A DNA stretch of 64,000 bases. Origin: Escherichia coli. Its GTDB lineage: Bacteria; Pseudomonadota; Gammaproteobacteria; Enterobacterales; Enterobacteriaceae. A program made the translations under genes and the position numbers. Shown here piece after piece: positions 1 through 64,000 of this stretch. The number at the start of each line of letters is the position of its first letter. Within the stretch, counting starts at the first letter, position 1. The notes under the pieces are model-generated. The model saw nothing but the letters and a program-made list of their open reading frames with translations, was not told the DNA's origin and did not search any database. The stretch lies in the NCBI RefSeq assembly GCF_965641715.1, contig NZ_OZ282453.1; one strand, written 5' to 3'.

Positions 1-1303
1 CAAACCAGCGAATAAACCAGGCGAAACTGGCGACCGATTCAATCATCAGCAGAATCATGGCGGGCAGCAGGATCCAGTACTCCACTGACAACGCAAAACC
101 GGCAGCAAACAGCGGGAATTTACTGAAGAAGCCGTTGAACGGCGGTACGCCGGTAATCGCCAGCGCTGCCACGCAGAAACCCACGCCTGGCAACGGCAGG
201 GTGTGCAATACGCCACGCAGACGCGGCAACAAGCGCGTGCCGCAGCTGTAACTCAGCGCACCTGCTACAAGGAAAAACAGGCTTTTAGCGAACGCGTGGT
301 TGACGATGTAGGCGATGCTACCCTCCAGCGCCAGCCGCGAGCCGAAGATGGAGAGCGACAAGCCGAAGAACATCCAGCCAAGTTGAGTGATGGTCGACCA
401 GGCCAGCAACCGCTTCATATCCTGCTGTGGCAAATACATCAGAAATCCATAAAGAATGGTGACCAGGGCCATGACCATGCCAACGCCGCCAATCACATGC
501 GGGATATTGCCGCCGTCGATAATGGCGCGGGCAAAAATGTAAACGCCCACTTTCACCATCGATGCGGCGTGGAGATAGGCGCTGATCGGTGTTGGCGCTT
601 CCATTGCGTCCGGTAGCCACGCTTGCATCGGTAGCTGGGCCGATTTCCCCCACGCGGCAAACAGGATGCCGCCATAAACCAGATAACGTGCGTCGCCGTG
701 TAACTCGCTCATCGCGCTAAGCGCAAACGTTCCGGTCTGCAAAAACAGCGTGGCGGCGGCAAGATACAACCCCAACGAGCCGATATGAGTGATAAGTAAC
801 GCTTTTAGTGCTGAACGCTGTGCTTTATCGCTCTGGTAATAACTGATCAACGCCCAGGAGCAGCCGCCCGTAATTTCAAAAAACAACAACTGACCGAGCA
901 GCGTCGAGGAGAGTACCAGTCCCGCCATCGCGCCGATAAACACCAGCAAAAATGCGTAATAACGATTCGTGCCGTTATGCGGGTGTTCGCGATTTTTATC
1001 CGTCAGATAACCCGTGGAGTAGATCGTGACCAGCAAACCGAGAAACACCACCACAAACAGAATCAGCGTACTCACGCGATCAATGACCAGGCCAAACAAT
1101 GCCACATCCCCCACGTTGACCAACGTCAACGTGACGGCAACTTTATCGGCCTGATAAAACGCGGAGATCAGTGACAACATGCACAGCGTGGTCAGCGCGG
1201 CGAACAAAACCCCCCATTCGGCGGCCCGACGTTGTGGCGAAAACGAAACGACCAGTGCGCCGATAAAAGGCAGCATTAACGTCGTCAGAGCAAGATTTTC
1301 CAT
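1..1303 (-). CDS. hyfD: Hydrogenase-4 membrane subunit HyfD (NuoL/M-type); C-terminal part lies beyond the window edge
   Basis: Minus-strand ATG at 1303-1301 gives MENLALTTLMLPFIGALVVSFSPQRRAAEWG and stays open to position 1. It is absent from the ORF track only because no stop lies in the window. It follows hyfC as in the hyf operon. Confidence 0.85.
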   Translation of the reverse strand, partial: MENLALTTLMLPFIGALVVSFSPQRRAAEWGVLFAALTTLCMLSLISAFYQADKVAVTLTLVNVGDVALFGLVIDRVSTLILFVVVFLGLLVTIYSTGYLTDKNREHPHNGTNRYYAFLLVFIGAMAGLVLSSTLLGQLLFFEITGGCSWALISYYQSDKAQRSALKALLITHIGSLGLYLAAATLFLQTGTFALSAMSELHGDARYLVYGGILFAAWGKSAQLPMQAWLPDAMEAPTPISAYLHAASMVKVGVYIFARAIIDGGNIPHVIGGVGMVMALVTILYGFLMYLPQQDMKRLLAWSTITQLGWMFFGLSLSIFGSRLALEGSIAYIVNHAFAKSLFFLVAGALSYSCGTRLLPRLRGVLHTLPLPGVGFCVAALAITGVPPFNGFFSKFPLFAAGFALSVEYWILLPAMILLMIESVASFAWFIRWF

Positions 1304-1319
1304 ATTCCGTCAGTGCTCC

Positions 1320-2267
1320 TTACAGACCGGTTAACCAGAAGACCCATGCAAGCGCAGCAAGGCTGAAGCCAAGCCAGGTCACATGGTGAATGAGTAAAAA
1401 ACGCCCGCGTGCCAGCGTGTTTTCTGCGATTGAGGCCAGTACAAAAATCAGCAACACCTTGAGCAGCGTAACGACAAGTGAAGTCAGCAGGCAGGCGAGA
1501 GAAAGTTCTTGCGCGCGCCCAAAGGGCAGAAACAGGGCCACAAACAGTGCTGCCATCACGACCTGTTTCAGCCCCAGCCCCCATTTCGCCAGCGCCAGCC
1601 CGGCACCGGAATATTCTGTCAGCGGGCCTTCCTGTAATTCCTGTTCTGCTTCAGCAACATCAAAGGGAATTTTTCCCATCTCAATGAAGCAGGCAAAACC
1701 ACAGGCCAGTAACGCCAGTACGGTGGTTAGCGGCGAGTTCCAGCCCATCGCCAGCGTATTGCTGATCATCTCGATATGCGTGGAATCCGCTATCAGCGCC
1801 AATACCAGCAGTGAGAGAATGAGCATGGGTTCGACCAGAATGCCGAGCGTCAACTCGCGACTGGCACCGACTCCCGCAAACGGGCTTCCGGTATCCAGCC
1901 CTGAAAGAGCAAAGAAAAAACGAAACAGGGCAAGAAGATAGATAAGGGTGATCAGATCGCCGCCGCCCGCAAAAGGGGAAACGGTAATAAATAGTGGTAG
2001 GGCCATCGCCAGCACCAGCATGCTGCTGATTAATACCCACGGCATCAGGCGGAACATCAGACCTGAAGATATAGGCGCAACTTCCTGCCGTTTAAACAGT
2101 TTGTGGATATCGCGATAATCCTGCCAGATCCCCGGCCCGCGGCGGGAGTGCATACGCGCGCGTATCTGCCGGGAAATACCCGTAAAAAGCGGGGTTAGCA
2201 TCAGCAGAATCACGGCCTGTGCTAACGCAAAAATGACCAGATATCCGTCGCAAAGAGTTTGTCTCAT
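1320..2267 (-). CDS. hyfC: Hydrogenase-4 membrane subunit HyfC (NuoH-like)
   Basis: ORF 1320-2288. Start moved to Met8 (MRQTLCDGYLVIFALAQ), giving 315 aa. Polytopic membrane protein; overlaps the hyfB stop. Confidence 0.9.
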   Translation of the reverse strand: MRQTLCDGYLVIFALAQAVILLMLTPLFTGISRQIRARMHSRRGPGIWQDYRDIHKLFKRQEVAPISSGLMFRLMPWVLISSMLVLAMALPLFITVSPFAGGGDLITLIYLLALFRFFFALSGLDTGSPFAGVGASRELTLGILVEPMLILSLLVLALIADSTHIEMISNTLAMGWNSPLTTVLALLACGFACFIEMGKIPFDVAEAEQELQEGPLTEYSGAGLALAKWGLGLKQVVMAALFVALFLPFGRAQELSLACLLTSLVVTLLKVLLIFVLASIAENTLARGRFLLIHHVTWLGFSLAALAWVFWLTGL

Positions 2268-2277
2268 GGTGATTTCC

Positions 2278-4296
2278 TTAGACGGCAATAGCGATTAGCA
2301 GCACAACCAGTGCGGCAACCACATACAGGCAATAGAGACGAAAGTCGCCGCTTTGCAGATGCTGTATTTCTTTGGCCAGCCGTTGGGTGGCGCTCACGAT
2401 GGGGCGGATCACCCGCTCATCCCAGAAGGGTTCTGTGCTCTGAGCCCTGGCGGTGACGTGCGCAAGACCTTTATTTAGCCTCAGCGTAGGGTCGAGCTGT
2501 TGTCGTAGACGAAATAGCGCAGAGAAGACCACACGCAGCGGCTGCATCACGCCATTGCCTGACGGGGCCATCGCATTTTCCCAGCCGTAGCCGCATGCCC
2601 AGGCATCTCCTGTGCGACGAAACGCTGCGCGGCGCGAACGACACCACAGCCAGTAAAGGCCAGGCAGCAAAGGCATCGCCAGTAGTAACAGCAACAGTAA
2701 TGAGGGAGTGACCCGTGTATGAAACGTGCCGGGTACAAGTGCTATTCCGCTGGCGACAGTGACGGGAGGGGTATCGGTAAAGGCATGGGCAATATGCATT
2801 ATCTTCGGTGCCAGCCAACTGGCACTAAGCGCAATTAATACGCAGAGTGCCGCGAGCAGTAGCATGGCGACGATCATCGTATTTGGCACTTCCTGTGCCT
2901 CTTCAGCGTGTGTACTGCGCGGCGCACCACAGAAAGTAATACCGTACATTTTGACGAAGCACATTACTGCCAGCCCACCAGTGACTGCCAGCATCACCAT
3001 AGCAATAGGACCCGCAAGTTGTAGCGCTACGGCTTCCACACGACTTAGTGAGAACAGCGACTGCCAGGTGTACCATTCGCTGATAAAACCATTCAGCGGA
3101 GGAAGGGCTGATATCGCGAGGCAACCAATCAGGCATGCTGCGGCTGTCCACGGCATCCGTTTCGCCAGTGCCCCCATTTTTTCCATGTCGTGGGTATGCA
3201 AACGCGAAATAATCGCGCCCGCGCCGAGAAATAGCAGCCCTTTGAACAGCGCATGGTTGAGCAGATGAAACAGTGCGCCGAGCAGTCCAACCACGGTGAG
3301 CAGCGGGTCGTGCAGTGACAGACCGACCATCGCCACACCGACTGCCAGCAAAATAATGCCGACGTTTTCGACGGTACTCCAGGCCAGCAGCCGTTTGATA
3401 TCCTGTTCCGCCAGCGCATACAGCACGCCCAGGAGCGCGGAGATTGCGCCGATCGCCATCACCAGAATGCCCCACCACAGCGGCAAACCCGTTTGCGCCA
3501 GCAGATCCATCGCCACTTTCAGGATGCCGAAAATACCGATTTTGACCATTACGCCAGACATCAACGCCGAAGCGTGCGATGGTGCGGCAGGGTGAGCGCG
3601 CGGCAACCAGCTGTGCAACGGCATCATCCCGGCTTTCGCGCCAAAACCGAAAAAGGCCAGCAGGAACACCGCCGACGCCAGCCCCGGAGAAAGTGAAAGC
3701 GTGCGGAAACTGGCAAAATCGAGGCTGCCGCTTTCGCGCCCCATCAGCAAGAAGGCGATCATAATCAGCACCGATCCGGCGTGGGCGATAAAAAAGTAGA
3801 GCATGCCAGCGTTGATTGACGTTTTATCCTGCCTGGCAATGACCAGAAACCAGGAAGACAGCGACATCATTTCAAACAGCACGATGAACCAAAAAGCGTT
3901 GTCCATCACCAGCAGGGCAACCATCGATGCGATAAAAAGATTCATAAAGAAGCCCATCGCCGCCGCGCCTTTGCCCTCGTATTCGCGCATATAAGTCAAT
4001 GAATAGAGCGAACAAACCACCACAAGCAAGGAGATAACCAGCACCATAAATGCCGAGAGACTATCCATTCGCAGGGTTAAATCGGCAAAGTCAAAAGGGG
4101 TGGCAAAACGGGCGACTAAAGTTACGCCTGCATGTAATTGCGTAATTCCGCTGATGATGCCAATCACGCCGCCCACCAGCGATGTGATGGCGGAAAGCTT
4201 AATAGCCAGTCTGTCCAGACCGAGTAAAAACAGCGAAGCCAGACTGGCAAACAGATAGAGGATCAGCGACCAGGTTAATAATTGCAGGGCATCCAT
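2278..4296 (-). CDS. hyfB: Hydrogenase-4 membrane subunit HyfB (NuoL-like)
   Basis: 672-aa ORF MDALQLLTWSLILYLF; highly hydrophobic antiporter-like protein; ATGA overlap with hyfA. Confidence 0.93.
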   Translation of the reverse strand: MDALQLLTWSLILYLFASLASLFLLGLDRLAIKLSAITSLVGGVIGIISGITQLHAGVTLVARFATPFDFADLTLRMDSLSAFMVLVISLLVVVCSLYSLTYMREYEGKGAAAMGFFMNLFIASMVALLVMDNAFWFIVLFEMMSLSSWFLVIARQDKTSINAGMLYFFIAHAGSVLIMIAFLLMGRESGSLDFASFRTLSLSPGLASAVFLLAFFGFGAKAGMMPLHSWLPRAHPAAPSHASALMSGVMVKIGIFGILKVAMDLLAQTGLPLWWGILVMAIGAISALLGVLYALAEQDIKRLLAWSTVENVGIILLAVGVAMVGLSLHDPLLTVVGLLGALFHLLNHALFKGLLFLGAGAIISRLHTHDMEKMGALAKRMPWTAAACLIGCLAISALPPLNGFISEWYTWQSLFSLSRVEAVALQLAGPIAMVMLAVTGGLAVMCFVKMYGITFCGAPRSTHAEEAQEVPNTMIVAMLLLAALCVLIALSASWLAPKIMHIAHAFTDTPPVTVASGIALVPGTFHTRVTPSLLLLLLLAMPLLPGLYWLWCRSRRAAFRRTGDAWACGYGWENAMAPSGNGVMQPLRVVFSALFRLRQQLDPTLRLNKGLAHVTARAQSTEPFWDERVIRPIVSATQRLAKEIQHLQSGDFRLYCLYVVAALVVLLIAIAV

Positions 4297-4913
4297 TAGC
4301 GTTGCTCCTGAGTGAGGGAAAGGGGATCCTCCCCGCCATTGGCAAACCAGCTTGCGGCAAGGCGCTGTTTTTCTTTCATCTGACGTTGCAGGCTATCGTC
4401 GGTGATCAGCCGTAACGCCTGATTCGGGCAAGCGCGAACGCAGGCCGGACCTTGTGGCAAGAAATCACACAGGTCGCATTTCACCGCGACGGTCTGGACA
4501 CCCGGTTCCCAGCGCAGCAAAGCATGTTGTGTTGGCGCGTTTTCTTCGCCGTCTTTGAGTGAGCCCTCAGCCTGAAAAACATATTGCGCAGGGGCATTCA
4601 CCGGACGGCTTCCTGAAGCGCTGATTGCGCCAAATGGGCAGACTACGGCGCAAAGCTTGCAGCCAATACAGAGGCTTTCGTTGAGTTGGATCGCATCATC
4701 CCTCGGGGAGATGGCATTGACCGGGCAGACCTGCAGGCAAGGGGCTTCCTCACAGTGATGACACACGACAGGGGCAGTGAGTGTTGACGTCTTCGCCAGG
4801 GCCAGGCGCGGGTGTTGCTGTAAACCTTGCGTTTTATGCACGTCCGAACAGGCAGCGAGACAGGTATTACATCCTGTACACCACAGTGGTTCGGCCACCA
4901 CAAAGCGGTTCAT
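4296..4913 (-). CDS. hyfA: Hydrogenase-4 4Fe-4S ferredoxin-type subunit HyfA
   Basis: ORF 4296-4952. Start moved to Met14 (MNRFVVAEPLWCTGCNTC), which has an AAGGAG RBS, giving 205 aa. Four CxxCxxCxxxC clusters. Confidence 0.92.
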   Translation of the reverse strand: MNRFVVAEPLWCTGCNTCLAACSDVHKTQGLQQHPRLALAKTSTLTAPVVCHHCEEAPCLQVCPVNAISPRDDAIQLNESLCIGCKLCAVVCPFGAISASGSRPVNAPAQYVFQAEGSLKDGEENAPTQHALLRWEPGVQTVAVKCDLCDFLPQGPACVRACPNQALRLITDDSLQRQMKEKQRLAASWFANGGEDPLSLTQEQR

Positions 4914-4954
4914 GTCGGCTCCTTGAAAATGATATGAAACATTGCGTTTCATAT

Positions 4955-4970
4955 TGCATAAAGGATGCCA
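4955..4970 (-). promoter_or_regulatory. Sigma-54 (-24/-12) promoter of the hyf operon
   Basis: Minus strand reads CTGGCATCCTTTATGCAA (GG-N10-GC), about 40 nt upstream of the hyfA ATG. hyf is known to be sigma-54/HyfR dependent. Confidence 0.6.
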
Positions 4971-5165
4971 GTCTGATTAATTTAATATATTCAATAAGTT
5001 ATGAATTAACTGGATTCTGAACGGTACAAAAATGATGGTCATTAACGTTCAGCAAAAAATGGATTCGACACCCGTGTCGCAGGGGAAAGTGAGAATGTGA
5101 TCTTGGTCACGAGAAGTGAGGTGTGCTGACCACAAGCGCAGCCAGCACGGAATGGAGCAAAGTAA

Positions 5166-5636
5166 TCAGGCGTGTTCTTTCAACCAGTTCAGCACAACGT
5201 CGTGGTGATTGCTGGTTTTGAAATCGTCAAAGACATGTTCGATTTTGCCATCAGCGTCAATCAGGAAGCTGATGCGATGAATACCATCGTAGGTTTTGCC
5301 CATGAAGGACTTTTCACCCCAGACGCCGAATTGTTCGCACACCTGGTGGTCCTCATCAGACAGGAGCGTAAAGTTAAGCAGCTCTTTTTCCGCAAAACGG
5401 GAGAGTTTTTCGGGTTTATCGGTGCTGATACCCAGCACATCAACGCCCGCTTTTTTCAACTCATCCATGTTATCGCGTAAGCCGCAGGCCTGTACGGTAC
5501 AGCCGGGGGTCATGGCTTTCGGGTAGAAATAAACCAGAACACGCTGTCCCTGGAAGTCGGTCAAATTAACTTGTTCTCCGTCTTGATCCGGCAAGCTAAA
5601 TTTCGGTGCGATATCACCGGCTTTCAGTGGATTCAT
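5166..5636 (-). CDS. bcp: Thiol peroxidase (bacterioferritin comigratory protein, peroxiredoxin)
   Basis: 156 aa, MNPLKAGDIAPKFSLPDQDGEQVNL...PGCTVQACG peroxiredoxin motif. Confidence 0.95.
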   Translation of the reverse strand: MNPLKAGDIAPKFSLPDQDGEQVNLTDFQGQRVLVYFYPKAMTPGCTVQACGLRDNMDELKKAGVDVLGISTDKPEKLSRFAEKELLNFTLLSDEDHQVCEQFGVWGEKSFMGKTYDGIHRISFLIDADGKIEHVFDDFKTSNHHDVVLNWLKEHA

Positions 5637-6208
5637 TACTTAACTCCATCCTGTTCATCATGTTGGGAATAATTGACGACGTTAATACTGCCTTGTGCAT
5701 TGAGTTCTGTACATAGGGCTTTGAACGCTTGCTCAATATTTGCTGCGTCCGCAGATGCGGGGCTGTGGGCAGTAATCTGAATATGCAACTGCGCAGCCCG
5801 TTCATTTTCAGCAGGTTGTGTGCGCGACACCAGCTCCGCAATGTTCATATGATGCGTGTCGAAAAGTGCTGTGAAGCGTTCAATTAAATGCGGGGAGTCT
5901 GCCACATCGACCTGAACCCAGACAGATGCTGGCATTGGCGGACGCGGACGCGCCGTCGTGCGCTTCATCACGATTAAAAGATCCAGTTCGGCACCTTTCA
6001 ACGGTAACGTTGATTCAATCAGAGTAATGGCATTCCATGAACCGGAAAGCAGCATGATAAACGTGAACTCTTCTCCCAGCATCGCCAGGCGACTGTCTTC
6101 AATATTACAGCCGCAACTACTGACATGACGGGTGATGGTGTTCACAATTCCAGGGCGATCGGCACCCAACGCAGTGATCACCAGATAATGTTGCGATGAC
6201 AGTGTCAA
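5636..6208 (-). CDS. gcvR: Glycine cleavage system transcriptional repressor GcvR
   Basis: ORF 5636-6274. The in-frame TTG at 6208-6206 gives (M)TLSSQHYLVITALGADRPGIV, 190 aa, with tandem ACT-like domains. Confidence 0.85.
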   Translation of the reverse strand: MTLSSQHYLVITALGADRPGIVNTITRHVSSCGCNIEDSRLAMLGEEFTFIMLLSGSWNAITLIESTLPLKGAELDLLIVMKRTTARPRPPMPASVWVQVDVADSPHLIERFTALFDTHHMNIAELVSRTQPAENERAAQLHIQITAHSPASADAANIEQAFKALCTELNAQGSINVVNYSQHDEQDGVK

Positions 6209-6353
6209 ACTGGTTATTCCTTTAAGGGGTGAGTTGTTCTTAAGGAAAGCATAAAAAAAACATGCATACAACAATCAGAACGGTTCTGTCTGCTTGCTTT
6301 TAATGCCATACCAAACGTACCATTGAGACACTTGTTTGCACAGAGGATGGCCC

Positions 6354-7232
6354 ATGTTCACGGGAAGTATTGTCGCGATTGTTACTCCGATGGATGAAAA
6401 AGGTAATGTCTGTCGGGCTAGCTTGAAAAAACTGATTGATTATCATGTCGCCAGCGGTACTTCGGCGATCGTTTCTGTTGGCACCACTGGCGAGTCCGCT
6501 ACCTTAAATCATGACGAACATGCTGATGTGGTGATGATGACGCTGGAGCTGGCTGACGGGCGCATTCCGGTGATTGCCGGGACCGGTGCTAACGCTACTG
6601 CGGAAGCCATTAGCCTGACGCAGCGCTTCAATGACAGTGGTATCGTCGGCTGCCTGACGGTAACCCCTTACTACAATCGTCCGTCGCAAGAAGGTTTGTA
6701 TCAGCATTTCAAAGCCATCGCTGAGCATACTGACCTGCCGCAAATTCTGTATAATGTGCCGTCCCGTACTGGCTGCGATCTGCTCCCGGAAACGGTGGGC
6801 CGTCTGGCGAAAGTAAAAAATATTATCGGAATCAAAGAGGCAACAGGGAACTTAACGCGTGTAAACCAGATCAAAGAGCTGGTTTCAGATGATTTTGTTC
6901 TGCTGAGCGGCGATGATGCGAGCGCGCTGGACTTCATGCAATTAGGCGGTCATGGGGTTATTTCCGTTACGGCTAACGTCGCAGCGCGTGATATGGCCCA
7001 GATGTGCAAACTGGCAGCAGAAGGGCATTTTGCCGAGGCACGCGTTATTAATCAGCGTCTGATGCCATTACACAACAAACTATTTGTCGAACCCAATCCA
7101 ATCCCGGTGAAATGGGCATGTAAGGAACTGGGTCTTGTGGCGACCGATACGCTGCGCCTGCCAATGACACCAATCACCGACAGTGGTCGTGAGACGGTCA
7201 GAGCGGCGCTTAAGCATGCCGGTTTGCTGTAA
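6354..7232 (+). CDS. dapA: 4-hydroxy-tetrahydrodipicolinate synthase
   Basis: ORF 6336-7232; start at Met7 ([19 protein letters not shown]), 292 aa. Confidence 0.95.
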
Positions 7233-7248
7233 AGTTTAGGGAGATTTG

Positions 7249-8283
7249 ATGGCTTACTCTGTTCAAAAGTCGCGCCTGGCAAAGGTTGCGGGTGTTTCGC
7301 TTGTTTTATTACTCGCTGCCTGTAGTTCTGACTCACGCTATAAGCGTCAGGTCAGTGGTGATGAAGCCTACCTGGAAGCGGCACCGCTTGCGGAGCTTCA
7401 TGCCCCGGCTGGAATGATTTTGCCGGTGACCTCCGGTGATTATGCAATCCCGGTGACCAACGGTAGTGGTGCTGTCGGTAAGGCGCTGGACATTCGTCCA
7501 CCAGCCCAGCCGCTGGCACTGGTTTCTGGCGCGCGTACCCAGTTCACGGGCGATACCGCTTCATTGCTGGTGGAAAATGGTCGTGGCAATACTCTGTGGC
7601 CGCAGGTGGTTAGCGTGCTGCAGGCGAAAAACTACACCATCACCCAACGTGATGATGCTGGTCAGACACTGACCACCGATTGGGTACAATGGAACCGTCT
7701 GGACGAAGACGAGCAGTATCGTGGTCGTTATCAAATCTCTGTTAAGCCGCAGGGTTATCAGCAGGCGGTTACGGTTAAACTGCTGAACCTGGAACAGGCG
7801 GGCAAACCGGTTGCAGACGCGGCTTCCATGCAGCGTTACAGCACGGAGATGATGAACGTTATTTCCGCCGGTCTGGATAAATCTGCCACTGACGCCGCGA
7901 ACGCTGCGCAAAATCGTGCCTCCACCACTATGGACGTACAAAGTGCAGCTGATGACACCGGTTTACCAATGCTGGTCGTACGCGGGCCGTTCAATGTGGT
8001 TTGGCAACGTCTGCCAGCGGCGCTGGAAAAAGTGGGCATGAAAGTGACCGACAGCACCCGTTCGCAGGGCAACATGGCCGTAACTTATAAGCCGCTGTCT
8101 GACAGCGACTGGCAGGAACTGGGCGCGAGCGATCCAGGCCTGGCATCCGGTGACTATAAACTGCAGGTTGGCGATTTAGATAACCGCAGCAGCCTACAGT
8201 TCATCGATCCGAAAGGTCATACTCTGACTCAGAGTCAGAACGACGCGCTGGTAGCTGTCTTCCAGGCTGCGTTTAGCAAGTAA
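7249..8283 (+). CDS. bamC: Outer-membrane assembly lipoprotein BamC (NlpB)
   Basis: [25 protein letters not shown]|SS lipobox; 344 aa; immediately downstream of dapA. Confidence 0.95.
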
Positions 8284-8290
8284 AAATACA

Positions 8291-8317
8291 GGGCTGGAAT
8301 CATCCGGCCCTTTTTTC
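8291..8317 (+). terminator. Rho-independent terminator after bamC
   Basis: gggctgg-aatcat-ccggccc hairpin followed by TTTTTT. Confidence 0.7.
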
Positions 8318-8326
8318 TGATATGAT

Positions 8327-8342
8327 ACGCAAACGTGTGCGT
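8327..8342. promoter_or_regulatory. PurR operator (pur box) upstream of purC
   Basis: ACGCAAACGTGTGCGT matches the palindromic pur-box consensus ACGCAAACGTTTGCGT at 15 of 16 positions. Confidence 0.7.
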
Positions 8343-8388
8343 CGGCAGGAAAACGCGATTTTAGCGGTAATTCGCACGAAATTTGTTT

Positions 8389-8440
<52 letters not shown>

Positions 8441-8495
8441 CACACCAGACAGCAAAAGATTTTAAAACGTTAATTCACACCCAGGAGTGATAAAG

Positions 8496-9209
8496 ATGCA
8501 AAAGCAAGCTGAGTTGTATCGTGGTAAAGCGAAAACCGTATACAGCACGGAAAACCCGGACCTGTTGGTGCTCGAATTCCGCAATGATACGTCAGCAGGG
8601 GATGGCGCGCGCATTGAGCAGTTTGATCGCAAAGGTATGGTGAACAACAAGTTCAACTACTTCATTATGAGCAAACTGGCTGAAGCGGGTATCCCGACTC
8701 AAATGGAGCGTCTGCTCTCCGATACCGAATGTCTGGTGAAAAAGCTGGATATGGTACCGGTTGAGTGTGTCGTGCGTAACCGTGCTGCGGGCTCTCTGGT
8801 GAAACGTCTTGGAATCGAAGAAGGTATTGAGCTGAACCCGCCGCTGTTCGATCTGTTCCTGAAAAACGACGCCATGCACGATCCGATGGTCAACGAATCT
8901 TACTGCGAAACCTTTGGCTGGGTGAGCAAAGAGAACCTGGCGCGTATGAAAGAGCTGACCTACAAAGCGAACGACGTGCTGAAAAAACTGTTCGATGATG
9001 CTGGTCTGATTCTGGTCGACTTCAAGCTGGAATTTGGTCTGTACAAAGGCGAAGTGGTACTGGGTGATGAGTTCTCCCCGGACGGTAGCCGCCTGTGGGA
9101 CAAAGAAACACTGGAGAAAATGGACAAAGACCGTTTCCGCCAGAGCCTCGGTGGCCTGATCGAGGCCTATGAAGCCGTCGCCCGCCGCCTGGGTGTACAG
9201 CTGGACTGA
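8496..9209 (+). CDS. purC: SAICAR synthetase
   Basis: ORF 8487-9209; start at Met4 ([24 protein letters not shown]), 237 aa. Confidence 0.95.
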
Positions 9210-9376
9210 TTTTTCTGTTCATCATCTTGCCGTGCTGCTGGCACGGCAAGACAACCATTCTCGTAAGATGTGCAATGAACGCTCATTCCTCCGCCATTTC
9301 ATCCCGCTTTCCTGTGGTAATCTTCCTCTGAACCACCTACGATCATTTCTATAATGAATATATTGTTGAGGTATCT

Positions 9377-10240
9377 ATGCGTTGGCAAGGGCGACGTGAA
9401 AGTGACAATGTTGAAGACAGGCGCAACAGCTCTGGTGGTCCGTCTATGGGCGGTCCCGGTTTTCGCCTGCCGAGCGGTAAAGGCGGGCTGATTTTACTGA
9501 TAGTCGTGCTGGTTGCAGGCTACTATGGCGTTGATTTAACCGGGTTGATGACCGGACAGCCGGTTTCCCAACAGCAATCAACGCGGTCAATTAGCCCAAA
9601 TGAAGACGAAGCCGCAAAATTCACCTCGGTGATTCTGGCAACTACGGAAGACACCTGGGGACAGCAGTTCGAGAAGATGGGTAAAACCTATCAGCAACCG
9701 AAGCTGGTCATGTACCGTGGAATGACGCGTACCGGCTGCGGGGCGGGCCAGTCCATAATGGGGCCATTCTATTGCCCGGCGGATGGCACGGTTTATATCG
9801 ATCTCTCCTTCTATGATGACATGAAAGACAAACTTGGCGCGGATGGCGATTTTGCCCAGGGGTACGTTATCGCCCATGAAGTCGGTCATCATGTGCAGAA
9901 ACTGTTAGGCATCGAGCCGAAAGTTCGTCAACTGCAACAAAACGCGACGCAGGCGGAAGTGAACCGCTTATCTGTGCGTATGGAACTCCAGGCCGACTGT
10001 TTTGCCGGTGTCTGGGGGCATAGTATGCAGCAGCAAGGCGTTCTGGAAACCGGCGATCTGGAAGAGGCGCTGAACGCGGCGCAGGCCATCGGCGATGACC
10101 GTTTACAACAGCAAAGTCAGGGGCGAGTAGTACCAGACAGTTTCACTCATGGCACTTCTCAGCAACGCTACAGCTGGTTTAAACGTGGTTTCGACAGCGG
10201 CGATCCGGCACAATGCAATACTTTTGGTAAAAGCATTTAA
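9377..10240 (+). CDS. ypfJ: Predicted neutral zinc metallopeptidase, membrane anchored
   Basis: 287 aa, N-terminal TM helix, HEVGHH (HExxH) motif. Confidence 0.9.
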
Positions 10241-10254
10241 CTTCCGGGGCAGGG

Positions 10255-12270
10255 ATGGCTGAACTGACTGCGCTTCACACATTAACAGCGCAAATGAAAC
10301 GTGAAGGGATCCGCCGCTTGCTGGTGTTGAGCGGGGAAGAGGGTTGGTGTTTTGATCATGCGCTTAAGTTACGTGATGCCTTACCTGGCGACTGGCTGTG
10401 GATTTCGCCGCAGCCAGATGCTGAAAACCACTGTTCTCCCTCGGCACTACAAACTTTACTTGGGCGCGAGTTCCGGCATGCGGTATTCGACGCCCGCCAC
10501 GGCTTTGATGCCGCTGCCTTTGCCGCACTTAGCGGAACGTTGAAAGCGGGAAGCTGGCTGGTTTTGTTACTCCCTGTATGGGAAGAGTGGGAAAACCAAC
10601 CTGATGCCGACTCGCTGCGCTGGAGTGATTGCCCTGACCCTATTGCGACGCCGCATTTTGTCCAGCATTTCAAACGCGTACTTACGGCGGATAACGACGC
10701 TATCCTCTGGCGGCAAAACCAGCCGTTCTCGTTGGCGCATTTTACTCCCCGTACTGACTGGCACCCCGCGACCGGCGCACCACAACCAGAACAACAGCAA
10801 CTCTTACAGCAGCTACTGACCATGCCGTCGGGCGTGGCAGCGGTAACTGCTGCGCGTGGGCGCGGTAAATCGGCGCTGGCAGGGCAACTCATTTCTCGTA
10901 TTGCGGGCAGTGCGATTGTCACTGCGCCCGCAAAAGCGGCAACGGATGTACTGGCACAATTTGCGGGCGAGAAGTTTCGCTTTATTGCGCCGGATGCCTT
11001 GTTAGCCAGCGATGAGCAAGCCGACTGGCTGGTGGTCGATGAAGCCGCAGCCATACCTGCGCCGTTGTTGCATCAACTGGTATCGCGTTTTCCTCGAACG
11101 TTGTTAACCACTACGGTGCAGGGCTACGAAGGCACCGGACGTGGTTTTTTGCTGAAATTTTGCGCTCGCTTTCCGCATTTACACCGTTTTGAACTGCAAC
11201 AGCCGATCCGCTGGGCACAGGGATGCCCGCTGGAAAAAATGGTTAGTGAGGCACTGGTTTTTGACGATGAAAACTTCACCCATACACCACAAGGCAATAT
11301 TGTCATTTCCGCATTTGAACAGACGTTATGGCGAATCGAGCCAGAAACGCCGTTAAAGGTTTATCAGTTATTGTCTGGTGCGCACTACCGGACTTCGCCA
11401 CTGGATTTACGCCGCATGATGGATGCACCAGGGCAACATTTTTTACAGGCGGCTGGCGAAAACGAGATTGCCGGAGCGCTGTGGCTGGTGGATGAGGGTG
11501 GATTATCTCAAGAACTCAGTCAGGCGGTATGGGCAGGTTTTCGTCGCCCGCGGGGTAATCTGGTGGCCCAGTCGCTGGCGGCGCACGGCAGCAATCCACT
11601 GGCGGCGACATTGCGTGGACGGCGGGTCAGCCGGATTGCAGTCCATCCGGCGCGTCAGCGCGAAGGCGTTGGGCAACAGCTCATTGCCAGCGCTTTGCAA
11701 TATAGGCCTGGCCTCGACTATCTTTCGGTGAGTTTTGGTTACACCGGGGAGTTATGGCGTTTCTGGCAACGCTGCGGTTTTGTGCTGGTGCGAATGGGTA
11801 ATCATCGTGAAGCCAGCAGCGGTTGCTATACGGCGATGGCGCTGTTACCGATGAGTGATGCGGGTAAACAGCTGGCTGAACGTGAGCATTACCGTTTACG
11901 TCGCGATGCGCAAGCTCTCGCGCAGTGGAATGGCGAAATGCTTCCTGTTGATCCACTAAACGATATCGTGCTTTCTGACGACGACTGGCTTGAACTGGCC
12001 GGTTTTGCTTTCGCTCATCGTCCGCTATTAACATCGTTAGGTTGCTTATTGCGTCTGCTACAAACCAGTGAACTGGCATTACCGGCGCTGCGTGGGCGTT
12101 TACAGAAAAACGCCAGTGACGCGCAGTTATGTACCACACTTAAACTTTCAGGCCGCAAGATGTTACTGGTCCGTCAGCGGGAAGAGGCCGCACAGGCGCT
12201 GTTCGCACTTAATGAGGTTCGCACTGAGCGTCTGCGCGATCGCATAACGCAATGGCAATTTTTTCACTGA
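10255..12270 (+). CDS. tmcA: tRNA(Met) cytidine acetyltransferase (helicase + GNAT domains)
   Basis: 671 aa, MAELTALHTLTAQMKREGIRRLLVLSGEE, Walker A ARGRGKS. Confidence 0.93.
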   Translation: MAELTALHTLTAQMKREGIRRLLVLSGEEGWCFDHALKLRDALPGDWLWISPQPDAENHCSPSALQTLLGREFRHAVFDARHGFDAAAFAALSGTLKAGSWLVLLLPVWEEWENQPDADSLRWSDCPDPIATPHFVQHFKRVLTADNDAILWRQNQPFSLAHFTPRTDWHPATGAPQPEQQQLLQQLLTMPSGVAAVTAARGRGKSALAGQLISRIAGSAIVTAPAKAATDVLAQFAGEKFRFIAPDALLASDEQADWLVVDEAAAIPAPLLHQLVSRFPRTLLTTTVQGYEGTGRGFLLKFCARFPHLHRFELQQPIRWAQGCPLEKMVSEALVFDDENFTHTPQGNIVISAFEQTLWRIEPETPLKVYQLLSGAHYRTSPLDLRRMMDAPGQHFLQAAGENEIAGALWLVDEGGLSQELSQAVWAGFRRPRGNLVAQSLAAHGSNPLAATLRGRRVSRIAVHPARQREGVGQQLIASALQYRPGLDYLSVSFGYTGELWRFWQRCGFVLVRMGNHREASSGCYTAMALLPMSDAGKQLAEREHYRLRRDAQALAQWNGEMLPVDPLNDIVLSDDDWLELAGFAFAHRPLLTSLGCLLRLLQTSELALPALRGRLQKNASDAQLCTTLKLSGRKMLLVRQREEAAQALFALNEVRTERLRDRITQWQFFH

Positions 12271-12343
12271 CTCCTTCAATTTTCTCCCATGGTCATTGTG
12301 AGTCAGCGGCGTAAAATTAATAACATCAGTTAAGGAGTTCGCC

Positions 12344-13042
12344 ATGAAACATGACCATTTTGTTGTTCAAAGCCCGGATAAACCTGCGCAACAGTTGTTA
12401 CTGCTTTTCCACGGTGTCGGGGATAACCCGGTGGCAATGGGGGAAATAGGCAGCTGGTTTGCGCCGCTATTTCCTGATGCGCTGGTGGTGAGTGTCGGAG
12501 GCGCGGAGCCGAGCGGTAATCCGGCGGGGCGTCAGTGGTTTTCGGTGCAGGGTATTACGGAAGATAATCGCCAGGCGCGTGTGGATGCGATCATGCCGAC
12601 GTTTATTGAAACGGTACGCTACTGGCAGAAACAGAGTGGAGTAGGGGCTAACGCCACGGCGCTAATTGGTTTCTCACAAGGCGCGATTATGGCGCTGGAG
12701 AGCATTAAAGCCGAACCGGGCCTTGCCTCACGCGTCATTGCCTTTAACGGACGCTATGCGAGCCTGCCGGAAACCGCGTCTACAGCCACGACAATTCACC
12801 TGATTCATGGCGGTGAAGATCCGGTTATCGATCTGGCGCATGCAGTTGCGGCGCAGGAAGCGTTAATCAGTGCCGGTGGTGACGTGACGCTGGATATCGT
12901 GGAGGATTTAGGCCATGCGATCGACAATCGCAGTATGCAATTTGCCCTGGATCACTTGCGTTATACCATTCCGAAACATTATTTCGACGAAGCGCTAAGT
13001 GGCGGTAAGCCTGGCGATGATGATGTGATTGAAATGATGTAA
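12344..13042 (+). CDS. ypfH: Esterase/phospholipase-carboxylesterase family protein
   Basis: 232 aa, GFSQG nucleophile-elbow motif. Confidence 0.9.
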   Translation: MKHDHFVVQSPDKPAQQLLLLFHGVGDNPVAMGEIGSWFAPLFPDALVVSVGGAEPSGNPAGRQWFSVQGITEDNRQARVDAIMPTFIETVRYWQKQSGVGANATALIGFSQGAIMALESIKAEPGLASRVIAFNGRYASLPETASTATTIHLIHGGEDPVIDLAHAVAAQEALISAGGDVTLDIVEDLGHAIDNRSMQFALDHLRYTIPKHYFDEALSGGKPGDDDVIEMM

Positions 13043-13048
13043 TAATAG

Positions 13049-13116
13049 CCGGGTAGGGCTGATAAGACCGTATCAGACATCATGGCCGGATGCGGCGTGA
13101 ACGCCTTATCCGGCCA
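13049..13116. repeat. REP element(s)
   Basis: gccggatgcggcgtgaacgccttatccggcc is a canonical REP sequence. Confidence 0.85.
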
Positions 13117-13122
13117 CTCAGC

Positions 13123-13323
13123 TTACTTCTTCGGTTGATCCTTTTTCGGCCAGTCGTCGTCATCGTCCCACTTATCGTTGAAATCACGATGCGGGGGAAG
13201 CTCCGGCTTGTTGGCGAGAAATTTCTTATGGTCGACGCGCTTGAGATCTTTAATCACGTTCAGCAGGACGCCTACCAAAAAGACAATCACCAGAATCCAC
13301 CAATATTTAGCCAGCCAGTCCAT
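13123..13323 (-). CDS. ypfN: Small membrane protein YpfN (UPF0370)
   Basis: ORF 13123-13347; start at Met9 ([23 protein letters not shown]), 66 aa, acidic DDDDDW tail. Confidence 0.85.
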
Positions 13324-13350
13324 GCTTATTTCCTCTTGCAGAACCACTCA

Positions 13351-14478
13351 TCACGCGACGAGCTGTTCCATGATACGTTGATACATACGGGCAAGTAGCT
13401 GCAGGTCGGCAGCGTTCACACATTCATTAATTTTATGAATAGTGGCATTGACCGGCCCGAGTTCCACCACCTGCGCCCCCATGCGGGCAATAAAGCGCCC
13501 GTCGGACGTTCCGCCTGTGGTCAGTAGCTGCGGTTTAATTTCATTATAGTGCTCAACCGCGTTAACGACCGCATCCACCAGTTTACCGCGCGCGGTCAAA
13601 AATGGCTGCCCGGAAAGCCACCAGTCCACCGTATAACGCAGTTGATGTTTTTCAAGCAGGGCAAGTACCTGCGCTTTGATCATCTCATCAGTCAGTTCGG
13701 TACTGAAGCGGAAGTTAAACTGCACAAACAGTTCACCCGGAATAACGTTGTTACTGCCCGTTCCCGCCTGAATATTGGCAATCTGCATACTGGTCGCCGG
13801 GAAGAATTCATTGCCTTGATCCCACTCAATAGCCACTAATTCATTAAGGAAAGGTGCTGCGCGATGTACCGGATTGTCAGCCAGATGTGGGTAGGCAACA
13901 TGCCCCTGAACGCCATGAATGGTTAGGTTGCAGGTTAACGATCCGCGACGACCATTTTTCACCACATCACCTACCACTTCGATACTCGACGGTTCGCCGA
14001 CCAGGCAGTAATCGAGACGCTCATTACGTGCCATTAACGCTTCGACGACTTTTACCGTACCATTGTGTGCACTGGCTTCTTCATCAGAGGTGATCAGAAA
14101 TGCCAGTCGCCCCGTATGGTTGGGATGTTGTGCGACAAAACGTTCTGCCGCTACCACCATCGCCGCCAGCGAGCCTTTCATATCTGCCGCACCGCGCCCG
14201 AATAACATGCCGTCACGAATGGTTGGTTCAAACGGCGGATTGATCCAACGGTCGGCGTCGCCAGGCGGCACCACGTCGGTATGCCCGGCAAAGGCTAACG
14301 TTTCACCTTGCCCACGCCATGCCCAAAAATTCTGCGTATCGGCAAAGTCCATGCGTTCAACGGTAAAACCGATCGCCTGCAAACGTTCAATCAACAAAGC
14401 CTGGCATCCTGCGTCATCAGGACTCAGGGAAGGGCGGCGAATAAGCTGTTGTGTCAGCTCAATAACCGGGCACGACAT
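13351..14478 (-). CDS. dapE: Succinyl-diaminopimelate desuccinylase
   Basis: 375 aa, [27 protein letters not shown]20 peptidase family. Confidence 0.95.
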
Positions 14479-14481
14479 AGA

Positions 14482-14856
<375 letters not shown>

Positions 14857-15218
14857 TTATGAGAATAAATACTCATTTAAGGGTGAAAACATTTTGCCTG
14901 CAAATGATTATCAGGAAATATAACATTATCGAAGTATTCAAATTAACAACTATTAAATAATATTAAACATTTTTAACGTAAACATTAAGAATATTCATCT
15001 TGTTATCTGTCTGTATTTTAACCAGAATTAAATCAGTATTAGATGCCGTATGAATATCTCGAAATGTTGCTGTGTATCACATACAAATTATCACCGCAGG
15101 ACCATAGTATTTACATAAGGTTTGTCCCCCGGAGGTAGTCATCGCAGCAATCGAGTAAATTAGCTTCACCACGGTATATTGTTTCCGTAGAATACCCATA
15201 ATTATAAGAGAGGTTGTT

Positions 15219-15278
15219 ATGATTGAACGTGAACTGGGGAACTGGAAAGACTTTATCGAAGTTATGCTTCGTAAGTAA
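15219..15278 (+). CDS. ypfM: 19-aa small stress-induced protein YpfM
   Basis: ATG ATT GAA CGT ... AAG TAA encodes MIERELGNWKDFIEVMLRK. AGAGAGG RBS upstream and a tandem hairpin terminator downstream. Below the ORF-track length cutoff. Confidence 0.75.
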   Translation: MIERELGNWKDFIEVMLRK

Positions 15279-15302
15279 TTCCTGAGACAAAGTATAAACA
15301 GC

Positions 15303-15371
15303 AAGAACCCGCTGAGCAGGTTCTTAATCGGAAAGTTGAAAAAGGCGACACATTGGCATGTCGCCTTTTTT
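15303..15371. terminator. Two hairpins between convergent ypfM and acrD; the second is a bidirectional terminator
   Basis: aagaacc-N9-ggttctt at 15303-15325. ggcgaca-N8-tgtcgcc at 15344-15365, flanked by an A-run and a T-run. Confidence 0.75.
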
Positions 15372-15376
15372 ATTGC

Positions 15377-18300
15377 TTATTCCGGGCGCGGCTTCAGCGG
15401 GAAGCGGCGGCGCACCAGCACAAAGAACAGCGGCACGAAGTAAATAGCCAGAATAGTAGCCGAAATCATCCCGCCCATTACGCCAGTACCCACCGCATGC
15501 TGACCACCGGAACCGGCACCCGTGCTGGTTGCCATTGGCAATACGCCGAAGATAAATGCCAGCGAGGTCATCAGAATCGGGCGTAAACGCTGACGGCAGG
15601 CGTGGAGCGTCGCTTCAAACAGGTCGTGGCCTTTTTGGTTCATCTCGTTAGCAAACTCGACGATCAGGATGGCGTTTTTCGCCGATAAACCAATGACCGT
15701 TAACAGGCCCACCTGGAAGTAAACGTCGTTTTCCAGCCCGCGCATCCAGGTTGCCAGCAGCGCGCCGATTACCCCCAGCGGCACGACCAGCATTACCGAG
15801 AACGGTACCGACCAGCTTTCATACAATGCAGCCAGACACAGGAATACCACCAGCAAGGAAATGGCGTACAGCGCCGGAGCCTGCGCGCCGGAAAGCCGCT
15901 CCTGATACGACATCGCCGTCCACTCCAGACCAAAGCCGTTTGGTAGCTGCTTCACTAACGATTCCATAATATCCATCGCCGTACCGGTACTGACCCCCGG
16001 TGCGGCTTCCCCAACAATTTCAACCGCAGAATAACCGTTATAGCGTTCCAGACGCGGCGAGCCTGTCTCCCAGCGTGAGGTCGCGAAAGCAGAGAAGGGC
16101 ACCATGCCGCCATCTTTATTTCGGACATACCAGAGATTGATGTCATCTGGCAGCATGCGATACGGCGCAGCTGCCTGCACATAGACTTTCTTCACGCGAC
16201 CGCGATCCATAAAGTCATTCACATAGCTCGAACCCCAGGCGGTTTGCAGTGTGTCGTTAATATCGTCGATAGCAACGCCCAGCGCCTGAGCTTTACGCTG
16301 GTCGATATCAATCTGCAACTGCGGACTGTCGTCGAGGCCGTTATGGCGCACACGGGTTAGCTCCGGGTTTTCCGCCGCCAGCGCCAGCAACTGGTTACGT
16401 GCTGCCATCAGCGCATCGTGACCTGCTCCAGCGTGGTCCTGCAACTCCATATCAAAACCTGCAGAACTACCAAGACCGCTAATTGCTGGCGGGCTGCTGG
16501 CGATAACGCGAGCTTCTTTAATTTGGTTAAACGCCTTTGTTGCACGCTCGATAATGGCAAACGAGGTGCCGGTCTTACTGTCGCGTTCGCTCCAGTCTTT
16601 CAGGCGGATAAACATTCGCGCCACGTTTTGCCCGTTACCCCCAGGGCCAGAACCAACAGTGGCAAACACCGACATGATGTTGTCTTTTTCATGGGTGAAG
16701 TAATATTTCTCGATTTGCTCAACGACTTTCAGGGTCTGTTGTTGGGTTGAACCGCTGGGCAATTGTACCGAGGTAGTAAACATGCCACGGTCTTCCAGCG
16801 GTAAGAACGACGTCGGCAAACGCAGGAACAGGAACACCATGCCGCCAAGCAGCAGGACATAAATCACAATCCAGCGCAGGCTACGGTGGAGAATTTTCGC
16901 CACCCCTTTTTCGTAGCGTTCGGCGTTGCGGTTAAACATCTGGTTAAACCAGGCAAAAAAGCCTTTTTGCCCGTGATGCTCACCTTTTTTCAGTGGCTTA
17001 AGTAGCGTGGCACACAGAGCCGGAGTGAGGATCATCGCTACCAGTACTGACAGCACCATCGCCGCAACAATGGTAATAGAGAACTGGCGATAGATGGCAC
17101 CGGTGGTGCCGCCGAAGAAGGCCATTGGTACAAATACCGCCGAAAGCACCATCGCAATCCCGACCAGTGCCCCCTGGATCTGCCCCATCGATTTACGTGT
17201 GGCTTCGCGAGGAGTGAGTCCTTCCTCACTCATAATACGTTCGACGTTTTCCACCACCACGATGGCGTCATCCACCAGCAGACCGATCGCCAGTACCATC
17301 GCGAACATGGTTAAGGTGTTGACGCTGTAACCGAAGGCGTAAAGTACGGAGAAGGTTCCCATCAACACCACCGGCACGGCGATAGTGGGTATCAGCGTGG
17401 CGCGGAAGTTTTGCAGGAACAGATACATAACGAGGAAAACCAGAGCGATAGCTTCCAGCAGCGTTTTCACCACGTCTTCAATGGAGGCTTTAACAAACGA
17501 GGTGGTTTCATACGCCACCTTGTATTCCAGTCCGTGCGGGAAGTACTGCGCCAGCTCGTCGAGACGATTGAGCACCAGCTCCGCTGTCGCCATTTCGTTT
17601 GCGCCGGAGGCCAGTTTTACCCCCAACCCGGAGGCTGGCTTACCATTGAAGCGGCTAAGATAATCGTATTTCTCCGCCCCCATCTCGACGGTGGCGACAT
17701 CGCCCAGCCTTACCTCTGAGCCGTCCTGATTCACCCGCAAGGTGATATCGCGGAACTGTTCTGGTGTTTGCAGCAGTGACTGGGCGTTAATGGTGGCGTT
17801 GAGCGCCTGCTTATCGACGGAAGGTGTACCCCCAAGTTGCCCAACCGCAATCTGCGCGTTCTGTGACTCAATGGCATCAGTGACATCTTTAGCCGTCATC
17901 TGGAAACTGTTGAGTTTCGCCGGGTCCAGCCAGATACGCATGGAATATTGCGAACCATAGGCATCGATATCCCCGACGCCATTCACGCGGCTTAACGGGT
18001 CCTGAATATTACTGGCAACATAATCGGCAATATCCTGTTTATCCATCGAACCATCGGTAGAGACGAAGGCAATGGTCAGAATGTTGGTATCGCCGGTTTT
18101 ACGCACCGTCACGCCCTGATTTTGCACCGCCTGCGGTAACTTTCGCATGGCTGATTGCAGCTGGTTTTGTACTTGCTGCACGGCTTCGTCCGGATCGGTG
18201 CCTGCTTTAAAACTTAAAGTGACAGATGCCTGACCGGTGCCACTGCTCTGAGATGACATATACATGAGATTATCGAGGCCAGTCATATTTTGCTCGATAA

Positions 18301-18490
18301 CCTGGGTCACGGTGTTTTCCAGCGTCTGGGCCGATGCGCCGGGATAGTTAGCGGTCACTCGCACATTCGGTGGCGCGAGATCGGGGTATTGTTCAACGGG
18401 CAATGAAAAAATCGCCAGGGTACCTGTCAGACACAACAGGATTGCCAGCACCCAGGCAAAAATGGGGCGATCAATAAAGAAATTCGCCAT
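15377..18490 (-). CDS. acrD: RND aminoglycoside/multidrug efflux pump AcrD
   Basis: 1037 aa, [36 protein letters not shown]. Confidence 0.96.
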
Positions 18491-18653
18491 TAAAAGAGGA
18501 CCTCGTGTTTCTGCGTATCGTTGTAGGCTTGACTTGCTTCACTGTAGCGGCAAGGTACGAGCCAATCGTGGAGAAAAAAAGGAGTTAATGTAAATTATCA
18601 TGCCCTTTTATACTGAACCTTAAGTGCAAGTATTCTTTGGTCAGTAGGAGGCA

Positions 18654-20354
18654 TTACATTAACTGACTTTCCTCACCCTCCGCAGAGCGAAAGCTAATAC
18701 TCACTAACGTGCCGCCGCCGGAAGGTTGTGAAAAAGTCAGCGTCCCACCCAGCCGTTCCGCGCGTTCGCGCATGATATTCAGACCATAATGACCTTCGGG
18801 TTCTTTCGGTTCACCGATACCAATCCCGTTATCACGGATATAAACCGTGTGATTGCCGTCCGGCGCGGTGACGCAACTGACGGCAATTTCGCTGGCGTTG
18901 GCGTGCTTCATCGCATTTAGCACCGCTTCGCGAATAATTTGCAACAAATGCACCTGCATTTGCGCATCCAGCGCCAGGGTTGGCAGACGGCAGTCGAGGG
19001 TCAGTTTGGCGCTGGTTTGATTTTGTAACGTATCCAGCATTTCCCTCAACGCGGAGGGGAGATCCGCCTGCTGCAGCGTCAGGCGGAAAGTAGTCAACAG
19101 CTCGCGTAACTGCCGATAAGCATCATTCAACGCCTGGGAAAAATCGGCCATGATACTTTGTGCGGTGTCGTTATCTTCCGGTATCGAACGCTTCAGTAAC
19201 GTCAACTGGATACGTAAGTAAGAAAGCACCTGAGCCAGCGAGTCGTGCAATTCGCGGGCGATGGTCGCACGTTCTTCCATCAACAATAACTGCTGAAAAT
19301 GCTTCTGCGCCTGATTAAAGTACAAACCGCGTCCCAGCATCGACGAAACGCTGTTAAGCAGCGGTTCTGATGATGAAACGTGACTATTTTGCCAGTGCAG
19401 TTCGCCGTAAACCGTCTCTTGCATTGTCACCGGTAAAATCTGCATCGGCAATTCCGGGTTTGGTTGCCCTTCGCTAATCCGCCAGTTTTCACCGACATTT
19501 AACTCCAGATATTCAGCCGCTTCATTGTCGCGAACAATCTGCAAAATATGGCGGAAACAATGCACATCAATCTGGCTGGTGTTCAGCGCCTGCGAACACT
19601 GATACAACACCTCCAGACGACGCTTGGCCTCGTGGAGATCGCGGGTCTTTTCTTCTACTGACGCCTCCAGCGAACGGTACAATTTATGTAGCTCGCTCGA
19701 CATCTGGTTAAAGGTTTTTGCAAGCAGGCCAAGCTCATTCGGCAGGCTGGTATCCAGCGGTGGCGAGTCGAACTGTCCGTGTTCAATACGCTGACTGGCG
19801 GTAACCAGCTGATTCAGCGGGGCAACCACCTGATGGCGTATGCGGCGCAAAGTAAAAAAGACCAGCGTGAAAATACCGATGCCGCCAGCCAGGGAAATCG
19901 CCACCACCAGCAGCATTTTGCGTTCAGCGTAGTGCTGTAAAGCCAGCACGAACAGGTCTATCTGATTAACATAATTATTAATATTGGCCTGATACCACGG
20001 CAAGTCGCCCTTGCTGAGACGATTATTCATCTCCAGCCAGTTGGCATTCAGATGCGCATAGCGAGTTTTTACTGCCTCTGGCACATACCAGACGTTGAGG
20101 TTGGTTAATACCGGTGAATGCAGTGCCTGCTGAAATAACTGGCGATGTGCATTGAGTTGTGGACTGCCACTTTGCAAGTCGTAGCCCAGGCGGTAACTCT
20201 GCATACGCAGCGATCCGGCAATATTGATAGCCTCAGCGTCGCGCAAACTGCTCGCCAGAGTTAGCAGAGCGATACCCGTGGAAAGAATCGACAGCAGCAC
20301 AATGTAAAAAAAGGCCCGGGCCAGACTGGCCGAGACGGGTCGTTTAACAATCAC
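18654..20354 (-). CDS. narQ: Nitrate/nitrite sensor histidine kinase NarQ
   Basis: ORF 18654-20369. The GTG at 20354 gives (M)IVKRPVSASLARAFFYIVLL, 566 aa, with HAMP, HisKA_3 and HATPase domains. Confidence 0.9.
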   Translation of the reverse strand: MIVKRPVSASLARAFFYIVLLSILSTGIALLTLASSLRDAEAINIAGSLRMQSYRLGYDLQSGSPQLNAHRQLFQQALHSPVLTNLNVWYVPEAVKTRYAHLNANWLEMNNRLSKGDLPWYQANINNYVNQIDLFVLALQHYAERKMLLVVAISLAGGIGIFTLVFFTLRRIRHQVVAPLNQLVTASQRIEHGQFDSPPLDTSLPNELGLLAKTFNQMSSELHKLYRSLEASVEEKTRDLHEAKRRLEVLYQCSQALNTSQIDVHCFRHILQIVRDNEAAEYLELNVGENWRISEGQPNPELPMQILPVTMQETVYGELHWQNSHVSSSEPLLNSVSSMLGRGLYFNQAQKHFQQLLLMEERATIARELHDSLAQVLSYLRIQLTLLKRSIPEDNDTAQSIMADFSQALNDAYRQLRELLTTFRLTLQQADLPSALREMLDTLQNQTSAKLTLDCRLPTLALDAQMQVHLLQIIREAVLNAMKHANASEIAVSCVTAPDGNHTVYIRDNGIGIGEPKEPEGHYGLNIMRERAERLGGTLTFSQPSGGGTLVSISFRSAEGEESQLM

Positions 20355-20559
20355 ACGCGTCTTCTCCACAAAAAATCATTAATGTTCCAGTTCGCTGAAA
20401 CGCAATTTAGTCAGTGATGGGATTATTTGATCTGCCACAGTTTATAGCGAAATAGTTACTTATTCTGGGCACATGAACATTGCCGATTCCCCTGTAAGTC
20501 GGGTAATAACAACACTCATATAAAGAATAAGGTTTTTACAACCAAAAAAGAAGGTCGTT

Positions 20560-22539
20560 ATGAATCGTTTTATTATGGCCAACAGTCAGCAATGTCTGGG
20601 TTGTCATGCTTGTGAAATCGCTTGTGTCATGGCTCACAATGATGAGCAACATGTCCTGAGCCAACATCATTTTCATCCCCGAATTACGGTTATCAAACAT
20701 CAGCAGCAACGTAGTGCAGTGACCTGTCACCATTGTGAAGATGCGCCCTGCGCCCGTAGCTGCCCTAATGGCGCAATCAGCCACGTTGATGACAGCATTC
20801 AGGTCAATCAGCAAAAGTGTATTGGCTGTAAATCCTGCGTGGTGGCCTGTCCGTTTGGTACGATGCAAATCGTCCTGACACCCGTCGCAGCGGGCAAAGT
20901 TAAAGCCACGGCGCATAAATGCGACCTTTGTGCAGGGCGCGAAAACGGTCCTGCCTGTGTCGAGAATTGCCCGGCGGACGCGCTGCAGCTGGTCACTGAC
21001 GCCGCACTCTCAGGCATGGCGAAATCCCGCCGCTTGCGTACCGCACGTCAGGAACATCAACCGTGGCATGCCAGTACCGCTGCACAAGAAATGCCGGTAA
21101 TGAGTAAAGTCGAACAAATGCAGGCAACGCCCGCGCGTGGCGAGCCGGATAAACTGGCGATTGAAGCGCGCAAAACCGGTTTTGATGAAATTTATCTGCC
21201 ATTCCGTGCCGATCAGGCACAACGGGAAGCCTCGCGCTGCCTTAAATGCGGCGAGCACAGCGTTTGTGAATGGACCTGCCCGCTGCATAACCATATACCG
21301 CAGTGGATTGAACTGGTGAAAGCCGGAAACATCGACGCCGCCGTCGAGCTTTCTCACCTGACCAACACCCTGCCGGAAATTACCGGACGCGTTTGTCCGC
21401 AAGACCGTTTGTGTGAAGGTGCCTGTACTATTCGCGATGAGCACGGTGCGGTAACTATCGGCAACATTGAACGCTACATTTCAGATCAGGCGTTGGCGAA
21501 AGGTTGGCGCCCTGACTTAAGCCATGTCACCAAAGTGGACAAGCGGGTGGCGATTATCGGTGCAGGTCCGGCAGGGCTGGCCTGTGCGGATGTTCTGACC
21601 CGCAATGGCGTGGCGGTGACGGTGTACGATCGCCATCCAGAAATCGGTGGCTTGCTCACTTTCGGCATTCCTTCTTTCAAACTGGATAAATCCCTGCTGG
21701 CACGCCGTCGGGAAATCTTCAGCGCGATGGGGATTCACTTCGAACTCAATTGTGAAGTGGGTAAAGATGTCTCTTTGGATTCGCTTTTGGAACAATACGA
21801 CGCGGTCTTCGTTGGCGTAGGCACTTACCGTTCCATGAAAGCGGGTTTACCCAATGAAGATGCGCCGGGCGTTTATGACGCGCTGCCGTTCCTCATCGCC
21901 AACACTAAACAGGTGATGGGGCTCGAAGAGCTACCGGAAGAGCCGTTTATCAATACCGCCGGACTTAACGTCGTGGTACTGGGCGGCGGCGACACCGCGA
22001 TGGACTGTGTGCGTACTGCGCTGCGCCACGGCGCGAGTAACGTCACCTGCGCTTATCGTCGTGATGAAGCTAACATGCCAGGCTCGAAGAAAGAGGTGAA
22101 GAACGCCCGCGAAGAGGGGGCCAACTTCGAATTTAACGTCCAGCCGGTGGCGCTTGAGCTGAATGAACAAGGTCACGTTTGCGGGATTCGTTTCCTGCGT
22201 ACGCGTCTTGGCGAGCCGGATGCCCAGGGGCGTCGGCGTCCAGTACCGGTGGAAGGCAGTGAATTTGTCATGCCAGCCGACGCGGTGATTATGGCGTTTG
22301 GCTTCAATCCGCACGGGATGCCGTGGCTGGAGTCGCACGGTGTAACGGTAGACAAATGGGGCCGCATCATCGCGGATGTGGAAAGCCAGTACCGTTACCA
22401 GACCACCAATCCGAAAATCTTCGCCGGTGGCGACGCCGTGCGTGGTGCGGATCTGGTGGTTACCGCAATGGCAGAAGGACGTCATGCGGCACAGGGGATT
22501 ATTGACTGGCTGGGGGTAAAATCAGTCAAATCTCACTGA
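20560..22539 (+). CDS. aegA: Fe-S / FAD-NAD(P) oxidoreductase AegA (GltD-like)
   Basis: 659 aa, N-terminal 4Fe-4S ferredoxin repeats, C-terminal GAGPAG dinucleotide fold. Confidence 0.93.
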   Translation: MNRFIMANSQQCLGCHACEIACVMAHNDEQHVLSQHHFHPRITVIKHQQQRSAVTCHHCEDAPCARSCPNGAISHVDDSIQVNQQKCIGCKSCVVACPFGTMQIVLTPVAAGKVKATAHKCDLCAGRENGPACVENCPADALQLVTDAALSGMAKSRRLRTARQEHQPWHASTAAQEMPVMSKVEQMQATPARGEPDKLAIEARKTGFDEIYLPFRADQAQREASRCLKCGEHSVCEWTCPLHNHIPQWIELVKAGNIDAAVELSHLTNTLPEITGRVCPQDRLCEGACTIRDEHGAVTIGNIERYISDQALAKGWRPDLSHVTKVDKRVAIIGAGPAGLACADVLTRNGVAVTVYDRHPEIGGLLTFGIPSFKLDKSLLARRREIFSAMGIHFELNCEVGKDVSLDSLLEQYDAVFVGVGTYRSMKAGLPNEDAPGVYDALPFLIANTKQVMGLEELPEEPFINTAGLNVVVLGGGDTAMDCVRTALRHGASNVTCAYRRDEANMPGSKKEVKNAREEGANFEFNVQPVALELNEQGHVCGIRFLRTRLGEPDAQGRRRPVPVEGSEFVMPADAVIMAFGFNPHGMPWLESHGVTVDKWGRIIADVESQYRYQTTNPKIFAGGDAVRGADLVVTAMAEGRHAAQGIIDWLGVKSVKSH

Positions 22540-22606
22540 TAGCCTGCGCAGACAAACCCGACTTCACAGCGTAATATAATTGTTCATTTCGCGCTGTGGA
22601 GTCGGT

Positions 22607-23182
22607 ATGACGCAACAAATCACCCTCATTAAAGACAAAATTCTCTCCGATAACTATTTCACCCTGCACAACATTACTTACGATCTCACGCGCAAAGATG
22701 GCGAAGTTATCCGCCATAAACGTGAAGTTTACGATCGCGGTAATGGTGCGACGATCCTCCTGTACAACGCGAAGAAAAAGACCGTGGTTCTGATTCGTCA
22801 GTTCCGTGTCGCTACCTGGGTTAATGGCAATGAAAGCGGGCAGCTGATTGAAACCTGCGCCGGGCTGCTGGATAACGACGAACCGGAAGTGTGCATTCGC
22901 AAAGAAGCGATTGAAGAGACGGGCTATGAAGTGGGTGAAGTGCGCAAATTATTTGAACTGTATATGTCGCCAGGCGGTGTGACTGAGCTAATCCACTTTT
23001 TTATCGCCGAATACAGTGACAATCAGCGCGCTAACGCCGGTGGCGGTGTCGAAGATGAAGATATTGAAGTGCTCGAGCTGCCGTTCAGCCAGGCGCTGGA
23101 GATGATCAAAACCGGCGAGATACGTGACGGTAAGACGGTGTTATTGCTTAACTATTTGCAAATGTCACATTTAATGGACTGA
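22607..23182 (+). CDS. nudK: GDP-mannose pyrophosphatase (Nudix)
   Basis: ORF 22580-23182; start at Met10 ([18 protein letters not shown]), 191 aa, Nudix box GLLD...EAIEETG. Confidence 0.9.
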
Positions 23183-23307
23183 AAAATAACAATAATATTT
23201 CGTTGTTTATTGTTGGCTCAATCCGACAAATCCGATTGAGCCGCGCTACCTGCGCAACGAAGATACGACTTGTGCTGTTTGTTTGAACTTCTGGGGTCGT
23301 ACCGTCC

Positions 23308-24351
23308 ATGCGCTATCGCATTTTCCTTCTCTTTTTTTTCGCTTTGTTGCCGACGTCTTTGGTGTGGGCGGCACCAGCGCAACGGGCGTTTTCCGACTGG
23401 CAGGTCACCTGTAATAACCAAAACTTCTGCGTGGCGCGTAATACGGGCGATCATAATGGACTGGTGATGACCCTGAGCCGCAGCGCCGGGGCGCATACCG
23501 ATGCCGTTTTACGTATTGAGCGCGGCGGGTTGAAATCGCCGGATGCGTCTGAAGGGGAGATAGCGCCACGGCTGCTGTTAGATGGTGAGCCGTTGGCGTT
23601 AAGTGGTGACAAGTGGCGGATTTCACCATGGTTATTAGTAACCGATGATACGGCAACCATCACCGCGTTTTTGCAGATGATTCAGGAAGGGAAGGCGATC
23701 ACCTTACGCGACGGCAATCAGACCATTTCTCTGAGTGGCTTAAAAGCGGCGTTGTTGTTTATTGATGCTCAGCAAAAGCGCGTTGGCAGTGAAACCGCGT
23801 GGATAAAGAAAGGGGACGAACCGCCGCTCAGCGTACCGCCCGCGCCTGCGCTGAAAGAGGTCGCGGTGGTTAACCCAACGCCGACGCCACTCTCACTCGA
23901 AGAACGCAACGATTTGCTGGATTATGGAAACTGGCGGATGAATGGTCTGCGCTGCTCGCTTGATCCATTGCGTCGTGAGGTGAATGTCACTGCGCTGACT
24001 GATGATAAAGCGCTGATGATGATTAGCTGTGAGGCAGGGGCCTATAACACCATTGATTTGGCATGGATTGTGTCGCGTAAAAAGCCGCTGGCCTCGCGCC
24101 CGGTTCGGTTGCGTTTGCCGTTCAACAACGGTCAGGAGACGAATGAACTGGAACTGATGAACGCAACATTTGATGAGAAATCGCGTGAGCTGGTGACCTT
24201 AGCAAAAGGGCGCGGATTAAGCGATTGTGGCATTCAGGCGCGCTGGCGCTTTGACGGTCAGCGTTTTCGCCTGGTGCGTTACGCCGCAGAACCCACCTGC
24301 GATAACTGGCATGGGCCAGACGCCTGGCCCACGTTGTGGATCACCCGTTAA
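23308..24351 (+). CDS. ypfG: DUF1176 periplasmic protein YpfG
   Basis: 347 aa with signal peptide MRYRIFLLFFFALLPTSLVWA. Confidence 0.88.
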   Translation: MRYRIFLLFFFALLPTSLVWAAPAQRAFSDWQVTCNNQNFCVARNTGDHNGLVMTLSRSAGAHTDAVLRIERGGLKSPDASEGEIAPRLLLDGEPLALSGDKWRISPWLLVTDDTATITAFLQMIQEGKAITLRDGNQTISLSGLKAALLFIDAQQKRVGSETAWIKKGDEPPLSVPPAPALKEVAVVNPTPTPLSLEERNDLLDYGNWRMNGLRCSLDPLRREVNVTALTDDKALMMISCEAGAYNTIDLAWIVSRKKPLASRPVRLRLPFNNGQETNELELMNATFDEKSRELVTLAKGRGLSDCGIQARWRFDGQRFRLVRYAAEPTCDNWHGPDAWPTLWITR

Positions 24352-24365
24352 ACAAAATAGCGGGA

Positions 24366-24468
24366 CATGTAGGCCGGATAAGACGCTGTAGGCCGGATAA
24401 GACGCGTCAGCGTCGCATCCGGCAATCAGCATCCGGCAATCAGCGTCCGGCAATCAGCATCTGCCGGT
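24366..24468. repeat. BIME/REP cluster
   Basis: gtaggccggataagacg occurs twice, followed by repeated catccggcaatcag units. Confidence 0.85.
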
Positions 24469-24473
24469 CAGTA

Positions 24474-26477
24474 TCAGGCACCTTTTACTCCCAGCACCTT
24501 ATGCGCTTTTGCCACAATATTCTCGGCGGTAAAGCCAAAGAACGGGAACAGCTTATCCGCCGGAGCAGATTCCCCGTAACCCGTCATCCCGACAATTGCC
24601 CCTTTCAGACCAACATACTTGTACCAGTAATCGGCAATACCTGCTTCCACCGCCACGCGAGCCGCAACGTTAGAAGGCAACACCGACTCCCGATATTCCT
24701 CATCCTGGGCGTCGAAAATATCGGTCGAGGGCAGGGAAACTACGCGAACATTGCGACCCTCTCCCGCTAATTTCTCTGCCGCTTGCAGGGTGATTTCCAT
24801 CTCTGAACCGGTGGCAATCAGAATAATATCTGGCTTACCGCCGCTGTCTTTCAGCACATAACCGCCACGAGCAATCTCTTTAACCTGATCCGGCGTACGT
24901 TCCACCTGGGCCAGATTCTGCCTGGAGAGAATCAGTGCCGTCGGTCCGTTGTGGCGCTCAACCGCCAGCTTCCAGCCCACCGCCGCTTCCACCTGATCGC
25001 ACGGTCGCCAGGTGCTGAAATTTGGCGTTAAGCGCAGGCTGGCCAGTTGCTCAACAGCCTGGTGCGTCGGACCATCTTCGCCCAGACCAATTGAGTCGTG
25101 GGTATAAACCATAATCTGCCGCGCTTTCATCAGTGCCGCCATCCGCGCGGCGTTACGGGCGTATTCAACAAACATCAGGAACGTTGCGGTATACGGCACA
25201 AAGCCGCCGTGGTGCGCAATGCCATTGGCGATAGCGGTCATGCCAAATTCACGCACCCCGTAGTGAATGTAGTTGCCCGCCGGATCTTCCTTCAGCGAAA
25301 CAGAACCTTTCCAGATGGTCAGGTTGCTGGGAGCCAGATCCGCCGAACCGCCGAGCAGCTCCGGTAGCATCGGCCCGTAAGCGTTAAGCGTATTTTGCGA
25401 AGCCTTACGGGTAGCGATTTTCGCCGGATTCGCCTGCAACTCATTGATATATTTCTGAGTCGTTTTCTCCCAGTCCTTCGGTAAACCACCGCTCATCCGA
25501 CGGGTAAACTCTTCTGCCAGTTGCGGATGAGCCTTTTTATAGGCGGCAAACTTCTCATTCCAGCTCTGCTGCGCTTTTTCGCCTTTTTCGCGGGCATCCC
25601 AGGCGTGATAAATATCTTTAGGGATCTCAAATGGCGGATGGTGCCAGCCCAGTTTTTGCCGTGCCAGCGCCACTTCTTCTTCCCCCAGTGGTGCGCCGTG
25701 CGCCTCTTCCTTACCTGCTTTATTCGGCGAACCAAAGCCAATCACCGTACGGCAGATAATCAGCGACGGCTTATCTTTCACGCTTTGCGCTTCAAGGATC
25801 GCTTCCTTCACCGCCTGCGGATCGTGACCGTCGATTTCATGGATTACATGCCAGTGATAGGCTTCAAAACGTTTTGCCGTATCGTCGGTAAACCAGCCTT
25901 CGGTTTCTCCATCAATCGAAATACCGTTGTGATCGTAAAAACCAATCAGCTTGCCCAGTCCCAGCGTGCCCGCCAGCGAACAGACTTCGTGGGAAATACC
26001 TTCCATCAGGCAGCCGTCGCCCATAAACACATAGGTGAAGTGATCGACAATTTCATGATCCGGCTGGTTAAACTGCGCCGCCAGTGTACGCTCTGCTATC
26101 GCCAGTCCGACGGCGTTCGCCAAACCTTGTCCAAGTGGACCGGTGGTGGTTTCAACACCGGGCGTATAGCCGATTTCCGGGTGGCCAGGGGTTTTCGAAT
26201 GCAACTGACGGAAGTTCTTCAGTTCTTCCAGCGGCAGGTCGTAACCGGTCAGATGTAGCAAACTGTAGAGCAGCATCGACGCGTGACCGTTGGAAAGAAT
26301 AAAGCGGTCGCGATCATACCAGGTTGGGTCGGTAGGGTTATGTTTAAGAAAATCGTTCCACAGCACTTCTGCAATATCAGCCATGCCCATCGGCGCGCCG
26401 GGATGACCAGAATTGGCTTTTTGTACCGCATCCATACTGAGTGCGCGAATCGCATTGGCAAGGTCTTTTCGGGACAT
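24474..26477 (-). CDS. tktB: Transketolase 2
   Basis: ORF 24474-26540; start at Met22 ([27 protein letters not shown]), 667 aa. Confidence 0.95.
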
Positions 26478-26496
26478 ATAACACTCCGTGGCTGGT

Positions 26497-27447
26497 TTAT
26501 AGTTTGGCGGCAAGAAGATCTTCCAGTTTGCGTTGATCAACGGCGAACAGACGAATGCCTTCAGACAGTTTTTCTACCGCCATCGCATCCTGATTGTGCA
26601 CCCAACGGAACTCCGCTTCGCTCATGGGAGCTGGGCGTGGGAACGTCTGAGAAGGTGGGATTAATTTACGTACCACTGGCGAAACTTTTTCCTGCAGCTC
26701 CTTCAGCAAATTCGGTGCGATAGTCAGTCGATCGCAGCCGGTTAAGGCGAGGATTTGTTCGGTGCGACGGAAGCTCGCGCCCATCACAATGGTTTCATAG
26801 TGGTGTTGCTTATAGTAGTCGTAGATATTGCGCACCGATTTAACGCCCGGATCTTCTTCCACCACATACGGGTCCATCGGCTTGCGTGCCTGATACCAGT
26901 CATAAATACGCCCGACAAACGGCGAAATCAGAAAAACGCCTGCTTCTGCACAGGCCCGTGCCTGGGCAAAAGAAAACAGCAGCGTCAGGTTGCAGTTAAT
27001 ACCTTCTTTTTCCAGCTCTTCTGCCGCGCGAATTCCTTCCCAGGTCGAAGCCAGCTTGATCAGAATGCGTGATTTCTCAACGCCTTGTTGCTGATACAAG
27101 TCCACCAGATGGCGCGCCTTCTCAATACTCTTTTCTTTATCAAAAGAGAGGCGTGCATCAACTTCTGTTGACACGCGACCGGGTACGATTTTGAGGATTT
27201 CAGCACCGAAATTGACCGCCAGTTTGTCACACGCTGCGACCACCTGTTGTTCCTGGGTCTTGCCATTTTTTTTACCCCAGGCGATAGCATCGTCTATTAA
27301 ATGCTCATATTGTGATAATCCGGCAGCCTTGAGCAACAGCGAAGGATTGGTGGTGGCATCCTGGGGATGATAATGGCGAATGGACTCAATATCGCCGCTG
27401 TCTGCCACGACAGTGGTGAACTGTTTGATGCCGTCTAACTCGTTCAT
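26497..27447 (-). CDS. talA: Transaldolase A
   Basis: 316 aa, [23 protein letters not shown]. Confidence 0.95.
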
Positions 27448-27735
27448 AGGAAATACTCCTTGAAAAGTAAAGTGTTAGATGAGTGCGTTAATTCACACTT
27501 CTGAGAAATTTCGCTAAACGCATCAAAAAAGCATAGCAGACAGGCATGGTATTGCTGGATTAAGCAGGTAACATCAGTGTTATAGGATTATTACCAAAAC
27601 ATTATATTAATGGTGAGAGTTTGGACTTGCTCAAAGTCTGTAGACTCCGGCAAGGTAATAATGTGCGCCACGTTGTGGGCAGGGGCTGTTGCCCACACAC
27701 TTTATTTGTGAACGTTACGTGAAAGGAACAACCAA

Positions 27736-30015
27736 ATGGATGACCAGTTAAAACAAAGTGCACTTGATTTCCATGAATTTCCAGTTCCAGGGAAAATCCA
27801 GGTTTCTCCAACCAAGCCTCTGGCAACGCAGCGCGATCTGGCGCTGGCCTACTCACCAGGCGTTGCCGCACCTTGTCTTGAAATCGAAAAAGACCCGTTA
27901 AAAGCCTACAAATATACCGCGCGCGGTAACCTGGTGGCGGTGATCTCTAACGGTACGGCGGTGCTGGGGTTAGGCAACATTGGCGCGCTGGCAGGCAAAC
28001 CGGTGATGGAAGGCAAGGGCGTTCTGTTTAAGAAATTCGCCGGGATTGATGTATTTGACATTGAAGTTGACGAACTCGACCCGGACAAATTTATTGAAGT
28101 TGTCGCTGCGCTCGAACCGACCTTCGGCGGAATCAACCTCGAAGACATTAAAGCGCCAGAATGTTTCTATATTGAACAGAAACTGCGCGAGCGGATGAAT
28201 ATTCCGGTATTCCACGACGATCAGCACGGCACGGCAATCATCAGCACTGCCGCCATCCTCAACGGCTTGCGCGTGGTGGAGAAAAACATCTCCGACGTGC
28301 GGATGGTGGTTTCCGGCGCGGGTGCCGCAGCAATCGCCTGTATGAACCTGCTGGTAGCGCTGGGTCTGCAAAAACATAACATCGTGGTTTGCGATTCAAA
28401 AGGCGTTATCTATCAGGGCCGTGAGCTAAACATGGCGGAAACCAAAGCCGCATATGCGGTGGTGGATGACGGCAAACGTACCCTAGATGATGTGATTGAA
28501 GGCGCGGATATTTTCCTCGGCTGTTCCGGCCCGAAAGTGCTGACCCAGGAAATGGTGAAGAAAATGGCTCGTGCGCCAATGATCCTGGCGCTGGCGAACC
28601 CGGAACCGGAAATTCTGCCGCCGCTGGCGAAAGAAGTGCGTCCGGATGCCATCATTTGCACCGGTCGTTCTGACTACCCGAACCAGGTGAACAACGTCCT
28701 TTGCTTCCCGTTTATCTTCCGTGGCGCGCTGGACGTTGGCGCAACGGCTATCAATGAAGAGATGAAACTGGCGGCGGTACGCGCGATTGCAGAACTGGCC
28801 CATGCGGAACAGAGCGAAGTGGTGGCTTCAGCGTATGGCGATCAGGATCTGAGCTTTGGTCCGGAATACATCATTCCAAAACCGTTTGATCCGCGCTTGA
28901 TCGTTAAGATCGCTCCTGCGGTCGCGAAAGCGGCGATGGAGTCGGGCGTGGCGACGCGTCCGATTGCTGATTTCGACGTCTACATCGACAAGCTGACTGA
29001 GTTCGTTTACAAAACCAACCTGTTTATGAAGCCGATTTTCTCCCAGGCTCGCAAAGCGCCGAAGCGCGTAGTTCTGCCGGAAGGGGAAGAGGCGCGCGTT
29101 CTGCATGCCACTCAGGAACTGGTAACGCTGGGACTGGCGAAACCGATCCTTATCGGTCGTCCGAACGTGATCGAAATGCGCATTCAGAAACTGGGCTTGC
29201 AGATCAAATCGGGCGTTGATTTTGAGATCGTCAATAACGAATCCGATCCGCGCTTTAAAGAGTACTGGACCGAATACTTCCAGATCATGAAGCGTCGCGG
29301 TGTCACTCAGGAACAGGCGCAGCGTGCGCTGATCAGTAACCCGACAGTGATCGGCGCGATCATGGTTCAGCGTGGGGAAGCCGATGCAATGATCTGCGGT
29401 ACGGTGGGCGATTATCATGAACATTTTAGCGTGGTGAAAAATGTCTTTGGTTATCGCGATGGCGTTCACACCGCAGGTGCAATGAACGCGCTGCTGCTGC
29501 CGAGTGGTAACACCTTTATTGCCGATACATATGTTAATGATGAACCGGATGCAGAAGAGCTGGCGGAGATCACCTTGATGGCGGCAGAAACTGTCCGTCG
29601 TTTTGGTATTGAGCCGCGCGTTGCTCTGTTGTCGCACTCCAACTTTGGTTCTTCTGACTGCCCGTCGTCGAGCAAAATGCGTCAGGCGCTGGAACTGGTC
29701 AGGGAACGTGCGCCAGAACTGATGATTGATGGTGAAATGCACGGCGATGCAGCGCTGGTGGAAGCGATTCGCAACGACCGTATGCCGGACAGCCCTTTGA
29801 AAGGTTCCGCCAATATTCTGGTAATGCCAAACATGGAAGCTGCCCGCATTAGTTACAACTTACTGCGCGTTTCCAGCTCGGAAGGTGTGACTGTCGGTCC
29901 GGTGCTGATGGGCGTGGCGAAACCGGTTCACGTGTTAACGCCGATCGCATCGGTACGTCGTATCGTCAACATGGTGGCGCTGGCCGTGGTTGAAGCGCAA
30001 ACCCAACCGCTGTAA
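27736..30015 (+). CDS. maeB: NADP-dependent malic enzyme (malic enzyme + PTA-like domain)
   Basis: 759 aa, [23 protein letters not shown]. Confidence 0.96.
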
Positions 30016-30032
30016 TTCTTTTTTAACTCTCA

Positions 30033-30066
30033 CGCTTACCCTGAATATTCAGGGTAAGCGGTTTGG
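30033..30066 (+). terminator. maeB terminator
   Basis: cgcttaccctgaa-ta-ttcagggtaagcg is a perfect 13-bp stem, followed by gtttgg. Confidence 0.7.
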
Positions 30067-30308
30067 CTGCAATATATTAGTAAAGCTTATTACTGAGTTT
30101 GCGAATAATAAAAAAAAGCAGTCTATATAATATCTCGATATTATTTTATTTATATTCATGCGTTGCATATGAAAGTTTATGCACCACAGCGAATATCTCT
30201 CCATTCTTAGTGATCTACCTCACCTTTTAAACGCGCTTGCCGAATTTTGTTATTTACTCTGACGAAAAATTGTCACGATACACGAAAGTTTTTCACAGGC
30301 GGCGACTC

Positions 30309-30644
30309 ATGGATAAAGAACGCATCATTCAGGAATTTGTGCCCGGTAAACAAGTCACACTGGCGCATCTCATCGCGCATCCCGGCGAGGAACTGGCGAA
30401 GAAAATCGGCGTTCCGGATGCGGGCGCAATTGGCATTATGACGCTAACTCCTGGCGAAACGGCGATGATCGCCGGTGATTTAGCATTGAAAGCCGCTGAT
30501 GTGCATATCGGTTTTCTCGACCGTTTTAGCGGCGCGCTGGTGATTTATGGCTCGGTGGGTGCAGTAGAAGAAGCGTTATCACAAACCGTCAGTGGTTTAG
30601 GTCGCTTATTAAATTATACGCTTTGTGAAATGACCAAAAGTTAA
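30309..30644 (+). CDS. eutS: Ethanolamine microcompartment shell protein EutS (circularly permuted BMC domain)
   Basis: ORF 30237-30644; start at Met25 ([23 protein letters not shown]), 111 aa. Confidence 0.9.
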
Positions 30645-30656
30645 TACGAGGCATTC

Positions 30657-31136
30657 ATGAAACGAATTGCGTTTGTGGGTACCGTCGGGGCAGGGAAAAC
30701 AACGTTATTTAATGCGTTGCAGGGGAATTATACCCTCGCCAGAAAAACACAGGCCGTGGAATTTAATGATAAGGGCGATATTGATACGCCGGGTGAATAT
30801 TTTAGCCATCCCCGCTGGTATCACGCCTTAATTACCACGCTACAGGATGTGGACATGCTGATCTATGTCCACGGCGCGAATGACCCGGAAAGTCGGTTGC
30901 CTGCCGGGTTGCTGGATATTGGCGTCAGCAAACGGCAAATCGCCGTCATCAGTAAAACGGACATGCCAGATGCTGACGTCGCCGCAACGCGAAAGTTATT
31001 GCTTGAGACTGGCTTCGAAGAGCCAATTTTCGAGCTAAACAGCCACGACCCGCAAAGCGTGCAGCAACTGGTGGATTATCTGGCATCTCTCACCAAACAG
31101 GAGGAAGCAGGTGAAAAAACTCATCACAGCGAATGA
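30657..31136 (+). CDS. eutP: EutP GTPase/acetate-kinase-like protein
   Basis: 159 aa, P-loop GTVGAGKTT. Confidence 0.92.
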   Translation: MKRIAFVGTVGAGKTTLFNALQGNYTLARKTQAVEFNDKGDIDTPGEYFSHPRWYHALITTLQDVDMLIYVHGANDPESRLPAGLLDIGVSKRQIAVISKTDMPDADVAATRKLLLETGFEEPIFELNSHDPQSVQQLVDYLASLTKQEEAGEKTHHSE

Positions 31137-31812
31137 TATTCGTGAAGCACACGCGCGCGGCGAACAGGCAATGTCCGTGGTTCTGCGCGCCAGCATTATT
31201 ACCCCGGAAGCCCGTGAAGTGGCGGATCTACTGGGTTTTACCATCACCGAATGTGATGAATCGATCCCGGTAACGGCGTCCGTGCCCGCCAGCGTGCCAG
31301 CCGATAAAACCGAAAGTCAGCGCATCCGCGAAACCATCATTGCCCAGCTGCCGGAAGGCCAGTTTACCGAAAGCCTGGTCGCGCAGTTGATGGAAAAAGT
31401 GATGAAGGAAAAACAGTCGCTGGAGCAGGGTGCAATGCAGCCGAGCTTCAAATCGGTGACCGGCAAAGGCGGCATCAAAGTGATTGATGGCAGCAGCGTC
31501 AAGTTTGGTCGTTTCGACGGCGCAGAGCCGCATTGCGTGGGCTTAACTGACCTTGTGACCGGAGACGACGGCAGCAGCATGGCCGCTGGTTTTATGCAGT
31601 GGGAGAACGCATTCTTCCCGTGGCCCCTGAACTACGACGAAATCGACATGGTGCTGGAAGGGGAGCTGCATGTTCGCCACGCAGGCGAAACCATGATCGC
31701 TAAAGCAGGCGACGTGATGTTTATCCCGAAAGGCTCCAGCATCGAATTTGGTACGACATCCAGCGTGAAATTCCTGTATGTCGCCTGGCCGGCTAACTGG
31801 CAATCCCTATGA
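31111..31812 (+). CDS. eutQ: EutQ cupin-domain protein
   Basis: 233 aa, GTG start, overlaps the eutP 3' end. Confidence 0.9.
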   Translation: MKKLITANDIREAHARGEQAMSVVLRASIITPEAREVADLLGFTITECDESIPVTASVPASVPADKTESQRIRETIIAQLPEGQFTESLVAQLMEKVMKEKQSLEQGAMQPSFKSVTGKGGIKVIDGSSVKFGRFDGAEPHCVGLTDLVTGDDGSSMAAGFMQWENAFFPWPLNYDEIDMVLEGELHVRHAGETMIAKAGDVMFIPKGSSIEFGTTSSVKFLYVAWPANWQSL

Positions 31813-32612
31813 AAGATTTCATCACCGAAGCATGGCTAAGAGCGAACCATACGCTCAGCGAAGGCGCAGAGATCCATCTCCCTGCGGACAGTCGCCTGAC
31901 GCCCTCTGCCCGGGAGTTGCTGGAAAGCCGCCATCTGCGCATCAAGTTTATTGACGAGCAGGGCCGCCTGTTTGTTGACGATGAACAGCAGCAGCCGCAG
32001 CCCGTTCATGGGCTGACCAGTAGCGATGAACATCCGCAGGCGTGCTGCGAACTGTGCCGCCAGCCGGTGGCAAAAAAGCCGGACACGCTGACTCACCTGT
32101 CGGCGGAAAAAATGGTCGCCAAAAGCGATCCGCGTCTGGGTTTTCGCGCGGTTCTCGACAGCACCATTGCGCTGGCAGTGTGGCTGCAAATTGAACTGGC
32201 GGAACCGTGGCAGCCGTGGCTTGCGGATATCCGTTCGCGTCTTGGCAACATTATGCGTGCCGATGCGCTGGGGGAACCGCTGGGCGATCAAGCGATTGTC
32301 GGGCTTTCTGACGAAGATCTGCATCGGCTTTCTCATCAGCCGCTGCGCTATCTCGGCCACGATCATCTGGTGCCGGAAGCCAGCCACGGGCGCGATGCTG
32401 CGTTGCTCAATCTGCTACGCACCAAAGTGCGGGAAACCGAAACCGTAGCGGCGCAGGTGTTTATCACCCGCAGCTTTGAAGTATTACGCCCGGACATCTT
32501 GCAGGCGCTGAACCGCCTTTCGAGCACGGTCTACGTGATGATGATCCTGAGCGTAACGAAGCCGCCGCTAACGGTGAAGCAGATCCAACAACGACTGGGG
32601 GAAACGCAATGA
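31809..32612 (+). CDS. eutT: Ethanolamine-utilisation cob(I)alamin adenosyltransferase
   Basis: 267 aa; ATGA overlaps with both neighbours. Confidence 0.92.
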
Positions 32613-33625
32613 TTATTGAACGTTGTCGTGAACTGGCGTTGCGAGCGCCCGCCAGGGTGGTTTTTCCGGATGCGTTAGATCAACGTGTGCTGAAAGCTGC
32701 GCAATATTTACATCAACAAGGTCTGGCAACGCCCATTCTGGTCGCCAATCCGTTTGAACTTCGTCAGTTTGCGCTCAGTCACGGCGTGGCGATGGACGGG
32801 CTACAGGTGATTGATCCGCATGGCAACCTCGCAATGCGGGAAGAATTTGCTCATCGCTGGCTGGCCCGCGCGGGCGAAAAAACGCCGCCGGATGCGCTGG
32901 AAAAACTTACCGATCCGCTGATGTTCGCCGCCGCAATGGTCAGCGCCGGTAAAGCGGATGTCTGTATCGCGGGCAACCTCTCTTCCACGGCGAATGTGCT
33001 GCGTGCCGGATTACGCATTATCGGCTTGCAGCCAGGCTGTAAAACGCTCTCTTCCATTTTCCTGATGCTGCCACAGTACAGCGGTCCGGCGTTGGGTTTT
33101 GCGGATTGCAGCGTGGTGCCACAGCCGACGGCGGCGCAGCTGGCGGATATCGCACTTGCCAGCGCTGAAACCTGGCGCACCATCACCGGAGAAGAGCCGC
33201 GCGTGGCGATGTTGTCGTTTTCCAGCAACGGTAGCGCCCGTCACCCCTGCGTTGCCAATGTCCAGCAGGCGACAGAAATCGTCCGTGAGCGCGCACCAAA
33301 GCTGGTAGTCGATGGCGAGTTGCAGTTTGACGCCGCCTTCGTGCCGGAAGTGGCGGCGCAAAAAGCGCCTGCCAGCCCGCTACAGGGCAAGGCCAATGTG
33401 ATGGTTTTTCCGTCGCTGGAAGCCGGAAATATTGGCTACAAAATCGCACAACGACTCGGCGGATATCGTGCCGTCGGGCCATTGATACAAGGACTTGCCG
33501 CGCCGATGCACGATCTCTCTCGTGGTTGTAGCGTGCAGGAAATTATCGAGCTGGCGCTGGTGGCAGCTGTGCCGCGTCAGACAGAAATGAACCGCGAAAG
33601 CAGTTTACAAACACTGGTTGAATGA
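32609..33625 (+). CDS. eutD: Phosphotransacetylase of the eut pathway (EutD, also called EutI)
   Basis: 338 aa, PTA family ([24 protein letters not shown]). Confidence 0.93.
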
Positions 33626-33663
33626 ACGGTCCCGTTCTGGACCCTGATAAAGAGGAAAGCACA

Positions 33664-33957
33664 ATGGAAGCATTAGGAATGATCGAAACCCGGGGCCTGG
33701 TTGCACTGATTGAGGCTTCTGACGCGATGGTGAAAGCTGCGCGCGTCAAGCTGGTTGGTGTTAAGCAGATTGGCGGCGGCCTGTGTACTGCCATGGTTCG
33801 TGGTGATGTTGCAGCCTGTAAAGCGGCGACCGATGCCGGTGCCGCAGCGGCACAGCGTATCGGCGAGCTGGTATCTGTACACGTTATCCCGCGTCCGCAC
33901 GGCGACCTGGAAGAAGTGTTCCCGATCGGCCTGAAAGGCGATAGCAGCAACCTGTAA
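33664..33957 (+). CDS. eutM: BMC-H shell protein EutM
   Basis: ORF 33622-33957; start at Met15 ([28 protein letters not shown]), 97 aa. Confidence 0.93.
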
Positions 33958-34063
33958 TCACCCTGTGTGACGTCGATTCGGGCGTCACGCTCTCTCATTT
34001 TTCATTTTACCTTCCGCGGAGGGTAGGGGGAGCTTTTACCTGAAATACGCCACGGAGGCGGGT

Positions 34064-34351
34064 ATGAAACTGGCAGTCGTCACTGGACAAATTGTTTGTA
34101 CCGTACGCCATCACGGACTGGCGCATGACAAATTGCTGATGGTGGAAATGATTGATCCACAAGGTAATCCTGACGGGCAATGTGCCGTCGCCATCGACAA
34201 TATTGGCGCGGGAACCGGGGAGTGGGTGTTGCTGGTGAGTGGCAGTTCCGCCCGCCAGGCGCATAAAAGCGAAACGTCACCGGTCGATCTGTGCGTGATT
34301 GGCATCGTCGATGAGGTGGTGTCTGGCGGTCAGGTAATTTTCCACAAATAA
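34064..34351 (+). CDS. eutN: BMC vertex (pentamer-type) protein EutN
   Basis: 95 aa, MKLAVVTGQIVCTVRHHGL. Confidence 0.93.
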   Translation: MKLAVVTGQIVCTVRHHGLAHDKLLMVEMIDPQGNPDGQCAVAIDNIGAGTGEWVLLVSGSSARQAHKSETSPVDLCVIGIVDEVVSGGQVIFHK

Positions 34352-34362
34352 GGCAGAACATC

Positions 34363-35766
34363 ATGAATCAACAGGATATTGAACAGGTGGTGAAAGCGGT
34401 ACTGCTGAAAATGCAAAGCAGTGACACGCCGCCCGCCGCCGTTCATGAGATGGGCGTTTTCGCGTCCCTGGATGACGCTGTTGCGGCAGCCAAAATTGCC
34501 CAGCAAGGGTTAAAGAGCGTGGCAATGCGCCAGTTAGCCATTGCTGCCATTCGTGAAGCAGGCGAAAAACACGCCAGAGATTTAGCGGAACTTGCCGTCA
34601 GTGAAACCGGCATGGGTCGCGTTGAAGATAAATTTGCCAAAAACGTCGCTCAGGCACGCGGCACGCCAGGCGTTGAGTGTCTCTCTCCGCAAGTGCTGAC
34701 GGGCGACAACGGCCTGACTTTAATTGAAAACGCGCCCTGGGGCGTGGTGGCTTCGGTGACGCCGTCCACTAACCCGGCGGCAACCGTAATTAATAACGCC
34801 ATCAGCCTGATTGCCGCGGGCAACAGCGTCATTTTTGCCCCGCATCCGGCGGCGAAAAAAGTCTCCCAGCGGGCGATCACGCTGCTCAACCAGGCGATTG
34901 TTGCCGCAGGCGGGCCGGAAAACTTACTGGTTACTGTGGCAAATCCGGATATCGAAACCGCGCAACGCTTGTTCAAGTTTCCGGGTATCGGCCTGCTGGT
35001 GGTGACCGGCGGCGAAGCGGTAGTAGAAGCGGCGCGTAAACACACCAATAAACGTCTGATTGCCGCAGGCGCTGGCAACCCGCCGGTAGTGGTGGATGAA
35101 ACCGCTGACCTCGCCCGTGCTGCTCAGTCCATCGTCAAAGGCGCGTCTTTCGATAACAACATCATTTGTGCCGACGAAAAGGTACTGATTGTTGTTGATA
35201 GCGTAGCCGATGAACTGATGCGTCTGATGGAAGGCCAGCACGCGGTGAAACTGACCGCAGAACAGGCGCAGCAGCTGCAACCGGTGTTGCTGAAAAATAT
35301 CGACGAGCGCGGAAAAGGCACCGTCAGCCGTGACTGGGTTGGTCGCGACGCAGGCAAAATCGCGGCGGCAATCGGCCTTAAAGTTCCGCAAGAAACGCGC
35401 CTGCTGTTTGTGGAAACCACCGCAGAACATCCGTTTGCCGTGACTGAACTGATGATGCCGGTGTTGCCCGTCGTGCGCGTCGCCAACGTGGCGGATGCCA
35501 TTGCGCTAGCGGTGAAACTGGAAGGCGGTTGCCACCACACGGCGGCAATGCACTCGCGCAACATCGAAAACATGAACCAGATGGCGAATGCTATTGATAC
35601 CAGCATTTTCGTTAAGAACGGACCGTGCATTGCCGGGCTGGGGCTGGGCGGGGAAGGCTGGACCACCATGACCATCACCACGCCAACCGGTGAAGGGGTA
35701 ACCAGCGCGCGTACGTTTGTCCGTCTGCGTCGCTGTGTATTAGTCGATGCGTTTCGCATTGTTTAA
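34363..35766 (+). CDS. eutE: CoA-acylating acetaldehyde dehydrogenase EutE
   Basis: 467 aa, aldehyde dehydrogenase fold, N-terminal encapsulation-type helix. Confidence 0.94.
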   Translation: MNQQDIEQVVKAVLLKMQSSDTPPAAVHEMGVFASLDDAVAAAKIAQQGLKSVAMRQLAIAAIREAGEKHARDLAELAVSETGMGRVEDKFAKNVAQARGTPGVECLSPQVLTGDNGLTLIENAPWGVVASVTPSTNPAATVINNAISLIAAGNSVIFAPHPAAKKVSQRAITLLNQAIVAAGGPENLLVTVANPDIETAQRLFKFPGIGLLVVTGGEAVVEAARKHTNKRLIAAGAGNPPVVVDETADLARAAQSIVKGASFDNNIICADEKVLIVVDSVADELMRLMEGQHAVKLTAEQAQQLQPVLLKNIDERGKGTVSRDWVGRDAGKIAAAIGLKVPQETRLLFVETTAEHPFAVTELMMPVLPVVRVANVADAIALAVKLEGGCHHTAAMHSRNIENMNQMANAIDTSIFVKNGPCIAGLGLGGEGWTTMTITTPTGEGVTSARTFVRLRRCVLVDAFRIV

Positions 35767-35776
35767 GGAGTAACAG

Positions 35777-36613
35777 ATGGCGCACGACGAACAATGGCTC
35801 ACCCCACGTCTGCAAACGGCGGCAACGCTGTGTAACCAGACGCCCGCCGCGACGGAATCTCCGCTGTGGCTGGGGGTGGATCTGGGCACCTGCGATGTGG
35901 TGTCGATGGTTGTCGACCGCGACGGTCAGCCAGTGGCGGTATGCCTCGACTGGGCCGATGTGGTTCGCGACGGCATCGTCTGGGATTTCTTCGGCGCTGT
36001 CACCATTGTTCGTCGCCATCTCGACACGCTCGAGCAGCAATTCGGTCGTCGTTTTAGCCATGCGGCGACTTCATTTCCTCCAGGTACGGACCCGCGTATT
36101 TCCATCAACGTGCTGGAATCTGCCGGACTGGAAGTGAGCCATGTGCTGGATGAGCCAACCGCAGTTGCGGATCTGCTGCAACTGGACAACGCCGGTGTAG
36201 TGGATATCGGCGGCGGCACTACCGGCATTGCCATCGTGAAAAAGGGCAAGGTGACGTACTCGGCGGATGAAGCCACCGGCGGACATCACATCTCTCTGAC
36301 TCTCGCCGGAAATCGCCGTATTTCGCTGGAAGAGGCGGAGCAGTACAAGCGCGGTCACGGTGAAGAGATTTGGCCTGCGGTGAAACCGGTGTACGAAAAA
36401 ATGGCGGACATTGTCGCCCGGCATATTGAAGGGCAGGGCATTACTGATTTATGGCTGGCGGGCGGCTCTTGTATGCAACCGGGCGTGGCGGAACTGTTTC
36501 GCAAACAATTCCCGGCGTTACAGGTGCATTTACCGCAGCACAGTTTGTTTATGACCCCGCTGGCGATCGCCAGTAGTGGGCGAGAGAAAGCGGAGGGGCT
36601 ATATGCAAAATGA
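35777..36613 (+). CDS. eutJ: EutJ, DnaK/actin-fold chaperone-like protein
   Basis: 278 aa, GVDLGTCDVV and DIGGGTTG ATPase motifs. Confidence 0.92.
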   Translation: MAHDEQWLTPRLQTAATLCNQTPAATESPLWLGVDLGTCDVVSMVVDRDGQPVAVCLDWADVVRDGIVWDFFGAVTIVRRHLDTLEQQFGRRFSHAATSFPPGTDPRISINVLESAGLEVSHVLDEPTAVADLLQLDNAGVVDIGGGTTGIAIVKKGKVTYSADEATGGHHISLTLAGNRRISLEEAEQYKRGHGEEIWPAVKPVYEKMADIVARHIEGQGITDLWLAGGSCMQPGVAELFRKQFPALQVHLPQHSLFMTPLAIASSGREKAEGLYAK

Positions 36614-37790
36614 ATTGCAGACCGCGCTCTTTCAGGCGTTCGATACCCTGAATCTGCAACGGGTAAAAACATTTAGCGTTCCACCGGTGACGCTTTGCGG
36701 TCCGGGCTCGGTGAGCAGTTGCGGACAGCAAGCGCAAACGCGTGGGCTGAAACATCTGTTCGTGATGGCAGACAGCTTTTTGCATCAGGCAGGGATGACC
36801 GCCGGGCTGACGCGTAGCCTGACCGTTAAAGGTATCGCCATGACGCTCTGGCCATGTCCGGTGGGCGAACCGTGCATTACCGACGTGTGTGCAGCCGTGG
36901 CGCAGTTGCGTGAGTCAGGCTGTGATGGGGTGATCGCGTTTGGCGGCGGCTCGGTGCTGGATGCGGCGAAAGCCGTGACGTTGCTGGTGACGAACCCGGA
37001 TAGCACGCTGGCAGAGATGTCAGAAACCAGCGTTCTGCAACCGCGCTTGCCGCTGATTGCCATTCCAACTACCGCCGGAACCGGCTCTGAAACCACCAAT
37101 GTAACGGTGATTATCGACGCGGTGAGCGGGCGCAAGCAGGTGTTAGCCCATGCCTCGCTGATGCCGGATGTGGCGATCCTCGACGCCGCATTGACCGAAG
37201 GTGTGCCGTCGCATGTCACGGCGATGACCGGCATTGATGCGTTAACCCATGCCATTGAAGCATACAGCGCCCTGAACGCTACACCGTTTACCGACAGTCT
37301 GGCGATTGGTGCCATTGCGATGATTGGCAAATCGCTGCCGAAAGCGGTGGGCTACGGTCACGACCTTGCCGCGCGCGAGAGCATGTTGCTGGCTTCATGT
37401 ATGGCGGGAATGGCGTTTTCCAGTGCGGGTCTTGGGTTGTGCCACGCGATGGCGCATCAGCCGGGCGCGGCGCTGCATATTCCGCACGGTCTCGCGAACG
37501 CTATGTTGCTGCCAACGGTGATGGAGTTTAACCGGATGGTTTGTCGTGAACGCTTTAGTCAGATTGGTCGGGCACTGCGAACTAAAAAATCCGACGATCG
37601 TGACGCTATTAACGCGGTAAGTGAGCTGATTGCGGAAGTTGGGATTGGTAAACGACTGGGCGATGTTGGCGCGACATCTGCGCATTACGGTGCATGGGCG
37701 CAGGCCGCGCAGGAAGATATTTGTCTGCGCAGCAACCCGCGTACCGCCAGCCTGGAACAGATTGTCGGACTGTACGCAGCGGCGCAATAA
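36603..37790 (+). CDS. eutG: Iron-containing alcohol dehydrogenase EutG
   Basis: ORF 36576-37790; start at Met10 (MQNELQTALFQAFDTLNLQR), 395 aa. Confidence 0.92.
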   Translation: MQNELQTALFQAFDTLNLQRVKTFSVPPVTLCGPGSVSSCGQQAQTRGLKHLFVMADSFLHQAGMTAGLTRSLTVKGIAMTLWPCPVGEPCITDVCAAVAQLRESGCDGVIAFGGGSVLDAAKAVTLLVTNPDSTLAEMSETSVLQPRLPLIAIPTTAGTGSETTNVTVIIDAVSGRKQVLAHASLMPDVAILDAALTEGVPSHVTAMTGIDALTHAIEAYSALNATPFTDSLAIGAIAMIGKSLPKAVGYGHDLAARESMLLASCMAGMAFSSAGLGLCHAMAHQPGAALHIPHGLANAMLLPTVMEFNRMVCRERFSQIGRALRTKKSDDRDAINAVSELIAEVGIGKRLGDVGATSAHYGAWAQAAQEDICLRSNPRTASLEQIVGLYAAAQ

Positions 37791-37873
37791 ATGCCGGATG
37801 CGACGCTTGCCGCGTCTTATCCGGCCTACGGGATTGCACATGTAGGGCGGATAAGGCTTCACGCAGCATCCGC
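37791..37873. repeat. REP pair (BIME) between eutG and eutH
   Basis: tgccggatgcgacgcttgccgcgtcttatccggcctac followed by an inverted gtagggcggataaggcttcacgcagcatccgc. Confidence 0.85.
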
Positions 37874-37905
37874 TAATAAATAACAACTAACAGGGAGTAA
37901 AGGCG

Positions 37906-39132
37906 ATGGGAATTAACGAAATCATCATGTACATCATGATGTTCTTTATGCTGATAGCTGCCGTAGACAGGATCCTGTCGCAGTTCGGCGGTTCTGCTCG
38001 TTTCCTCGGTAAGTTCGGTAAAAGTATCGAAGGATCAGGCGGTCAGTTCGAAGAAGGCTTTATGGCAATGGGCGCACTGGGCCTGGCGATGGTCGGTATG
38101 ACCGCGCTGGCACCGGTACTGGCTCACGTTCTCGGGCCGGTAATTATTCCGGTTTACGAAATGCTCGGCGCTAACCCATCGATGTTCGCCGGAACACTGC
38201 TGGCGTGCGATATGGGCGGCTTCTTCCTCGCCAAAGAGCTGGCGGGCGGCGACGTAGCCGCGTGGCTATACTCTGGGTTAATTCTCGGGTCGATGATGGG
38301 GCCAACGATTGTGTTTTCCATTCCGGTGGCGCTCGGCATTATCGAACCTTCTGACCGTCGTTATCTGGCGCTCGGCGTGCTGGCGGGCATTGTGACCATT
38401 CCGATTGGTTGTATCGCTGGTGGTCTGGTTGCTATGTACTCCGGTGTTCAGATCAACGGCCAGCCGGTGGAATTCACTTTCGCCCTGATCCTGATGAACA
38501 TGATCCCGGTGATCATTGTTGCGATTCTGGTGGCGCTGGGGCTGAAATTCATCCCAGAAAAAATGATCAACGGCTTCCAGATCTTCGCCAAATTCCTCGT
38601 TGCATTGATCACCCTCGGTCTTGCCGCTGCGGTAGTGAAATTCCTGCTTGGCTGGGAACTGATCCCCGGTCTGGATCCTATCTTTATGGCCCCTGGCGAT
38701 AAACCCGGTGAGGTGATGCGCGCCATTGAAGTTATCGGTTCTATCTCCTGCGTTCTGTTAGGGGCGTATCCGATGGTGCTGCTGCTGACCCGCTGGTTTG
38801 AAAAACCGCTGATGAGCGTCGGTAAAGTGCTGAATATGAACAACATCGCGGCAGCCGGCATGGTGGCAACGCTTGCCAACAACATCCCGATGTTCGGCAT
38901 GATGAAGCAGATGGATACCCGCGGCAAAGTCATCAACTGCGCCTTCGCCGTTTCCGCTGCTTTCGCCCTGGGCGACCACTTAGGCTTCGCCGCTGCCAAC
39001 ATGAATGCCATGATCTTCCCGATGATTGTCGGCAAGTTGATCGGCGGCGTAACGGCGATTGGCGTGGCGATGATGCTGGTGCCAAAAGACGACGCGACCG
39101 CGGCTAAAACCGAAGCGGAGGCACAATCGTGA
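37906..39132 (+). CDS. eutH: Ethanolamine permease/facilitator EutH
   Basis: 408 aa, polytopic membrane protein. Confidence 0.94.
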   Translation: MGINEIIMYIMMFFMLIAAVDRILSQFGGSARFLGKFGKSIEGSGGQFEEGFMAMGALGLAMVGMTALAPVLAHVLGPVIIPVYEMLGANPSMFAGTLLACDMGGFFLAKELAGGDVAAWLYSGLILGSMMGPTIVFSIPVALGIIEPSDRRYLALGVLAGIVTIPIGCIAGGLVAMYSGVQINGQPVEFTFALILMNMIPVIIVAILVALGLKFIPEKMINGFQIFAKFLVALITLGLAAAVVKFLLGWELIPGLDPIFMAPGDKPGEVMRAIEVIGSISCVLLGAYPMVLLLTRWFEKPLMSVGKVLNMNNIAAAGMVATLANNIPMFGMMKQMDTRGKVINCAFAVSAAFALGDHLGFAAANMNAMIFPMIVGKLIGGVTAIGVAMMLVPKDDATAAKTEAEAQS

Positions 39133-40532
39133 ACACTCGCCAGCTACTGAGCGTCGGTATCGATATCGGCACCACCACCACCCAGGTGATTTTCTCCCAC
39201 CTGGAACTGGTTAACCGTGCGGCGGTGTCGCAGGTGCCGCGCTACGAATTCATCAAACGCGAAATTAGCTGGCAAAGCCCGGTGTTCTTTACCCCTGTCG
39301 ATAAACAGGGTGGTTTAAAAGAAGCGGAACTGAAATCGCTGATTTTAGAGCAATATCAGGCTGCGGGCATTGCGCCGGAAAGCGTTGATTCTGGTGCCAT
39401 CATCATCACCGGTGAAAGCGCGAAAACCCGCAATGCTCGCCCGGCGGTGATGGCGCTCTCTCAGTCGCTGGGCGATTTTGTCGTCGCCAGCGCCGGGCCG
39501 CACCTCGAATCCGTGATCGCCGGTCACGGTGCCGGGGCGCAAACCCTTTCTGAACAACGGCTGTGTCGGGTACTGAATATCGACATCGGCGGTGGCACCG
39601 CGAACTACGCCCTGTTCGATGCCGGAAAAATCAGCGGCACTGCCTGCCTCAACGTCGGTGGTCGCCTGCTGGAAACCGACAGCCAGGGGCGCGTGGTTTA
39701 CGCTCATAAACCGGGGCAGATGATTGTGGATGAGTGCTTCGGCGCAGGCACCGATGCCCGTTCGCTGACCGGCGCGCAGCTGGTGCAGGTTACCCGGCGG
39801 ATGGCAGAGCTGATTGTCGAAGTGATTGACGGAACGCTTTCGCCGCTCGCGCAGGCATTAATGCAAACCGGTTTGCTGCCCGCAGGTGTTACGCCCGAAA
39901 TCATTACGCTTTCTGGCGGCGTGGGCGAATGTTATCGCCACCAGCCCGCCGACCCGTTCTGTTTTGCCGATATTGGCCCGCTTCTGGCAACGGCGCTGCA
40001 TGACCATCCGCGCCTGCGTGAGATGAACGTGCAGTTTCCGGCGCAAACCGTGCGCGCCACGGTGATTGGTGCGGGTGCACATACCCTTTCGCTCTCTGGC
40101 AGCACAATCTGGCTGGAGGGCGTACAACTGCCGCTGCGCAATTTGCCGGTGGCGATCCCAATTGATGAAACGGATCTGGTGGGTGCCTGGCAACAGGCGC
40201 TGATTCAGCTGGATCTTGATCCCAAAACTGACGCGTACGTGCTGGCGCTTCCCGCCTCGCTGCCTGTGCGTTACGCCGCGGTACTGACGGTCATCAACGC
40301 GTTGGTCGATTTCGTCGCGCGTTTTCCGAATCCGAATCCCCTGCTGGTGGTGGCCGGGCAGGACTTTGGTAAAGCTCTGGGCATGTTGTTGCGCCCACAG
40401 CTACAACAACTCCCGTTGGCAGTCATTGACGAAGTGATTGTCCGCGCGGGGGACTATATCGACATTGGTACGCCTCTTTTTGGCGGATCGGTTGTGCCGG
40501 TGACGGTGAAATCACTCGCATTTCCTTCCTGA
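39129..40532 (+). CDS. eutA: Ethanolamine ammonia-lyase reactivase EutA
   Basis: 467 aa; the TGA stop (40530-40532) lies inside the att core of the island. Confidence 0.94.
   Translation: MNTRQLLSVGIDIGTTTTQVIFSHLELVNRAAVSQVPRYEFIKREISWQSPVFFTPVDKQGGLKEAELKSLILEQYQAAGIAPESVDSGAIIITGESAKTRNARPAVMALSQSLGDFVVASAGPHLESVIAGHGAGAQTLSEQRLCRVLNIDIGGGTANYALFDAGKISGTACLNVGGRLLETDSQGRVVYAHKPGQMIVDECFGAGTDARSLTGAQLVQVTRRMAELIVEVIDGTLSPLAQALMQTGLLPAGVTPEIITLSGGVGECYRHQPADPFCFADIGPLLATALHDHPRLREMNVQFPAQTVRATVIGAGAHTLSLSGSTIWLEGVQLPLRNLPVAIPIDETDLVGAWQQALIQLDLDPKTDAYVLALPASLPVRYAAVLTVINALVDFVARFPNPNPLLVVAGQDFGKALGMLLRPQLQQLPLAVIDEVIVRAGDYIDIGTPLFGGSVVPVTVKSLAFPS
40511..40532. repeat. attL (bacterial arm + 8-bp core CTTCCTGA)
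   Basis: atcactcgcatttccttcctga. The core at 40525-40532 is repeated at 51725-51732, and atcact is also shared. Confidence 0.7.
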
Positions 40533-40582
40533 ATACTGTAGTTATCAGGCGTGGCGCTGGGTGGCTGGGTGTTAGTGGGATT

Positions 40583-40602
40583 ATATCCGGCTGTGTATCC
40601 GG
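40583..40602. repeat. GTATCCGG-type repeats near attL (candidate integrase arm-type sites)
   Basis: atatccgg at 40583-40590 and gtatccgg at 40595-40602. Confidence 0.4.
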
Positions 40603-40626
40603 TCGGGGTGATTGGTCTGTATAGCA

Positions 40627-40648
40627 GAAAACCCGGCGCGGGGCCGGG
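40627..40648 (-). terminator. Rho-independent terminator after the Rha-like gene
   Basis: Minus strand reads cccggc-cccgc-gccggg followed by TTTTT. The hairpin is identical to the one at 42316-42337. Confidence 0.8.
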
Positions 40649-40655
40649 TGAACTA

Positions 40656-41216
40656 TCACTCAGGGAACAAGTTGATTTGAAGCAAACTGCCAATGTATTT
40701 ACCAGTGCTTTTAATTTTTCGCTTTGATGGCTTACACGAATTCAGGTTGACACCAGCCTGGCTAGATATTGGCTTGTATTGCCGCTCCGCCAGTACGATC
40801 AGGTCTGCCGCGTCTTTTAGCTTTCCATCGTTAGCCAGTTCCAATGCTCGATCCGCCATTTGCCCGCATTGTTGAATCAGCTTAAGTTGCGATACCTCCA
40901 GTCGCAATTGCTGGATTCGTTCTACCACTTTCGCCCTAATGCGCTTAGTTTCACGCATTCCCATTCTTAATGCCTGGTTGCCAGTAAGTGAGTAAACCTC
41001 TTTTTCTTTCCTGAAGTTTGCGGCTTTACCGTCAGCTTGGACGCGCATTTTATGCGCTTCCAAGAATTCGCCCTCCAATTCATCCCTGATCTTCGCGTTG
41101 AATCTGTCGTTCTTGAGTTCATTTAACCCTTCCGCCTTGCGGATCTGGTTGATTAACTCCAACAATTCATCACTGCGGATACGCCACTCGCTATCAACCT
41201 GTACCAAGTCAAACAT
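40656..41216 (-). CDS. Rha-like phage regulatory / antirepressor-like protein (186 aa)
   Basis: ORF track 40656-41309 begins at a TTG. I prefer the ATG at 41216 (MFDLVQVDSEWRIRSDELLELINQIRKAEG), which has a GGGAG RBS 7 nt upstream. The domain pattern resembles the Phage_pRha family; this is a memory-based judgement, not a search result. Confidence 0.6.
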   Translation of the reverse strand: MFDLVQVDSEWRIRSDELLELINQIRKAEGLNELKNDRFNAKIRDELEGEFLEAHKMRVQADGKAANFRKEKEVYSLTGNQALRMGMRETKRIRAKVVERIQQLRLEVSQLKLIQQCGQMADRALELANDGKLKDAADLIVLAERQYKPISSQAGVNLNSCKPSKRKIKSTGKYIGSLLQINLFPE

Positions 41217-41380
41217 GTTGTTGCTCCCGTTTTGCTGCCATAGGGCAACGGCTCGCCAGCCTTTATCACCTCCTTTAGTTGTTGCGATTCTTAACTGAAT
41301 GGTTATCAAAACGCTGCGTTAATATCATTGATATGTATCAAATTTGTTTTGTGACGCGACAATGCCTTGTGAATATCAAT

Positions 41381-41404
41381 AAAAAACCCAGCGCTATGGC
41401 TGGG
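41381..41404 (-). terminator. Terminator after the XRE-HTH gene
   Basis: Minus strand reads cccagc-catagc-gctggg followed by TTTTTT. Confidence 0.8.
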
Positions 41405-41437
41405 CTTCGTTTAATGAGATGGGATTGAAAGCGGGTT

Positions 41438-42220
41438 TTATTTATCTCCCAGATTGTATTCCCAGTTGGGAAGTAAAGTTATCAGCTTGTCACCTTTCTT
41501 GCCTTTGCCGATCTGGTTGCCGTTCTCGTCTTTCTTGTGTGTGATTTCCTGGTCAACCTTAATCAATCCTCTCTCTTTGGCTTGCTCAATCAGTCGGTAG
41601 AATGCGCCGTTACTAATCGGCTTCCGGTTACCGTCGTTATCCATCGCAGTGATTTTCTGTTGCAGTCCGGCGTTATTGCCCAGGTATTCGCCACCTAACG
41701 CCGCCAGTACCTGACACAACATGCCGACACTGTATTTTTTCGGATTTGGGTTAATCCATTCTTTAGCTCCCATCTCTTTTTTGTCGTTGGGCGCTTGTTC
41801 TGCTGCTACTGCGTTCACCTTTTCATCTCCCATCTTGTTACCGCTTGCTGTGCGCTTAATTTCTTCCAGTTCTCTCTCAAGCTCACCTATACGTAATTCA
41901 CGCTCGATAATTACCCCGCGCAGCACATCATCATCACCGTGAGGGCTTGCCTGAATCCAGTTACCATTGGCGAGCGGTAGGAGGGCATAAATTCCGAACA
42001 GGTCACAAAGCGCGGCAAGTGTATTAAAATCAGGTTCCCGGCGTCCCTCCATCCAGTGGCTAACAGCGCCTTTTGTGACTGGTTCGCCTTTCTTGCTTTT
42101 AACACCCATGCGATCCAGTGCGGCGGCTATCTCTTCGCATTTAATGCCACGACCGCCAGCATAGCCCGCCGCTTTCGCGGCCCCTTTGAGGATGTCGTGA
42201 ATTTTCATTTCGTAACTCAT
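41438..42220 (-). CDS. XRE/cI-type HTH protein with coiled-coil linker and C-terminal putative winged-helix domain (260 aa)
   Basis: ORF 41438-42235. Start moved to MSYEMKIHDILKGAAKAAG, where the GGGAGA RBS is 8 nt upstream. The segment GIKCEEIAAALDRMGV...TKGAVSHWMEGRREPDFNTLAALCDLFG matches the HTH_XRE pattern. Confidence 0.7.
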   Translation of the reverse strand: MSYEMKIHDILKGAAKAAGYAGGRGIKCEEIAAALDRMGVKSKKGEPVTKGAVSHWMEGRREPDFNTLAALCDLFGIYALLPLANGNWIQASPHGDDDVLRGVIIERELRIGELERELEEIKRTASGNKMGDEKVNAVAAEQAPNDKKEMGAKEWINPNPKKYSVGMLCQVLAALGGEYLGNNAGLQQKITAMDNDGNRKPISNGAFYRLIEQAKERGLIKVDQEITHKKDENGNQIGKGKKGDKLITLLPNWEYNLGDK

Positions 42221-42230
42221 AATTTTATCT

Positions 42231-42258
42231 CCCATCTCATGAACTATGGTGGGAGATT
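42231..42258. promoter_or_regulatory. 28-bp box copy 1 (CCCATCTCAT-N9-TGGGAGATT), overlapping the RBS of the HTH gene
   Basis: Near-identical box at 42939-42966. ATCTCCCA (42227-42234) and TGGGAGAT (42250-42257) form a perfect 8-bp inverted repeat. Confidence 0.5.
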
Positions 42259-42315
42259 AACACGGCGGGCCTGTGGCGGGTAAGTGTAACGGGAGAGAAT
42301 GTTGATTCAGGTCAC

Positions 42316-42337
42316 AAAAACCCGGCGCGGGGCCGGG
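42316..42337 (-). terminator. Terminator after the 158-aa gene
   Basis: aaaaacccggcgcggggccggg is identical over 21 nt to the terminator at 40628-40648. Confidence 0.8.
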
Positions 42338-42359
42338 CTGTGTTAGTACGTCGTTGCTC

Positions 42360-42836
42360 TTAGTTCATGAGGAGATCTTTAAATTCGACGCCGTATTCAT
42401 GGGCAATGTCGCCTCTATAGTAGATGTTATCTTTCAGGATATATCCGACGTTTCTCAGGACGTGAGAACACTCTCTTACTGCTGCCTCTTTACCCCTTAA
42501 AACATCCTCCCCGCTAACTTCTTCGCCGCTGTACTTCACTGCGATGTTGTCTGCTGCACGCTCTGCTGCTTCCAGGCAATTAATCTTCACTTTTCCCCGA
42601 TTCTCCCAGGCAAAATCGCGGCCATAAATCCCCATTGCATCAACCATCTTTTGCGCAGTAGTGCGCTCATCCACCCATTCAGTGCGTTCGAACTTCTCGC
42701 CAGCAGCTACCCTTGCCGCCAGTTGTTCGTGTTGAGTCTGTACGGCCGCAGCCTCTTCTTCCCATTTGCCTTGCTCGTTGTATACGATGAAGCCAGTGAT
42801 GACTGCAGCGATTAGTAACTTGTCCAGAAAATTCAT
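42360..42836 (-). CDS. Membrane-anchored (N-terminal TM) protein of unknown function, 158 aa
   Basis: Strong RBS AGGAGGA 6 nt before the ATG. MNFLDKLLIAAVITGFIVY signal-anchor, then a soluble domain with two Cys. Confidence 0.7.
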   Translation of the reverse strand: MNFLDKLLIAAVITGFIVYNEQGKWEEEAAAVQTQHEQLAARVAAGEKFERTEWVDERTTAQKMVDAMGIYGRDFAWENRGKVKINCLEAAERAADNIAVKYSGEEVSGEDVLRGKEAAVRECSHVLRNVGYILKDNIYYRGDIAHEYGVEFKDLLMN

Positions 42837-42938
42837 AGCTTCCTCCTATCTGTTCAATTACCCGGCATCTCTTGCCGTTGAACGTATTAAACAAAATGCC
42901 AGTCAGGGATAAAGCGATCTGCGTCATAAAGTCCATCC

Positions 42939-42966
42939 CCCATCTCATTGATATTGATGGGAGATT
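42939..42966. promoter_or_regulatory. 28-bp box copy 2, about 100 nt upstream of the 158-aa gene
   Basis: CCCATCTCAT-tgatattga-TGGGAGATT. On the minus strand it overlaps a candidate promoter, CTGACC-N18-CAATAT. Confidence 0.45.
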
Positions 42967-43041
42967 GTTTAATTGGTCAGAAATTAAGCGTTTATGTGCG
43001 CTGCCGGGTATCCACCTCCTATCTGAAGATGGAAAGATGGG

Positions 43042-43123
43042 TGATATAATGTGATGGCAATTGGTGGATTGCGTGGTTTTTACAATGATAAGGGGCTGGC
43101 GTAATGCTGGCCCCTTTGTTTAT
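43042..43123 (+). ncRNA. Candidate ~65-nt plus-strand sRNA (promoter through terminator)
   Basis: Perfect extended -10 TGaTATAAT at 43042-43050. First hairpin gcaat-N6-attgc at 43057-43072. An 11-bp terminator stem at 43090-43116 has two G-U pairs, so it only folds well on the plus-strand RNA. It is followed by TTTGTTTAT. Confidence 0.4.
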
Positions 43124-43162
43124 CCGGTATCCGGTATCCGGTATAAGCGGGCGTGTATCCGG
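43120..43162. repeat. Internal cluster of TATCCGG/GTATCCGG repeats
   Basis: tTATCCGGTATCCGGTATCCGG (three tandem 7-mers) plus gtatccgg at 43155-43162. The segment cgtgtatccggtagcgggga resembles ctgtgtatccggtcggggtga at the left end. Confidence 0.6.
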
Positions 43163-43356
43163 TAGCGGGGATATGGGCGCGTGTACGTGAAATCTGGCAA
43201 ATTAGCAGGGTAATTGTGAGGGAATTTTTGCGTAGGAGCGTTTGTGGCTGGTAGCTCAAAATTGAGCTTTGCTTTTCATTCAATGACTTAGGTTAATTCT
43301 AGCAAAACGCTAGGATTGAATGTCCGCCAGTCTGCTTCCCCTAGCGTGGGATTTGG

Positions 43357-45723
43357 TCAACGTCTGCGCGGCTGCAAAATTCCTCCGGGTCGTTGTGATT
43401 CACGCTGCATCAGTCGCATCGCTGTGTTTTCTATGGTCTGCTGCAGCGCTTTTGAGTCTTCCTCTGTCCAGCCGTTGTTAGCCTGGATGTTGAACGTATT
43501 GTTCATCGTGATTCCGCCACCGCCTACCAGATCGCGGCCCGGTGTAACTCGTCCACCTTCACCCGGGATCATGTACTGTTTCCCGCCAGTGGATGTAAAT
43601 AGCTCCGGTACTCCGTGCTCCCCGACCCTATAAAGATTGCCACCGTTAACAGCCCCGCCGTTGTAACGAGCGCCAGCCAGTCCAAGCGTTTTGGCGGCAG
43701 CTACGCCAGTAGTAAGCCCGGTAAGTCCAGTGGCCCCAGCGCCGCCCATCGTGGCTACGTTAGCCAGGTATGCAGGAGTGGCCCACGCCGATCCTAATGC
43801 TGTAGCCTCTGCTAGTGCTTTAGCTGTTGCGGCTGCGTTTGCGGCTTCACCAATTAGCTGCTGTTTAACCCACTCAGCACCCATCTGGACAATGCCACCG
43901 ACCACAGAAGACAGGATCGTACTGCCAACGTTGGCAAGTGACTCTTGCAGCGATTGAGTACCGTTTATCAGTCCGGTAAATGCGCTGCCAGCGCCAGACG
44001 ATAACCCATCGACCATATTCCCGATGAGGCCATTTATATCGCTTTGTTTCTTCCACTGCTGCCACTGGAGATCCAGAACCCTTTGTTCATGTGCGATCTC
44101 TTCCTGGCGCAACTGCTCTTCGGTAGCCCCAAGATCTAGAAGCATTTGCTTGCGAACAGCCCATTCATTTTGGATCTTCTGTATTGGGTCAATCTGAGCT
44201 TTCTGCTTATCCTGCTCACTGACAAGACTGTCCCATTTCGCTTTCTGCTTGCGGATGGCTTCAGCTTCATCAATTGCTGCGAGTGTACTTGCTCGCTGTT
44301 TCGCGCTGATCAACCGTTTCTGCTCAGCCGCTTCCAGGTCTTCTACTGCTTTTTTCCGTTTATTGAGCGCCGCTAGTTCGGGATCGTATTTTTCCACCAA
44401 TGAAAGGCCGCTTGCTTCCTTACGTTCGCGTTCTCTTTGTGCCTGTTTGGCTGCCTGCTTAGCGGCGTTTTCTGCTTGTTTGGCTGCTCTTTCTTTCGCC
44501 CTGGTGTTCTCTTCTTCCTTGCGCTTATTCTCTTCTAACTCCTTGTTTTGTTCGCGTAATTTAACGATTTCCTCATGATGCGCCTTTGTCAGCTGGCCTT
44601 CTTTCAGTGCCCGATCTATATCAGCGTTTGCGTTGCCTTTTAGCTGTTCCTGTTTAACTTGCAGATGTTTAATCATCATTTCGCCAGTGGCAATCGCTGC
44701 CGCAGACGCTCCAGCATTCAGAGCTTCATTTAACGCTCTCTGACGTTCTTCTGCTGTTAATGCCTCGTTGCTGTATCGAAGTAGCGCATCAACGTATTTC
44801 TCCAGTTCTGCGCGGCCTGCCGCAGTTGCTGGTTCCATTGCTTTTAGGATGCTCAGAAGGCTTTGCGCTTCATAGGAAGACGGGTTTTTGCGGAACTGCG
44901 CCATAGCGTTATAAAGCGCCATAGCTTCACCCTCTGTGATTCTGTACTTAGCTCCCAGCCCTTCAATGACCGCTGATAACTGTTTGCCAAGCGCTGCACC
45001 GAATGCGCCTTCCTTGCTTAATTTGTTGAGCACTTCACTCAGTGAATTTCCTGACACGCCCAGCGCGTCGAGTTCTCTTGCTACCGTTCCCAGGTCGCCG
45101 CCTTTCATCCATCCTGCATTAGAAAATTCAGTGATAGCCCGGCCCGCTTCCCGCGTTTCTTCCTGGAGTGTTTTTAGCGCCCGCACGGCCTGCTCTTTCA
45201 TTACGGCGGCGGCAATGGCGTTGTTCTGTGTGGCTTCGTAATATGAATCACTGAAAGCGTTAACGCCCTGGGTGGATTTGCCGATCACGGCGTCGATTGA
45301 TGCTAATGCCTCCTTCATCCTTTCAGCGCTATCCGTTGCGTCGTCCATGCTGTCCGTTAGGCTGTTGGCAATCGCCCCGCCAATAGCCATCACCGCCCCC
45401 ATGACCGCACCGCCAGTACCGAAGGCAGCGGCAAGTTGTGCACCCTGCACAGCGAACGCCTGGAGCGCATTACCGCCCATCTGCAATTGAGTGGCAAGGT
45501 CTGCGATCTGGTATGATGCGTTACGGATTGCCGGGGAAAGGTTGGTTTTGACTGCGGCAGACGTTTTGGTCATCTGCGTGTTCAGTTTTTTGACGCCACT
45601 GTCAGCGCGTTTTGCGCCGCGTTCTATACTGTCAAAAGCCTGGTCCGCTTCTTGTTGTGCTGCCAGGAGTTTACCAGTACGGGCGTCGACCTCATAGTAT
45701 ATGGTCCCAAGATTCCCACTCAT
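43357..45723 (-). CDS. Phage tail tape-measure protein, lambda gpH-like, 788 aa, apparently full length
   Basis: The N-terminal YQIADLATQLQMGG segment, the long E/K/A/Q coiled-coil core, and the Gly-rich hydrophobic C-terminal region ending GG..YRVGEHGVPELF ... NNTFNIQANNG match my memory of gpH domain order. Confidence 0.8.
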   Translation of the reverse strand: MSGNLGTIYYEVDARTGKLLAAQQEADQAFDSIERGAKRADSGVKKLNTQMTKTSAAVKTNLSPAIRNASYQIADLATQLQMGGNALQAFAVQGAQLAAAFGTGGAVMGAVMAIGGAIANSLTDSMDDATDSAERMKEALASIDAVIGKSTQGVNAFSDSYYEATQNNAIAAAVMKEQAVRALKTLQEETREAGRAITEFSNAGWMKGGDLGTVARELDALGVSGNSLSEVLNKLSKEGAFGAALGKQLSAVIEGLGAKYRITEGEAMALYNAMAQFRKNPSSYEAQSLLSILKAMEPATAAGRAELEKYVDALLRYSNEALTAEERQRALNEALNAGASAAAIATGEMMIKHLQVKQEQLKGNANADIDRALKEGQLTKAHHEEIVKLREQNKELEENKRKEEENTRAKERAAKQAENAAKQAAKQAQRERERKEASGLSLVEKYDPELAALNKRKKAVEDLEAAEQKRLISAKQRASTLAAIDEAEAIRKQKAKWDSLVSEQDKQKAQIDPIQKIQNEWAVRKQMLLDLGATEEQLRQEEIAHEQRVLDLQWQQWKKQSDINGLIGNMVDGLSSGAGSAFTGLINGTQSLQESLANVGSTILSSVVGGIVQMGAEWVKQQLIGEAANAAATAKALAEATALGSAWATPAYLANVATMGGAGATGLTGLTTGVAAAKTLGLAGARYNGGAVNGGNLYRVGEHGVPELFTSTGGKQYMIPGEGGRVTPGRDLVGGGGITMNNTFNIQANNGWTEEDSKALQQTIENTAMRLMQRESQRPGGILQPRRR

Positions 45724-46012
45724 AATATCTTTATCCGCGTTGTGCGGACACCTCCGATTATTCTTTACTCTAATAATTTCACAATGAAACAGTTTATTGC
45801 CGCTTCAGTGGCTTCGTGTTCCGGTTTGCTTCGATCAATCACAAAAAATACAGCTTAATAGAATCAATGGCTTATAAAGTTGTATTAGCTATGTTTCTTC
45901 GTCCGTGCCACTGAAAACCCAGTTTTTCCAATGGAATCAATACTGATATGTATCCATACTGTTTTTCACATAATGTACGTTATGCGCACTACGGGAAACG
46001 TACTGAATTTAT

Positions 46013-46243
46013 TTACTGGTCGCCGTTCAGTTCATGCAGAGTCTGTTCTGGCAATGAATCCAGCCAGTTTTCTGCATCCTCCCTGTAACACTCCAGGATG
46101 CAACGGTTTGTGAAGTTGATGAAAGCGGTCAGTGATTCTGCTTCGTCGTTCCTGTGCGTTCTCCTGGCGTGCTTGCGTAGTCGTTTCGCGTCTGCCAGTT
46201 GGTCATTGAGTATCTTCAGTCTGTCGGCAATATCATCGTTCAT
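46013..46243 (-). CDS. Hypothetical 76-aa helical protein
   Basis: GGGAGAG RBS 5 nt upstream of the ATG; protein-like charged helical composition; no family recognised. Confidence 0.55.
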   Translation of the reverse strand: MNDDIADRLKILNDQLADAKRLRKHARRTHRNDEAESLTAFINFTNRCILECYREDAENWLDSLPEQTLHELNGDQ

Positions 46244-46378
46244 GTCGTCTCTCCCTCGCGCGCGCGTCGTACTTGTCCGAAAATTACCCCCATAAAAGCG
46301 CCCCTCATATAGTGCAAAATCCCGGCTGACGCGGATCTCAGTGGGTTTTAGCAGTGAAAACTGACATCAAAAACGGCT

Positions 46379-46426
46379 CGCTAAGGTCCGCTAAGTATCC
46401 GCTATCGTTCGCTAACCCCCCGCTAA
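46379..46426. repeat. Five phased CGCTAA (minus strand TTAGCG) direct repeats
   Basis: Copies start at 46379, 46389, 46400 (CGCTAT), 46410 and 46421. The spacings of 10, 11, 10 and 11 bp equal one helical turn. Confidence 0.85.
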
Positions 46427-46430
46427 CCTA

Positions 46431-46796
46431 TTAGATATCGCATCCAACGCTATTGAGCTGGCTATGTATATCGGCGCGAATTAACTTCAGGCGTTTACAA
46501 AATTCGCGTTCTTCCGAATTAAGCTCGCGGCCACCTTGTTTCGAGGCAATGAGCTTGTTGATGGTGGAAAGCGAATATTCACTCCATATACGAAGCATTT
46601 GTCGCTTCATTGGTTGCTCGCTCAATGGTGAGTTTTTCAGGTCTGACACGCGCTCTGCGACGGTTCTTGCGATGCCTTGTACCACTCGTAGTGCCAACAT
46701 GATGATTTTCTCCGGACTTGTGCTAATATAGTTCCCGAACATTGTTTCGAGACTGCTTATCCTGTTTGTCTTGTCCGATTTGTTCATTGGTCGCAT
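46431..46796 (-). CDS. Hypothetical 121-aa protein
   Basis: ORF with protein-like composition (…IIMLALRVVQGIARTVAERVSDL…) but no obvious SD. A hairpin lies just upstream, and the stop abuts the CGCTAA array. Confidence 0.5.
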   Translation of the reverse strand: MRPMNKSDKTNRISSLETMFGNYISTSPEKIIMLALRVVQGIARTVAERVSDLKNSPLSEQPMKRQMLRIWSEYSLSTINKLIASKQGGRELNSEEREFCKRLKLIRADIHSQLNSVGCDI

Positions 46797-46838
46797 TGTT
46801 AAGTCAGCCGGGGTAATTCCCGGCTTTCTTTTATCCGA

Positions 46839-47381
46839 TCAGTACCGAATCCCTATCGCATTGAATACGCGTTTCCGTTGCTCAGCTTCAGGATCGGCGG
46901 CCATTTCTGGTTCTGGCTCCGGCATAGACGGGGCGGCATCAAAATGCTCAATTTCACGACCGAAATACGAGTTCAGGTCAATACCTGCCGAACTATCCAC
47001 TCCATCAAAATAGCGACGCTGTTCCTCGGTGAGACAGCTACCCAGACGTTCCTCAACCTGCGCCATAAACTCAGCATCCGGTGAGAAGTACTCATCCGGA
47101 GTCGGAGCACCGCTCTGTTTGTGCATCTCCATTTTCTCTGCGTTCGTTTTCAGCCCGGCAATGCGTTTCTCCAGTCCGGCGGCTTTAATAGCGTCAGCAA
47201 CGATTTGTGGGATCTGCGGTTTAATTATTTCGATAACTTCATTGCTGATTAATTTAAACTGGGCCATACGGATCGCTTTAATCTGCTTATTTAACAGTGC
47301 GCGTTCCCCTTCGTTGGCGGTTTTATCACGCTGTGCTACCAGTTCATCGCCTTTGTTTGTCAGTACATCAAATGCGTCCAT
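46839..47381 (-). CDS. Hypothetical 180-aa protein with acidic, Pro-rich C-terminal part
   Basis: Strong RBS GGAGGAGG; starts 17 nt after the stop of the 108-aa ORF. Confidence 0.65.
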   Translation of the reverse strand: MDAFDVLTNKGDELVAQRDKTANEGERALLNKQIKAIRMAQFKLISNEVIEIIKPQIPQIVADAIKAAGLEKRIAGLKTNAEKMEMHKQSGAPTPDEYFSPDAEFMAQVEERLGSCLTEEQRRYFDGVDSSAGIDLNSYFGREIEHFDAAPSMPEPEPEMAADPEAEQRKRVFNAIGIRY

Positions 47382-47398
47382 TGTCTTTCCTCCTCCGA

Positions 47399-47725
47399 TT
47401 ATTTAAAAGTGCTTATTGACACGCCGAAACGACGACTTAATTCAAAAAGGAGTCGCGCCTTTGCAGTGCCTTCCATGTCTTCCGGCATTTCAGACTGAAG
47501 TTTATCAGCTACTTCATCAACAAGTGGCCGAACCGTTTCCACGAACTTGTCCGCAATATAATCAGCAGAACGCATCACTTTTTCCTGGAATTCCTCACGG
47601 CGTACCTGGGCGGCTGATTTAGGGGCTGTCGTGCGCTGAAAATAACTGTCTAATGAATGCATGGCATCTGCTCCTTTTACTTTGATTGCTGTTATTTCTT
47701 TAATTGTGTTTGCTTTGATTTTCAT
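47399..47725 (-). CDS. Hypothetical 108-aa protein
   Basis: AAGGA RBS; first gene downstream of alpA in the same orientation. Confidence 0.55.
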   Translation of the reverse strand: MKIKANTIKEITAIKVKGADAMHSLDSYFQRTTAPKSAAQVRREEFQEKVMRSADYIADKFVETVRPLVDEVADKLQSEMPEDMEGTAKARLLFELSRRFGVSISTFK

Positions 47726-47801
47726 GCTGCCTATTCCTTCAGAAATTGCGGTAGTTTGCTTTTTAAATCAATAAGTTATTTGATAATCTCAGTAGCTGTT
47801 T

Positions 47802-47993
47802 TCATTGGTGGCGAGCGCCTTTGTTTTTATAGAATTCCAAAATCTCAGATCGGATAAACTTAATTCTTGAGCCAATCGGACTGACCGGGACGGGCCAGCC
47901 TTTAATCTTGTTCATCCACCGGAATATTGTCCGACGGGTAACGCCGAATAAAGCTGCTACCTCGTTAACCGTCATTAATTCGCTATCATTCAT
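47802..47993 (-). CDS. AlpA-family (Phage_AlpA/HTH_17) transcriptional regulator / excisionase-like protein, 63 aa
   Basis: LMTVNEVAALFGVTRRTIFRWMNKIKGWPVPVSPIGSRIKFIRSEILEF is the typical AlpA/MerR-like HTH. GAGGTGAG RBS. Confidence 0.85.
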   Translation of the reverse strand: MNDSELMTVNEVAALFGVTRRTIFRWMNKIKGWPVPVSPIGSRIKFIRSEILEFYKNKGARHQ

Positions 47994-47996
47994 GTT

Positions 47997-48046
47997 CTCA
48001 CCTCAAAAAGTAGCGGTGAGGAAAATATGGAGAAAACCCTCACCGC
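47997..48046 (-). promoter_or_regulatory. Terminator-like leader hairpin immediately upstream of alpA; one arm duplicates the SD
   Basis: mRNA sense: GCGGTGAGG-N16-CCTCACCGC (9-bp perfect stem), then UACUUUUU, then GAGGUGAG (SD), then AAC-AUG. The 3' arm can also pair with the SD (CUCACC/GGUGAG). Confidence 0.55.
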
Positions 48047-48090
48047 GCCCTGAATGAAATTAAAGACCAACATTACTGTTGATACTTATT

Positions 48091-48096
48091 ATTATA
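48091..48096 (-). promoter_or_regulatory. Candidate -10 (perfect TATAAT) for the alpA operon
   Basis: Minus strand reads ggaaTATAATaa, about 95 nt upstream of the alpA ATG. The -35 is weak (ATGTGA). Confidence 0.3.
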
Positions 48097-48185
48097 TTCC
48101 TCCTGTCCCTGTTTCACATCTTTTACCATATAGTGAAAGGGGATATTCTGTAATGTTTACAAAACTTTTAATTAGCAAAAAATAA

Positions 48186-48306
48186 TTGCGCATCTCACGT
48201 AATGCAGGGATAATATTACTCAAGGGCTGGTTGCCCTTACTCAAAATGTGATCTATAACTACAACGATCTATTTCACTTCCCCGCTTTCTCCGGCGGGAT
48301 TTTTTT
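48186..48306 (+). ncRNA. Candidate ~85-nt plus-strand sRNA (promoter through terminator)
   Basis: TTGCGC-N17-GATAAT at 48186-48214. 5' hairpin aagggc-tggtt-gccctt at 48222-48238. 3' hairpin cccgc-N8-gcggg followed by a run of seven T at 48300-48306. Confidence 0.3.
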
Positions 48307-49118
48307 GCCTGCAATCTGGCACCATTGCGCACATTAAAATTAGATGCCATTTAAAAGCGATATAACGCGTTCTGCCGGGCTTAATTTTGGCTATCCACTT
48401 GGAAGGGTAAGCCTGTTTTGATTCGTCTGGCGTGGAATGGTGCGGCGGTAATATCAGATCTCAGCGTTCTGCGTGGTGGGATGAAATAGCCTGGCAGGAT
48501 TTGCGTGTGGTTTGCTCTCCCAAAAAATGGGGTAATGGCGCTGGCTGGATGGCAGGACTCCGCGCTGATTACTGGATGGCTGAAAATTTAATGAAATCGC
48601 ATCAATTTTAATGCGTCTAAATCGCTCTGTGGCGACGTGAAGTTTTCAGGTAAGCAAGTGTAGCTGTGTGGTGTGTTCATCGCGTTACTGGCACCATTCC
48701 GTTCGAATTTGGCGCTATCAGGATGGTTTGCGGTGGTCGGCGGCGGGGATAAACTTGCTTGAGTGGTCACCTCAGCCTGCTGTGCGTCGTGTGATGGTAC
48801 TGTCTGCACCTGGCTATACGCTGCTTTGCTGCTGTTTCCTGTCTGGTCTGTATACGCGATAAAACCCATCGGCTTTACAGTGAGTGAGTTTTTTGCGCTT
48901 TGCTTTCCATTCGGTTTGCTTACTGCTGCTGTGTGTCTGTGCGGTAGCTCAGAAAGCTGTCGATGATAACCATCACTGCCAGACCGTCTTTTGAGCTGGC
49001 GATTGCTCGAAGTCTTCCGAAGGTCCGCTGGGCTTGTTGCTTGTTTGTGTTCTTTTAAAATGCGCGCCTCTTACTTTCTCTTAAAAAGAAAAAAGGAATA
49101 TACAGATCTCATACTATG

Positions 49119-49273
49119 TGTGTCCCAAATGTCACACGTCATGGCCTGACCTGTATCCCAAATGTCACACGTCACCCTCTGACCTGTATCCCAAATGTCA
49201 CACGTACCTGTGTCCCAAATGTCACACGTCTATTGTTAATTAATTGTTGACCTGTGTCTCAAATGTCACACGT
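49119..49273. repeat. Five direct 21-bp iterons TGTRTCCCAAATGTCACACGT (putative ori)
   Basis: Copies at 49119-49139, 49152-49172, 49185-49205, 49209-49229 and 49253-49273 (one mismatch). Start spacings are 33, 33, 24 and 44 bp. Four copies are preceded by (G)ACCTG. An AT-rich tract with AGATCT lies at 49081-49110. Confidence 0.85.
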
Positions 49274-49290
49274 CTGTTGATGGTTTAAGT

Positions 49291-49320
49291 AATAAAAAGG
49301 GCCACCATTTTAGGTGACCC
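49291..49320 (-). terminator. Terminator after the Rep-like gene
   Basis: Minus strand reads gggtcacc-taaaat-ggtggccc followed by TTTTTATT. Confidence 0.7.
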
Positions 49321-49338
49321 ATTGATGCGTTTTAGTCG

Positions 49339-50103
49339 TTATCTTGCGTTCTCGACCTGAAAAAGCATTCTGTATTTTCTTGCGTGCTGACCAATAACAT
49401 ATTCCCCGTATGGCTCAATGAGTCCTAACTCAACCAGGATTTTCATCTGGCGAATTACGGTGCGGCGATTCATGCCCCATTCATCAGCTATTTTTGCCTG
49501 GCAAACTTCAGATACATAAGATCCATCATTCTGCTTTCTTGCTGCTGATGCAATGCTGGATAATACGCTCCAGGCTGTAGCTTTAGCTTTATTCTCGCAA
49601 CCACTTCTGACAAATGCCTTACGTGCCGCACCCAAACAGACATAACTGCAATAAATTCCTTTTTCTTCCGTTTGGTATTGTGTCTCTTTATCCTGCATGG
49701 CTTCCGGTTCTTCCGGCGCTTCCTGCTGTGGTGCTGTCTGCGAAGTTTTAGCGGCCATACTGCGTAGCTCGTTCACGATATCAGTAGCTGATTTCTTCTC
49801 GCTTTTAGTTTCCTGCGTGACTGATAAATACTCACCTTGTAACGCCAGGAAGTCAGCGCGGGCGTTTGCCTGGCTTTGTTCTGGTGATTCAGGTTCTGCA
49901 TCGGCAGGTGATGAAATCGGTGATACACGCGCCCAGCCTGTTTTGGCGTTGCATTCCCAGCGATAACCATTAAAGCGGATATCATTCAGGCCATCATCAA
50001 TGGCGCTCCGTACTTCTTCCGGGATCGCGTCGATTTTCTGAAGGCTGTGTTTACCGAGTGATTCGCCTTGCCGTGGGGCGTAGGCGGTTGGTAAAATATT
50101 CAT
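49339..50103 (-). CDS. Putative iteron-binding replication initiator / winged-helix DNA-binding protein, 254 aa
   Basis: AAGGAGAA RBS. The C-terminal segment IADEWGMNRRTVIRQMKILVELGLIEP is a wHTH-like motif. A long acidic Q/E/P-rich linker is present. The gene is directly followed by a terminator and the iteron array. No primase or helicase motifs. Confidence 0.55.
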   Translation of the reverse strand: MNILPTAYAPRQGESLGKHSLQKIDAIPEEVRSAIDDGLNDIRFNGYRWECNAKTGWARVSPISSPADAEPESPEQSQANARADFLALQGEYLSVTQETKSEKKSATDIVNELRSMAAKTSQTAPQQEAPEEPEAMQDKETQYQTEEKGIYCSYVCLGAARKAFVRSGCENKAKATAWSVLSSIASAARKQNDGSYVSEVCQAKIADEWGMNRRTVIRQMKILVELGLIEPYGEYVIGQHARKYRMLFQVENAR

Positions 50104-50173
50104 GTGGGATTTCTCCTTTTTACTTGTTTCCCATATCGCCCGGATTGGTTAGCGGCCTTCCGGGCTTTTTGTT
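50068..50173 (+). ncRNA. Candidate countertranscript (antisense) RNA to the rep leader, ~70 nt, with its promoter
   Basis: TTGCCG-N18-TGgTAAAAT (extended -10) at 50068-50097 places the TSS near 50104, abutting the rep ATG. The transcript is complementary to the rep SD (ttctcctt at 50111-50118). It ends at hairpin gcccgga-N14-tccgggc followed by TTTTTGTT (50138-50173). Confidence 0.5.
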
Positions 50174-50317
50174 GCGTTGATCCTATTTTCGATCCCCGGA
50201 TTTTTTATTACAAACTTGGCTTAATCATTGATTTTATTGGTATAGCTGTATAAAAGGATAACAGGATAAAAGGGTGATAGATTGTGTAACCTGTTAACCT
50301 TTTATACCAGTAAGGCG

Positions 50318-50341
50318 AAAGAAAAGCCGGACGAATCCGGC
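50318..50341 (-). terminator. Terminator after the integrase gene
   Basis: Minus strand reads gccgga-ttcg-tccggc followed by TTTTCTTTC. Confidence 0.75.
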
Positions 50342-50349
50342 CTTATAGT

Positions 50350-51555
50350 TCACGGCTCCAGCGGATTACCGCCACCAGCCAATATCTGGTCGATGGCGTC
50401 GCTGTAGTCCTGCATCATGGCCCGCCGTTGCTTCAGATAGGCCGCCTGGTTATAAACGCCGCGCACACCTTTCGGAACGTGGGCCAGTTGGATTTCGATC
50501 CAGTCTGGTGAGTATCTGCCGTACTCGTTAAGTGCGGTTGAAAAGGTGGTTCGCCAGCCGTGACCAGTGGCTATCGACTTGTATCCGATACGCTCCAGGG
50601 CTTTAAGGATGGCACTGGCTGAAAGTGGCTTATCCATGAATCGACCAGGGAACACAAAAGCACTGTATCCGCTGCGGGTAAACTGGTCCTGTAATAGCTC
50701 GACCGCCTGCCGGGATAGCGGGACCACATGCGGGCGGCGGGCCTTCATGACTTCAGCGGGTAGGGTGATGGTTGCCGATTCCAGATCTACCCACTCCCAG
50801 CGCATTAAACGCAGTTCTGCGGTCCTTAGGGCGCTTAATATAAGCAAACGTATTGCCGTCTGAATCTGAACGCTCCCGGCTCTCTCAAGGGCTTTGTAGA
50901 AGGCCGGGATTTCGTTAATTTGTATCCATGCGTTATGGCCTGGGCGTCGGGCTTTCAATGCCGTGTCCAGATCTGCAACCGGATTTCGGTTAACCAGTTC
51001 AGTGATAACGGCAAATTTGAAGATTTCCCCTATACGCTGCCGTAATTTTCGGGCCTGTTCCGGCGCGGTGCGCTCTTTCTTCTGAAGCAATGCCAGCACG
51101 TCACGGGCCGTTATATCGACAATCGACCGCTTGCCAAGTACCGGATAAACATCTTTCTCCAGTGCCGATCTAACTTGTTTCGTGTAAGACTCAGACCAAC
51201 CGCTCACTCTGGTAGCAAACCAGTCTTCCGCTACCGTCTTAAAACTTGCCGCCATGTTGAGCGCATCAATGGCTTTCTCCTTGCGCGCTTCTTCCATTGG
51301 GTCAATTCCCTGGGCGATGAGTAAACGGCTCTCTGTGGCGCGTTTACGTGCTTCCTTCAAGGTAATCAGCGGATATACCCCAATAGCCTGTAACCGCTCT
51401 TTCTTGTCTATCCAGTACCGGAATCGCCAGTATTTGCTGCCATTGGGATGTACCAGCAAGAACAGGCCAGGTGTCTGTGAATCGGTGAGTTTGTAGGGCT
51501 TGTCCTTCGGCTGGGCGGCCTCTATGCCCTTTGCTGTCAGTGGTGTCTTGCTCAA
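50350..51555 (-). CDS. P4-family tyrosine integrase (N-terminal arm-binding DUF4102-type domain), 401 aa; occupies the position of K-12 intZ
   Basis: TTG start with a GAGGT RBS. KPYKLTDSQTPGLFLLVHPNGSKYWRFRY is the typical P4-integrase N-terminus. C-terminal catalytic residues are present: ...HGWRTTFST...LAHV...GVYNQAAY. Confidence 0.9.
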   Translation of the reverse strand: MSKTPLTAKGIEAAQPKDKPYKLTDSQTPGLFLLVHPNGSKYWRFRYWIDKKERLQAIGVYPLITLKEARKRATESRLLIAQGIDPMEEARKEKAIDALNMAASFKTVAEDWFATRVSGWSESYTKQVRSALEKDVYPVLGKRSIVDITARDVLALLQKKERTAPEQARKLRQRIGEIFKFAVITELVNRNPVADLDTALKARRPGHNAWIQINEIPAFYKALERAGSVQIQTAIRLLILSALRTAELRLMRWEWVDLESATITLPAEVMKARRPHVVPLSRQAVELLQDQFTRSGYSAFVFPGRFMDKPLSASAILKALERIGYKSIATGHGWRTTFSTALNEYGRYSPDWIEIQLAHVPKGVRGVYNQAAYLKQRRAMMQDYSDAIDQILAGGGNPLEP

Positions 51556-51557
51556 AA

Positions 51558-51604
51558 CCGGATACCTCGATCTAACGACTCGATAACCCCGCTCATGTAT
51601 CCGT
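51558..51604. repeat. GTATCCGG-type motifs near attR (candidate arm-type sites)
   Basis: ccggatac (inverted) at 51558-51565, overlapping the int RBS, and gtatccgt at 51597-51604. Confidence 0.35.
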
Positions 51605-51717
51605 CGCGTTCGGTTGCGTTCGGCAGGATAAGTAACGGGCGTATTAAGTGGAACACCTTACAGGACAAGGGATAACGATGAAATAGAATTGTTCGAATGC
51701 TGTGAAAAATGTTACTC

Positions 51718-51732
51718 ATCACTTCTTCCTGA
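51718..51732. repeat. attR (element-borne imperfect copy of the eutA 3' end)
   Basis: atcacttcttcctga, followed directly by gggaacgacttATG of eutB, the expected uninterrupted eutA-eutB junction. Confidence 0.7.
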
Positions 51733-51743
51733 GGGAACGACTT

Positions 51744-53105
51744 ATGAAACTAAAGACCACATTGTTCGGCAATGTATATCAGTTTAAGGATGTAAAAGAG
51801 GTGCTGGCTAAAGCCAACGAACTGCGTTCGGGGGATGTGCTGGCGGGCGTCGCAGCGGCAAGCTCACAGGAGCGCGTGGCGGCAAAGCAGGTGTTGTCGG
51901 AAATGACCGTAGCGGACATCCGCAATAATCCGGTGATTGCCTATGAAGATGACTGCGTGACGCGGCTGATTCAGGACGATGTTAACGAAACGGCCTACAA
52001 CCAGATTAAAAACTGGAGCATCAGCGAACTGCGTGAGTATGTGCTGAGCGATGAAACCAGCGTGGACGACATTGCCTTTACCCGCAAAGGGCTGACCTCG
52101 GAAGTGGTCGCGGCGGTAGCGAAGATTTGCTCCAACGCGGACCTGATCTACGGCGCGAAGAAAATGCCGGTAATCAAAAAGGCCAATACCACCATCGGTA
52201 TTCCGGGCACCTTTAGCGCCCGTTTGCAGCCAAATGACACCCGTGACGACGTGCAAAGTATCGCCGCGCAAATCTACGAAGGGCTTTCCTTCGGGGTGGG
52301 CGATGCGGTGATCGGCGTCAACCCGGTAACTGACGATGTGGAAAACTTAAGCCGCGTGCTGGATACCATTTATGGCGTGATCGACAAATTCAACATCCCA
52401 ACTCAGGGCTGCGTACTGGCGCACGTCACCACCCAGATCGAAGCGATTCGTCGCGGCGCGCCTGGCGGACTGATTTTCCAGAGTATCTGTGGCAGCGAAA
52501 AAGGGCTGAAAGAGTTTGGCGTGGAACTGGCGATGCTCGACGAAGCGCGCGCAGTGGGCGCAGAGTTCAACCGTATCGCCGGGGAAAACTGCCTCTACTT
52601 CGAAACCGGACAAGGCTCTGCGCTATCCGCTGGCGCTAACTTCGGCGCTGACCAGGTGACGATGGAAGCACGTAACTATGGGCTGGCGCGTCATTACGAT
52701 CCGTTTATCGTCAACACCGTGGTCGGTTTTATTGGGCCGGAGTATCTCTACAACGACCGCCAGATTATCCGTGCTGGCTTAGAAGATCACTTTATGGGCA
52801 AGCTGAGCGGCATCTCTATGGGCTGTGACTGCTGTTACACCAACCACGCTGACGCTGACCAGAACCTCAACGAAAACCTGATGATCCTGCTCGCCACCGC
52901 AGGCTGCAACTACATCATGGGGATGCCGTTGGGCGATGACATCATGCTCAACTACCAGACCACCGCCTTCCACGACACTGCCACTGTGCGTCAGTTACTC
53001 AACCTGCGCCCGTCACCGGAGTTTGAACGCTGGCTGGAAAGCATGGGCATTATGGCAAACGGTCGCCTGACCAAACGGGCGGGCGATCCGTCACTGTTCT
53101 TCTGA
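51744..53105 (+). CDS. eutB: Ethanolamine ammonia-lyase large subunit
   Basis: ORF track starts at 51702, inside the island. The true start is MKLKTTLFGNVYQFKDVKEVLAKANE at 51744, 453 aa. Confidence 0.95.
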   Translation: MKLKTTLFGNVYQFKDVKEVLAKANELRSGDVLAGVAAASSQERVAAKQVLSEMTVADIRNNPVIAYEDDCVTRLIQDDVNETAYNQIKNWSISELREYVLSDETSVDDIAFTRKGLTSEVVAAVAKICSNADLIYGAKKMPVIKKANTTIGIPGTFSARLQPNDTRDDVQSIAAQIYEGLSFGVGDAVIGVNPVTDDVENLSRVLDTIYGVIDKFNIPTQGCVLAHVTTQIEAIRRGAPGGLIFQSICGSEKGLKEFGVELAMLDEARAVGAEFNRIAGENCLYFETGQGSALSAGANFGADQVTMEARNYGLARHYDPFIVNTVVGFIGPEYLYNDRQIIRAGLEDHFMGKLSGISMGCDCCYTNHADADQNLNENLMILLATAGCNYIMGMPLGDDIMLNYQTTAFHDTATVRQLLNLRPSPEFERWLESMGIMANGRLTKRAGDPSLFF

Positions 53106-53125
53106 TGACGCGGAGATAACACATC

Positions 53126-54013
53126 ATGGATCAAAAACAGATTGAAGAAATTGTACGCAGCGTGATGGCGTCAATGGGACAAGTGGCCCCCGCGCCGTCA
53201 GAAGCAAAGTGCGCCACCACCAACTGTGCGGCACCGGTGACCTCGGAAAGCTGCGCGCTGGATTTAGGTTCTGCGGAAGCAAAAGCGTGGATTGGTGTTG
53301 AAAACCCACATCGTGCGGATGTGTTAACAGAACTGCGTCGCAGCACCGTGGCCCGCGTTTGTACCGGTCGTGCCGGTCCGCGTCCGCGTACCCAGGCGCT
53401 GCTGCGTTTCCTGGCCGATCACTCTCGTTCGAAAGATACCGTACTTAAAGAAGTGCCGGAAGAGTGGGTGAAAGCGCAGGGCTTGCTGGAAGTACGCTCT
53501 GAAATTAGCGACAAAAATCTCTACCTGACTCGCCCGGATATGGGCCGCCGCCTGTGTGCAGAAGCTGTTGAAGCGCTGAAAGCGCAGTGTGTTGCCAATC
53601 CGGACGTGCAGGTCGTTATTTCTGATGGCCTGTCAACTGATGCCATCACTGTGAACTACGAAGAGATCCTGCCACCGCTGATGGCGGGCCTGAAACAGGC
53701 CGGGCTGAAAGTCGGTACACCATTCTTTGTTCGTTATGGTCGCGTGAAGATTGAAGATCAGATCGGTGAGATCCTCGGCGCGAAAGTGGTGATCCTGCTG
53801 GTGGGGGAACGTCCGGGGTTAGGGCAGTCAGAAAGCCTCTCCTGCTACGCCGTTTACTCGCCGCGTATGGCGACCACCGTTGAGGCCGATCGCACCTGCA
53901 TCTCTAACATTCACCAGGGCGGCACGCCGCCGGTTGAAGCCGCAGCCGTCATTGTGGATTTGGCGAAACGTATGCTGGAGCAGAAAGCATCCGGCATCAA
54001 CATGACCCGATAA
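53126..54013 (+). CDS. eutC: Ethanolamine ammonia-lyase small subunit
   Basis: 295 aa, [17 protein letters not shown] encapsulation-type N-terminus. Confidence 0.95.
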
Positions 54014-54022
54014 GGAGGCATC

Positions 54023-54682
54023 ATGCCAGCTTTAGATTTGATTCGACCGTCGGTAACCGCCATGCGGGTGATTGCCTCCGTTAACGCCGAATTTGCGCGT
54101 GAACTGAAATTGCCGCCGCATATTCGTAGCCTCGGGCTGATTTCTGCTGATTCCGATGACGTCACCTACATTGCCGCTGATGAAGCGACCAAGCAGGCGA
54201 TGGTGGAAGTTGTGTATGGCCGCTCGCTGTATGCGGGCGCTGCACACGGCCCGTCACCGACTGCCGGTGAAGTGCTGATTATGCTTGGTGGGCCAAACCC
54301 GGCGGAAGTGCGTGCAGGTCTGGATGCAATGGTTGCGCATATTGAAAATGGCGCTGCTTTCCAGTGGGCTAATGATGCGCAAGATACGGCATTCCTGGCA
54401 CATGTAGTTTCGCGTACCGGTTCTTATCTCTCATCAACCGCCGGGATCACGCTTGGCGATCCGATGGCGTATCTGGTGGCACCGCCGCTGGAAGCGACCT
54501 ACGGCATTGATGCAGCGTTGAAATCTGCCGACGTACAGCTGGTGACCTATGTCCCGCCACCGTCTGAAACTAACTACTCGGCAGCATTTTTAACCGGTAG
54601 CCAGGCAGCGTGTAAAGCGGCCTGTAACGCCTTTACCGATGCAGTGCTGGAAATCGCGCGTAATCCAATCCAGCGTGCGTAA
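54023..54682 (+). CDS. eutL: BMC-T (tandem-domain) shell protein EutL
   Basis: 219 aa, [20 protein letters not shown]. Confidence 0.94.
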
Positions 54683-54694
54683 TGGAGGTTGCCG

Positions 54695-55195
54695 ATGATC
54701 AATGCACTGGGATTGCTGGAAGTGGACGGCATGGTCGCTGCGATAGATGCAGCGGATGCCATGCTCAAAGCAGCTAACGTTCGTCTGCTCAGTCACGAAG
54801 TGCTTGACCCTGGTCGCTTAACGCTGGTGGTGGAAGGCGATCTGGCGGCGTGTCGTGCTGCGCTGGACGCAGGTTGTGCTGCCGCGATGCGTACCGGGCG
54901 TGTCATCAGCCGTAAGGAGATCGGTCGGCCAGACGATGACACCCAGTGGCTGGTTACTGGCTTTAACCGCCAGCCGAAGCAACCCGTAAAGGAACCCGAC
55001 GCGCCAGTTATCGTCGTGGAATCTGCTGACGAGTTGTTGGCGCTGTTAACATCAGTACGTCAGGGAATGACGGCAGGAGAAGTGGCTGCCCACTTTGGCT
55101 GGCCGCTGGAAAAAGCCAGAAATGCGCTCGAACAGCTCTTTTCTGCCGGGACGTTACGTAAACGCAGTAGTCGTTACCGTCTCAAGCCCCATTAA
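54695..55195 (+). CDS. eutK: BMC shell protein EutK with C-terminal nucleic-acid-binding-like domain
   Basis: ORF 54689-55195; start at MINALGLLEVDGMVAAIDAADAMLKAANV, 166 aa. Confidence 0.9.
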   Translation: MINALGLLEVDGMVAAIDAADAMLKAANVRLLSHEVLDPGRLTLVVEGDLAACRAALDAGCAAAMRTGRVISRKEIGRPDDDTQWLVTGFNRQPKQPVKEPDAPVIVVESADELLALLTSVRQGMTAGEVAAHFGWPLEKARNALEQLFSAGTLRKRSSRYRLKPH

Positions 55196-55240
55196 CCTGT
55201 CGGAGGTGCCGGGTGTCCTACAACACCCGGCATTAACATC

Positions 55241-56293
55241 ATGAAAAAGACCCGTACAGCCAATTTGCACCATCTTTATCATGAACCCTTACCCGAAAAC
55301 CTGAAGCTCACGCCGAAGGTCGAAGTGGATAATGTTCATCAACGACAGACAACGGATGTCTATGAACATGCTTTGACAATTACCGCCTGGCAGCAGATTT
55401 ACGATCAGCTGCATCCGGGCAAGTTTCATGGTGAATTTACGGAAATTCTACTCGATGATATTCAGGTTTTTCGTGAATACACCGGTCTGGCGCTGCGTCA
55501 GTCGTGCCTGGTCTGGCCGAACTCGTTCTGGTTTGGCATTCCGGCGACGCGCGGTGAGCAGGGATTTATCGGTTCGCAATGTCTGGGAAGCGCAGAAATT
55601 GCGACGCGCCCGGGTGGAACCGAGTTTGAATTAAGTACGCCGGACGATTACACGATCCTGGGCGTAGTGCTTTCTGAAGATGTCATCACTCGTCAGGCTA
55701 ACTTTTTGCATAATCCGGATCGGGTATTACATATGCTGCGTAGCCAGTCGGCGCTGGAAGTGAAAGAGCAGCATAAAGCCGCTCTGTGGGGCTTTGTCCA
55801 ACAGGCGCTGGCGACATTTTGCGAGAACCCGGAAAATCTTCATCAGCCTGCTGTGCGTAAAGTGCTGGGGGATAATTTGCTCATGGCGATGGGGGCGATG
55901 CTGGAAGAAGCGCAGCCAATGGTGACGGCGGAAAGCATCAGTCATCAGAGTTACCGTCGATTGCTTTCCCGCGCCCGTGAATATGTGCTGGAAAACATGT
56001 CCGAACCAGTGACGGTGCTGGAGTTGTGCAATCAATTGCACGTCAGCCGCCGCACGCTACAAAACGCATTTCACGCCATTTTGGGCATTGGTCCGAACGC
56101 GTGGCTGAAACGTATTCGCCTGAACGCCGTGCGCCGCGAATTGATAAGTCCGTGGTCACAAAGCACAACGGTAAAAGACGCCGCCATGCAGTGGGGATTC
56201 TGGCATCTTGGGCAATTTGCCACGGATTATCAGCAACTGTTTGCCGAGAAGCCGTCACTGACGCTGCATCAGCGGATGCGGGAGTGGGGGTGA
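55241..56293 (+). CDS. eutR: AraC-family activator of the eut operon
   Basis: 350 aa, C-terminal AraC HTH ([34 protein letters not shown]). Confidence 0.94.
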
Positions 56294-56298
56294 GGGAG

Positions 56299-57201
<903 letters not shown>

Positions 57202-58071
57202 TTACCGCTTTCTCGAGTGTGCTTTCTGGTTGTCAAACCAGTGGAAATAACTGATCACGCCTTCGGCAATCGCTGTGGCGATTTTCTGGCGAAACGCCGC
57301 CGTGCCTAACAGCCGCTCTTCTTCCGGGTTGGTGATAAACGAGGTTTCCACCAGCACCGACGGAACCGACGGCGATTTCAACACCACAAACGCGGCTTGT
57401 TCGGTGTTGCGGCTGTGCAGTTTATGCACCGGCTTAATCTTTTTCAGAATATGCGAGCCGAGCGTCAGGCTGTTTTTAATAGTATCGGTTTGCACCAGAT
57501 CAAACAGCACTTGCTGCAATAGGTGATCCTTGTCAGTCGCCTTTTTACCGGCAACTTCATCGGCGCGGTTTTCGCGTTCAGACAGGTATTTCGCCATTGC
57601 GCTACTTGCCCCACGGTTAGAGAGGGCAAATACCGAAGCACCGGCAGCTTTCGGGTTGGTAAAGCCATCGGCATGAATTGACATAAACAGATCTGCGCCA
57701 TGTTTATGGGCGATTTCAACGCGATCGTAAAGTGGGATAAACGTATCGCCAGAACGCGTTAAACGCGCATCAATCCCATGATTACGCAAAATGGAACGGA
57801 CGTTTTTAGCAATCGCCAGCACCACATGTTTTTCTTTCGAACCGTTGCGTCCGATCGCTCCGGTATCAATTCCGCCGTGGCCTGGATCGAGAACAACGAC
57901 ACGTTTGCCGCCAGATTTTTTGGCTTTCGGCTTGCTGTGTCCGTTGCTGGTTTTTAAAGGTTCGTCTTTGGCGATGGCTTGCGACATTCCTGACAACGTC
58001 AGGGCAGCCAAACCGGCTTTCAGCACCTGGCGGCGCGAAGTGAGTGTTTTTAGTGGTTTAAAAGTGCTCAT
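57202..58071 (-). CDS. amiA: N-acetylmuramoyl-L-alanine amidase A (Tat-exported)
   Basis: 289 aa, twin-arginine signal SRRQVLKAGLAALTL. Confidence 0.95.
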   Translation of the reverse strand: MSTFKPLKTLTSRRQVLKAGLAALTLSGMSQAIAKDEPLKTSNGHSKPKAKKSGGKRVVVLDPGHGGIDTGAIGRNGSKEKHVVLAIAKNVRSILRNHGIDARLTRSGDTFIPLYDRVEIAHKHGADLFMSIHADGFTNPKAAGASVFALSNRGASSAMAKYLSERENRADEVAGKKATDKDHLLQQVLFDLVQTDTIKNSLTLGSHILKKIKPVHKLHSRNTEQAAFVVLKSPSVPSVLVETSFITNPEEERLLGTAAFRQKIATAIAEGVISYFHWFDNQKAHSRKR

Positions 58072-58284
58072 ACGGCCTGAGTTGTAATAATAAAGTTCCA
58101 GATGTTATATCGTATCGCGTAATCCGTTACGACGGTTTGATGTTGAGAATTGTTTTACTTTTCATTTCAATAGTTGACAACTCCCCATTATGCCACTTTT
58201 TCAACCGATTTTCGTCAGATATTGGCTAATTCGACCGTTCACGCCATAATCAGCCTTTTAACCCGCAAAAAGGTAACGAATACC

Positions 58285-58710
58285 ATGGAGATACGCGTAT
58301 TTCGCCAGGAAGATTTCGAAGAGGTCATCACCCTTTGGGAGCGTTGCGACTTGCTGCGTCCGTGGAACGATCCGGAAATGGACATCGAGCGTAAGATGAA
58401 CCATGACGTCAGTTTGTTTTTGGTCGCTGAGGTAAACGGTGAAGTGGTCGGAACGGTGATGGGCGGTTATGACGGGCATCGCGGGTCTGCTTATTATCTT
58501 GGCGTGCATCCAGAGTTTCGTGGGCGTGGGATTGCCAATGCGTTGCTTAATCGGCTGGAGAAAAAGCTGATTGCTCGTGGCTGCCCGAAAATTCAGATCA
58601 ATGTGCCGGAAGATAACGACATGGTGCTCGGAATGTATGAACGCCTGGGATATGAACACGCCGACGTGCTGAGTCTGGGTAAGCGTTTGATTGAAGATGA
58701 AGAGTACTGA
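58285..58710 (+). CDS. ypeA: GNAT acetyltransferase YpeA
   Basis: ORF 58174-58710; start at Met38 ([23 protein letters not shown]), 141 aa. Confidence 0.9.
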
Positions 58711-59146
58711 GTTCCATCCTGTCCATTATGATGCGCACGGACGCCTGCGTTTACCCTTGCTCTTCTGGCTTGTGCTATTGCTTCAGGCGCGAACCTGGGT
58801 GCTGTTTGTCATTGCCGGTGCGTCGCGCGAGCAGGGTACTGCGCTGCTAAATCTGTTTTATCCCGATCACGATAATTTCTGGCTGGGGCTGATTCCAGGC
58901 ATTCCGGCGGTGCTGGCGTTTTTGTTGAGCGGTCGGCGGGCTACATTTCCTCGCACTTGGCATGTGCTCTATTTTCTGTTGCTGTTGGCGCAGGTGGTTT
59001 TACTTTGCTGGCAACCGTGGCTGTGGCTGAACGGTGAATCCGTTAGCGGTATCGGTCTGGCGCTGGTAGTGGCGGATATTGTGGCGTTAATCTGGCTGCT
59101 GACCAATCGACGTTTACGCGCTTGTTTTAATGAAGAAAAAGAATAA
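58697..59146 (+). CDS. yfeZ: Inner-membrane protein YfeZ
   Basis: ATG at 58697 ([29 protein letters not shown]), 149 aa; overlaps the ypeA 3' end. Confidence 0.88.
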
Positions 59147-59167
59147 CGCAGAGGTGCGCTTTGTTTA

Positions 59168-59267
59168 TGCCGGATGCGGCGTGAACGCCTTATCCGGCCT
59201 ACAAAACATCGAAAATTCAATATATTGCAGGAGAAAGTAGGCCTGATAAGCGTAGCGCATCAGGCAA
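59168..59267. repeat. BIME (two inverted REP units)
   Basis: gccggatgcggcgtgaacgccttatccggcctac ... gtaggcctgataagcgtagcgcatcaggc. Confidence 0.85.
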
Positions 59268-59352
59268 TTTTGTGTTTGTCATCAACCTTTAACGGCACTT
59301 TTTGGTGAATTTGCACTCCAAGCAACGTTATTGAATAACCAAAGGAAGTGAC

Positions 59353-59928
59353 ATGAAATCGCTGCGTTTAATGTTATGCGCTATGCCGTTGATGCTGACC
59401 GGCTGTTCCACGATGTCGTCAGTTAACTGGTCGGCCGCTAACCCGTGGAACTGGTTTGGGTCGTCCACCAAAGTGAGCGAGCAGGGCGTGGGTGAATTAA
59501 CGGCGTCCACACCACTGCAAGAACAAGCCATTGCTGATGCGCTTGATGGCGATTATCGCCTGCGCAGCGGAATGAAAACCGCGAACGGCAACGTGGTGCG
59601 CTTTTTTGAAGTGATGAAAGGCGACAACGTGGCGATGGTGATTAACGGTGATCAGGGCACGATCAGCCGCATTGATGTGCTGGATAGCGATATTCCAGCT
59701 GACACCGGTGTTAAAATCGGTACACCGTTTAGCGGCCTTTACAGCAAAGCATTTGGCAATTGCCAAAAAGCCGACGGTGATGATAATCGTGCTGTCGAAT
59801 GTAAAGCCGAAGGCAGTCAACATATTAGCTACCAGTTCAGCGGGGAATGGAGTGGCCCTGAAGGGTTAATGCCTTCGGACGATACCCTGAAAAACTGGAA
59901 AGTCAGTAAAATTATCTGGCGGCGTTAA
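59353..59928 (+). CDS. yfeY: Lipoprotein YfeY (DUF1131)
   Basis: 191 aa, lipobox MLTGC|S. Confidence 0.9.
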   Translation: MKSLRLMLCAMPLMLTGCSTMSSVNWSAANPWNWFGSSTKVSEQGVGELTASTPLQEQAIADALDGDYRLRSGMKTANGNVVRFFEVMKGDNVAMVINGDQGTISRIDVLDSDIPADTGVKIGTPFSGLYSKAFGNCQKADGDDNRAVECKAEGSQHISYQFSGEWSGPEGLMPSDDTLKNWKVSKIIWRR

Positions 59929-59939
59929 TTTGCGTCTGA

Positions 59940-60923
<984 letters not shown>

Positions 60924-60946
60924 GCGTTTCTGATTCATTGATTAAA

Positions 60947-60980
60947 GGCCAGCCAGTAACACAACTGACTGGCCTTTTTA
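60947..60980. terminator. Bidirectional terminator between convergent yfeX and yfeW
   Basis: ggccag(c)cagt-N6-actg(a)ctggcc stem flanked by AAA and TTTTTA. Confidence 0.7.
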
Positions 60981-62282
60981 TTACTGCTTTAACGCCGCAT
61001 ACACTTGATCAACTACCCAACCATAAGTTGCAATCGGCAACTGACCGCTTTCGAACATATTGGGATTTTTGTGTGGATCGGCAACTGGCGAATGTGGCTT
61101 GTTGCTTAACATCACAATCGCCATATGATTCACCGGATCGATAACGGTCACCGTCCCGGTCCAGCCAGTGTGACCGTAGGTTTGCGGGCTTGCCAGCGTG
61201 CCAAACGTCGGCGTCATGGTGGCATTACCATTCACGCGCCAGCCAAGGCCAAAAGTGGCATCTTCCTTAGAGCTGGTGGTGAACATCTTCACCGTTTCCG
61301 CACTGAACAGCTGCACATCACCATAGCCACCGCCGTTCAGCATCGTTTGCATTAACACCGCAATATCGCCGGTATTGGAAAACAAACCTGCGTGCCCGGA
61401 AACACCGCCCATCGAATAAAAGGCTTTTTCATCGTGCACCTGACCCCAGAGAGTGGAGGTGCGGATATTCGGGAAATGGATCACGCCATCGCGGGTATTG
61501 CCGTTCAGTTCCGTGGCGGCAATTTGCTGTGGTTTAAAGCCTTTCAGCAGCGGATTAAATACCGTGTGCGTCAGGCCGAGCGGGCGATAAATCGACTCTT
61601 CAACATAGCGGTCAAGTGGCTGACCGGTAACCGACTCGACGATAAATCCAAGCAGCATATAATCGACATCGCTGTAGATATGCTTGCTGCCGGGCTGATA
61701 CTCCAGCGGCGTGCGCTTGATCATCTCCAGCGTCTGGCCTTTATCCTGGGAATATAACGCGCCCGCGACCGCTTTATTCGGATATTGTGGGTCCGCCGGG
61801 AAACCGCCGCTGTGATGCAGCAGATCAGAAATCCGCAACGTGTTTTTGCCTTTAATGGTGTCATTTGGGTTATCGGCAAATCCCGGAATATATTTCGCAA
61901 TCCGATCGTCAGGATGCAGCTTGCCTTCGCTCATTAGCTTTTGCAGAGCAAAGTTAGTGGCGTACATTTTGGTGTTTGAGGCCAGATCATACAGCGTCCC
62001 GGTGGTGGCTTTTACAGGCTGCGCCATTAACGTGCTGCCATCGTACTTTTTCGCCGCGCCCCAGGCTTTGCGATAAACAATCTGATTATCTTTTATAATC
62101 AGCAGGTTTACGCCGGGATAACCGGCGTCCACTTGCTGGCTTATCCAGCGATCCATCTGATTAAGCCGTTCGACGTTAAACCCTGCTTTCTCTGGCGAAC
62201 TTTCTGTCAGAACAGGGTATTTTGCGGCGCTGACGCTACAGCTGACAGCCAGCAGAGAAAGATAGAGCATTGTCCGTTTCAT
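60981..62282 (-). CDS. yfeW: Penicillin-binding protein 4B (class C beta-lactamase-fold DD-carboxypeptidase)
   Basis: ORF 60981-62369; start at Met30 (MKRTMLYLSLLAVSCSVSAA signal peptide); SNTK active-site motif. Confidence 0.88.
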   Translation of the reverse strand: MKRTMLYLSLLAVSCSVSAAKYPVLTESSPEKAGFNVERLNQMDRWISQQVDAGYPGVNLLIIKDNQIVYRKAWGAAKKYDGSTLMAQPVKATTGTLYDLASNTKMYATNFALQKLMSEGKLHPDDRIAKYIPGFADNPNDTIKGKNTLRISDLLHHSGGFPADPQYPNKAVAGALYSQDKGQTLEMIKRTPLEYQPGSKHIYSDVDYMLLGFIVESVTGQPLDRYVEESIYRPLGLTHTVFNPLLKGFKPQQIAATELNGNTRDGVIHFPNIRTSTLWGQVHDEKAFYSMGGVSGHAGLFSNTGDIAVLMQTMLNGGGYGDVQLFSAETVKMFTTSSKEDATFGLGWRVNGNATMTPTFGTLASPQTYGHTGWTGTVTVIDPVNHMAIVMLSNKPHSPVADPHKNPNMFESGQLPIATYGWVVDQVYAALKQ

Positions 62283-62286
62283 ATTA

Positions 62287-63711
<1,425 letters not shown>

Positions 63712-63714
63712 GGG

Positions 63715-64000
63715 TTATTCCTTGTCTAAAACCTGACGAATAAAGCCGCCGTGTTGATCCAGGCGTTTTTTAGCTTCTGCGGCATCGAGATTTTTCAGCA
63801 CCATCACAATGGCCGTTTTACAGTTGCGCTCGCAGGCAATTAACGCTGTTTCCGCTTGTTCGGCATTACATCCGGTGGCGTTTTTAACGATATTGACCTG
63901 GCGCACATGCAGTTTTTCGTTGGTGGCGACCACATCGACCATCAGGTTGCCGAACACTTTGCCGGATTTAATCATCAGCCCGGTGGAGAGCATATTGAGC
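63715..64000 (-). CDS. murQ: N-acetylmuramic acid 6-phosphate etherase; only the C-terminal ~95 codons are in the window
   Basis: Minus-strand frame open to the window end. ...[27 protein letters not shown]... is the SIS-domain C-terminus, directly upstream of murP. Confidence 0.88.

Follow-up and report, generated by a model that had tools for sequence, protein, structure and literature searches.

The 11.2-kb insert that separates eutA from eutB in the 64,000-nucleotide Escherichia coli sequence analysed here (the window) is, as judged by sequence comparison, a mosaic member of the CPZ-55 family and fuller than the CPZ-55 element of K-12. On a slight balance of probability, this integrated island belongs to a so-far unrecognised family of E. 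coli phage satellites. The family includes integrase-less 11-kb circles with a tail tape-measure protein (TMP) and DNA-packaging genes, and thus looks like satellites rather than decayed phages.

The island occupies positions 40533-51732, at the eutA stop codon. The empty site rebuilt from its flanks (40333-40532 and 51733-51932, 400 nt) is intact in 4965 of 5426 complete E. coli genomes (91.5%), at identities of up to 99.8%, which identifies the island as a clean insertion. An 8-bp core, CTTCCTGA, at the end of eutA is found again at the other end of the insert, a duplication already published for CPZ-55 at eut (PMC6379469). The splitting of eut proposed in a preliminary description of this DNA is therefore real. 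The left arm contains GTATCCGG-type repeats (40582-40612) and a terminator (40631-40649). Both ends of contig L027 fall k-1 nt beyond the att cores, to the nucleotide, which implies that occupied and empty sites co-existed in the sample from which it derives; the predicted attP junction was found in neither IMG/VR nor the metagenome collection. CPZ-55 of K-12 gave no signal or activity in mobilome sequencing, and its excision occurs at low frequency, <1e-5 (PMC3105296).

Table 1. Features of the eut island and its borders, in positions of the window.
Positions	Strand	Feature	Remarks
40525-40532		attL core CTTCCTGA, including the eutA stop codon	published 8-bp duplication (PMC6379469)
40533-40655	-	Left arm, conserved	93-97% identical in all sister islands
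40656-41309	-	217-aa variable 3' gene	PHROG anti-repressor families, E about 1e-5
41438-42235	-	265-aa XRE-type HTH, YffS-like	weak HTH_3/HTH_31; 70% identical to K-12 YffS
42360-42836	-	158-aa YffR-like	34% identical to K-12 YffR
42837-43356	-	Non-coding block after TMP gene	12-bp-stem hairpin 43090-43116; GTATCCGG repeats 43127-43182
43357-45723	-	Tail tape-measure protein, full-length, 788 aa	phrog_1538 E=8e-112 over full length; PDB 9occ_M TMP E=1e-41
45724-46012	-	Non-coding block upstream of TMP gene, ~270 nt	conserved across family lineages (alignment, 14 family loci)
46013-46243	-	76-aa ORF	only in integrated eut islands
46431-46796	-	121-aa YffM-family protein	core gene common to all lineages (alignment)
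46839-47381	-	180-aa ORFan	homologous to two adjacent ORFs (80 aa + 142 aa) in circular relatives
47399-47725	-	108-aa ORF	97-99% identical in sister islands L001, L002, L007, L008
47802-47993	-	HTH_17/excisionase-like ('AlpA-like'), 63 aa	PF12728 E=7e-9; phrog_66 E=2e-9
47994-49118	-	Origin-alpA spacer	two broken ORFs; plus-strand terminator-like hairpin 48281-48298
49119-49285	-	Putative origin: five 22-nt iterons TGTRTCCCAAATGTCACACGTC	directly 3' of Rep-like gene
49339-50103	-	Rep-like HTH_36 protein, 254 aa	terminator at 49299-49320
50350-51555	-	IntZ-type tyrosine integrase, 401 aa	Arm-DNA-bind_3, Phage_int_M, Phage_integrase domains
51556-51732		Right arm and attR core CTTCCTGA (51725-51732)	

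All 11 ORFs of the island lie on the minus strand, antisense to eut; the preliminary description gave this orientation correctly but counted ten. Domain searches recovered the gene order that it had proposed, namely int, the HTH_36 Rep-like gene with iterons, the HTH_17 gene, four small ORFs, the TMP gene and three variable 3' genes. They also bore out the missing virion functions, as scans of Pfam, PHROG and NCBIfam gave no match to capsid, portal, terminase, tail-tube, baseplate or lysis families in any island ORF. Neither a small terminase nor an HNH gene was detectable in the eut-window copy. The integrase is 92-96% identical to IntZ of sister islands. The 63-aa protein, first in a long operon, had been labelled AlpA; it matches HTH_17 and excisionase models but not Pfam Phage_AlpA at E<=0.01, and homologues 54-58% identical to it are retained in integrase-less circles. 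The density of intact terminators, previously taken to speak against decay, fails a chance test: relative to shuffled sequence, a consensus scan found 9 promoter-like elements with 13.2 expected, and 22 terminator-like elements with 15.2 +/- 4.6 expected.

The 108-aa ORF has no family match in Pfam, PHROG or NCBIfam. YffM-family proteins of GD33, O157, K-12 and the circles share 40-54% identity with the 121-aa protein, and a scan of species-representative genomes confined this family to E. coli/Shigella except for one hit on a 246-nt Chromohalobacter contig. At the position of the 76-aa ORF, circular relatives have small-terminase and YffP-like genes instead. The block upstream of the TMP gene, which has no match in phage or plasmid databases, presents a GGAGG, then the hairpin TCCGC-ACAAC-GCGGA, then ATG; downstream of the gene, a 65-nt stretch (43176-43240) is kept in circular relatives. 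The YffR-like protein has a predicted N-terminal hydrophobic helix and no family hit in Pfam, PHROG, NCBIfam or PADLOC, and the YffS-like protein has relatives on plasmids L020 and L021 (26-28% identical). The 217-aa protein resembles the C-terminal part of Ant/anti-repressor and is 99% identical in L009 and L069 only, with different genes at its place in other islands. The spacer, which has no phage or Rfam match, contains two blocks conserved with circular relatives (48240-48503 and 48583-48872), and its two ORFs are broken relative to sister islands.

Alignment with CPZ-55 confirmed the earlier suggestion of a fuller relative. Both elements are inserted at one point, with the 8-bp CTTCCTGA duplicated in each case, and they share an integrase (IntZ) at 92% identity, YffS-, YffR- and YffM-like proteins (70%, 34% and 45%), and a Rep-like gene followed by iterons (YffL and four 23-nt repeats in K-12). 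They differ in length (11.2 versus 6.8 kb) and in their Rep allele and iterons. The AlpA-like gene, the 108-, 180- and 76-aa ORFs and the intact TMP gene, absent in K-12, are found only in the island, whereas YffN, YffO and YffP are found only in K-12. From its match to PF20901 (E=2.6e-9, compared with E=4.8e-13 for the GD33 island protein), YffO is assigned as an Sf6-type small terminase. The island is not identical to any annotated remnant; its coverage by complete E. coli genomes never exceeds 63%.

Across about 20 retrieved loci the family backbone is conserved, and the variation lies in cargo, Rep allele and TMP allele. No relative of the island genes was found inside a complete prophage. 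Three integrase-less contigs (L017, L022 and L023) self-close into circles of 11,188, 10,887 and 11,073 bp through overlaps of 30, 119 and 141 nt, values that match k-1 or k in the three separate assemblies they come from, and L077 closes through its iterons. A self-overlapping contig could also come from concatemers or circularly permuted DNA. Circular relatives carry the island backbone together with a PF20901 (Sf6-type) small terminase, an HNH endonuclease and the TMP, and some add an HK97-gp10-like gene; genes for capsid, portal, large terminase, tail tube or lysis are missing from all of them. Small terminase and HNH endonuclease are satellite hallmarks, and gene order is identical in integrated and circular forms. 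The claim of a satellite-type replicon is supported by the Rep-iteron cassettes, the circles and the relatives' terminase and HNH genes, the latter two of which the window copy lacks. Two closed 9-kb plasmids, pRHB34-C15_2 and pRHB29-C22_2, have the backbone without TMP, and no TMP-bearing relative was found as a closed plasmid in the 5426 complete E. coli genomes or PLSDB. The search for a helper phage or packaged form found none, and the island's non-coding blocks match no phage.

The Rep-like protein comprises a conserved N-terminal part, a disordered acidic linker and a C-terminal winged helix (HTH_36); in the family, the conserved N-terminal part is combined with three interchangeable C-terminal winged-helix types. 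The window iterons are followed, in gene orientation, by an AT-rich stretch, and the same iterons occur in L007. HTH254-type islands have the iterons of the window, YffL-type islands have 23-nt GGTGGGTCAAAAGTTGCCG iterons, and the remaining Rep alleles come with different iterons of 22-23 nt, in every case immediately 3' of the Rep gene. The gene and its iterons behave as a cognate, swappable cassette, each family allele coming with iterons of its own. Repeats of 22-23 nt with allele-specific sequence (spaced by 22-56 nt here) are typical of iteron origins. It is quite unlikely that the HTH_36 protein and the repeats are instead a transcriptional or partition regulator with its operators, or a pair for packaging-site recognition, as when a small terminase binds repeats. 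Such roles would fit a predicted fold that is only a generic winged helix, with CodY, ArsR/SmtB and MarR repressors and the partition protein TubR as top structural neighbours, as well as an HTH_36 score below the Pfam cutoff (23.9 versus 25 bits) and the lack of a DnaA box adjoining the window iterons. However, such cassettes are the only replication candidates in the integrase-less ~11-kb circles, and in circles such as L022 and L077 that candidate is the Rep-type protein itself, with repeats that adjoin an AT-rich stretch and a perfect DnaA box. The order in L077 is Rep, terminator, DnaA box TTATCCACA, iterons, AT-rich stretch. A replication role is also suggested by the DUF5906 protein, with a helicase-type domain, at the Rep slot of L017, by PHROG matches to replication initiators, which are weak, and by the iteron-typical repeat length.

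The TMP is under purifying selection (dN/dS 0.10-0.13 at dS 0.7-1.3), and its length is fixed within the family at 787-788, 725-727 or 728-732 aa. Among the 120 TMP clusters listed, 28 have a longest contig of 10.2-13.2 kb. The closest true-phage TMPs, from the mEp013/515/021 group, are 52-60% identical over 40-54% of the length. It appears improbable that the island is just an ordinary cryptic prophage stump. In that case one end of an mEp021-like or HK97-like siphophage would have outlasted the decay of the rest, retaining int and a regulator and, by chance, the TMP, and would have no present function or mobility. CPZ-55 has indeed been annotated and published as a cryptic prophage, its excision in K-12 is rare or undetected, and both the TMP and the small terminase derive from phages; the TMP has been lost in K-12 and replaced by cargo in L008, and the window copy combines a missing terminase gene with two broken spacer ORFs. 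Yet in ~25 relatives the TMP gene is never flanked by tail-tube, chaperone or tail-tip genes, unlike in mEp021, where short reverse-strand ORFs separate it from a major-tail gene ~1.4 kb upstream and minor-tail genes ~2 kb downstream. Selection at dN/dS ~0.1 with saturating dS (~1), the fixed length, cognate Rep-iteron cassettes, integrase-less circles, and a gene order shared by integrated and circular forms are all ill-suited to a decaying 50-kb phage.

The same selection bears on a second explanation, which we regard as unlikely: an integrative, plasmid-derived defence or cargo island spread by recombination or generalised transduction, for example, whose TMP-like protein is an anti-phage interference factor and not a virion part. 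As a dominant-negative or decoy TMP, it would poison siphophage tail assembly or DNA entry. Variable cargo slots do hold AIPR abortive-infection (L002), acyltransferase (L025), Ant-like (window) and gad-like genes, defences against tail assembly or TMP are known (Tai, PMC11364771; Rta), and packaging genes are absent from the window lineage. An arms race could explain why TMP alleles are so diverse (33-100% identical) when the backbone hardly varies: of 28 hits for the 180-aa protein, all except two show 93% identity or more. However, fixed length classes and strong purifying selection over the whole protein suit a ruler better than a decoy, the TMP stands alongside small terminase, HNH and gp10-like genes in relatives, and PADLOC found no defence model in the island besides a generic HTH hit. 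The satellite reading has its own counterweights, among them the window copy without terminase, HNH gene or DnaA box and with two broken spacer ORFs, phage TMPs at most 60% identical over part of their length, and the generic Rep fold.

Among known systems, Vibrio PLEs have an iteron origin and a RepA_N initiator without helicase activity. Like the island, they are small integrated elements with a TMP of their own, though the helper has one. No sequence relationship was found between the two: PLEs have a serine recombinase, the myovirus helper ICP1 and an encoded tail chaperone and baseplate hub, whereas the island has a tyrosine recombinase, a siphovirus-type TMP and no detected chaperone. 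PLEs provide the precedent for a satellite-encoded TMP (2026), which enters satellite virions and yields chimeric tails (PMC12987554). Gram-negative PICIs (for example EcCICFT073) and cf-PICIs resemble the island in size (~11 kb), in a terminal int that reads in the same direction as an AlpA-type regulator and the replication module, in their variable 3' accessory region and in the small terminase of island relatives; a putative tmp gene occurs in some cf-PICIs (Extended Data Fig. 10, PMC12987554). The island differs by the lack of a primase-helicase (pri-rep) and of capsid-size, packaging-redirection and capsid genes, by its TMP, and by circular integrase-less forms. The island has the co-orientation of int, AlpA-like and replication genes noted earlier as a PICI- or P4-like layout, but it does not qualify as a PICI or P4 element: there is no primase or helicase, and the Rep-ori cassette separates AlpA from int. 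P4, which exists integrated or as a plasmid, is likewise ~11 kb and depends on helper structural genes, as the island would; no homologues of its alpha primase-helicase, sid, psu, delta or epsilon were found in Pfam, PHROG and NCBIfam scans, and the island TMP is siphovirus-type. Mycolicibacterium EPIPs, likened here by description, are 11-kb satellites with a small terminase and TMP and without tail-tube or lysis genes (PMC12822802, preprint); they differ in being actinobacterial and in having a serine integrase, capsid and connector proteins and known free particles.

Under the satellite reading, the family core would be an ~11-kb element replicating from its own iteron origin, to which a small winged-helix initiator would bind, and host or helper helicase and primase would have to be recruited. 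The HTH_17 (AlpA/excisionase-like) protein would head one long operon, with the full-length TMP at its end. A siphovirus helper may supply capsid, large terminase, tail tube and tail tip, while the element would replicate, direct its own packaging and place its own TMP into chimeric tails, by analogy with Vibrio PLEs. Elements of the eut lineage have an IntZ integrase and attP module ahead of the Rep gene, which would account for their residence at the eutA stop codon. In the window copy, the integrase, the Rep-iteron cassette and the regulator are kept, and the TMP is intact and under selection; since this copy lacks terminase and HNH genes, its packaging would call for a site that the helper recognises. 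It may alternatively be a partly grounded derivative that still swaps modules with active relatives. If this reading is true, members of the CPZ-55 family would be unrecognised phage parasites (satellites), and not decayed phages.

The insertion lies directly after the eutA stop codon and separates eutA from eutB by 11,200 bp, with the 8-bp core CTTCCTGA present at both ends of the island. When 200 nt from each flank were joined, the resulting sequence was found intact in 4965 of the 5426 complete E. coli genomes, with identities of up to 99.8%; the island is thus a clean insertion. The same target duplication has been published for CPZ-55 of K-12, and occupancy of the site in about 8% of E. 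coli genomes agrees with the published figure (PMC6379469). G+C content is 42-50% over most of the island and 54-58% inside int and parts of the gene for the tape-measure protein (TMP), with 55-62% in the flanks. No tRNA gene was found across the window, and an Rfam search of the island returned nothing at E ≤ 1. The integrase, IntZ, is 92% identical to that of K-12 and 93-96% identical to those of other islands. The preliminary description had an island splitting the eut operon, which is confirmed after a check of insertion site, duplication and gene content, and had related it to CPZ-55, which also stands: by insertion site, core duplication and IntZ, the island belongs to the CPZ-55 family.

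Gene content does not define this family, because the family is modular. At most 63% of the island is covered by any one complete E. coli genome, and the window copy is a mosaic in which 40333-41416 resembles strain E47 (98.5% identity), 41264-43675 resembles AP023286 and ATCC 8739 (99%), and 45577-51493 resembles USMARC-49610 (98.5%). For the middle part of the TMP gene, complete E. coli genomes offer nothing close; a near-identical TMP allele is present in draft genomes, inside eut islands with a YffL-type Rep. Relative to the K-12 set yffL-yffS, the window copy encodes YffS-like (70% identity), YffR-like (34%) and YffM-like (45%, to the C-terminal part of YffM) proteins, together with a faint, local match to YffL (27% identity). 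YffN, YffO, YffP and YffQ are absent from the window copy, and the TMP is absent from K-12 CPZ-55.

Features of the island and its boundaries, with positions in the window
Feature	Position	Size	Remarks
attL core	40525-40532	8 bp	
eutA end	40532		
GTATCCGG-type repeat cluster	40582-40612		beside attL
AAAACCCGGCGCGGGGCCGGG terminator hairpin	40628-40648	21 nt	closes 217-aa gene cassette
AAAACCCGGCGCGGGGCCGGG, third copy	41383-41403		71% identical
AAAACCCGGCGCGGGGCCGGG terminator hairpin	42317-42337	21 nt	closes 158-aa gene cassette
3' ORFs		158, 265, 217 aa	265 aa, XRE-type HTH; 217 aa, Ant-like C-terminal part
GTATCCGG-type repeat cluster	43127-43182		just after TMP gene
TMP		788 aa	
GGAGG and hairpin	45724-45765		minus strand, upstream of TMP start codon
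Small ORFs		108, 180, 121, 76 aa	no family match
HTH_17/excisionase-type protein		63 aa	
Broken spacer ORFs	48104-48367; 48591-49021		intact in sister islands
Conserved spacer parts	48240-48503; 48583-48872		shared with integrase-less circles
Terminator-like hairpin and T-run	48281-48298		plus strand
Residual spacer ORF	48588-48869	93 aa	
Iterons	49119-49285		five 22-nt direct repeats
Rep-like protein	49339-50103	254 aa	C-terminal HTH_36/winged helix is sole family signal, plus weak PHROG 'replication initiation' matches
int		401 aa	tyrosine integrase with arm-binding, central and catalytic domains; beside eutB
attR core	51725-51732	8 bp	
eutB start	51744		MKLKTT, inside ORF called from 51702

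Eleven ORFs were found in the island, where the preliminary description had counted ten, and all are antisense to eut. The 63-aa protein that it had labelled alpA matches HTH_17 and excisionase models and not Pfam Phage_AlpA (PF05930) at E ≤ 0.01. Its argument against decay from the density of terminators fails as well, promoter-like and terminator-like sites not being in excess over shuffled sequence in a consensus scan. Scans with Pfam, PHROG and NCBIfam revealed no capsid, portal, terminase, tail-tube, baseplate or lysis family in any ORF, and no small terminase, Rpp or capsid-remodelling packaging module was detected in the window copy. The 180-aa and 108-aa ORFs were considered as cryptic small terminases and rejected (hhalign probability 0.1%).

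Two identical copies of AAAACCCGGCGCGGGGCCGGG close gene cassettes at the 3' end of the island and, with the third, diverged copy, may be recombination points for swapping variable cassettes. Clusters of GTATCCGG-type repeats are found on both sides of this region. In L007, a relative without the three 3' genes, the attL arm adjoins the region downstream of the TMP gene, so that the 2.6-kb 3' gene block may be flanked by duplicated arm-type sites. The spacer between the HTH_17 and Rep-like genes contains two ORFs that are broken in the window copy: the counterpart of an intact 89-aa ORF in the sister island L002 has an in-frame stop, and the counterpart of an intact 164-aa ORF in the sister island L024 has a frameshift near 48995 that leaves the residual ORF. 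Parts of this spacer are 74-90% conserved with the integrase-less circles. The plus-strand hairpin, opposite to all island genes and upstream of the AlpA-like gene, has no Rfam match and could mark the end of an antisense or regulatory transcript.

About 20 eut islands were retrieved. Their common gene order is int, the Rep-like gene with its repeats, a spacer of about 1 kb, HTH_17, small genes including YffM-family members, TMP and variable genes. Depending on the island, the variable slots contain gad-like genes with IS1, HTH and Ant-like genes, an acyltransferase or an AIPR abortive-infection gene. One slot that accepts cargo lies after the 76-aa ORF and before the conserved block that precedes the TMP gene; it holds the AIPR gene and a 232-aa gene in L002 (7638-10145) and an acyltransferase with an IS1 fragment in L025 (1740-3356). 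The backbone lineage of GD33 (a sister eut island), O157:H7 and K-12 has an extra HNH endonuclease and a protein matching Pfam Sf6_terminase (PF20901), with E=4.8e-13 for the GD33 protein and E=2.6e-9 for K-12 YffO, both above the curated cutoff. YffO (6112-6528 of L004, the K-12 CPZ-55 locus) is listed as uncharacterised; its match is to a small-terminase family. In the window lineage the 76-aa ORF occupies the position of the HNH/small-terminase module, and a small terminase is undetected. Nearly all homologues of the 180-aa ORF and the Rep-like protein come from E. coli/Shigella, with single records from Salmonella and from unclassified Enterobacteriaceae; the YffM family is confined to E. 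coli/Shigella apart from one match on a 246-nt Chromohalobacter contig. No close relative of the 180-aa ORF or the Rep-like protein was found in IMG/VR, where the TMP has one distant match.

The iterons lie immediately 3' of the Rep-like gene, after its terminator, and an AT-rich stretch comes next in gene orientation. Every Rep-like allele is paired with its own repeats directly downstream: YffL islands carry three or four 23-nt GGTGGGTCAAAAGTTGCCG repeats, islands with the HTH254 allele of the window carry the window's repeats, and other alleles carry other 22-23-nt repeats. An alignment of 21 Rep-like proteins of the family revealed a conserved N-terminal part and three interchangeable C-terminal winged-helix types, the pattern expected of a specificity-determining binding domain. 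The integrase-less relative L077 has the order Rep, terminator, perfect DnaA box (TTATCCACA), at least five iterons and AT-rich DNA, and in L018 DnaA boxes lie within 56-nt repeats; no DnaA box was found near the window iterons, where the terminator and AT-rich stretch are present. The AF2 model of the Rep-like protein (mean pLDDT 60) is confident for one C-terminal winged helix, residues 152-250. An iteron initiator was defined by two RepA/RepE-type winged-helix domains or a RepA_N fold. Foldseek returned generic winged-helix regulators (best PDB match E=7e-3), with the RepA_N structures 4pt7 and 4pql at ranks 33-37; since the matches are generic, the fold search speaks neither for nor against an initiator. 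The cognate Rep-iteron cassettes, together with the circles described below, argue for a putative autonomous replication module in the family.

A search for TMP homologues revealed hundreds of E. coli alleles, and the longest contig measures 10.2-13.2 kb in 28 of the 120 clusters listed. The most informative result of the analysis is a set of circular relatives without an integrase. Terminal overlaps of 30 nt in L017 (Logan, k=31), 119 nt in L022 (MEGAHIT k119, flag 3, 82x coverage) and 141 nt in L023 (MEGAHIT k141) give circular assemblies of 11,188, 10,887 and 11,073 bp, respectively, and L077, from an E. coli isolate assembly, closes through its iterons; concatemers or circularly permuted DNA can likewise yield contigs whose ends overlap. 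Two further isolate contigs of about 11 kb, L018 (which ends inside iterons) and L079, are likewise integrase-less. No integrase or island att arm was found in any of the six, nor any capsid, portal, large terminase, tail tube or lysis gene. Their order is HTH_17, HNH, small genes, small terminase, YffP-like, sometimes a weak HK97-gp10-like gene, TMP (726-788 aa), small genes, Rep and iterons. The 180-aa and 121-aa ORFs of the window have homologues in three of these small genes, of 80, 142 and 100 aa, and the Rep protein is of the HTH_36, the DUF5906 or another type. An integrated island thus corresponds to such a circle, opened where the variable region meets Rep and carrying int and attP ahead of Rep.

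The family backbone is also found on two closed plasmids in PLSDB, 9.0 and 9.7 kb in size, with a serine recombinase in place of TMP. These 'non-mobilizable' plasmids, L020 and L021 (CP057168.1 and CP057337.1), come from E. coli isolated on UK farms; their backbone includes HTH, YffO-like and YffP-like genes, and one slot holds an HNH endonuclease in L020 and an unannotated 195-aa gene in L021. Of the relatives that bear a TMP, none was found as a closed plasmid, either in PLSDB or in the 5426 complete E. coli genomes. The contig of one integrated island, L027, ends exactly 30 nt (k-1) beyond each att core, as expected of a de Bruijn graph when occupied and empty sites are both in the reads.

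The identification of the TMP is solid: residues 1-774 of 788 align with phrog_1538 (E=8e-112) and residues 72-746 with the solved virion TMP 9occ_M (E=1e-41). Compared with circle and island alleles to which it is 73-92% identical, the window gene has a dS of 0.7-1.3 and a dN/dS of 0.10-0.13, and TMP lengths fall into tight classes of 787-788, 725-727 and 728-732 aa. The window TMP is intact and under selection, and is predicted to be functional. The ends of the gene and the flanking non-coding DNA are conserved across lineages and its middle is variable; in 26 of the 28 matches to the neighbouring 180-aa ORF, identity is 93% or more. Among true phages, the closest TMPs are those of the E. 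coli siphophage group mEp013/515/021 (52-60% identity across 40-54% of the length), and the small terminase of the circles is weakly similar to that of mEp021. In mEp021 the TMP gene stands among tail genes, set off by short reverse-strand ORFs, whereas in the CPZ-55 family it is never among tail genes. A GGAGG motif is found about 28 nt upstream of the TMP start codon with a 5-bp hairpin (TCCGC-ACAAC-GCGGA) in between, an arrangement conserved in most family members. This hairpin could bring the Shine-Dalgarno sequence beside the ATG, as a 'split' ribosome-binding site, or gate translation.

We compared the island with known satellites. In Gram-negative PICIs, int is directly followed by a co-oriented alpA (Phage_AlpA), whereas the HTH_17 gene of the island lies 2.3 kb from int, after the Rep-ori cassette. 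PICIs further possess a primase/helicase (pri-rep) with an adjacent origin, whereas the Rep-like protein has only an HTH_36 winged helix, accompanied by iterons. They also have a packaging module; the window copy has none, but relatives carry the PF20901 small terminase. P4-like satellites are characterized by the alpha primase-helicase, sid/psu/delta and a P2-type cos, and no such families were found in the island by Pfam, PHROG and NCBIfam. Judged by the defining genes of these groups, the island is neither PICI nor P4-like, with no pri-rep or alpha, AlpA away from int and no packaging module. Its presumed working is reminiscent of PLEs, with an initiator and iteron origin without helicase and a TMP of its own; homology to PLEs was not found. 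EPIP satellites of 11 kb carry a TMP (PMC12822802), and a mechanism for satellite-borne TMPs exists in Vibrio, where the PLE TMP enters chimeric tails (PMC12987554). In the general sense, a phage satellite is defined by an incomplete set of virion genes together with genes or sites for using the virion of a helper. The window copy has no capsid, terminase, tail-tube or lysis gene and has an intact, selected TMP; a packaging determinant was found in relatives and not in the window copy. No literature linking CPZ-55 or yffO to satellites was found.

Candidate helper sites were sought in the 1.3-kb spacer between alpA and Rep, which had no match in 50,697 phage records in sensitive mode, and in the conserved 270 nt that precede the TMP gene, which had none in phages or plasmids. 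The predicted attP junction (TCATCRMTTCTTCCTGAATRCKGTAKT) had no match in IMG/VR or metagenome contigs, a weak negative because an exact pattern and the right samples are needed. Excision of K-12 CPZ-55 occurs at less than 1e-5 (PMC3105296); this and the breaks of L027 at both att sites are at most indirect hints of helper-induced excision, replication and packaging. Relatives of the small terminase in IMG/VR (L029-L068) are about 38% identical and lie on viral contigs of 4-57 kb, many of about 30-35 kb.

A size of about 11 kb, an apparent replicon of its own, packaging-specificity genes in relatives and a selected TMP, with no other virion or lysis genes, point to a phage satellite and not to a phage remnant. 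The satellite-type reading of the preliminary description is partly supported; it is considerably strengthened for the family by the circles, the Rep-iteron cassettes and the selected TMP, and is unproven for the window copy. The latter has neither small terminase nor HNH, and two of its spacer ORFs are broken; it may therefore depend on a helper site or be partly grounded. It is quite possible, and we propose tentatively, that CPZ-55, traditionally counted among the dead prophages of E. coli K-12, is the eroded integrated form of an undescribed E. coli satellite family that parasitizes siphophages. Such a satellite would exist as an iteron plasmid of about 11 kb or, with an added IntZ/attP module, integrated at the eutA stop codon. 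Its own small terminase and HNH endonuclease would direct packaging in the siphophage helper, and its TMP would replace that of the helper to give chimeric tails. The extreme allelic diversity of TMP at fixed length might then reflect matching to different helpers, or escape from TMP-targeting defences and exclusion systems.

That the island is a plain prophage stump appears distinctly improbable in the face of the Rep-iteron cassettes, the integrase-less circles and a selected TMP that is never among tail genes. Alternatively, the island could be devoted to defence or cargo, with its TMP serving as an interference factor, which we consider rather unlikely; PADLOC finds no defence system in the island. 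A non-replicative role for the HTH protein and the repeats is likewise unlikely because of the circles.

If CPZ-55 does derive from such a satellite, the textbook list of nine 'cryptic prophages' in E. coli K-12 would lose one member, which would become a satellite remnant, and a family that fits none of the P4, PICI and cf-PICI schemes would be added to the satellites of E. coli. SatelliteFinder and similar detectors would probably miss this family, since it has no pri-rep gene. It would also provide a tractable E. coli system for satellite TMPs and chimeric tails, a phenomenon demonstrated to date in Vibrio PLEs alone, and would connect phage-mediated transfer with the small 'non-mobilizable' plasmids (8-11 kb) of E. 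coli. Finally, about 8% of E. coli genomes have their eut operon broken by the island, whose excision dynamics thus matter for ethanolamine use in the gut.

Follow-up and report, generated by a model that had tools for sequence, protein, structure and literature searches.

In an Escherichia coli island, the end farthest from the integrase carries three small genes, and the question that they raise is whether they act together as one immunity or interference system, as a preliminary description of the locus had suggested, or are separate accessory genes. The window analysed here is the whole 64,000-nucleotide stretch of E. coli DNA, in which the three open reading frames, g3 (158 aa; 42360..42836), g2 (260 aa; 41438..42220) and g1 (186 aa; 40656..41216), are all located on the minus strand. 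They constitute the accessory end of a CPZ-55-family island, probably a PICI-like phage satellite, with no recognisable defence system among them. With moderate confidence, we favour the reading that this distal segment is a row of moron-type cassettes, each transcribed and terminated on its own, that the satellite carries, and not one three-gene system; the moron, a phage accessory-gene concept, serves here as the comparison.

Two of the genes have named relatives: g3 is a homologue of YffR and g2 a homologue of YffS, both encoded by CPZ-55 of E. coli K-12. The K-12 genes yffR and yffS are still without a function; they now find a place in an accessory module that recombines, is linked to CRP and belongs to a family of satellite-like islands.

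The satellite-like island and its relatives

The island is 11.2 kb long, spans 40533-51733 between eutA and eutB, and has all its genes in the same orientation. The attR core repeat, CTTCCTGA (40525..40532, plus strand), is located at the eutA stop codon, with its partner copy at 51726-51733; for CPZ-55, an 8-bp duplication, TCAGGAAG, has been reported (PMC6379469). Besides these 8-bp att repeats, the island contains intZ, an AlpA-type HTH protein (HTH_17) and a Rep-like winged-helix protein with five adjoining iterons. The integrase, the AlpA-type regulator and the iterons with a Rep-like protein are as expected of a PICI-like satellite and, with the att repeats, bear out the earlier assignment of the three genes to the accessory end of a satellite-like island. 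The hijacking slot is occupied in the window by a lone tape-measure-like gene, and in K-12-type relatives by a small terminase resembling Sf6 gp1 (PDB 3hef, E 1e-10). At the DNA level, the distal region is present in 451 of 5426 complete genomes, and the island family in about 8% of E. coli genomes.

The island resembles CPZ-55 of K-12 in its insertion site between eutA and eutB with the 8-bp repeat, in its integrase (94% identical), in a conserved leader 5' of a variable slot, and in the homology of the CRP sites and of the inverted repeat at the 5' end of yffS; YffS and g2 share 70-74% identity and YffR and g3 34%. CPZ-55 differs in that it has yffQ and a 20-codon hydrophobic ORF, both missing from the window, lacks g1, and has the Sf6-type small terminase (YffO) and YffP in place of the 788-aa tape-measure-like gene of the window. 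Of its products, YffQ, YffR, YffS, YffO and YffP all lack an assigned function.

Immune systems have been reported from PICIs, at the 5' or at the 3' end (PMC11364771), and in strain H9Ecoli the adjoining slot holds an AIPR (Abi-type) gene. Both observations favour the reading that g1, g2 and g3 are one co-functional immunity or interference cassette, which would exclude phage or manipulate a helper prophage, as do the deeply diverged mosaic alleles, which are usual for conflict genes, and the occurrence of YffR-like, YffS-like and g1-like genes side by side in ATCC 8739, OW1E2, GF3-3 and L005. Against it, none of the three proteins matched a PADLOC-DB v2 family (E<=0.01), in agreement with the earlier statement that no defence system could be named among them. 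The segment is like the end regions of PICIs and SaPIs, and like phage morons, in its integrase-distal site in a satellite-like island, in units with their own terminators and (in K-12) their own promoters, and in a gene content that differs between related islands. It differs from them in that no member matches a described defence protein and in that yffS is kept across the island family and is thus not variable cargo.

Terminators, junctions and cassette exchange

Each gene is followed, on its own strand, by a G+C-rich hairpin with a U-tract (z-scores -2.2 to -4.6). The terminator 3' of g1 (40631..40649, minus strand) has the stem ACCCGGC/GCCGGGT followed by UUUUCUGCU (MFE -16.8 kcal/mol), that of g2 (41383..41408, minus strand) a 10-bp stem followed by U6 (MFE -17.2 kcal/mol, z -4.55), and that of g3 (42317..42340, minus strand) an MFE of -16.9 kcal/mol. 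A 21-mer, AAAACCCGGCGCGGGGCCGGG, occurs exactly twice, in the terminators of g1 (40628-40648) and g3 (42317-42337), where 0.02 matches are expected by chance (shuffles, 3 mismatches allowed), so that the likeness of these two terminators over 21 nt, already noticed, is exact. The g2 terminator is 71% identical to this shared 21-mer, and six other loci also have the 21-mer, at differing cassette ends. Each gene had furthermore been credited with a strong ribosome-binding site of its own; the three terminators are stable as stated, and the ribosome-binding site is strong in g3 only (AGGAGGA, 5 nt 5' of the ATG) and moderate in g2 (GGGAGA) and g1 (GGGAG).

The cassettes have a common 5' junction, GAGATGGGAGAT, which contains the ATG and Shine-Dalgarno sequence, and a common 3' terminator, CCCGGCCCCGCGCCGGG; in several islands, gene starts have GATGGGAG(A/G) on their 5' side. 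The points at which homology between variants of the island breaks off coincide with these shared ends. Homology to H9Ecoli ends exactly at the terminator (42337), K-12 lacks g1 with the junction falling at a terminator, and in the ATCC 8739 variant the g1 allele has been exchanged directly 3' of the conserved Shine-Dalgarno sequence. To judge from these breakpoints, g1, g2 and g3 behave as separate cassettes that are reassorted between island variants by recombination at their shared ends, as the earlier suggestion of cassette shuffling had it. The right arm of the GAGATGGGAGAT motif is invariant, and the conservation of the motif yields no covariation evidence for an operator or an RNA hairpin. 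The motif may be merely a reused translation-initiation region.

PeSL of T4-type phages are mobile regulatory cassettes for modular shuffling, in which, as here, unrelated ORFs lie between short conserved regulatory sequences that serve as shuffling junctions; the shared ends described here differ in being a translation-initiation motif and a terminator, and they belong to a satellite island and not to a lytic phage.

The genes also assort independently: yffR and yffS occur without g1 in K-12, g1 and yffS occur without any YffR homologue in H9Ecoli, and g1 is found on either side of yffS among the island variants. At the DNA level g3 occurs in 12 and g1 in 24 of the 5426 genomes, against 451 for the distal region, so the three do not travel as one module. 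This assortment, together with a terminator for each gene and the separate promoters indicated by K-12 data, makes a single three-gene cassette rather unlikely, and the earlier view of separate transcription units is supported. The promoter evidence for moron-type units consists of K-12 in vitro data on homologous regions, a simple scan for sigma-70 consensus promoters having returned none on the gene strand.

Candidate regulatory sequences of the module

An RpoD SELEX promoter has been placed between yffP and yffQ in K-12 (PMC3946193), and a conserved leader/promoter block 5' of the variable slot (43176..43240, minus strand) shares 92% identity with the sequence 5' of yffQ in K-12. Two CRP-like sites, each with 2 mismatches, are present further downstream. 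The first, TGTGAcctgaaTCAAC (42301..42316, minus strand), lies directly 3' of the g3-terminator U-tract and is homologous to the K-12 yffS site, ttTGTGAtctgcgTCAATatt, which binds CRP in vitro with a Kd of 1.4 nM (PMC12871828); yffS is also a CRP SELEX target (PMC3105977). The second, TATGAcgcagaTCGCT (42913..42928, minus strand), is in the g3 leader and is homologous to the K-12 yffQ site, ttTGTGAtgcagaTCGCTttt (Kd 2.3 nM in vitro, PMC12871828). Such matches are not enriched across the whole window (25 found, 24.6 expected), and their relevance therefore rests on homology to the measured K-12 sites. In the favoured reading, cAMP-CRP would control expression of the cassettes whilst the island is integrated.

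An inverted repeat, AATCTCCCA-N15-TGGGAGAT (42227..42258, minus strand), brackets an AT-rich –10-like hexamer and overlaps the Shine-Dalgarno sequence and alternative ATG of g2. It is conserved in all yffS alleles (MFE -13.4 kcal/mol) and is a candidate operator or SD-sequestering hairpin. The g3 leader contains a second repeat, AATCTCCCATC-N11-GATGGGGGAT (42935..42966, minus strand; MFE -14.8 kcal/mol), which is 78% identical to the first and whose right arm holds the ATG of an 18-codon upstream ORF (42887-42943). All copies of the repeat motif fall within 41.4-43.05 kb, and the int, alpA and rep regions have none.

An antisense unit (43036..43122, plus strand) at the module's proximal border consists of GATGGGTGATATAAT, a perfect extended –10, followed by a terminator with a U-tract (43090-43116). 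Its candidate product is a small RNA, about 65 nt long and without an Rfam match, and the hairpin probably also ends the upstream operon. A 15-mer of the unit is exact in the window, ATCC 8739, K-12 and L008/L009, and islands at both of the family's att sites have kept the regulatory blocks.

The YffS-family protein g2

g2, which has an in-frame alternative ATG at 42235, is a YffS-family protein with two predicted DNA-binding domains. It is 70-74% identical to K-12 YffS (b2450) over 100% of its length, at the same locus adjoining eutA, and 52-99% identical to YffS proteins overall; homologues were found in E. coli only, and no counterpart in phage records. The AF2 model and Foldseek matches indicate an XRE HTH in residues 1-90 and a coiled coil in 97-126, joined through a disordered linker (126-159) to a winged helix (160-260). 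The HTH is modelled with a pLDDT above 90, and Foldseek pairs it with the ImmR DNA-binding domain (7t8i, TM 0.81, rmsd 1.2 Å). Its Pfam matches are weak: HTH_31 scores E 4.9e-4, with 20.8 bits against a cut-off of 27, and HTH_3 E 1.9e-3. The C-terminal domain matches PadR/Pex winged helices with a probability of 0.99. A full-length structural match is absent from the PDB and BFVD.

The earlier picture of a cI/XRE-type HTH protein with a coiled coil and a second DNA-binding domain thus agrees with these weak Pfam matches and the structural model, except for the cI part. g2 was rejected as a cI/LexA-type repressor, Pfam giving neither an S24 peptidase nor a cI dimerisation domain and the C-terminal part being a winged helix. 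Compared with ICEBs1 ImmR and phage cI, g2 shares the N-terminal HTH fold, but lacks the S24 peptidase, the cI-type C-terminal domain and an adjacent ImmA-type protease, and has instead the coiled coil and the PadR/Pex-like winged helix.

YffS is last in the island, or next to last where g1 comes after it, in every family island examined, with two integrases and at two att sites; the gene has been kept by the island family and is not the free cargo that had been assumed. This constancy, and the resemblance of its HTH to ImmR, would suit a satellite master repressor like Stl or ImmR that keeps the island quiescent, with g1 as a cognate or helper-directed antirepressor, and excision is predicted to place yffS beside int across attP in the circle. 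Such a role is distinctly improbable. The sole repeated candidate operator lies within the distal module, with none near int, the Rep-like gene or alpA, and the co-directional genes with an AlpA-type activator are as in those Gram-negative PICIs without a master repressor. Furthermore, g1 is missing from K-12-type islands and does not co-vary with the YffS N-terminal domain: identical g1 alleles stand alongside differing YffS N-terminal domains in the window and H9Ecoli, which argues against g1 as the cognate partner of that domain. Within the favoured row of cassettes, g2 is probably a local, autoregulated regulator and not the island master repressor, and YffS/g2 would bind the inverted repeats around its own –10 and ribosome-binding site and in the g3 leader.

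The YffR-family protein g3

g3 has an N-terminal hydrophobic anchor followed by a helical domain with two conserved cysteines, and is 34% identical to K-12 YffR (b2449) over 140 aa (E 9e-16); the motifs GRD[FY]AWE, CL.AA and VREC are common to both, as are the anchor and the two cysteines. The N-terminal TM helix that had been described for this 158-aa protein corresponds to a hydrophobic helix at about residues 7-19, and g3 would be either exported or anchored in the membrane. The helical domain is probably periplasmic, as predicted from charge distribution and the conserved cysteines only; the AF2 single-sequence model is poor (pLDDT 44).

A topology like that of superinfection-exclusion proteins or i-spanins had been pointed out, and the likeness extends to topology alone. 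Neither identity was retained: g3 belongs to no PHROG family, tblastn against 50,697 phage records gave it no match, and no holin or endolysin gene is nearby. It is probably an envelope protein, and might, for example, exclude incoming phage.

Selection on the module

Both g1 (dN/dS 0.11-0.22) and g2 (0.19-0.29) are under purifying selection. Values of 0.1-0.3, over dS up to saturation and with mosaic halves, mean that the two genes encode functional proteins; g2 is a mosaic gene whose C-terminal domain is nearly invariant. These data bear on the reading that the genes are decaying, functionless remnants of a cryptic prophage, their repeats and terminators being traces of past recombination. 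CPZ-55 has indeed been classed as a cryptic or 'grounded' prophage (PMC6379469), all three families are without annotation, and frameshifted or fused g1 variants exist (P0033, P0034). Decay is nevertheless highly unlikely given the intact ORFs, the dN/dS values and the near-invariant YffS domain, the regulatory blocks kept at two att sites, and, in K-12, measured CRP and RNA polymerase binding and the detection of YffS protein, which was found in the nucleoid fraction (bioRxiv 10.64898/2026.08.21.744486).

The Ant-type module and C-terminal tail of g1

g1 consists of an N-terminal module, a helical linker and a conserved C-terminal tail. On sequence comparison, it carries the P1 Ant-type module that precedes the KilAC domain: residues 13-128 align with residues 116-227 of P1 Ant1 (37% identity over 117 aa, pairwise BLASTP E 2e-15), tblastn against P1 gives E 3e-9 to 6e-9, and PHROG anti-repressor families are matched at E 8e-6 to 3e-4. 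The antirepressor-like label given to g1 fits these matches, whereas its Rha part does not, g1 having no Pfam Rha (PF09669, pRha) match at E<=0.1; among 10 g1 family members and phage homologues, there was one weak pRha match only (E 0.011, below threshold). g1 was rejected as a Rha protein on this ground, and as a KilAC/ANT antirepressor for want of the KilAC/ANT domain (PF03374), which P1 Ant1 has at residues 234-336, outside the aligned part. Counterparts of g1 in phage records are distant and partial only.

The module shared with P1 Ant1/Ant2 (immI region) also heads KilAC-type proteins of other phages; g1 differs from the P1 proteins in lacking the KilAC/ANT domain and the icd gene or c4 RNA context, and has a clamp-type tail instead. 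The epsilon protein of satellite P4 is an antirepressor that derepresses the helper prophage. As a small satellite-encoded protein it offers a functional analogy for what g1 might do, and has no sequence relationship to it.

The tail contains QINLF (residues 180-184; codons 40665..40679, minus strand), 2 residues from the C-terminus, and homologues at 21-81% identity have QIDLF, QPDLF or QPELPL in the equivalent place. Beta-clamp-binding motifs, which are located at termini or in disordered stretches, take the form Q-phi-x-[L/M][F/L] or Q-phi-x-[L/M]-x-[F/L] (PMC11139829), and QINLF fits the former, which makes the tail a candidate ligand of the beta clamp (DnaN). g1 is probably directed at the helper or at the replisome, and may act on the repressor of another element, or on the replisome through DnaN.

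Taken further, the distal module would be an unrecognised, catabolite-controlled conflict toolkit of an E. coli-specific satellite family, built from cassettes. YffS would be a repressor with two DNA-binding domains that forms a switch with the conserved antisense small RNA (43056-43122); g1, an Ant-type effector, would use QINLF to dock on the beta sliding clamp, hijacking or blocking host or helper replication or coupling helper derepression to the replisome; the YffR-like protein would block phage entry; and CPZ-55 would be a degenerate or intact satellite and not a dead prophage. We regard this full picture as improbable. If g1 does bind the sliding clamp, or YffS does control a switch, the module would represent a new type of satellite-helper-host interaction; otherwise the region is an ordinary moron-type accessory gene set.

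By our estimate, a five-residue clamp motif is expected by chance about 0.04 times per protein of the size of g1. Two divergent g1 alleles have proline at the second position of the motif.

Architecture of the distal cassettes and their host island

The three minus-strand genes at the integrase-distal end of the island, g3, g2 and g1, are best read as accessory cassettes that belong to a satellite family, are linked to CRP and have been shuffled independently; they would supply a local regulator with two DNA-binding domains (g2), an Ant-module protein with a clamp-binding-type tail (g1) and an envelope protein (g3). The genes most closely related to them are yffR and yffS of K-12, both uncharacterised, and in concept they come nearest to the moron-type accessory end of PICIs and SaPIs; the cassettes are a sound and moderately interesting lead rather than a demonstrated new system.

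The island interrupts the eut operon of E. coli (eutH, 37906-39132; eutA, 39129-40532; eutB, starting at 51744) between two copies of the 8-bp repeat CTTCCTGA (40525-40532 and 51726-51733), the duplication described for the K-12 cryptic prophage CPZ-55 (PMC6379469). The element extends over 40533-51733 with all of its genes on the minus strand, and encodes IntZ (50350-51555), a 254-aa winged-helix protein with weak matches to replication-initiator PHROGs (49339-50103), an AlpA/HTH_17 protein (47802-47993), a 788-aa tape-measure-like protein (43357-45723; phrog_1538, E 8e-112) and several small proteins of no assigned function. Five iterons of ~22 nt each (TGTGTCCCAAATGTCACACGTC, 49119-49285) lie just downstream of the winged-helix gene and, together with its product, are probably the origin and initiator of the island. 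An inverted repeat of 21 nt, 90% complementary with an 18-nt spacer (GTATAAAAGGATAACAGGATA / TAACCTGTTAACCTTTTATAC, 50248-50307), separates int from this Rep-like gene and could be an operator or a terminator. An Rfam search over the whole island (E≤1) gave no match.

In K-12 the slot of the tape-measure gene holds a TerS-like gene, and in H9Ecoli an AIPR gene of the Abi type. Related islands at the eutA/eutB site, and others at a second site whose integrase is 30% identical, have a small terminase resembling Sf6 gp1 in place of the tape-measure gene; in K-12 this terminase is YffO (PDB 3hef, E 1e-10). The island family thus appears to be a PICI-type satellite. The tape-measure-like gene is full-length yet alone, the island carrying no chaperone or distal-tail genes, and its product shares 52-60% of its residues with the corresponding protein of coliphages of the mEp021 group, an identity that makes these phages possible helpers.

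CCGGATA/TATCCGG repeats adjoin attR (40582-40612), and a 31-nt copy, 77% identical, lies just upstream of the distal module (43118-43172). They could be arm-type sites of the integrase, and the internal copy, also present in islands carrying a different integrase, could mark an older island end left by tandem accretion.

Individually terminated genes

The preliminary description presented g3 (42360-42836, 158 aa), g2 (41438-42220, 260 aa) and g1 (40656-41216, 186 aa) as a candidate immunity or interference cassette in which each gene has its own terminator, two of them identical over 21 nt. Both structural points are borne out: a G+C-rich hairpin followed by a U-tract lies 3' of each gene on its own strand, with minimum free energies of -16.9, -17.2 and -16.8 kcal/mol after g3, g2 and g1 respectively and few or no shuffles folding equally well, and the 21-mer AAAACCCGGCGCGGGGCCGGG has exactly two copies, one at 40628-40648 and the other at 42317-42337, against 0.02 matches expected in shuffles with up to three mismatches permitted. 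The description also stated that none of the three is a nameable defence system, and indeed none matches a PADLOC defence model. NCBIfam gave no matches, PDB sequence searches with single proteins and family profiles returned nothing significant, and the literature searched mentions none of the RefSeq accessions of the homologous proteins in ATCC 8739 and H9Ecoli.

g2, a YffS homologue with two DNA-binding domains

g2 shares 70-74% identity with YffS of K-12. Among 5.8 billion proteins searched, 28 clusters of homologues emerged, in every case from E. coli, and YffS was found in no other species among 185,579 species genomes (one per species), nor did IMG/VR return a match. In the family alignment the N-terminal half varies, the linker is repetitive and carries indels, and the C-terminal domain is almost invariant. 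The AF2 model that rests on this alignment comprises an XRE HTH domain (residues 1-90, pLDDT above 90), a long helix (97-126), a disordered segment (126-159) and a winged helix (160-260). In Foldseek searches the first domain resembles the ImmR DNA-binding domain (TM 0.81, rmsd 1.2 Å) and the second the PadR/Pex/MarR winged helices (probability up to 0.99), in agreement with the earlier assignment of an XRE-type HTH and a second putative DNA-binding domain; matches in PDB and BFVD were at domain level, with no full-length analogue. Diversification of the N-terminal half as immunity specificity is unsupported, the recognition helix being largely conserved in the alignment.

In every island examined, regardless of integrase, yffS occupies the final position, or the penultimate one where g1 comes after it, and is therefore to be counted as a conserved gene of the family and not as free cargo. 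K-12 YffS is among the most-changed nucleoid-fraction proteins in a strain without nine nucleoid-associated proteins (bioRxiv 10.64898/2026.08.21.744486).

g1, an Ant-module protein

Residues 13-128 of g1 align to residues 116-227 of P1 Ant1 with 37% identity, a stretch that precedes the Ant1 KilAC/ANT domain (residues 234-336). The same module is N-terminal in KilAC-type and other proteins of Klebsiella, Shewanella and other phages. Of the proposed Rha/antirepressor-like identity, the similarity to the Ant1 module stands, but g1 has no Rha or KilAC match in Pfam, so that “antirepressor-like” denotes partial similarity and not family membership; pRha is barely touched by just one distant homologue (E 0.011). 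Divergent family members, 21-28% identical, adjoin YffS-like genes in ATCC 8739 and in a further related island (L005), a position taken in GF3-3 and OW1E2 by closer alleles of 183 aa, that of GF3-3 with ~69% nucleotide identity.

All aligned intact members end in LLQINLFPE, LLQIDLFPE, LIQPDLFD or LLQPELPLE. The first two tails match the β-clamp-binding motif Q-phi-x-[L/M][F/L], which has penta- and hexapeptide forms (PMC11139829) and of which UmuC has the version QLNLF (PMC3716654); LIQPDLFD approximates the pentapeptide and LLQPELPLE the hexapeptide form, each save for Pro at position 2. A putative β-clamp-binding tail is a lead offered by the sequence.

g3, a YffR homologue

g3 shares 34% identity over 140 aa with K-12 YffR (E 9e-16) in a local BLASTP comparison between island variants, a link overlooked by the k-mer-seeded search, which yielded near-identical proteins only; exhaustive searching with HMMER contributed to the link through a further relative of 127 aa (P0041, 44% identity). 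Conserved between g3 and YffR are the N-terminal hydrophobic segment and the motifs GRD[FY]AWE, CL.AA..VADN and VREC, both Cys included. The charge distribution and the Cys pair suggest that the protein is anchored or exported, N-in and C-out, and that its helical domain is periplasmic; the AF2 single-sequence model was unusable (pLDDT 44).

g3 belongs to no PHROG, Pfam or PADLOC family, and its single IMG/VR relative sits uninformatively among small unannotated ORFs. It matched nothing in the phage collection, which includes mEp021, and the 157-aa gene that follows the mEp021 tape-measure gene is therefore presumably unrelated. A functional pairing of g3 with the tape-measure gene was dropped, since YffR is also present in K-12-type islands, which have no tape-measure gene.

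Reassortment of the cassettes

Homology breakpoints between island variants coincide with shared regulatory elements. For the H9Ecoli island, the match to the window runs from the att site to position 42337, where the g3 terminator ends, and a different gene lies beyond; ATCC 8739 is 99% identical over 41264-43675 and carries another g1-family allele, which starts just past the conserved AAAGGAGGTGATA. K-12 lacks g1 and has a single terminator, with which the copies at 40628-40648 and 41383-41403 both align. Six other loci each contain one exact copy of the 21-mer, placed after g3, g1 or yffS.

The halves of yffS and of g1 also differ in history: between the window and H9Ecoli, the C-terminal part of yffS has a dS of 0.06 and the N-terminal part is saturated. 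Both genes have dN/dS of 0.1-0.3, with dS up to saturation. At the DNA level, g3 is present in 12, g1 in 24 and the distal region in 451 of 5426 complete genomes. Breakpoints, mosaic halves and genome counts together give good support to the cassette shuffling that had been suggested, but no such support to the three genes as one co-inherited system.

Between the g2 terminator and g1 lie TTGATA/TATCAA elements, including the perfect palindrome TTGATACATATCAA (41305-41380, minus strand), and a strong, apparently unused AAAGGAGGTGAT is located 60 nt ahead of the ATG of g1, at the very point where the allele of ATCC 8739 departs from it.

The recurrent 5' motif

The motif GAGATGGGAGAT, which includes an ATG and a GGAG, has six of its nine window matches within 41765-43045, stands immediately before the starts of several small genes in related islands, and occurs twice within yffS, either side of a 20-aa indel. 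A role as dedicated operator is weakened by the many gene starts that it precedes in those islands, and the motif is at least partly a reused translation-initiation region. No copy lies in the int, rep or alpA regions, which argues against YffS as master repressor of the island if the motif is its operator.

The two copies inside g2, AAGATGGGAGAT and GAGATGGGAGCT (41765-41836, minus strand), are in frame, encode KMGD and EMGA, and flank the 20-aa segment deleted from the 249-250-aa YffS alleles. The conserved winged-helix domain starts precisely at the second copy, and the pair suggests a past gene fusion or an internal start.

CRP-like sites, leader repeats and a candidate small RNA

A CRP-like site, TTTTTGTGAcctgaaTCAAC (42301-42316), lies right behind the g3 terminator and is conserved upstream of all yffS alleles; its K-12 counterpart binds CRP with a Kd of 1.4 nM, and a second measured K-12 site, upstream of yffQ, with 2.3 nM (PMC12871828). 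The latter corresponds by alignment to TATGAcgcagaTCGCT (42913-42928). yffQ and yffS are listed CRP genomic SELEX targets (PMC3105977), and by RpoD SELEX there are promoters in the yffP-yffQ and yffR-yffS intervals (PMC3946193).

Upstream of g2, the inverted repeat AATCTCCCA-N15-TGGGAGAT (42227-42258) encloses an AT-rich -10-like hexamer and overlaps the g2 Shine-Dalgarno sequence; if that -10 is used, the centre of the CRP-like site would fall at about -72.5, as expected for class I. The g3 leader holds a second repeat, 78% identical to this one (42935-42966), and the common pattern ATCTCCCA-N15-TGGGAGAT is a candidate YffS target. The repeats may serve as operators bound by the conserved domain of YffS or, with hairpin energies of -13.4 (g2) and -14.8 kcal/mol (g3 leader), may sequester the Shine-Dalgarno sequences.

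On the antisense strand, 43036-43122 (plus) contains a perfect extended -10, GATGGGTGATATAAT, and behind it a strong terminator (43090-43116) that has a U-tract. The unit could give rise to a candidate small RNA of ~65 nt, running from 43056 to 43122, with no Rfam match. The 15-mer GATGGGTGATATAAT is exact in the ATCC 8739, K-12 and yeiH-site islands, and the stem sequence of the terminator varies with island type, the hairpin being retained in each.

An upstream ORF of 18 codons (MGDGLYDADRFIPDWHFV, 42887-42943, minus strand) begins at the ATG within the motif of the g3-leader repeat, and its K-12 counterpart (MGGEFCDADRFFPSGIFV, 6917-7003 region of the K-12 locus L004) has 18 codons and the same TAA end. 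It overlaps the CRP-like site, so its conservation may not reflect coding, and the frame is broken in the yeiH-site island (L008). That island and K-12 also share an unannotated hydrophobic ORF of 20 codons, absent from the window, which in K-12 lies upstream of yffQ (MKRWEVALLVMVMLVCCIEL, L004 7019-7081, plus strand), is kept at the yeiH site as MKRWELILLVAVMIICCIEL and is preceded by the motif GATGGGAGG.

Follow-up and report, generated by a model that had tools for sequence, protein, structure and literature searches.

The DNA analysed here, referred to as the window, is a 64,000-nucleotide stretch of an Escherichia coli chromosome bearing an island of approximately 11 kb between eutA and eutB, which is the CPZ-55 site. 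In an intergenic region of this island an extended -10 promoter element is closely followed by a terminator-like hairpin, and the question raised by the locus is whether the two form a gene and, if so, of what kind. Judged from conservation at the sequence level, the unit is probably a constitutive small non-coding RNA gene which is convergent with the core operon of the island.

The island between eutA and eutB

The features which define the island are as follows.

39129-40532, plus strand: eutA
40534-51727: the island, with all genes on the minus strand
within the island, minus strand: intZ
47802-47993, minus strand: gene for an AlpA-like protein of 63 amino acids (assigned from sequence)
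49119-49285, directly downstream of the rep-like gene: iterons, five direct repeats of TGTRTCYCAAATGTCACACGT
49339-50103, minus strand: gene for a rep-like HTH protein
from 51744, plus strand: eutB

The remainder of the island consists, in order, of small genes without family matches, the tape-measure gene, the intergenic region under study and three cargo genes. The tape-measure homologue is full-length (788 amino acids) and matched PHROG 1538 at E = 8e-112, and no virion structural family was matched by the other island ORFs screened. The layout of intZ, rep-like gene with iterons, AlpA-like HTH gene, small genes and tape-measure gene is satellite-like; the loci considered with the window in this respect were L001-L005 and L019-L043. 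The iteron array at 49119-49285 is probably the replication origin of the island. The direct repeat CTTCCTGA, found at 40526-40533 (the eutA end) and at ~51718-51727 (before eutB), is probably the att core, and eutA appears to have received a substitute 3' end from the island.

Promoter and terminator signals in the window

The unit was first described in an earlier note as a compact plus-strand transcription unit of ~65 nt without an ORF, and comprises the following elements.

43023-43028, plus strand: putative weak -35-like element CTGAAG (3/6 positions matching TTGACA), with a 16-nt spacer to the -10
43042-43050, plus strand: extended -10 element TGATATAAT, read directly (hexamer TATAAT at 43045-43050)
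43057-43123, plus strand: predicted non-coding RNA of ~67 nt, both ends predicted, the start lying ~6-8 nt past the -10
43057-43072, plus strand: 5' hairpin GCAAUU/GAUUGC of the long form (sequence and fold)
43063-43076, plus strand: degenerate leader copy GGTGGATTGCGTGG, aligned by eye to GCGGGGATTGTGAGG
43090-43116, plus strand: intrinsic-terminator stem-loop of stem class 2 (GGGGCUGGC), from terminator scan and fold
43115-43123, plus strand: U-tract UUUGUUUAU, whose 3' end overlaps the first TATCCGG repeat

The signals named in the earlier note were recovered at the positions it gave. The extended -10 is an exact match to TGnTATAAT and the only one in the window. The small hairpin said to lie shortly after it is formed by GCAAT (43057-43061) and ATTGC (43068-43072), separated by 6 nt, and is followed by GUGG and by UUUUU at 43077-43081. 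The second stem pairs AAGGGGCTGGC (43090-43100) with GCTGGCCCCTT (43106-43116) around the loop GTAAT, giving 11 bp of which nine are Watson-Crick and two are the G-U pairs described; it folds better on the plus strand (-18.9 kcal/mol) than on the minus strand (-13.9 kcal/mol). A terminator scan reported the same plus-strand site with 12 pairs (7 G-C), a 3-nt loop and the tail TGTTTAT, compared with 11 pairs and a 5-nt loop by reading and folding, and the G+C-rich stem, short loop and 3' U-tract on the transcribed strand which characterise an intrinsic terminator are all present. The tail overlaps the first TATCCGG repeat at 43121, in agreement with the claim that the unit ends where these repeats begin. 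When folded as a whole, the 70 nt from 43056 to 43125 formed two hairpins (-25.4 kcal/mol, z = -2.6).

The unit holds no conserved ORF and the ORF list of the window has no minus-strand ORF overlapping 43057-43123; the mechanical list does include a 34-codon ORF with a TTG start at 43061-43165. This ORF reads through the terminator, no Shine-Dalgarno-like sequence was seen ahead of it, and it is not alignable in K-12-type copies, which miss much of the window leader.

The motifs of the window are not significant when taken alone, as TGNTATAAT occurs once in 64 kb against 1.1 occurrences expected and terminator-like sites in the 2 kb scanned are at the level of shuffled sequence. The significance of the unit derives from its conservation in relatives and not from the motifs by themselves. 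These chance levels are what would be expected if an AT-rich hexamer merely happened to lie near a stable hairpin without any function, an explanation which we regard as very improbable given that the combination recurs over diverged islands and plasmids with structured variation.

Relatives of the unit in islands and plasmids

Absence of the promoter-terminator pair from related islands was named in the earlier note as counting against its proposal; the pair was instead found in approximately 20 sequence variants of the unit, located in E. coli islands, in CPZ-55 of K-12 (the yffP-yffQ spacer) and in two plasmids of 8-9 kb. The variants were recovered from E. coli genomes and metagenome contigs and comprise 15 distinct K-12-type sequences, the window type and a truncated type at locus L004. 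Four features are kept among them: the -10 hexamer, a variable discriminator, a conserved G/U-rich leader, and a hairpin which changes in sequence and has TTTGTTT after it. With the 83-nt K-12 unit as query, the unit was found in 271 of 5426 complete E. coli genomes, each time as a single chromosomal copy, and the intergenic region of the window had a high-identity match in 46 complete E. coli genomes.

In K-12 MG1655 the unit lies together with an adjacent conserved block between yffP and yffQ, where the tape-measure gene is deleted; K-12 CPZ-55 is a member of the island family which has lost that gene. The predicted K-12 RNA corresponds to the complement of NC_000913.3 2563241-2563294. The unit is not annotated in the K-12 features of this spacer. 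The two plasmids, pRHB34-C15_2 (L047, CP057168.1, 9003 bp, circular) and L048 (NZ_CP062859.1, 8009 bp), have HTH, HNH and yffO/yffP-like genes in common with the island, as well as its conserved block and its RNA-like unit; in them a serine recombinase takes the place of the integrase and tape-measure gene. Their order is block, serine recombinase gene, unit on the opposite strand, and cargo. As island genes and unit are shared with plasmids, the element family is both integrated and episomal, and with its diverged tape-measure proteins and its plasmid relatives it may be more unusual than the unit itself.

Tape-measure proteins are 33-75% identical between islands while the adjoining unit is ~90% identical, which argues for constraint on the unit. 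Nor are the copies merely recent DNA identical by descent, since stems have been replaced and upstream contexts differ (see below). Apart from the number of TATCCGG copies, five window-type strains do not differ between -20 and the end of the block; their other differences lie upstream, and so they provide no test of covariation. Partial losses were seen in cargo-less islands, the leader being missing from L004 and the hairpin from L002 and L036.

A phage database searched with the 83-nt K-12 unit and with the window unit plus block gave no match, so that a helper-phage cos-type site or a phage origin of the unit is unsupported. A 16-mer scan of IMG/VR for the promoter returned chance matches only, a protein-seeded scan of species-representative genomes gave one unrelated locus among the matches listed, and none of the analysis results linked the island to lambdoid phages.

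Conservation of the predicted promoter

Of the 15 distinct relatives, 13 have TATAAT as the -10 hexamer, while TATAGT occurs once and L040 has TGTAGT; the two plasmids have TAAAAT and TGCTATAAT. The hexamer is kept across six non-homologous, barely alignable upstream contexts, several of which have a weak xTGAAA -35-like element at the position of CTGAAG in the window. The six bases which follow the hexamer, the discriminator, are variable, and the 14 bases after these (GCGGGGATTGTGAG) are near-invariant. A kept hexamer, a free discriminator and a kept transcript start form the pattern expected of a working promoter with a functional 5' end.

A promoter scan requiring a -35 did not call the site at 43042-43050. 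Shimada et al. 2014 reported a SELEX peak for the sigma-70 holoenzyme in the yffP-yffQ spacer of K-12, obtained in vitro at spacer resolution, with its direction towards yffQ assumed from gene orientation and hexamers assigned as CTCACA-16-TATCAC. This assignment is the reverse complement of GTGATA...TGTGAG in the unit. The peak indicates that polymerase binds within the K-12 spacer, and the strand is not told by it. We infer that the promoter of the window is a sigma-70 promoter, dependent on the extended -10 with a weak -35, which starts near 43057 in vivo.

Strand-specific conservation of the hairpin

In all 17 hairpin versions compared the plus strand folds better than the minus strand, by 4.5-14.7 kcal/mol. 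Each version has 2-4 G-U pairs, which are A-C mismatches on the other strand, and the differences among versions are G-U-compatible solely on the plus strand. The 17 versions fall into two unrelated stem classes, GGCC(C/U)GGGUAG... (class 1) and GGGGCUGGC... (class 2), the second of which stands in place of the whole first stem and, like it, pairs properly on the plus strand only. Class 2 was found in the window, in L021, L032 and L037, and in plasmid L048, with 3-4 G-U pairs in those four relatives.

When 13 class-1 copies were aligned, the proportion of paired cells was 98.3%; one-sided variation through G-U was seen in seven pairs and a compensatory double change from CG to GC in one, while shifting the partner by one column reduced pairing to 52-65%. 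The shuffle control was exceeded moderately (27/500), as most columns are conserved, and the strand asymmetry is the stronger argument for the hairpin. Every island variant compared has TTTGTTT or TTTATTTTT directly after the stem; the tail of plasmid L048 is weaker (TTTGTGG), that of the window (UUUGUUUAU) is interrupted by a G, and that of K-12 is UUUAUUUUU.

At the level of aligned sequence, these comparisons show that plus-strand-specific selection acts on the hairpin. The kept -10, the pairing confined to the plus strand and the polymerase binding in vitro in the K-12 spacer together support the original proposal of a plus-strand transcription unit.

Selection on the hairpin might also be read as selection on a plus-strand terminator only, which would act as an insulator by stopping antisense transcription into the tape-measure gene and core operon; the source of this transcription would be the host eut operon or promoters in the cargo region, the hexamer would be of minor importance and the short RNA a by-product. 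Since all island genes lie on the minus strand and eutA and eutB on the plus strand, host eut transcription does enter the island antisense, the plus-strand-only hairpin is kept in the cargo-less L004, which lacks the leader, and a second plus-strand terminator-like hairpin occurs at 43253-43268. An insulator would leave unexplained, however, why the -10 hexamer stands at a fixed distance in six contexts, why the 14-nt leader is near-invariant although the discriminator and the stem on either side of it vary, and why small plasmids, into which no eut transcription reads, retain the unit, and we consider it a possible but clearly less likely explanation than an RNA gene.

The leader and the adjacent block

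The conserved G/U-rich leader of the unit family is GGGGAUUGUGAGG. In the short form, to which most copies belong, the RNA would open at this segment and continue into the terminator, with a length of ~54 nt in K-12, where the unit folds at -27.8 kcal/mol (z = -4.5). The long form, found in the window and in pRHB34-C15_2, has a longer leader beginning GUGA(U/A)GGCAAU... and a 5' hairpin of 6 bp, the 3' arm of which belongs to the conserved segment. This hairpin is GCAAUU/GAUUGC in the window and GCAAUC/GAUUGU in the plasmid, both changes being pair-preserving, and it is missing from short-form copies such as that of K-12. A unit for which the long form of ~67 nt is expected lies in ATCC 8739 at NC_010468.1 1349807-1349888 (plus strand). 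The conserved segment is degenerate in the window (GGUGGAUUGCGUGG), matching the family leader at ~10/15 positions in an alignment by eye, and the 5' hairpin takes up part of it. A covariance model based on the other copies returned that of the window as its best match there, a weak one (15.4 bits, E ~0.05). The segment GCAAUUGGU may resemble part of GcvB, a likeness on which no conclusion here draws.

Just past the terminator lies a second conserved element.

43176-43251, no strand assigned: conserved non-coding block GGCGCGTGTACGTGAAATC...GCGTAGGAGCG

The block (75-115 nt) had a match in 300 of the 5426 complete E. coli genomes, exists in 20 sequence variants, is present in both plasmids and is far better conserved than the neighbouring tape-measure gene; no phage match was found for it. 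RNAalifold gave no conserved structure for its minus strand and a marginal one for its plus strand (-3.4 kcal/mol). A role for the block as replication origin is unlikely, the five iterons at 49119-49285 instead adjoining the rep-like gene. Within the block lies a paralogue of the leader, in direct repeat (GCAGGGTAATTGTGAGGGA).

This repeat bears on the possibility that the leader is a DNA site, either an operator or a recombination or boundary site for an island protein, with its second copy in the block and with the promoter-like and terminator-like features secondary. The leader GCGGGGATTGTGAG recurs in the block as GCAGGGTA(A/G)TTGTGAGGGA and AGCGGGGAT recurs ahead of the block, different cargo modules and inserts join precisely around the unit, and the block lacks conserved RNA structure, all of which speaks for a DNA site. 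The spacing of the two copies, on the other hand, varies from ~84 bp to ~270 bp or more, with a whole recombinase gene between them in the plasmids, and the hairpin is conserved at the RNA level in a strand-specific manner, which a DNA site leaves unaccounted for. A DNA site in place of an RNA gene is accordingly rated as doubtful.

The hairpin at 43253-43268, which separates the block from the stop codon of the tape-measure gene, consists of AGCTCAAAATTGAGCT followed by TTGCTTTTCA; no plus-strand gene lies nearby. The TATCCGG array between terminator and block (43121-43162) has 3.4 tandem copies at 43121-43144 and a fourth unit at 43156, lies outside the RNA and varies in copy number between strains. 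K-12-type copies lack it, the terminator there lying directly against the block.

The proposed RNA and known systems

According to the RNA gene reading, transcription would proceed from the extended -10 TGATATAAT, begin near 43057, pass through the 5' hairpin and a short U-rich linker into a strong intrinsic terminator and end near 43120-43123, yielding an RNA of ~67 nt. The unit of the window would be a long-form, partly degenerate member of a module conserved in CPZ-55-type islands and small plasmids, located at the distal end of the core operon and convergent to it, with variable cargo genes behind the module promoter. In most members the RNA would present the single-stranded G/U-rich GGGGAUUGUGAGG at its 5' end, followed by the terminator, an arrangement typical of regulatory RNAs that act by base pairing. 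Such an RNA may act by pairing through its leader, either with a target in trans or in cis with read-through transcripts of the tape-measure operon; read-through is plausible as the hairpin, when folded, is a poor terminator on the minus strand.

Several known systems share parts of this arrangement. Lambda OOP and P22 Sar are cis-antisense RNAs which overlap the coding regions of cII and ant, respectively. Like these, the unit would produce an RNA of ~70 nt from its own promoter, ending at an intrinsic terminator and directed against the main transcription of the element, but it has no sequence or Rfam similarity to them and overlaps no ORF, and would thus be antisense only to read-through RNA. 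Trans-acting small RNAs of islands and prophages include DicF, IsrK, the EHEC anti-sRNAs AgvB and AsxR, and the Spr RNAs of staphylococcal islands. The likeness to these lies in a stand-alone promoter-to-terminator gene in acquired DNA, with a conserved single-stranded segment preceding the terminator hairpin; the unit differs in its interrupted U-tail, Hfq-dependent small RNAs having a long uninterrupted one, and in having no Rfam match above chance. The unit is unannotated in K-12 and missing from Rfam, while island- and prophage-encoded small RNAs as such are a known kind.

Divergent antitoxin small RNAs of type I systems are known from IstR-1/tisB, OrzO/zorO and OhsC/shoB. Similarly, the unit of K-12, and that of several relatives, diverges from an operon which opens with a hydrophobic ORF of 20 amino acids (MKRWEV...), but its 5' part pairs with the cargo leader no better than shuffled sequences and the window cargo is without the small ORF. 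At five loci the duplex energy with the adjacent cargo leader did not exceed the mean of the shuffles, on which ground a role as type I antitoxin was dismissed despite the hydrophobic ORF in K-12 and others.

At lambda PR'-6S RNA-tR', Q overrides the terminator and thereby allows expression of the late genes which lie downstream on that strand. A constitutive promoter closely before a terminator and a short RNA are common to both systems; in the window, by contrast, nothing is encoded downstream of the unit on the plus strand, and a PR'/tR'-like start of a late operon was therefore discarded. A phage moron (promoter, gene and terminator) was also rejected, since the only ORF between promoter and terminator is the non-conserved 34-codon TTG ORF, which overruns the terminator.

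Rfam 15 gave no match at gathering thresholds in the whole window, and a permissive search with the window unit and its K-12 homologue returned terminator-like matches only, at 13-17 bits against thresholds of 45-92. When the 5' part of the RNA was searched against both strands of the window and the K-12 islands, the self-antisense site and the paralogous segment of the block were the only sites found. The searchable parts of the supplements of Adams 2021, Kim 2012, Shinhara 2011, Yan 2018 and Bar 2021 contain no transcript and no 5' or 3' end at the K-12 homologue, the supplement portions searched hold no TSS entry there, and the searched portions of the RIL-seq-derived tables hold nothing at the unit locus.

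If transcribed, the unit would be an unannotated small RNA of E. coli K-12 itself, in the yffP-yffQ spacer of CPZ-55, and would mark a conserved boundary module of a poorly understood family of mobile elements; its practical value is modest absent a target. A bolder and improbable extension is that elements resembling phage satellites form a class not yet described, for which the unit supplies the regulatory RNA, and that its leader targets an mRNA of a helper phage or of the host, or else governs read-through into the cargo. Members of such a class would possess an integrase or serine recombinase, a Rep protein and iterons, an AlpA-like regulator, in many cases an HNH endonuclease, and a tape-measure gene which is hypervariable, and would take the form of eutA/eutB islands and plasmids of 8-9 kb. 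Were this so, CPZ-55 of K-12 would have an overlooked working copy.

Other features of the island

TATCCGG is over-represented in the window, with 18 copies against 5.7 expected, and clusters at 40584-40602, 43121-43162 and 51558-51564 (minus strand), that is, near both ends of the island and beside the terminator. These clusters may be arm-type sites of the integrase.

The cargo promoter region (~42912-42933) contains a CRP-like site, TATGAcgcagaTCGCT, on the minus strand, with a K-12 counterpart at NC_000913.3 2563427. The homologous site upstream of yffQ is listed as CRP-bound in vitro by Footprint-seq (preprint PMC12871828) and genomic SELEX (PMC3105977).

The 20-amino-acid hydrophobic ORF (MKRWEVALLVMVMLVCCIEL in K-12) is preceded by a Shine-Dalgarno-like sequence and heads many cargo operons; it is missing from the K-12 feature table of that region.

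L005 7661-7723, minus strand: 20-amino-acid hydrophobic ORF, found in K-12 upstream of yffQ and also in L034, L035, L041 and L042

Finally, the segment 48253-48870, which has no convincing ORF, showed 80-84% DNA identity to positions 2323-3191 of plasmid L047, upstream of the HTH gene of that plasmid, and may be a regulatory region common to the island and L047.

Follow-up and report, generated by a model that had tools for sequence, protein, structure and literature searches.

Putative integrase arm sites and an internal nested tandem repeat in a mosaic CPZ-55/intZ-family island at the Escherichia coli eut operon

Near both ends of an integrated element between eutA and eutB of Escherichia coli, and again in a dense cluster inside it, the same short motif (GTATCCGG, or its shorter form TATCCGG) is found. 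This raises the questions of which protein reads the motif at the ends and of whether the internal cluster marks a former end of the element. A first-pass annotation of the locus had taken these copies to suggest arm-type sites and a composite, tandem-accreted structure, with the internal ones implying either an original left end near 43.1 kb or a passenger gained by accretion.

The island and its family

The window, by which we mean the whole 64-kb stretch of DNA that was analysed, consists of E. coli eut-operon DNA in which the end of eutA lies at 40532 and the start of eutB at 51744. The empty eutA-eutB site of strain AR435 aligned with 40100-40532 and with 51725-52150 with an overlap of 8 bp, indicating an insert of 11.2 kb that is bounded by direct repeats of CTTCCTGA. 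The left repeat (40525-40532) is formed by the final bases of eutA including the TGA stop codon, and the right one (51725-51732) lies 11 bp upstream of the eutB ATG; by comparison with the empty site, they represent the 8-bp crossover or target duplication. An identical 8-bp duplication has been published for CPZ-55 of K-12 (PMC6379469). The position after the stop codon of eutA and before the start codon of eutB, together with the flanking duplication, thus places the island in the CPZ-55/intZ family, and an IntZ orthologue is encoded at the eutB-side junction. This gene (intZ, 50350-51555, minus strand, TTG start) codes for a P4-family tyrosine integrase with the Pfam domains Arm-DNA-bind_3, Phage_int_M and Phage_integrase, the first of which (PF13356) covers residues 6-93 (E 1.5e-24). 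The gene is annotated as intZ in all relatives that retain it. A scan of species-representative genomes for IntZ gave eight loci, seven of which were too distant for use.

As judged from these junctions and from the comparisons below, the island adds a new mosaic member to the known CPZ-55/intZ family, and it was integrated by a P4-type tyrosine integrase. It occurs in some form in 488 of 5426 complete E. coli genomes, none of which covers at least 80% of the present island. For comparison, we used ten variants, namely, those of K-12, ATCC 8739, 2018-18.25PC, 14EC029, USMARC-49610, 200088, LH13-b, TOK-001, C7 and F2_407. K-12 CPZ-55 (intZ, yffL-yffS), for which excision at low frequency has been reported to persist (PMC3105296), resembles the present island in its insertion point, its 8-bp duplication and its IntZ (92% identity). 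It also retains, at ~85% DNA identity, all four motif copies at the ends, and it shares a homologue of yffS, a hairpin and a conserved noncoding block. However, it is only 6.8 kb long, carries different cassettes, and lacks the internal TATCCGG cluster. Its backbone consists of yffL-yffP, whereas that of the present island includes an HTH_36 Rep-like gene with iterons and a tape-measure-protein homologue of 788 amino acids (43357-45723, minus strand; full-length match to phrog_1538, E 8e-112; weak match to Pfam TMP_2). The tape-measure homologue is the first backbone gene to the right of the conserved noncoding block.

Motif copies at the attL and attR arms

Exact copies of GTATCCGG occur five times in the window, at 40595, 43127, 43134 and 43155 on the plus strand and at 51558 on the minus strand, and all five lie within the island. 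Dinucleotide shuffles predict 1.02 copies, and none of 100 shuffles gave five. TATCCGG is found eight times in the 11.2-kb island versus 2.1 times expected from the remainder of the window (Poisson P ~0.0016). Ten copies lie outside the island, and half of them are REP elements. REP/BIME sequences, which carry TTATCCGGCCTAC, were considered as a source of the motif and were rejected, since the island copies have neither the palindromic partner GCCGGATG... nor the CCTAC tail that accompany five of the TATCCGG copies outside the island. The coordinates that had been given for the island copies proved correct except at two places: 40583-40590 reads ATATCCGG, and 51597-51604 reads GTATCCGT (one mismatch). 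At the latter site, all five relatives that could be aligned have GTATCCGG.

The attL (P') arm (40533-40619, plus strand) is conserved in all variants up to ...GATTGGTCTG in an alignment of 11 islands. It contains two candidate arm-type sites in direct orientation on the plus strand, ATATCCGG at 40583-40590 and GTATCCGG at 40595-40602, with a 12-bp spacing. Of the 17 loci in which the attL arm is included, 15 have the pair at +52/+64 after the left core; in C7 and in F2_407, one of the two copies is TATCCGA. Within the arm, conservation is highest in the motif pair, with 98.3% mean column identity and 18 of 22 columns invariant versus 90.7% and 25 of 49 columns in the core-proximal 49 bp, and conservation collapses beyond +87.

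Three candidate sites were found in the attR (P) arm (51556-51724). An inverted GTATCCGG (51558-51565, minus strand) lies at -174, between the Shine-Dalgarno sequence of intZ (GAGG) and its TTG start. The direct GTATCCGT (51597-51604, plus strand) lies at -134, and a degenerate inverted copy, CAGGATAA (51624-51631, minus strand), lies at -108. This third site reads CCGGATAT in ATCC 8739, F2_407 and TOK-001, which have an inverted copy at -108. Both the inverted copy at -174 and the direct copy at -134 before the right core are present in every examined island with an intact intZ; in TOK-001, where intZ has been lost, the copy at -134 is kept and the one at -174 is gone.

More distant relatives show the same arrangement. 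The island L029, which occupies the same site and has an integrase of 67% identity (72% in the arm-binding domain), still has both P-arm copies in place in an arm that is otherwise strongly diverged. TATCCGG is also enriched within the L029 element, without an obvious pattern, and extra copies occur there in intergenic DNA. A Klebsiella relative at a tRNA-Arg site, whose integrase is 44% identical, has the same layout with another motif: two direct copies of TGGGGGTA with a 12-bp spacing and an inverted copy between the Shine-Dalgarno sequence and the ATG of int. TATCCGG is thus kept in the 67% relative, whereas TGGGGGTA is found in the int-proximal arm of the 44% relative, which was the arm viewed.

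The fixed two-arm geometry, the conservation above that of the neighboring sequence, the N-terminal arm-binding domain of the integrase and the parallel architecture in the diverged relative point in the same direction, and the motif is distinct from the core. We conclude that the GTATCCGG/TATCCGG copies at the ends most likely serve as arm-type sites to which the N-terminal domain of IntZ binds, in agreement with what had been proposed for them at first reading. Several points speak against this assignment. The copy at -174 is partly constrained by translation signals, the window's own copy at -134 is degenerate (GTATCCGT), neither arm gave an IHF consensus, and TATCCGG is enriched inside the L029 element too. 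An AlpA-like recombination directionality factor (RDF) or another island protein could also bind the motif in place of IntZ.

This last point leads to an alternative explanation, which we consider unlikely, namely, that the motif is the operator of another island protein (an AlpA/Xis-like HTH_17 protein or a repressor) and not an integrase arm site. A suitable gene is present: a 63-amino-acid AlpA/Xis-like HTH_17 protein (47802-47993, minus strand; Pfam HTH_17, E 7e-9; PHROG excisionase/regulator) is a candidate RDF, and the RDFs of KplE1 and P4 bind direct repeats in the att arms and repress int (PMC2951348). In addition, TATCCGGTA is partly palindromic, a promoter/terminator pair adjoins the internal copies, and L029 has extra intergenic copies. 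The copies at the ends would then control intZ expression and excision directionality, and the internal ones would control transcription at the backbone/cargo junction, a division of tasks to which we likewise give a small chance. However, the copies are distributed over both arms, and their distances from the core resemble those in lambda, as is typical of Int arm sites, while RDF sites are usually on one arm. Moreover, the motif of the Klebsiella relative may have changed along with its diverged arm-binding domain, and K-12 CPZ-55 has kept all four end sites.

In the arm-site reading, the N-terminal domain of IntZ would occupy the direct P' sites at +52/+64 and the P-arm sites at -174, -134 and -108 (inverted-direct, with the inverted third site where it is intact), and the bound arm sites would organize the intasome for integration and excision. 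As intZ is located directly at the junction, the 170-bp P arm must contain its promoter; a scan of this arm for a sigma-70 promoter gave only a plus-strand site directed towards eutB. With the promoter located in the P arm, IntZ bound to the arm sites that overlap the intZ start would repress its own gene. Negative autoregulation of intZ by IntZ is thus probable by analogy with KplE1, where int abuts att, the promoter and ribosome binding site overlap the sites, and IntS autoregulates its gene through these att-overlapping sites (PMC2951348).

The proposed arrangement is of the standard lambda/P4/KplE1 type. As with the sites of lambda (P1, P2 and P'1-3) and of KplE1 IntS (P' sites), the repeats are short, unrelated to the core, present on both arms and located 50 to 175 bp from the crossover, and IntZ shares its N-terminal arm-binding domain with the heterobivalent integrases of lambda and P4 type. 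In contrast to those systems, the sites of the island are putative and sequence based, no IHF consensus was detected, and an extra cluster lies 2.6 kb from the core. We know of no counterpart of such a distant motif cluster in the descriptions of lambda and KplE1. A literature search yielded no description of IntZ arm sites, and the architecture is apparently described here for the first time for this integrase, by computation only.

The internal cluster and the adjoining block

The internal cluster (43121-43162, plus strand) consists of three tandem TATCCGG units (43121-43141) followed by TATAAGCGGGCGT and by GTATCCGG at 43155-43162. Tandem Repeats Finder resolved it into two nested repeats, a 7-bp unit present 3.4 times at 43121-43144 (100% matches) and a 28-bp unit present 2.1 times at 43127-43185 (80% matches). 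The cluster is part of a larger unit with the order promoter, hairpin, TATCCGG array, TATAAGCGGGCGT-GTATCCGG-TAGCGGGGATA and block GGCGCGTGTACGTGAAATCTGG...GTAGGAGCG, which extends to ~43245. The predicted promoter is an extended -10 element, TGATATAAT (43042-43050, plus strand), and a terminator scan found a hairpin (43090-43116, plus strand) followed by TTTGTTT. Together, they delimit a candidate short plus-strand RNA (43042-43116) that would end directly before the TATCCGG array. The promoter and the hairpin with its T tract recur in K-12, C7, F2_407, USMARC and FDAARGOS_1284, with a differing hairpin sequence.

The conserved noncoding block (GGCGCGTGTACGTGAAATCTGG...GTGAGGGAATTTTTGCGTAGGAGCG, 43176-43245, plus strand) lies at the junction between backbone and cargo. 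It is present in K-12, USMARC, LH13-b, TOK-001, C7 and F2_407, and the entire hairpin-cluster-block unit is missing from 14EC029 and 200088. No Rfam match was obtained at the hairpin or the block at E values up to 1 over 40000-52300. RNAalifold proposed a plus-strand hairpin for the block, in which the most diverged relative breaks several pairs and which has essentially no covariation; it found nothing on the minus strand. A role of the block as a cos or pac site shared with a helper phage was discarded, as blastn of 43085-43300 against 50,697 phage records gave no match.

The copy number of the 7-bp unit varies among relatives. Three copies were found in ten genomes, and two were found in 13P460A, whose surroundings are otherwise identical, in two metagenome variants and in TOK-001, where one of the units is mutated. 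A single copy is present in C7, LH13-b, F2_407 and FDAARGOS_1284. In K-12 and USMARC, hairpin and block are retained but TATCCGG is missing altogether. Among the 5426 complete E. coli genomes, 28 have the internal cluster, always at the present locus, and its context of hairpin, cluster and block is constant in E. coli genomes as well as in IMG/VR and metagenomes. Scans of the latter two for the exact pattern of the cluster core returned only the same island family and chance matches in coding regions.

From these data, the cluster is best described as a nested tandem repeat of variable copy number, to all appearances generated by local duplication and slippage at the edge of the cassette region. 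A local tandem duplication would have produced the two 28-bp units, within which the 7-bp unit would slip between one and three copies. As it stands, the cluster is, on the sequence evidence, not an att or crossover site, and it is presumably not recombinogenic. No core-like CTTCCTGA with at most one mismatch was found within 600 bp of it (the nearest are at 42455 and 44100), the 14-mer core context occurs nowhere inside the island, and no inverted/direct arrangement of P-arm type lies to its left.

Could the cluster simply be functionless, that is, a slippage-prone duplication that contains the arm motif by chance and is carried along with the conserved block? The different copy numbers in nearly identical strains fit this explanation, as do the dispensability of the entire cluster in K-12 and USMARC, its presence in only 28 of the 5426 genomes versus 488 with some form of the island, and the restriction of its similarity to attL to the motif. 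However, at least seven sequence contexts have the cluster core GTGTATCCGGTAGCGGGGATA in unchanged form, including some (F2_407) in which the adjoining block has diverged to ~74-81% identity. This hints at a function of the cluster's own and speaks against strict neutrality. Chance is also unlikely to have placed a 7-mer there that matches the arm motif, given the count across the window. We hold the neutral explanation to be rather improbable.

The cluster shares the 11-mer GTGTATCCGGT with the second attL site, and the same protein can thus probably bind it. In the explanation that we prefer, to which we are only weakly committed at this point, the internal copies would be accessory at most, acting as a binding sink or as a local roadblock. 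A bolder version, which we think very doubtful, is that they form a third, core-less IntZ-binding locus, serving as an Int sink tuned by 7-bp slippage, as a roadblock to read-through or as part of a loop architecture in excision. In the roadblock variant, the level of integrase could be coupled to read-through from the backbone into the cargo cassettes or to the adjacent small plus-strand RNA. Such a locus, if real, would be an arm-type site that works away from any att site.

The distal cassettes and the origin of the cluster

The 2.6 kb between attL and the cluster consists, by prediction, of three promoter-ORF-terminator cassettes, all on the minus strand. Cassette 1 encodes an antirepressor-like protein of 192 amino acids (40656-41234; weak matches to PHROG antirepressors, ~37% identity to P1 Ant1/Ant2). 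Cassette 2 encodes a protein of 265 amino acids (41438-42235) that is a homologue of K-12 yffS with a weak HTH (Pfam HTH_31/HTH_3 below the curated cutoff); its DNA is ~75% identical to the K-12 yffS region and 99% identical to 2018-18.25PC and ATCC 8739. Cassette 3 encodes 158 amino acids (42360-42836) with no family match and no phage homologue found. PADLOC detected no known defense family in the three cassettes. Each cassette ends with a near-identical terminator: the hairpin of cassette 1 (AAAACCCGGCGCGGGGCCGGG, 40628-40649, minus strand) recurs as an identical 21-mer at 42317-42337 and as a diverged copy at 41383-41408.

The segments of the island have different nearest relatives. From the attL arm through cassette 1 to the first linker (40400-41416), the sequence is 98.9% identical to F2_407. 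The next segment, which runs from cassette 2 through cassette 3, cluster and block into the 3' end of the tape-measure gene (41264-43675), is 99% identical to 2018-18.25PC and ATCC 8739, both of which have a different first cassette, cassette 1 being absent from 2018-18.25PC. Finally, 45731-51493 is 99.4% identical to USMARC-49610. These identities place the breakpoints in the shared linker at 41264-41416, within the tape-measure gene at ~43675 and just upstream of that gene at ~45731. None falls at the cluster in the closest relatives, in which homology continues through the cluster into the tape-measure gene. The sequences that otherwise different islands have in common are the attL arm with its terminator, the linkers 41231-41416, 42274-42347 and 42876-43052, and the block.

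These observations bear on the proposal, made at first reading, that the cluster is a relic P' arm at the point where the int-bearing element originally ended on its left side, or else a tandem accretion junction, with 40.6-43.1 kb being an integrase-less passenger that IntZ could mobilize in cis. Part of the underlying description was borne out. The island is indeed modular to the left of ~43.1 kb, since the distal genes are absent from 14EC029 and different in USMARC, C7, F2_407, 200088 and K-12. The resemblance between the internal copy and the attL-proximal one is also real, with 26 identities in 35 columns, a score equaled by 13 of 2000 shuffles. However, it is carried by the shared 11-mer GTGTATCCGGT: the flanks alone were not significantly similar, as 3428 of 5000 and 1666 of 5000 shuffles scored equally high, and a homology of the attL arm with the internal block that extends beyond the motif was accordingly rejected. 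Further points in favor of a relic are the direct orientation of the internal copies, as in the P' arm, and, in TOK-001, the recurrence of the distal attL-arm sequence on the right-hand side of the block. In four lineages (C7, F2_407, LH13-b and TOK-001), moreover, homology to the window starts exactly within the cluster, at 43128-43135.

The match in these four lineages stops near 43250, so that cluster and block behave as a small conserved island amid variable DNA. K-12 and USMARC have the same boundary and block without any TATCCGG cluster, so that it is the block, and not the TATCCGG copies, to which the boundary belongs. The missing core and P-arm pattern near the cluster, described above, also speak against an original left end at 43.1 kb and against site-specific accretion there. 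In every variant, the outermost position is taken by the attL arm and its two sites, and the cluster lies directly beside a core in none of the relatives, genomes or metagenomes sampled. Nor do the distal 2.6 kb behave as one unit, their three cassettes having different nearest relatives and homology to the closest relatives running collinearly at 99% across the cluster. The region resembles the products of CIME/ICE accretion and tandem satellite arrays in that an element with int and a variable segment without it follow each other at one attB and a motif copy lies at the internal boundary. Accretion, however, leaves a complete internal att with core and arms and a passenger that is present or absent as a unit bounded by att-like sites, whereas this island has no internal core and its cassettes assort independently. 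Taking both sides together, we regard a relic end or accretion junction as very unlikely.

The cassette pattern fits homologous shuffling instead of site-specific accretion, with cassettes that would be swapped one by one through recombination in the conserved linkers. Another parallel is offered by phage morons and the cargo hotspots of prophages and satellites, in which predicted promoter-ORF-terminator units likewise occupy an int-distal position, differ among related islands and have conserved flanks for exchange. One difference from these is that no known defense family was detected in the three cassettes of the window, one of whose products is antirepressor-like. A second hotspot, with an AIPR gene, is present in one relative.

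The explanation that we favor, and that we think has a better than even chance of holding as a whole, combines end copies that serve as IntZ arm sites and are probably autoregulatory, an internal slippage repeat of accessory importance at most, and cargo exchange by homologous recombination. If confirmed, it would provide a site map for IntZ, the integrase of a textbook cryptic prophage of K-12, comprising the 8-bp core, two sites in a P' arm that measures no more than 87 bp, and, in a P arm of 170 bp, two or three sites that overlap the start of intZ. As for the internal repeat, it is little more than a curiosity. The eutA/eutB islands would diversify by cassette exchange beside a conserved noncoding block, and while the current view of integrases and islands is left unchanged, the map may be useful for annotating eutA/eutB islands and for engineering the site.

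A promoter-hairpin unit and cassette genes left of the cluster

Left of the internal TATCCGG cluster, a strong terminator hairpin lies 40 nt beyond an extended -10 promoter, TGATATAAT (both within 43042-43116, plus strand), and this unit is a candidate small RNA of approximately 50 to 70 nt, for which Rfam returned no family match. The promoter and a hairpin with a T tract are also found in the CPZ-55 element of K-12 and in other variants; the hairpin sequence differs.

We also observed inverted repeats (TCTCCCATC...GATGGGAGA) at 42227-42258 and 42935-42966, with similar repeats in K-12 CPZ-55. The first spans both the Shine-Dalgarno sequence and the ATG of the yffS-like ORF, and could sequester its ribosome-binding site. 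The cassette-1 protein (40656-41234, minus strand) shares approximately 37% identity with the phage P1 antirepressor Ant1/Ant2 over 60% of its length, and its matches to PHROG antirepressors are weak. This protein could act as a helper-prophage derepressor, as opposed to being passive cargo.

The tape-measure gene and plasticity of relatives

A full-length homologue of a tail tape-measure gene was identified at 43357-45723 (minus strand; phrog_1538, E 8e-112), and no other head or tail genes were found in the 11-kb island. Many island variants keep this homologue intact; among the relatives compared, none closely matched its central part (43675-45731). In one relative, the gene is replaced by an insertion of IS1 plus gadC/murI (L006 3024-6877). 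Further plasticity of the relatives is seen in a second hotspot for cargo, which lies on the right-hand side of the tape-measure gene and includes an AIPR (abortive-infection) gene (7235-9742 in the loci L004/L015), in the loss of intZ from TOK-001 (L018) and in a deletion fusing intZ to eutB in USMARC-49610 (L002/L013).

In TOK-001 (L009 2557-3195, the same stretch as L018 11557-12195), an 11-bp direct repeat, TGATTGGTCTG, flanks an AT-rich filler, the hairpin, the cluster and the conserved block, and its second copy runs on into duplicated sequence from the distal attL arm together with the terminator. This arrangement could be a product of misaligned or illegitimate recombination, or of insertion into the arm. 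The L029 element (10001-21206), whose integrase is 67% identical, contains eight TATCCGG copies in 11 kb, half of them intergenic (4/8), and no common context was seen among them.

A candidate origin and a promoter-like site facing eutB

Five iterons, TGT(A/G)TCCCAAATGTCACACGT, spaced by 33/24 bp (49119-49285), lie directly upstream of the gene for a 254-aa HTH_36 protein (49339-50103, minus strand) with a weak PHROG match to a replication initiator. Iterons and protein are probably an origin and its initiator, which suggests that the island can replicate after excision. Inside the P arm, a promoter-like site, AGGACA-16-TAGAAT (51662-51689, plus strand), is directed into eutB; most variants conserve it, and it is altered in K-12. 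This site might allow eutBCLK, which lies downstream of the insertion, to be expressed again.
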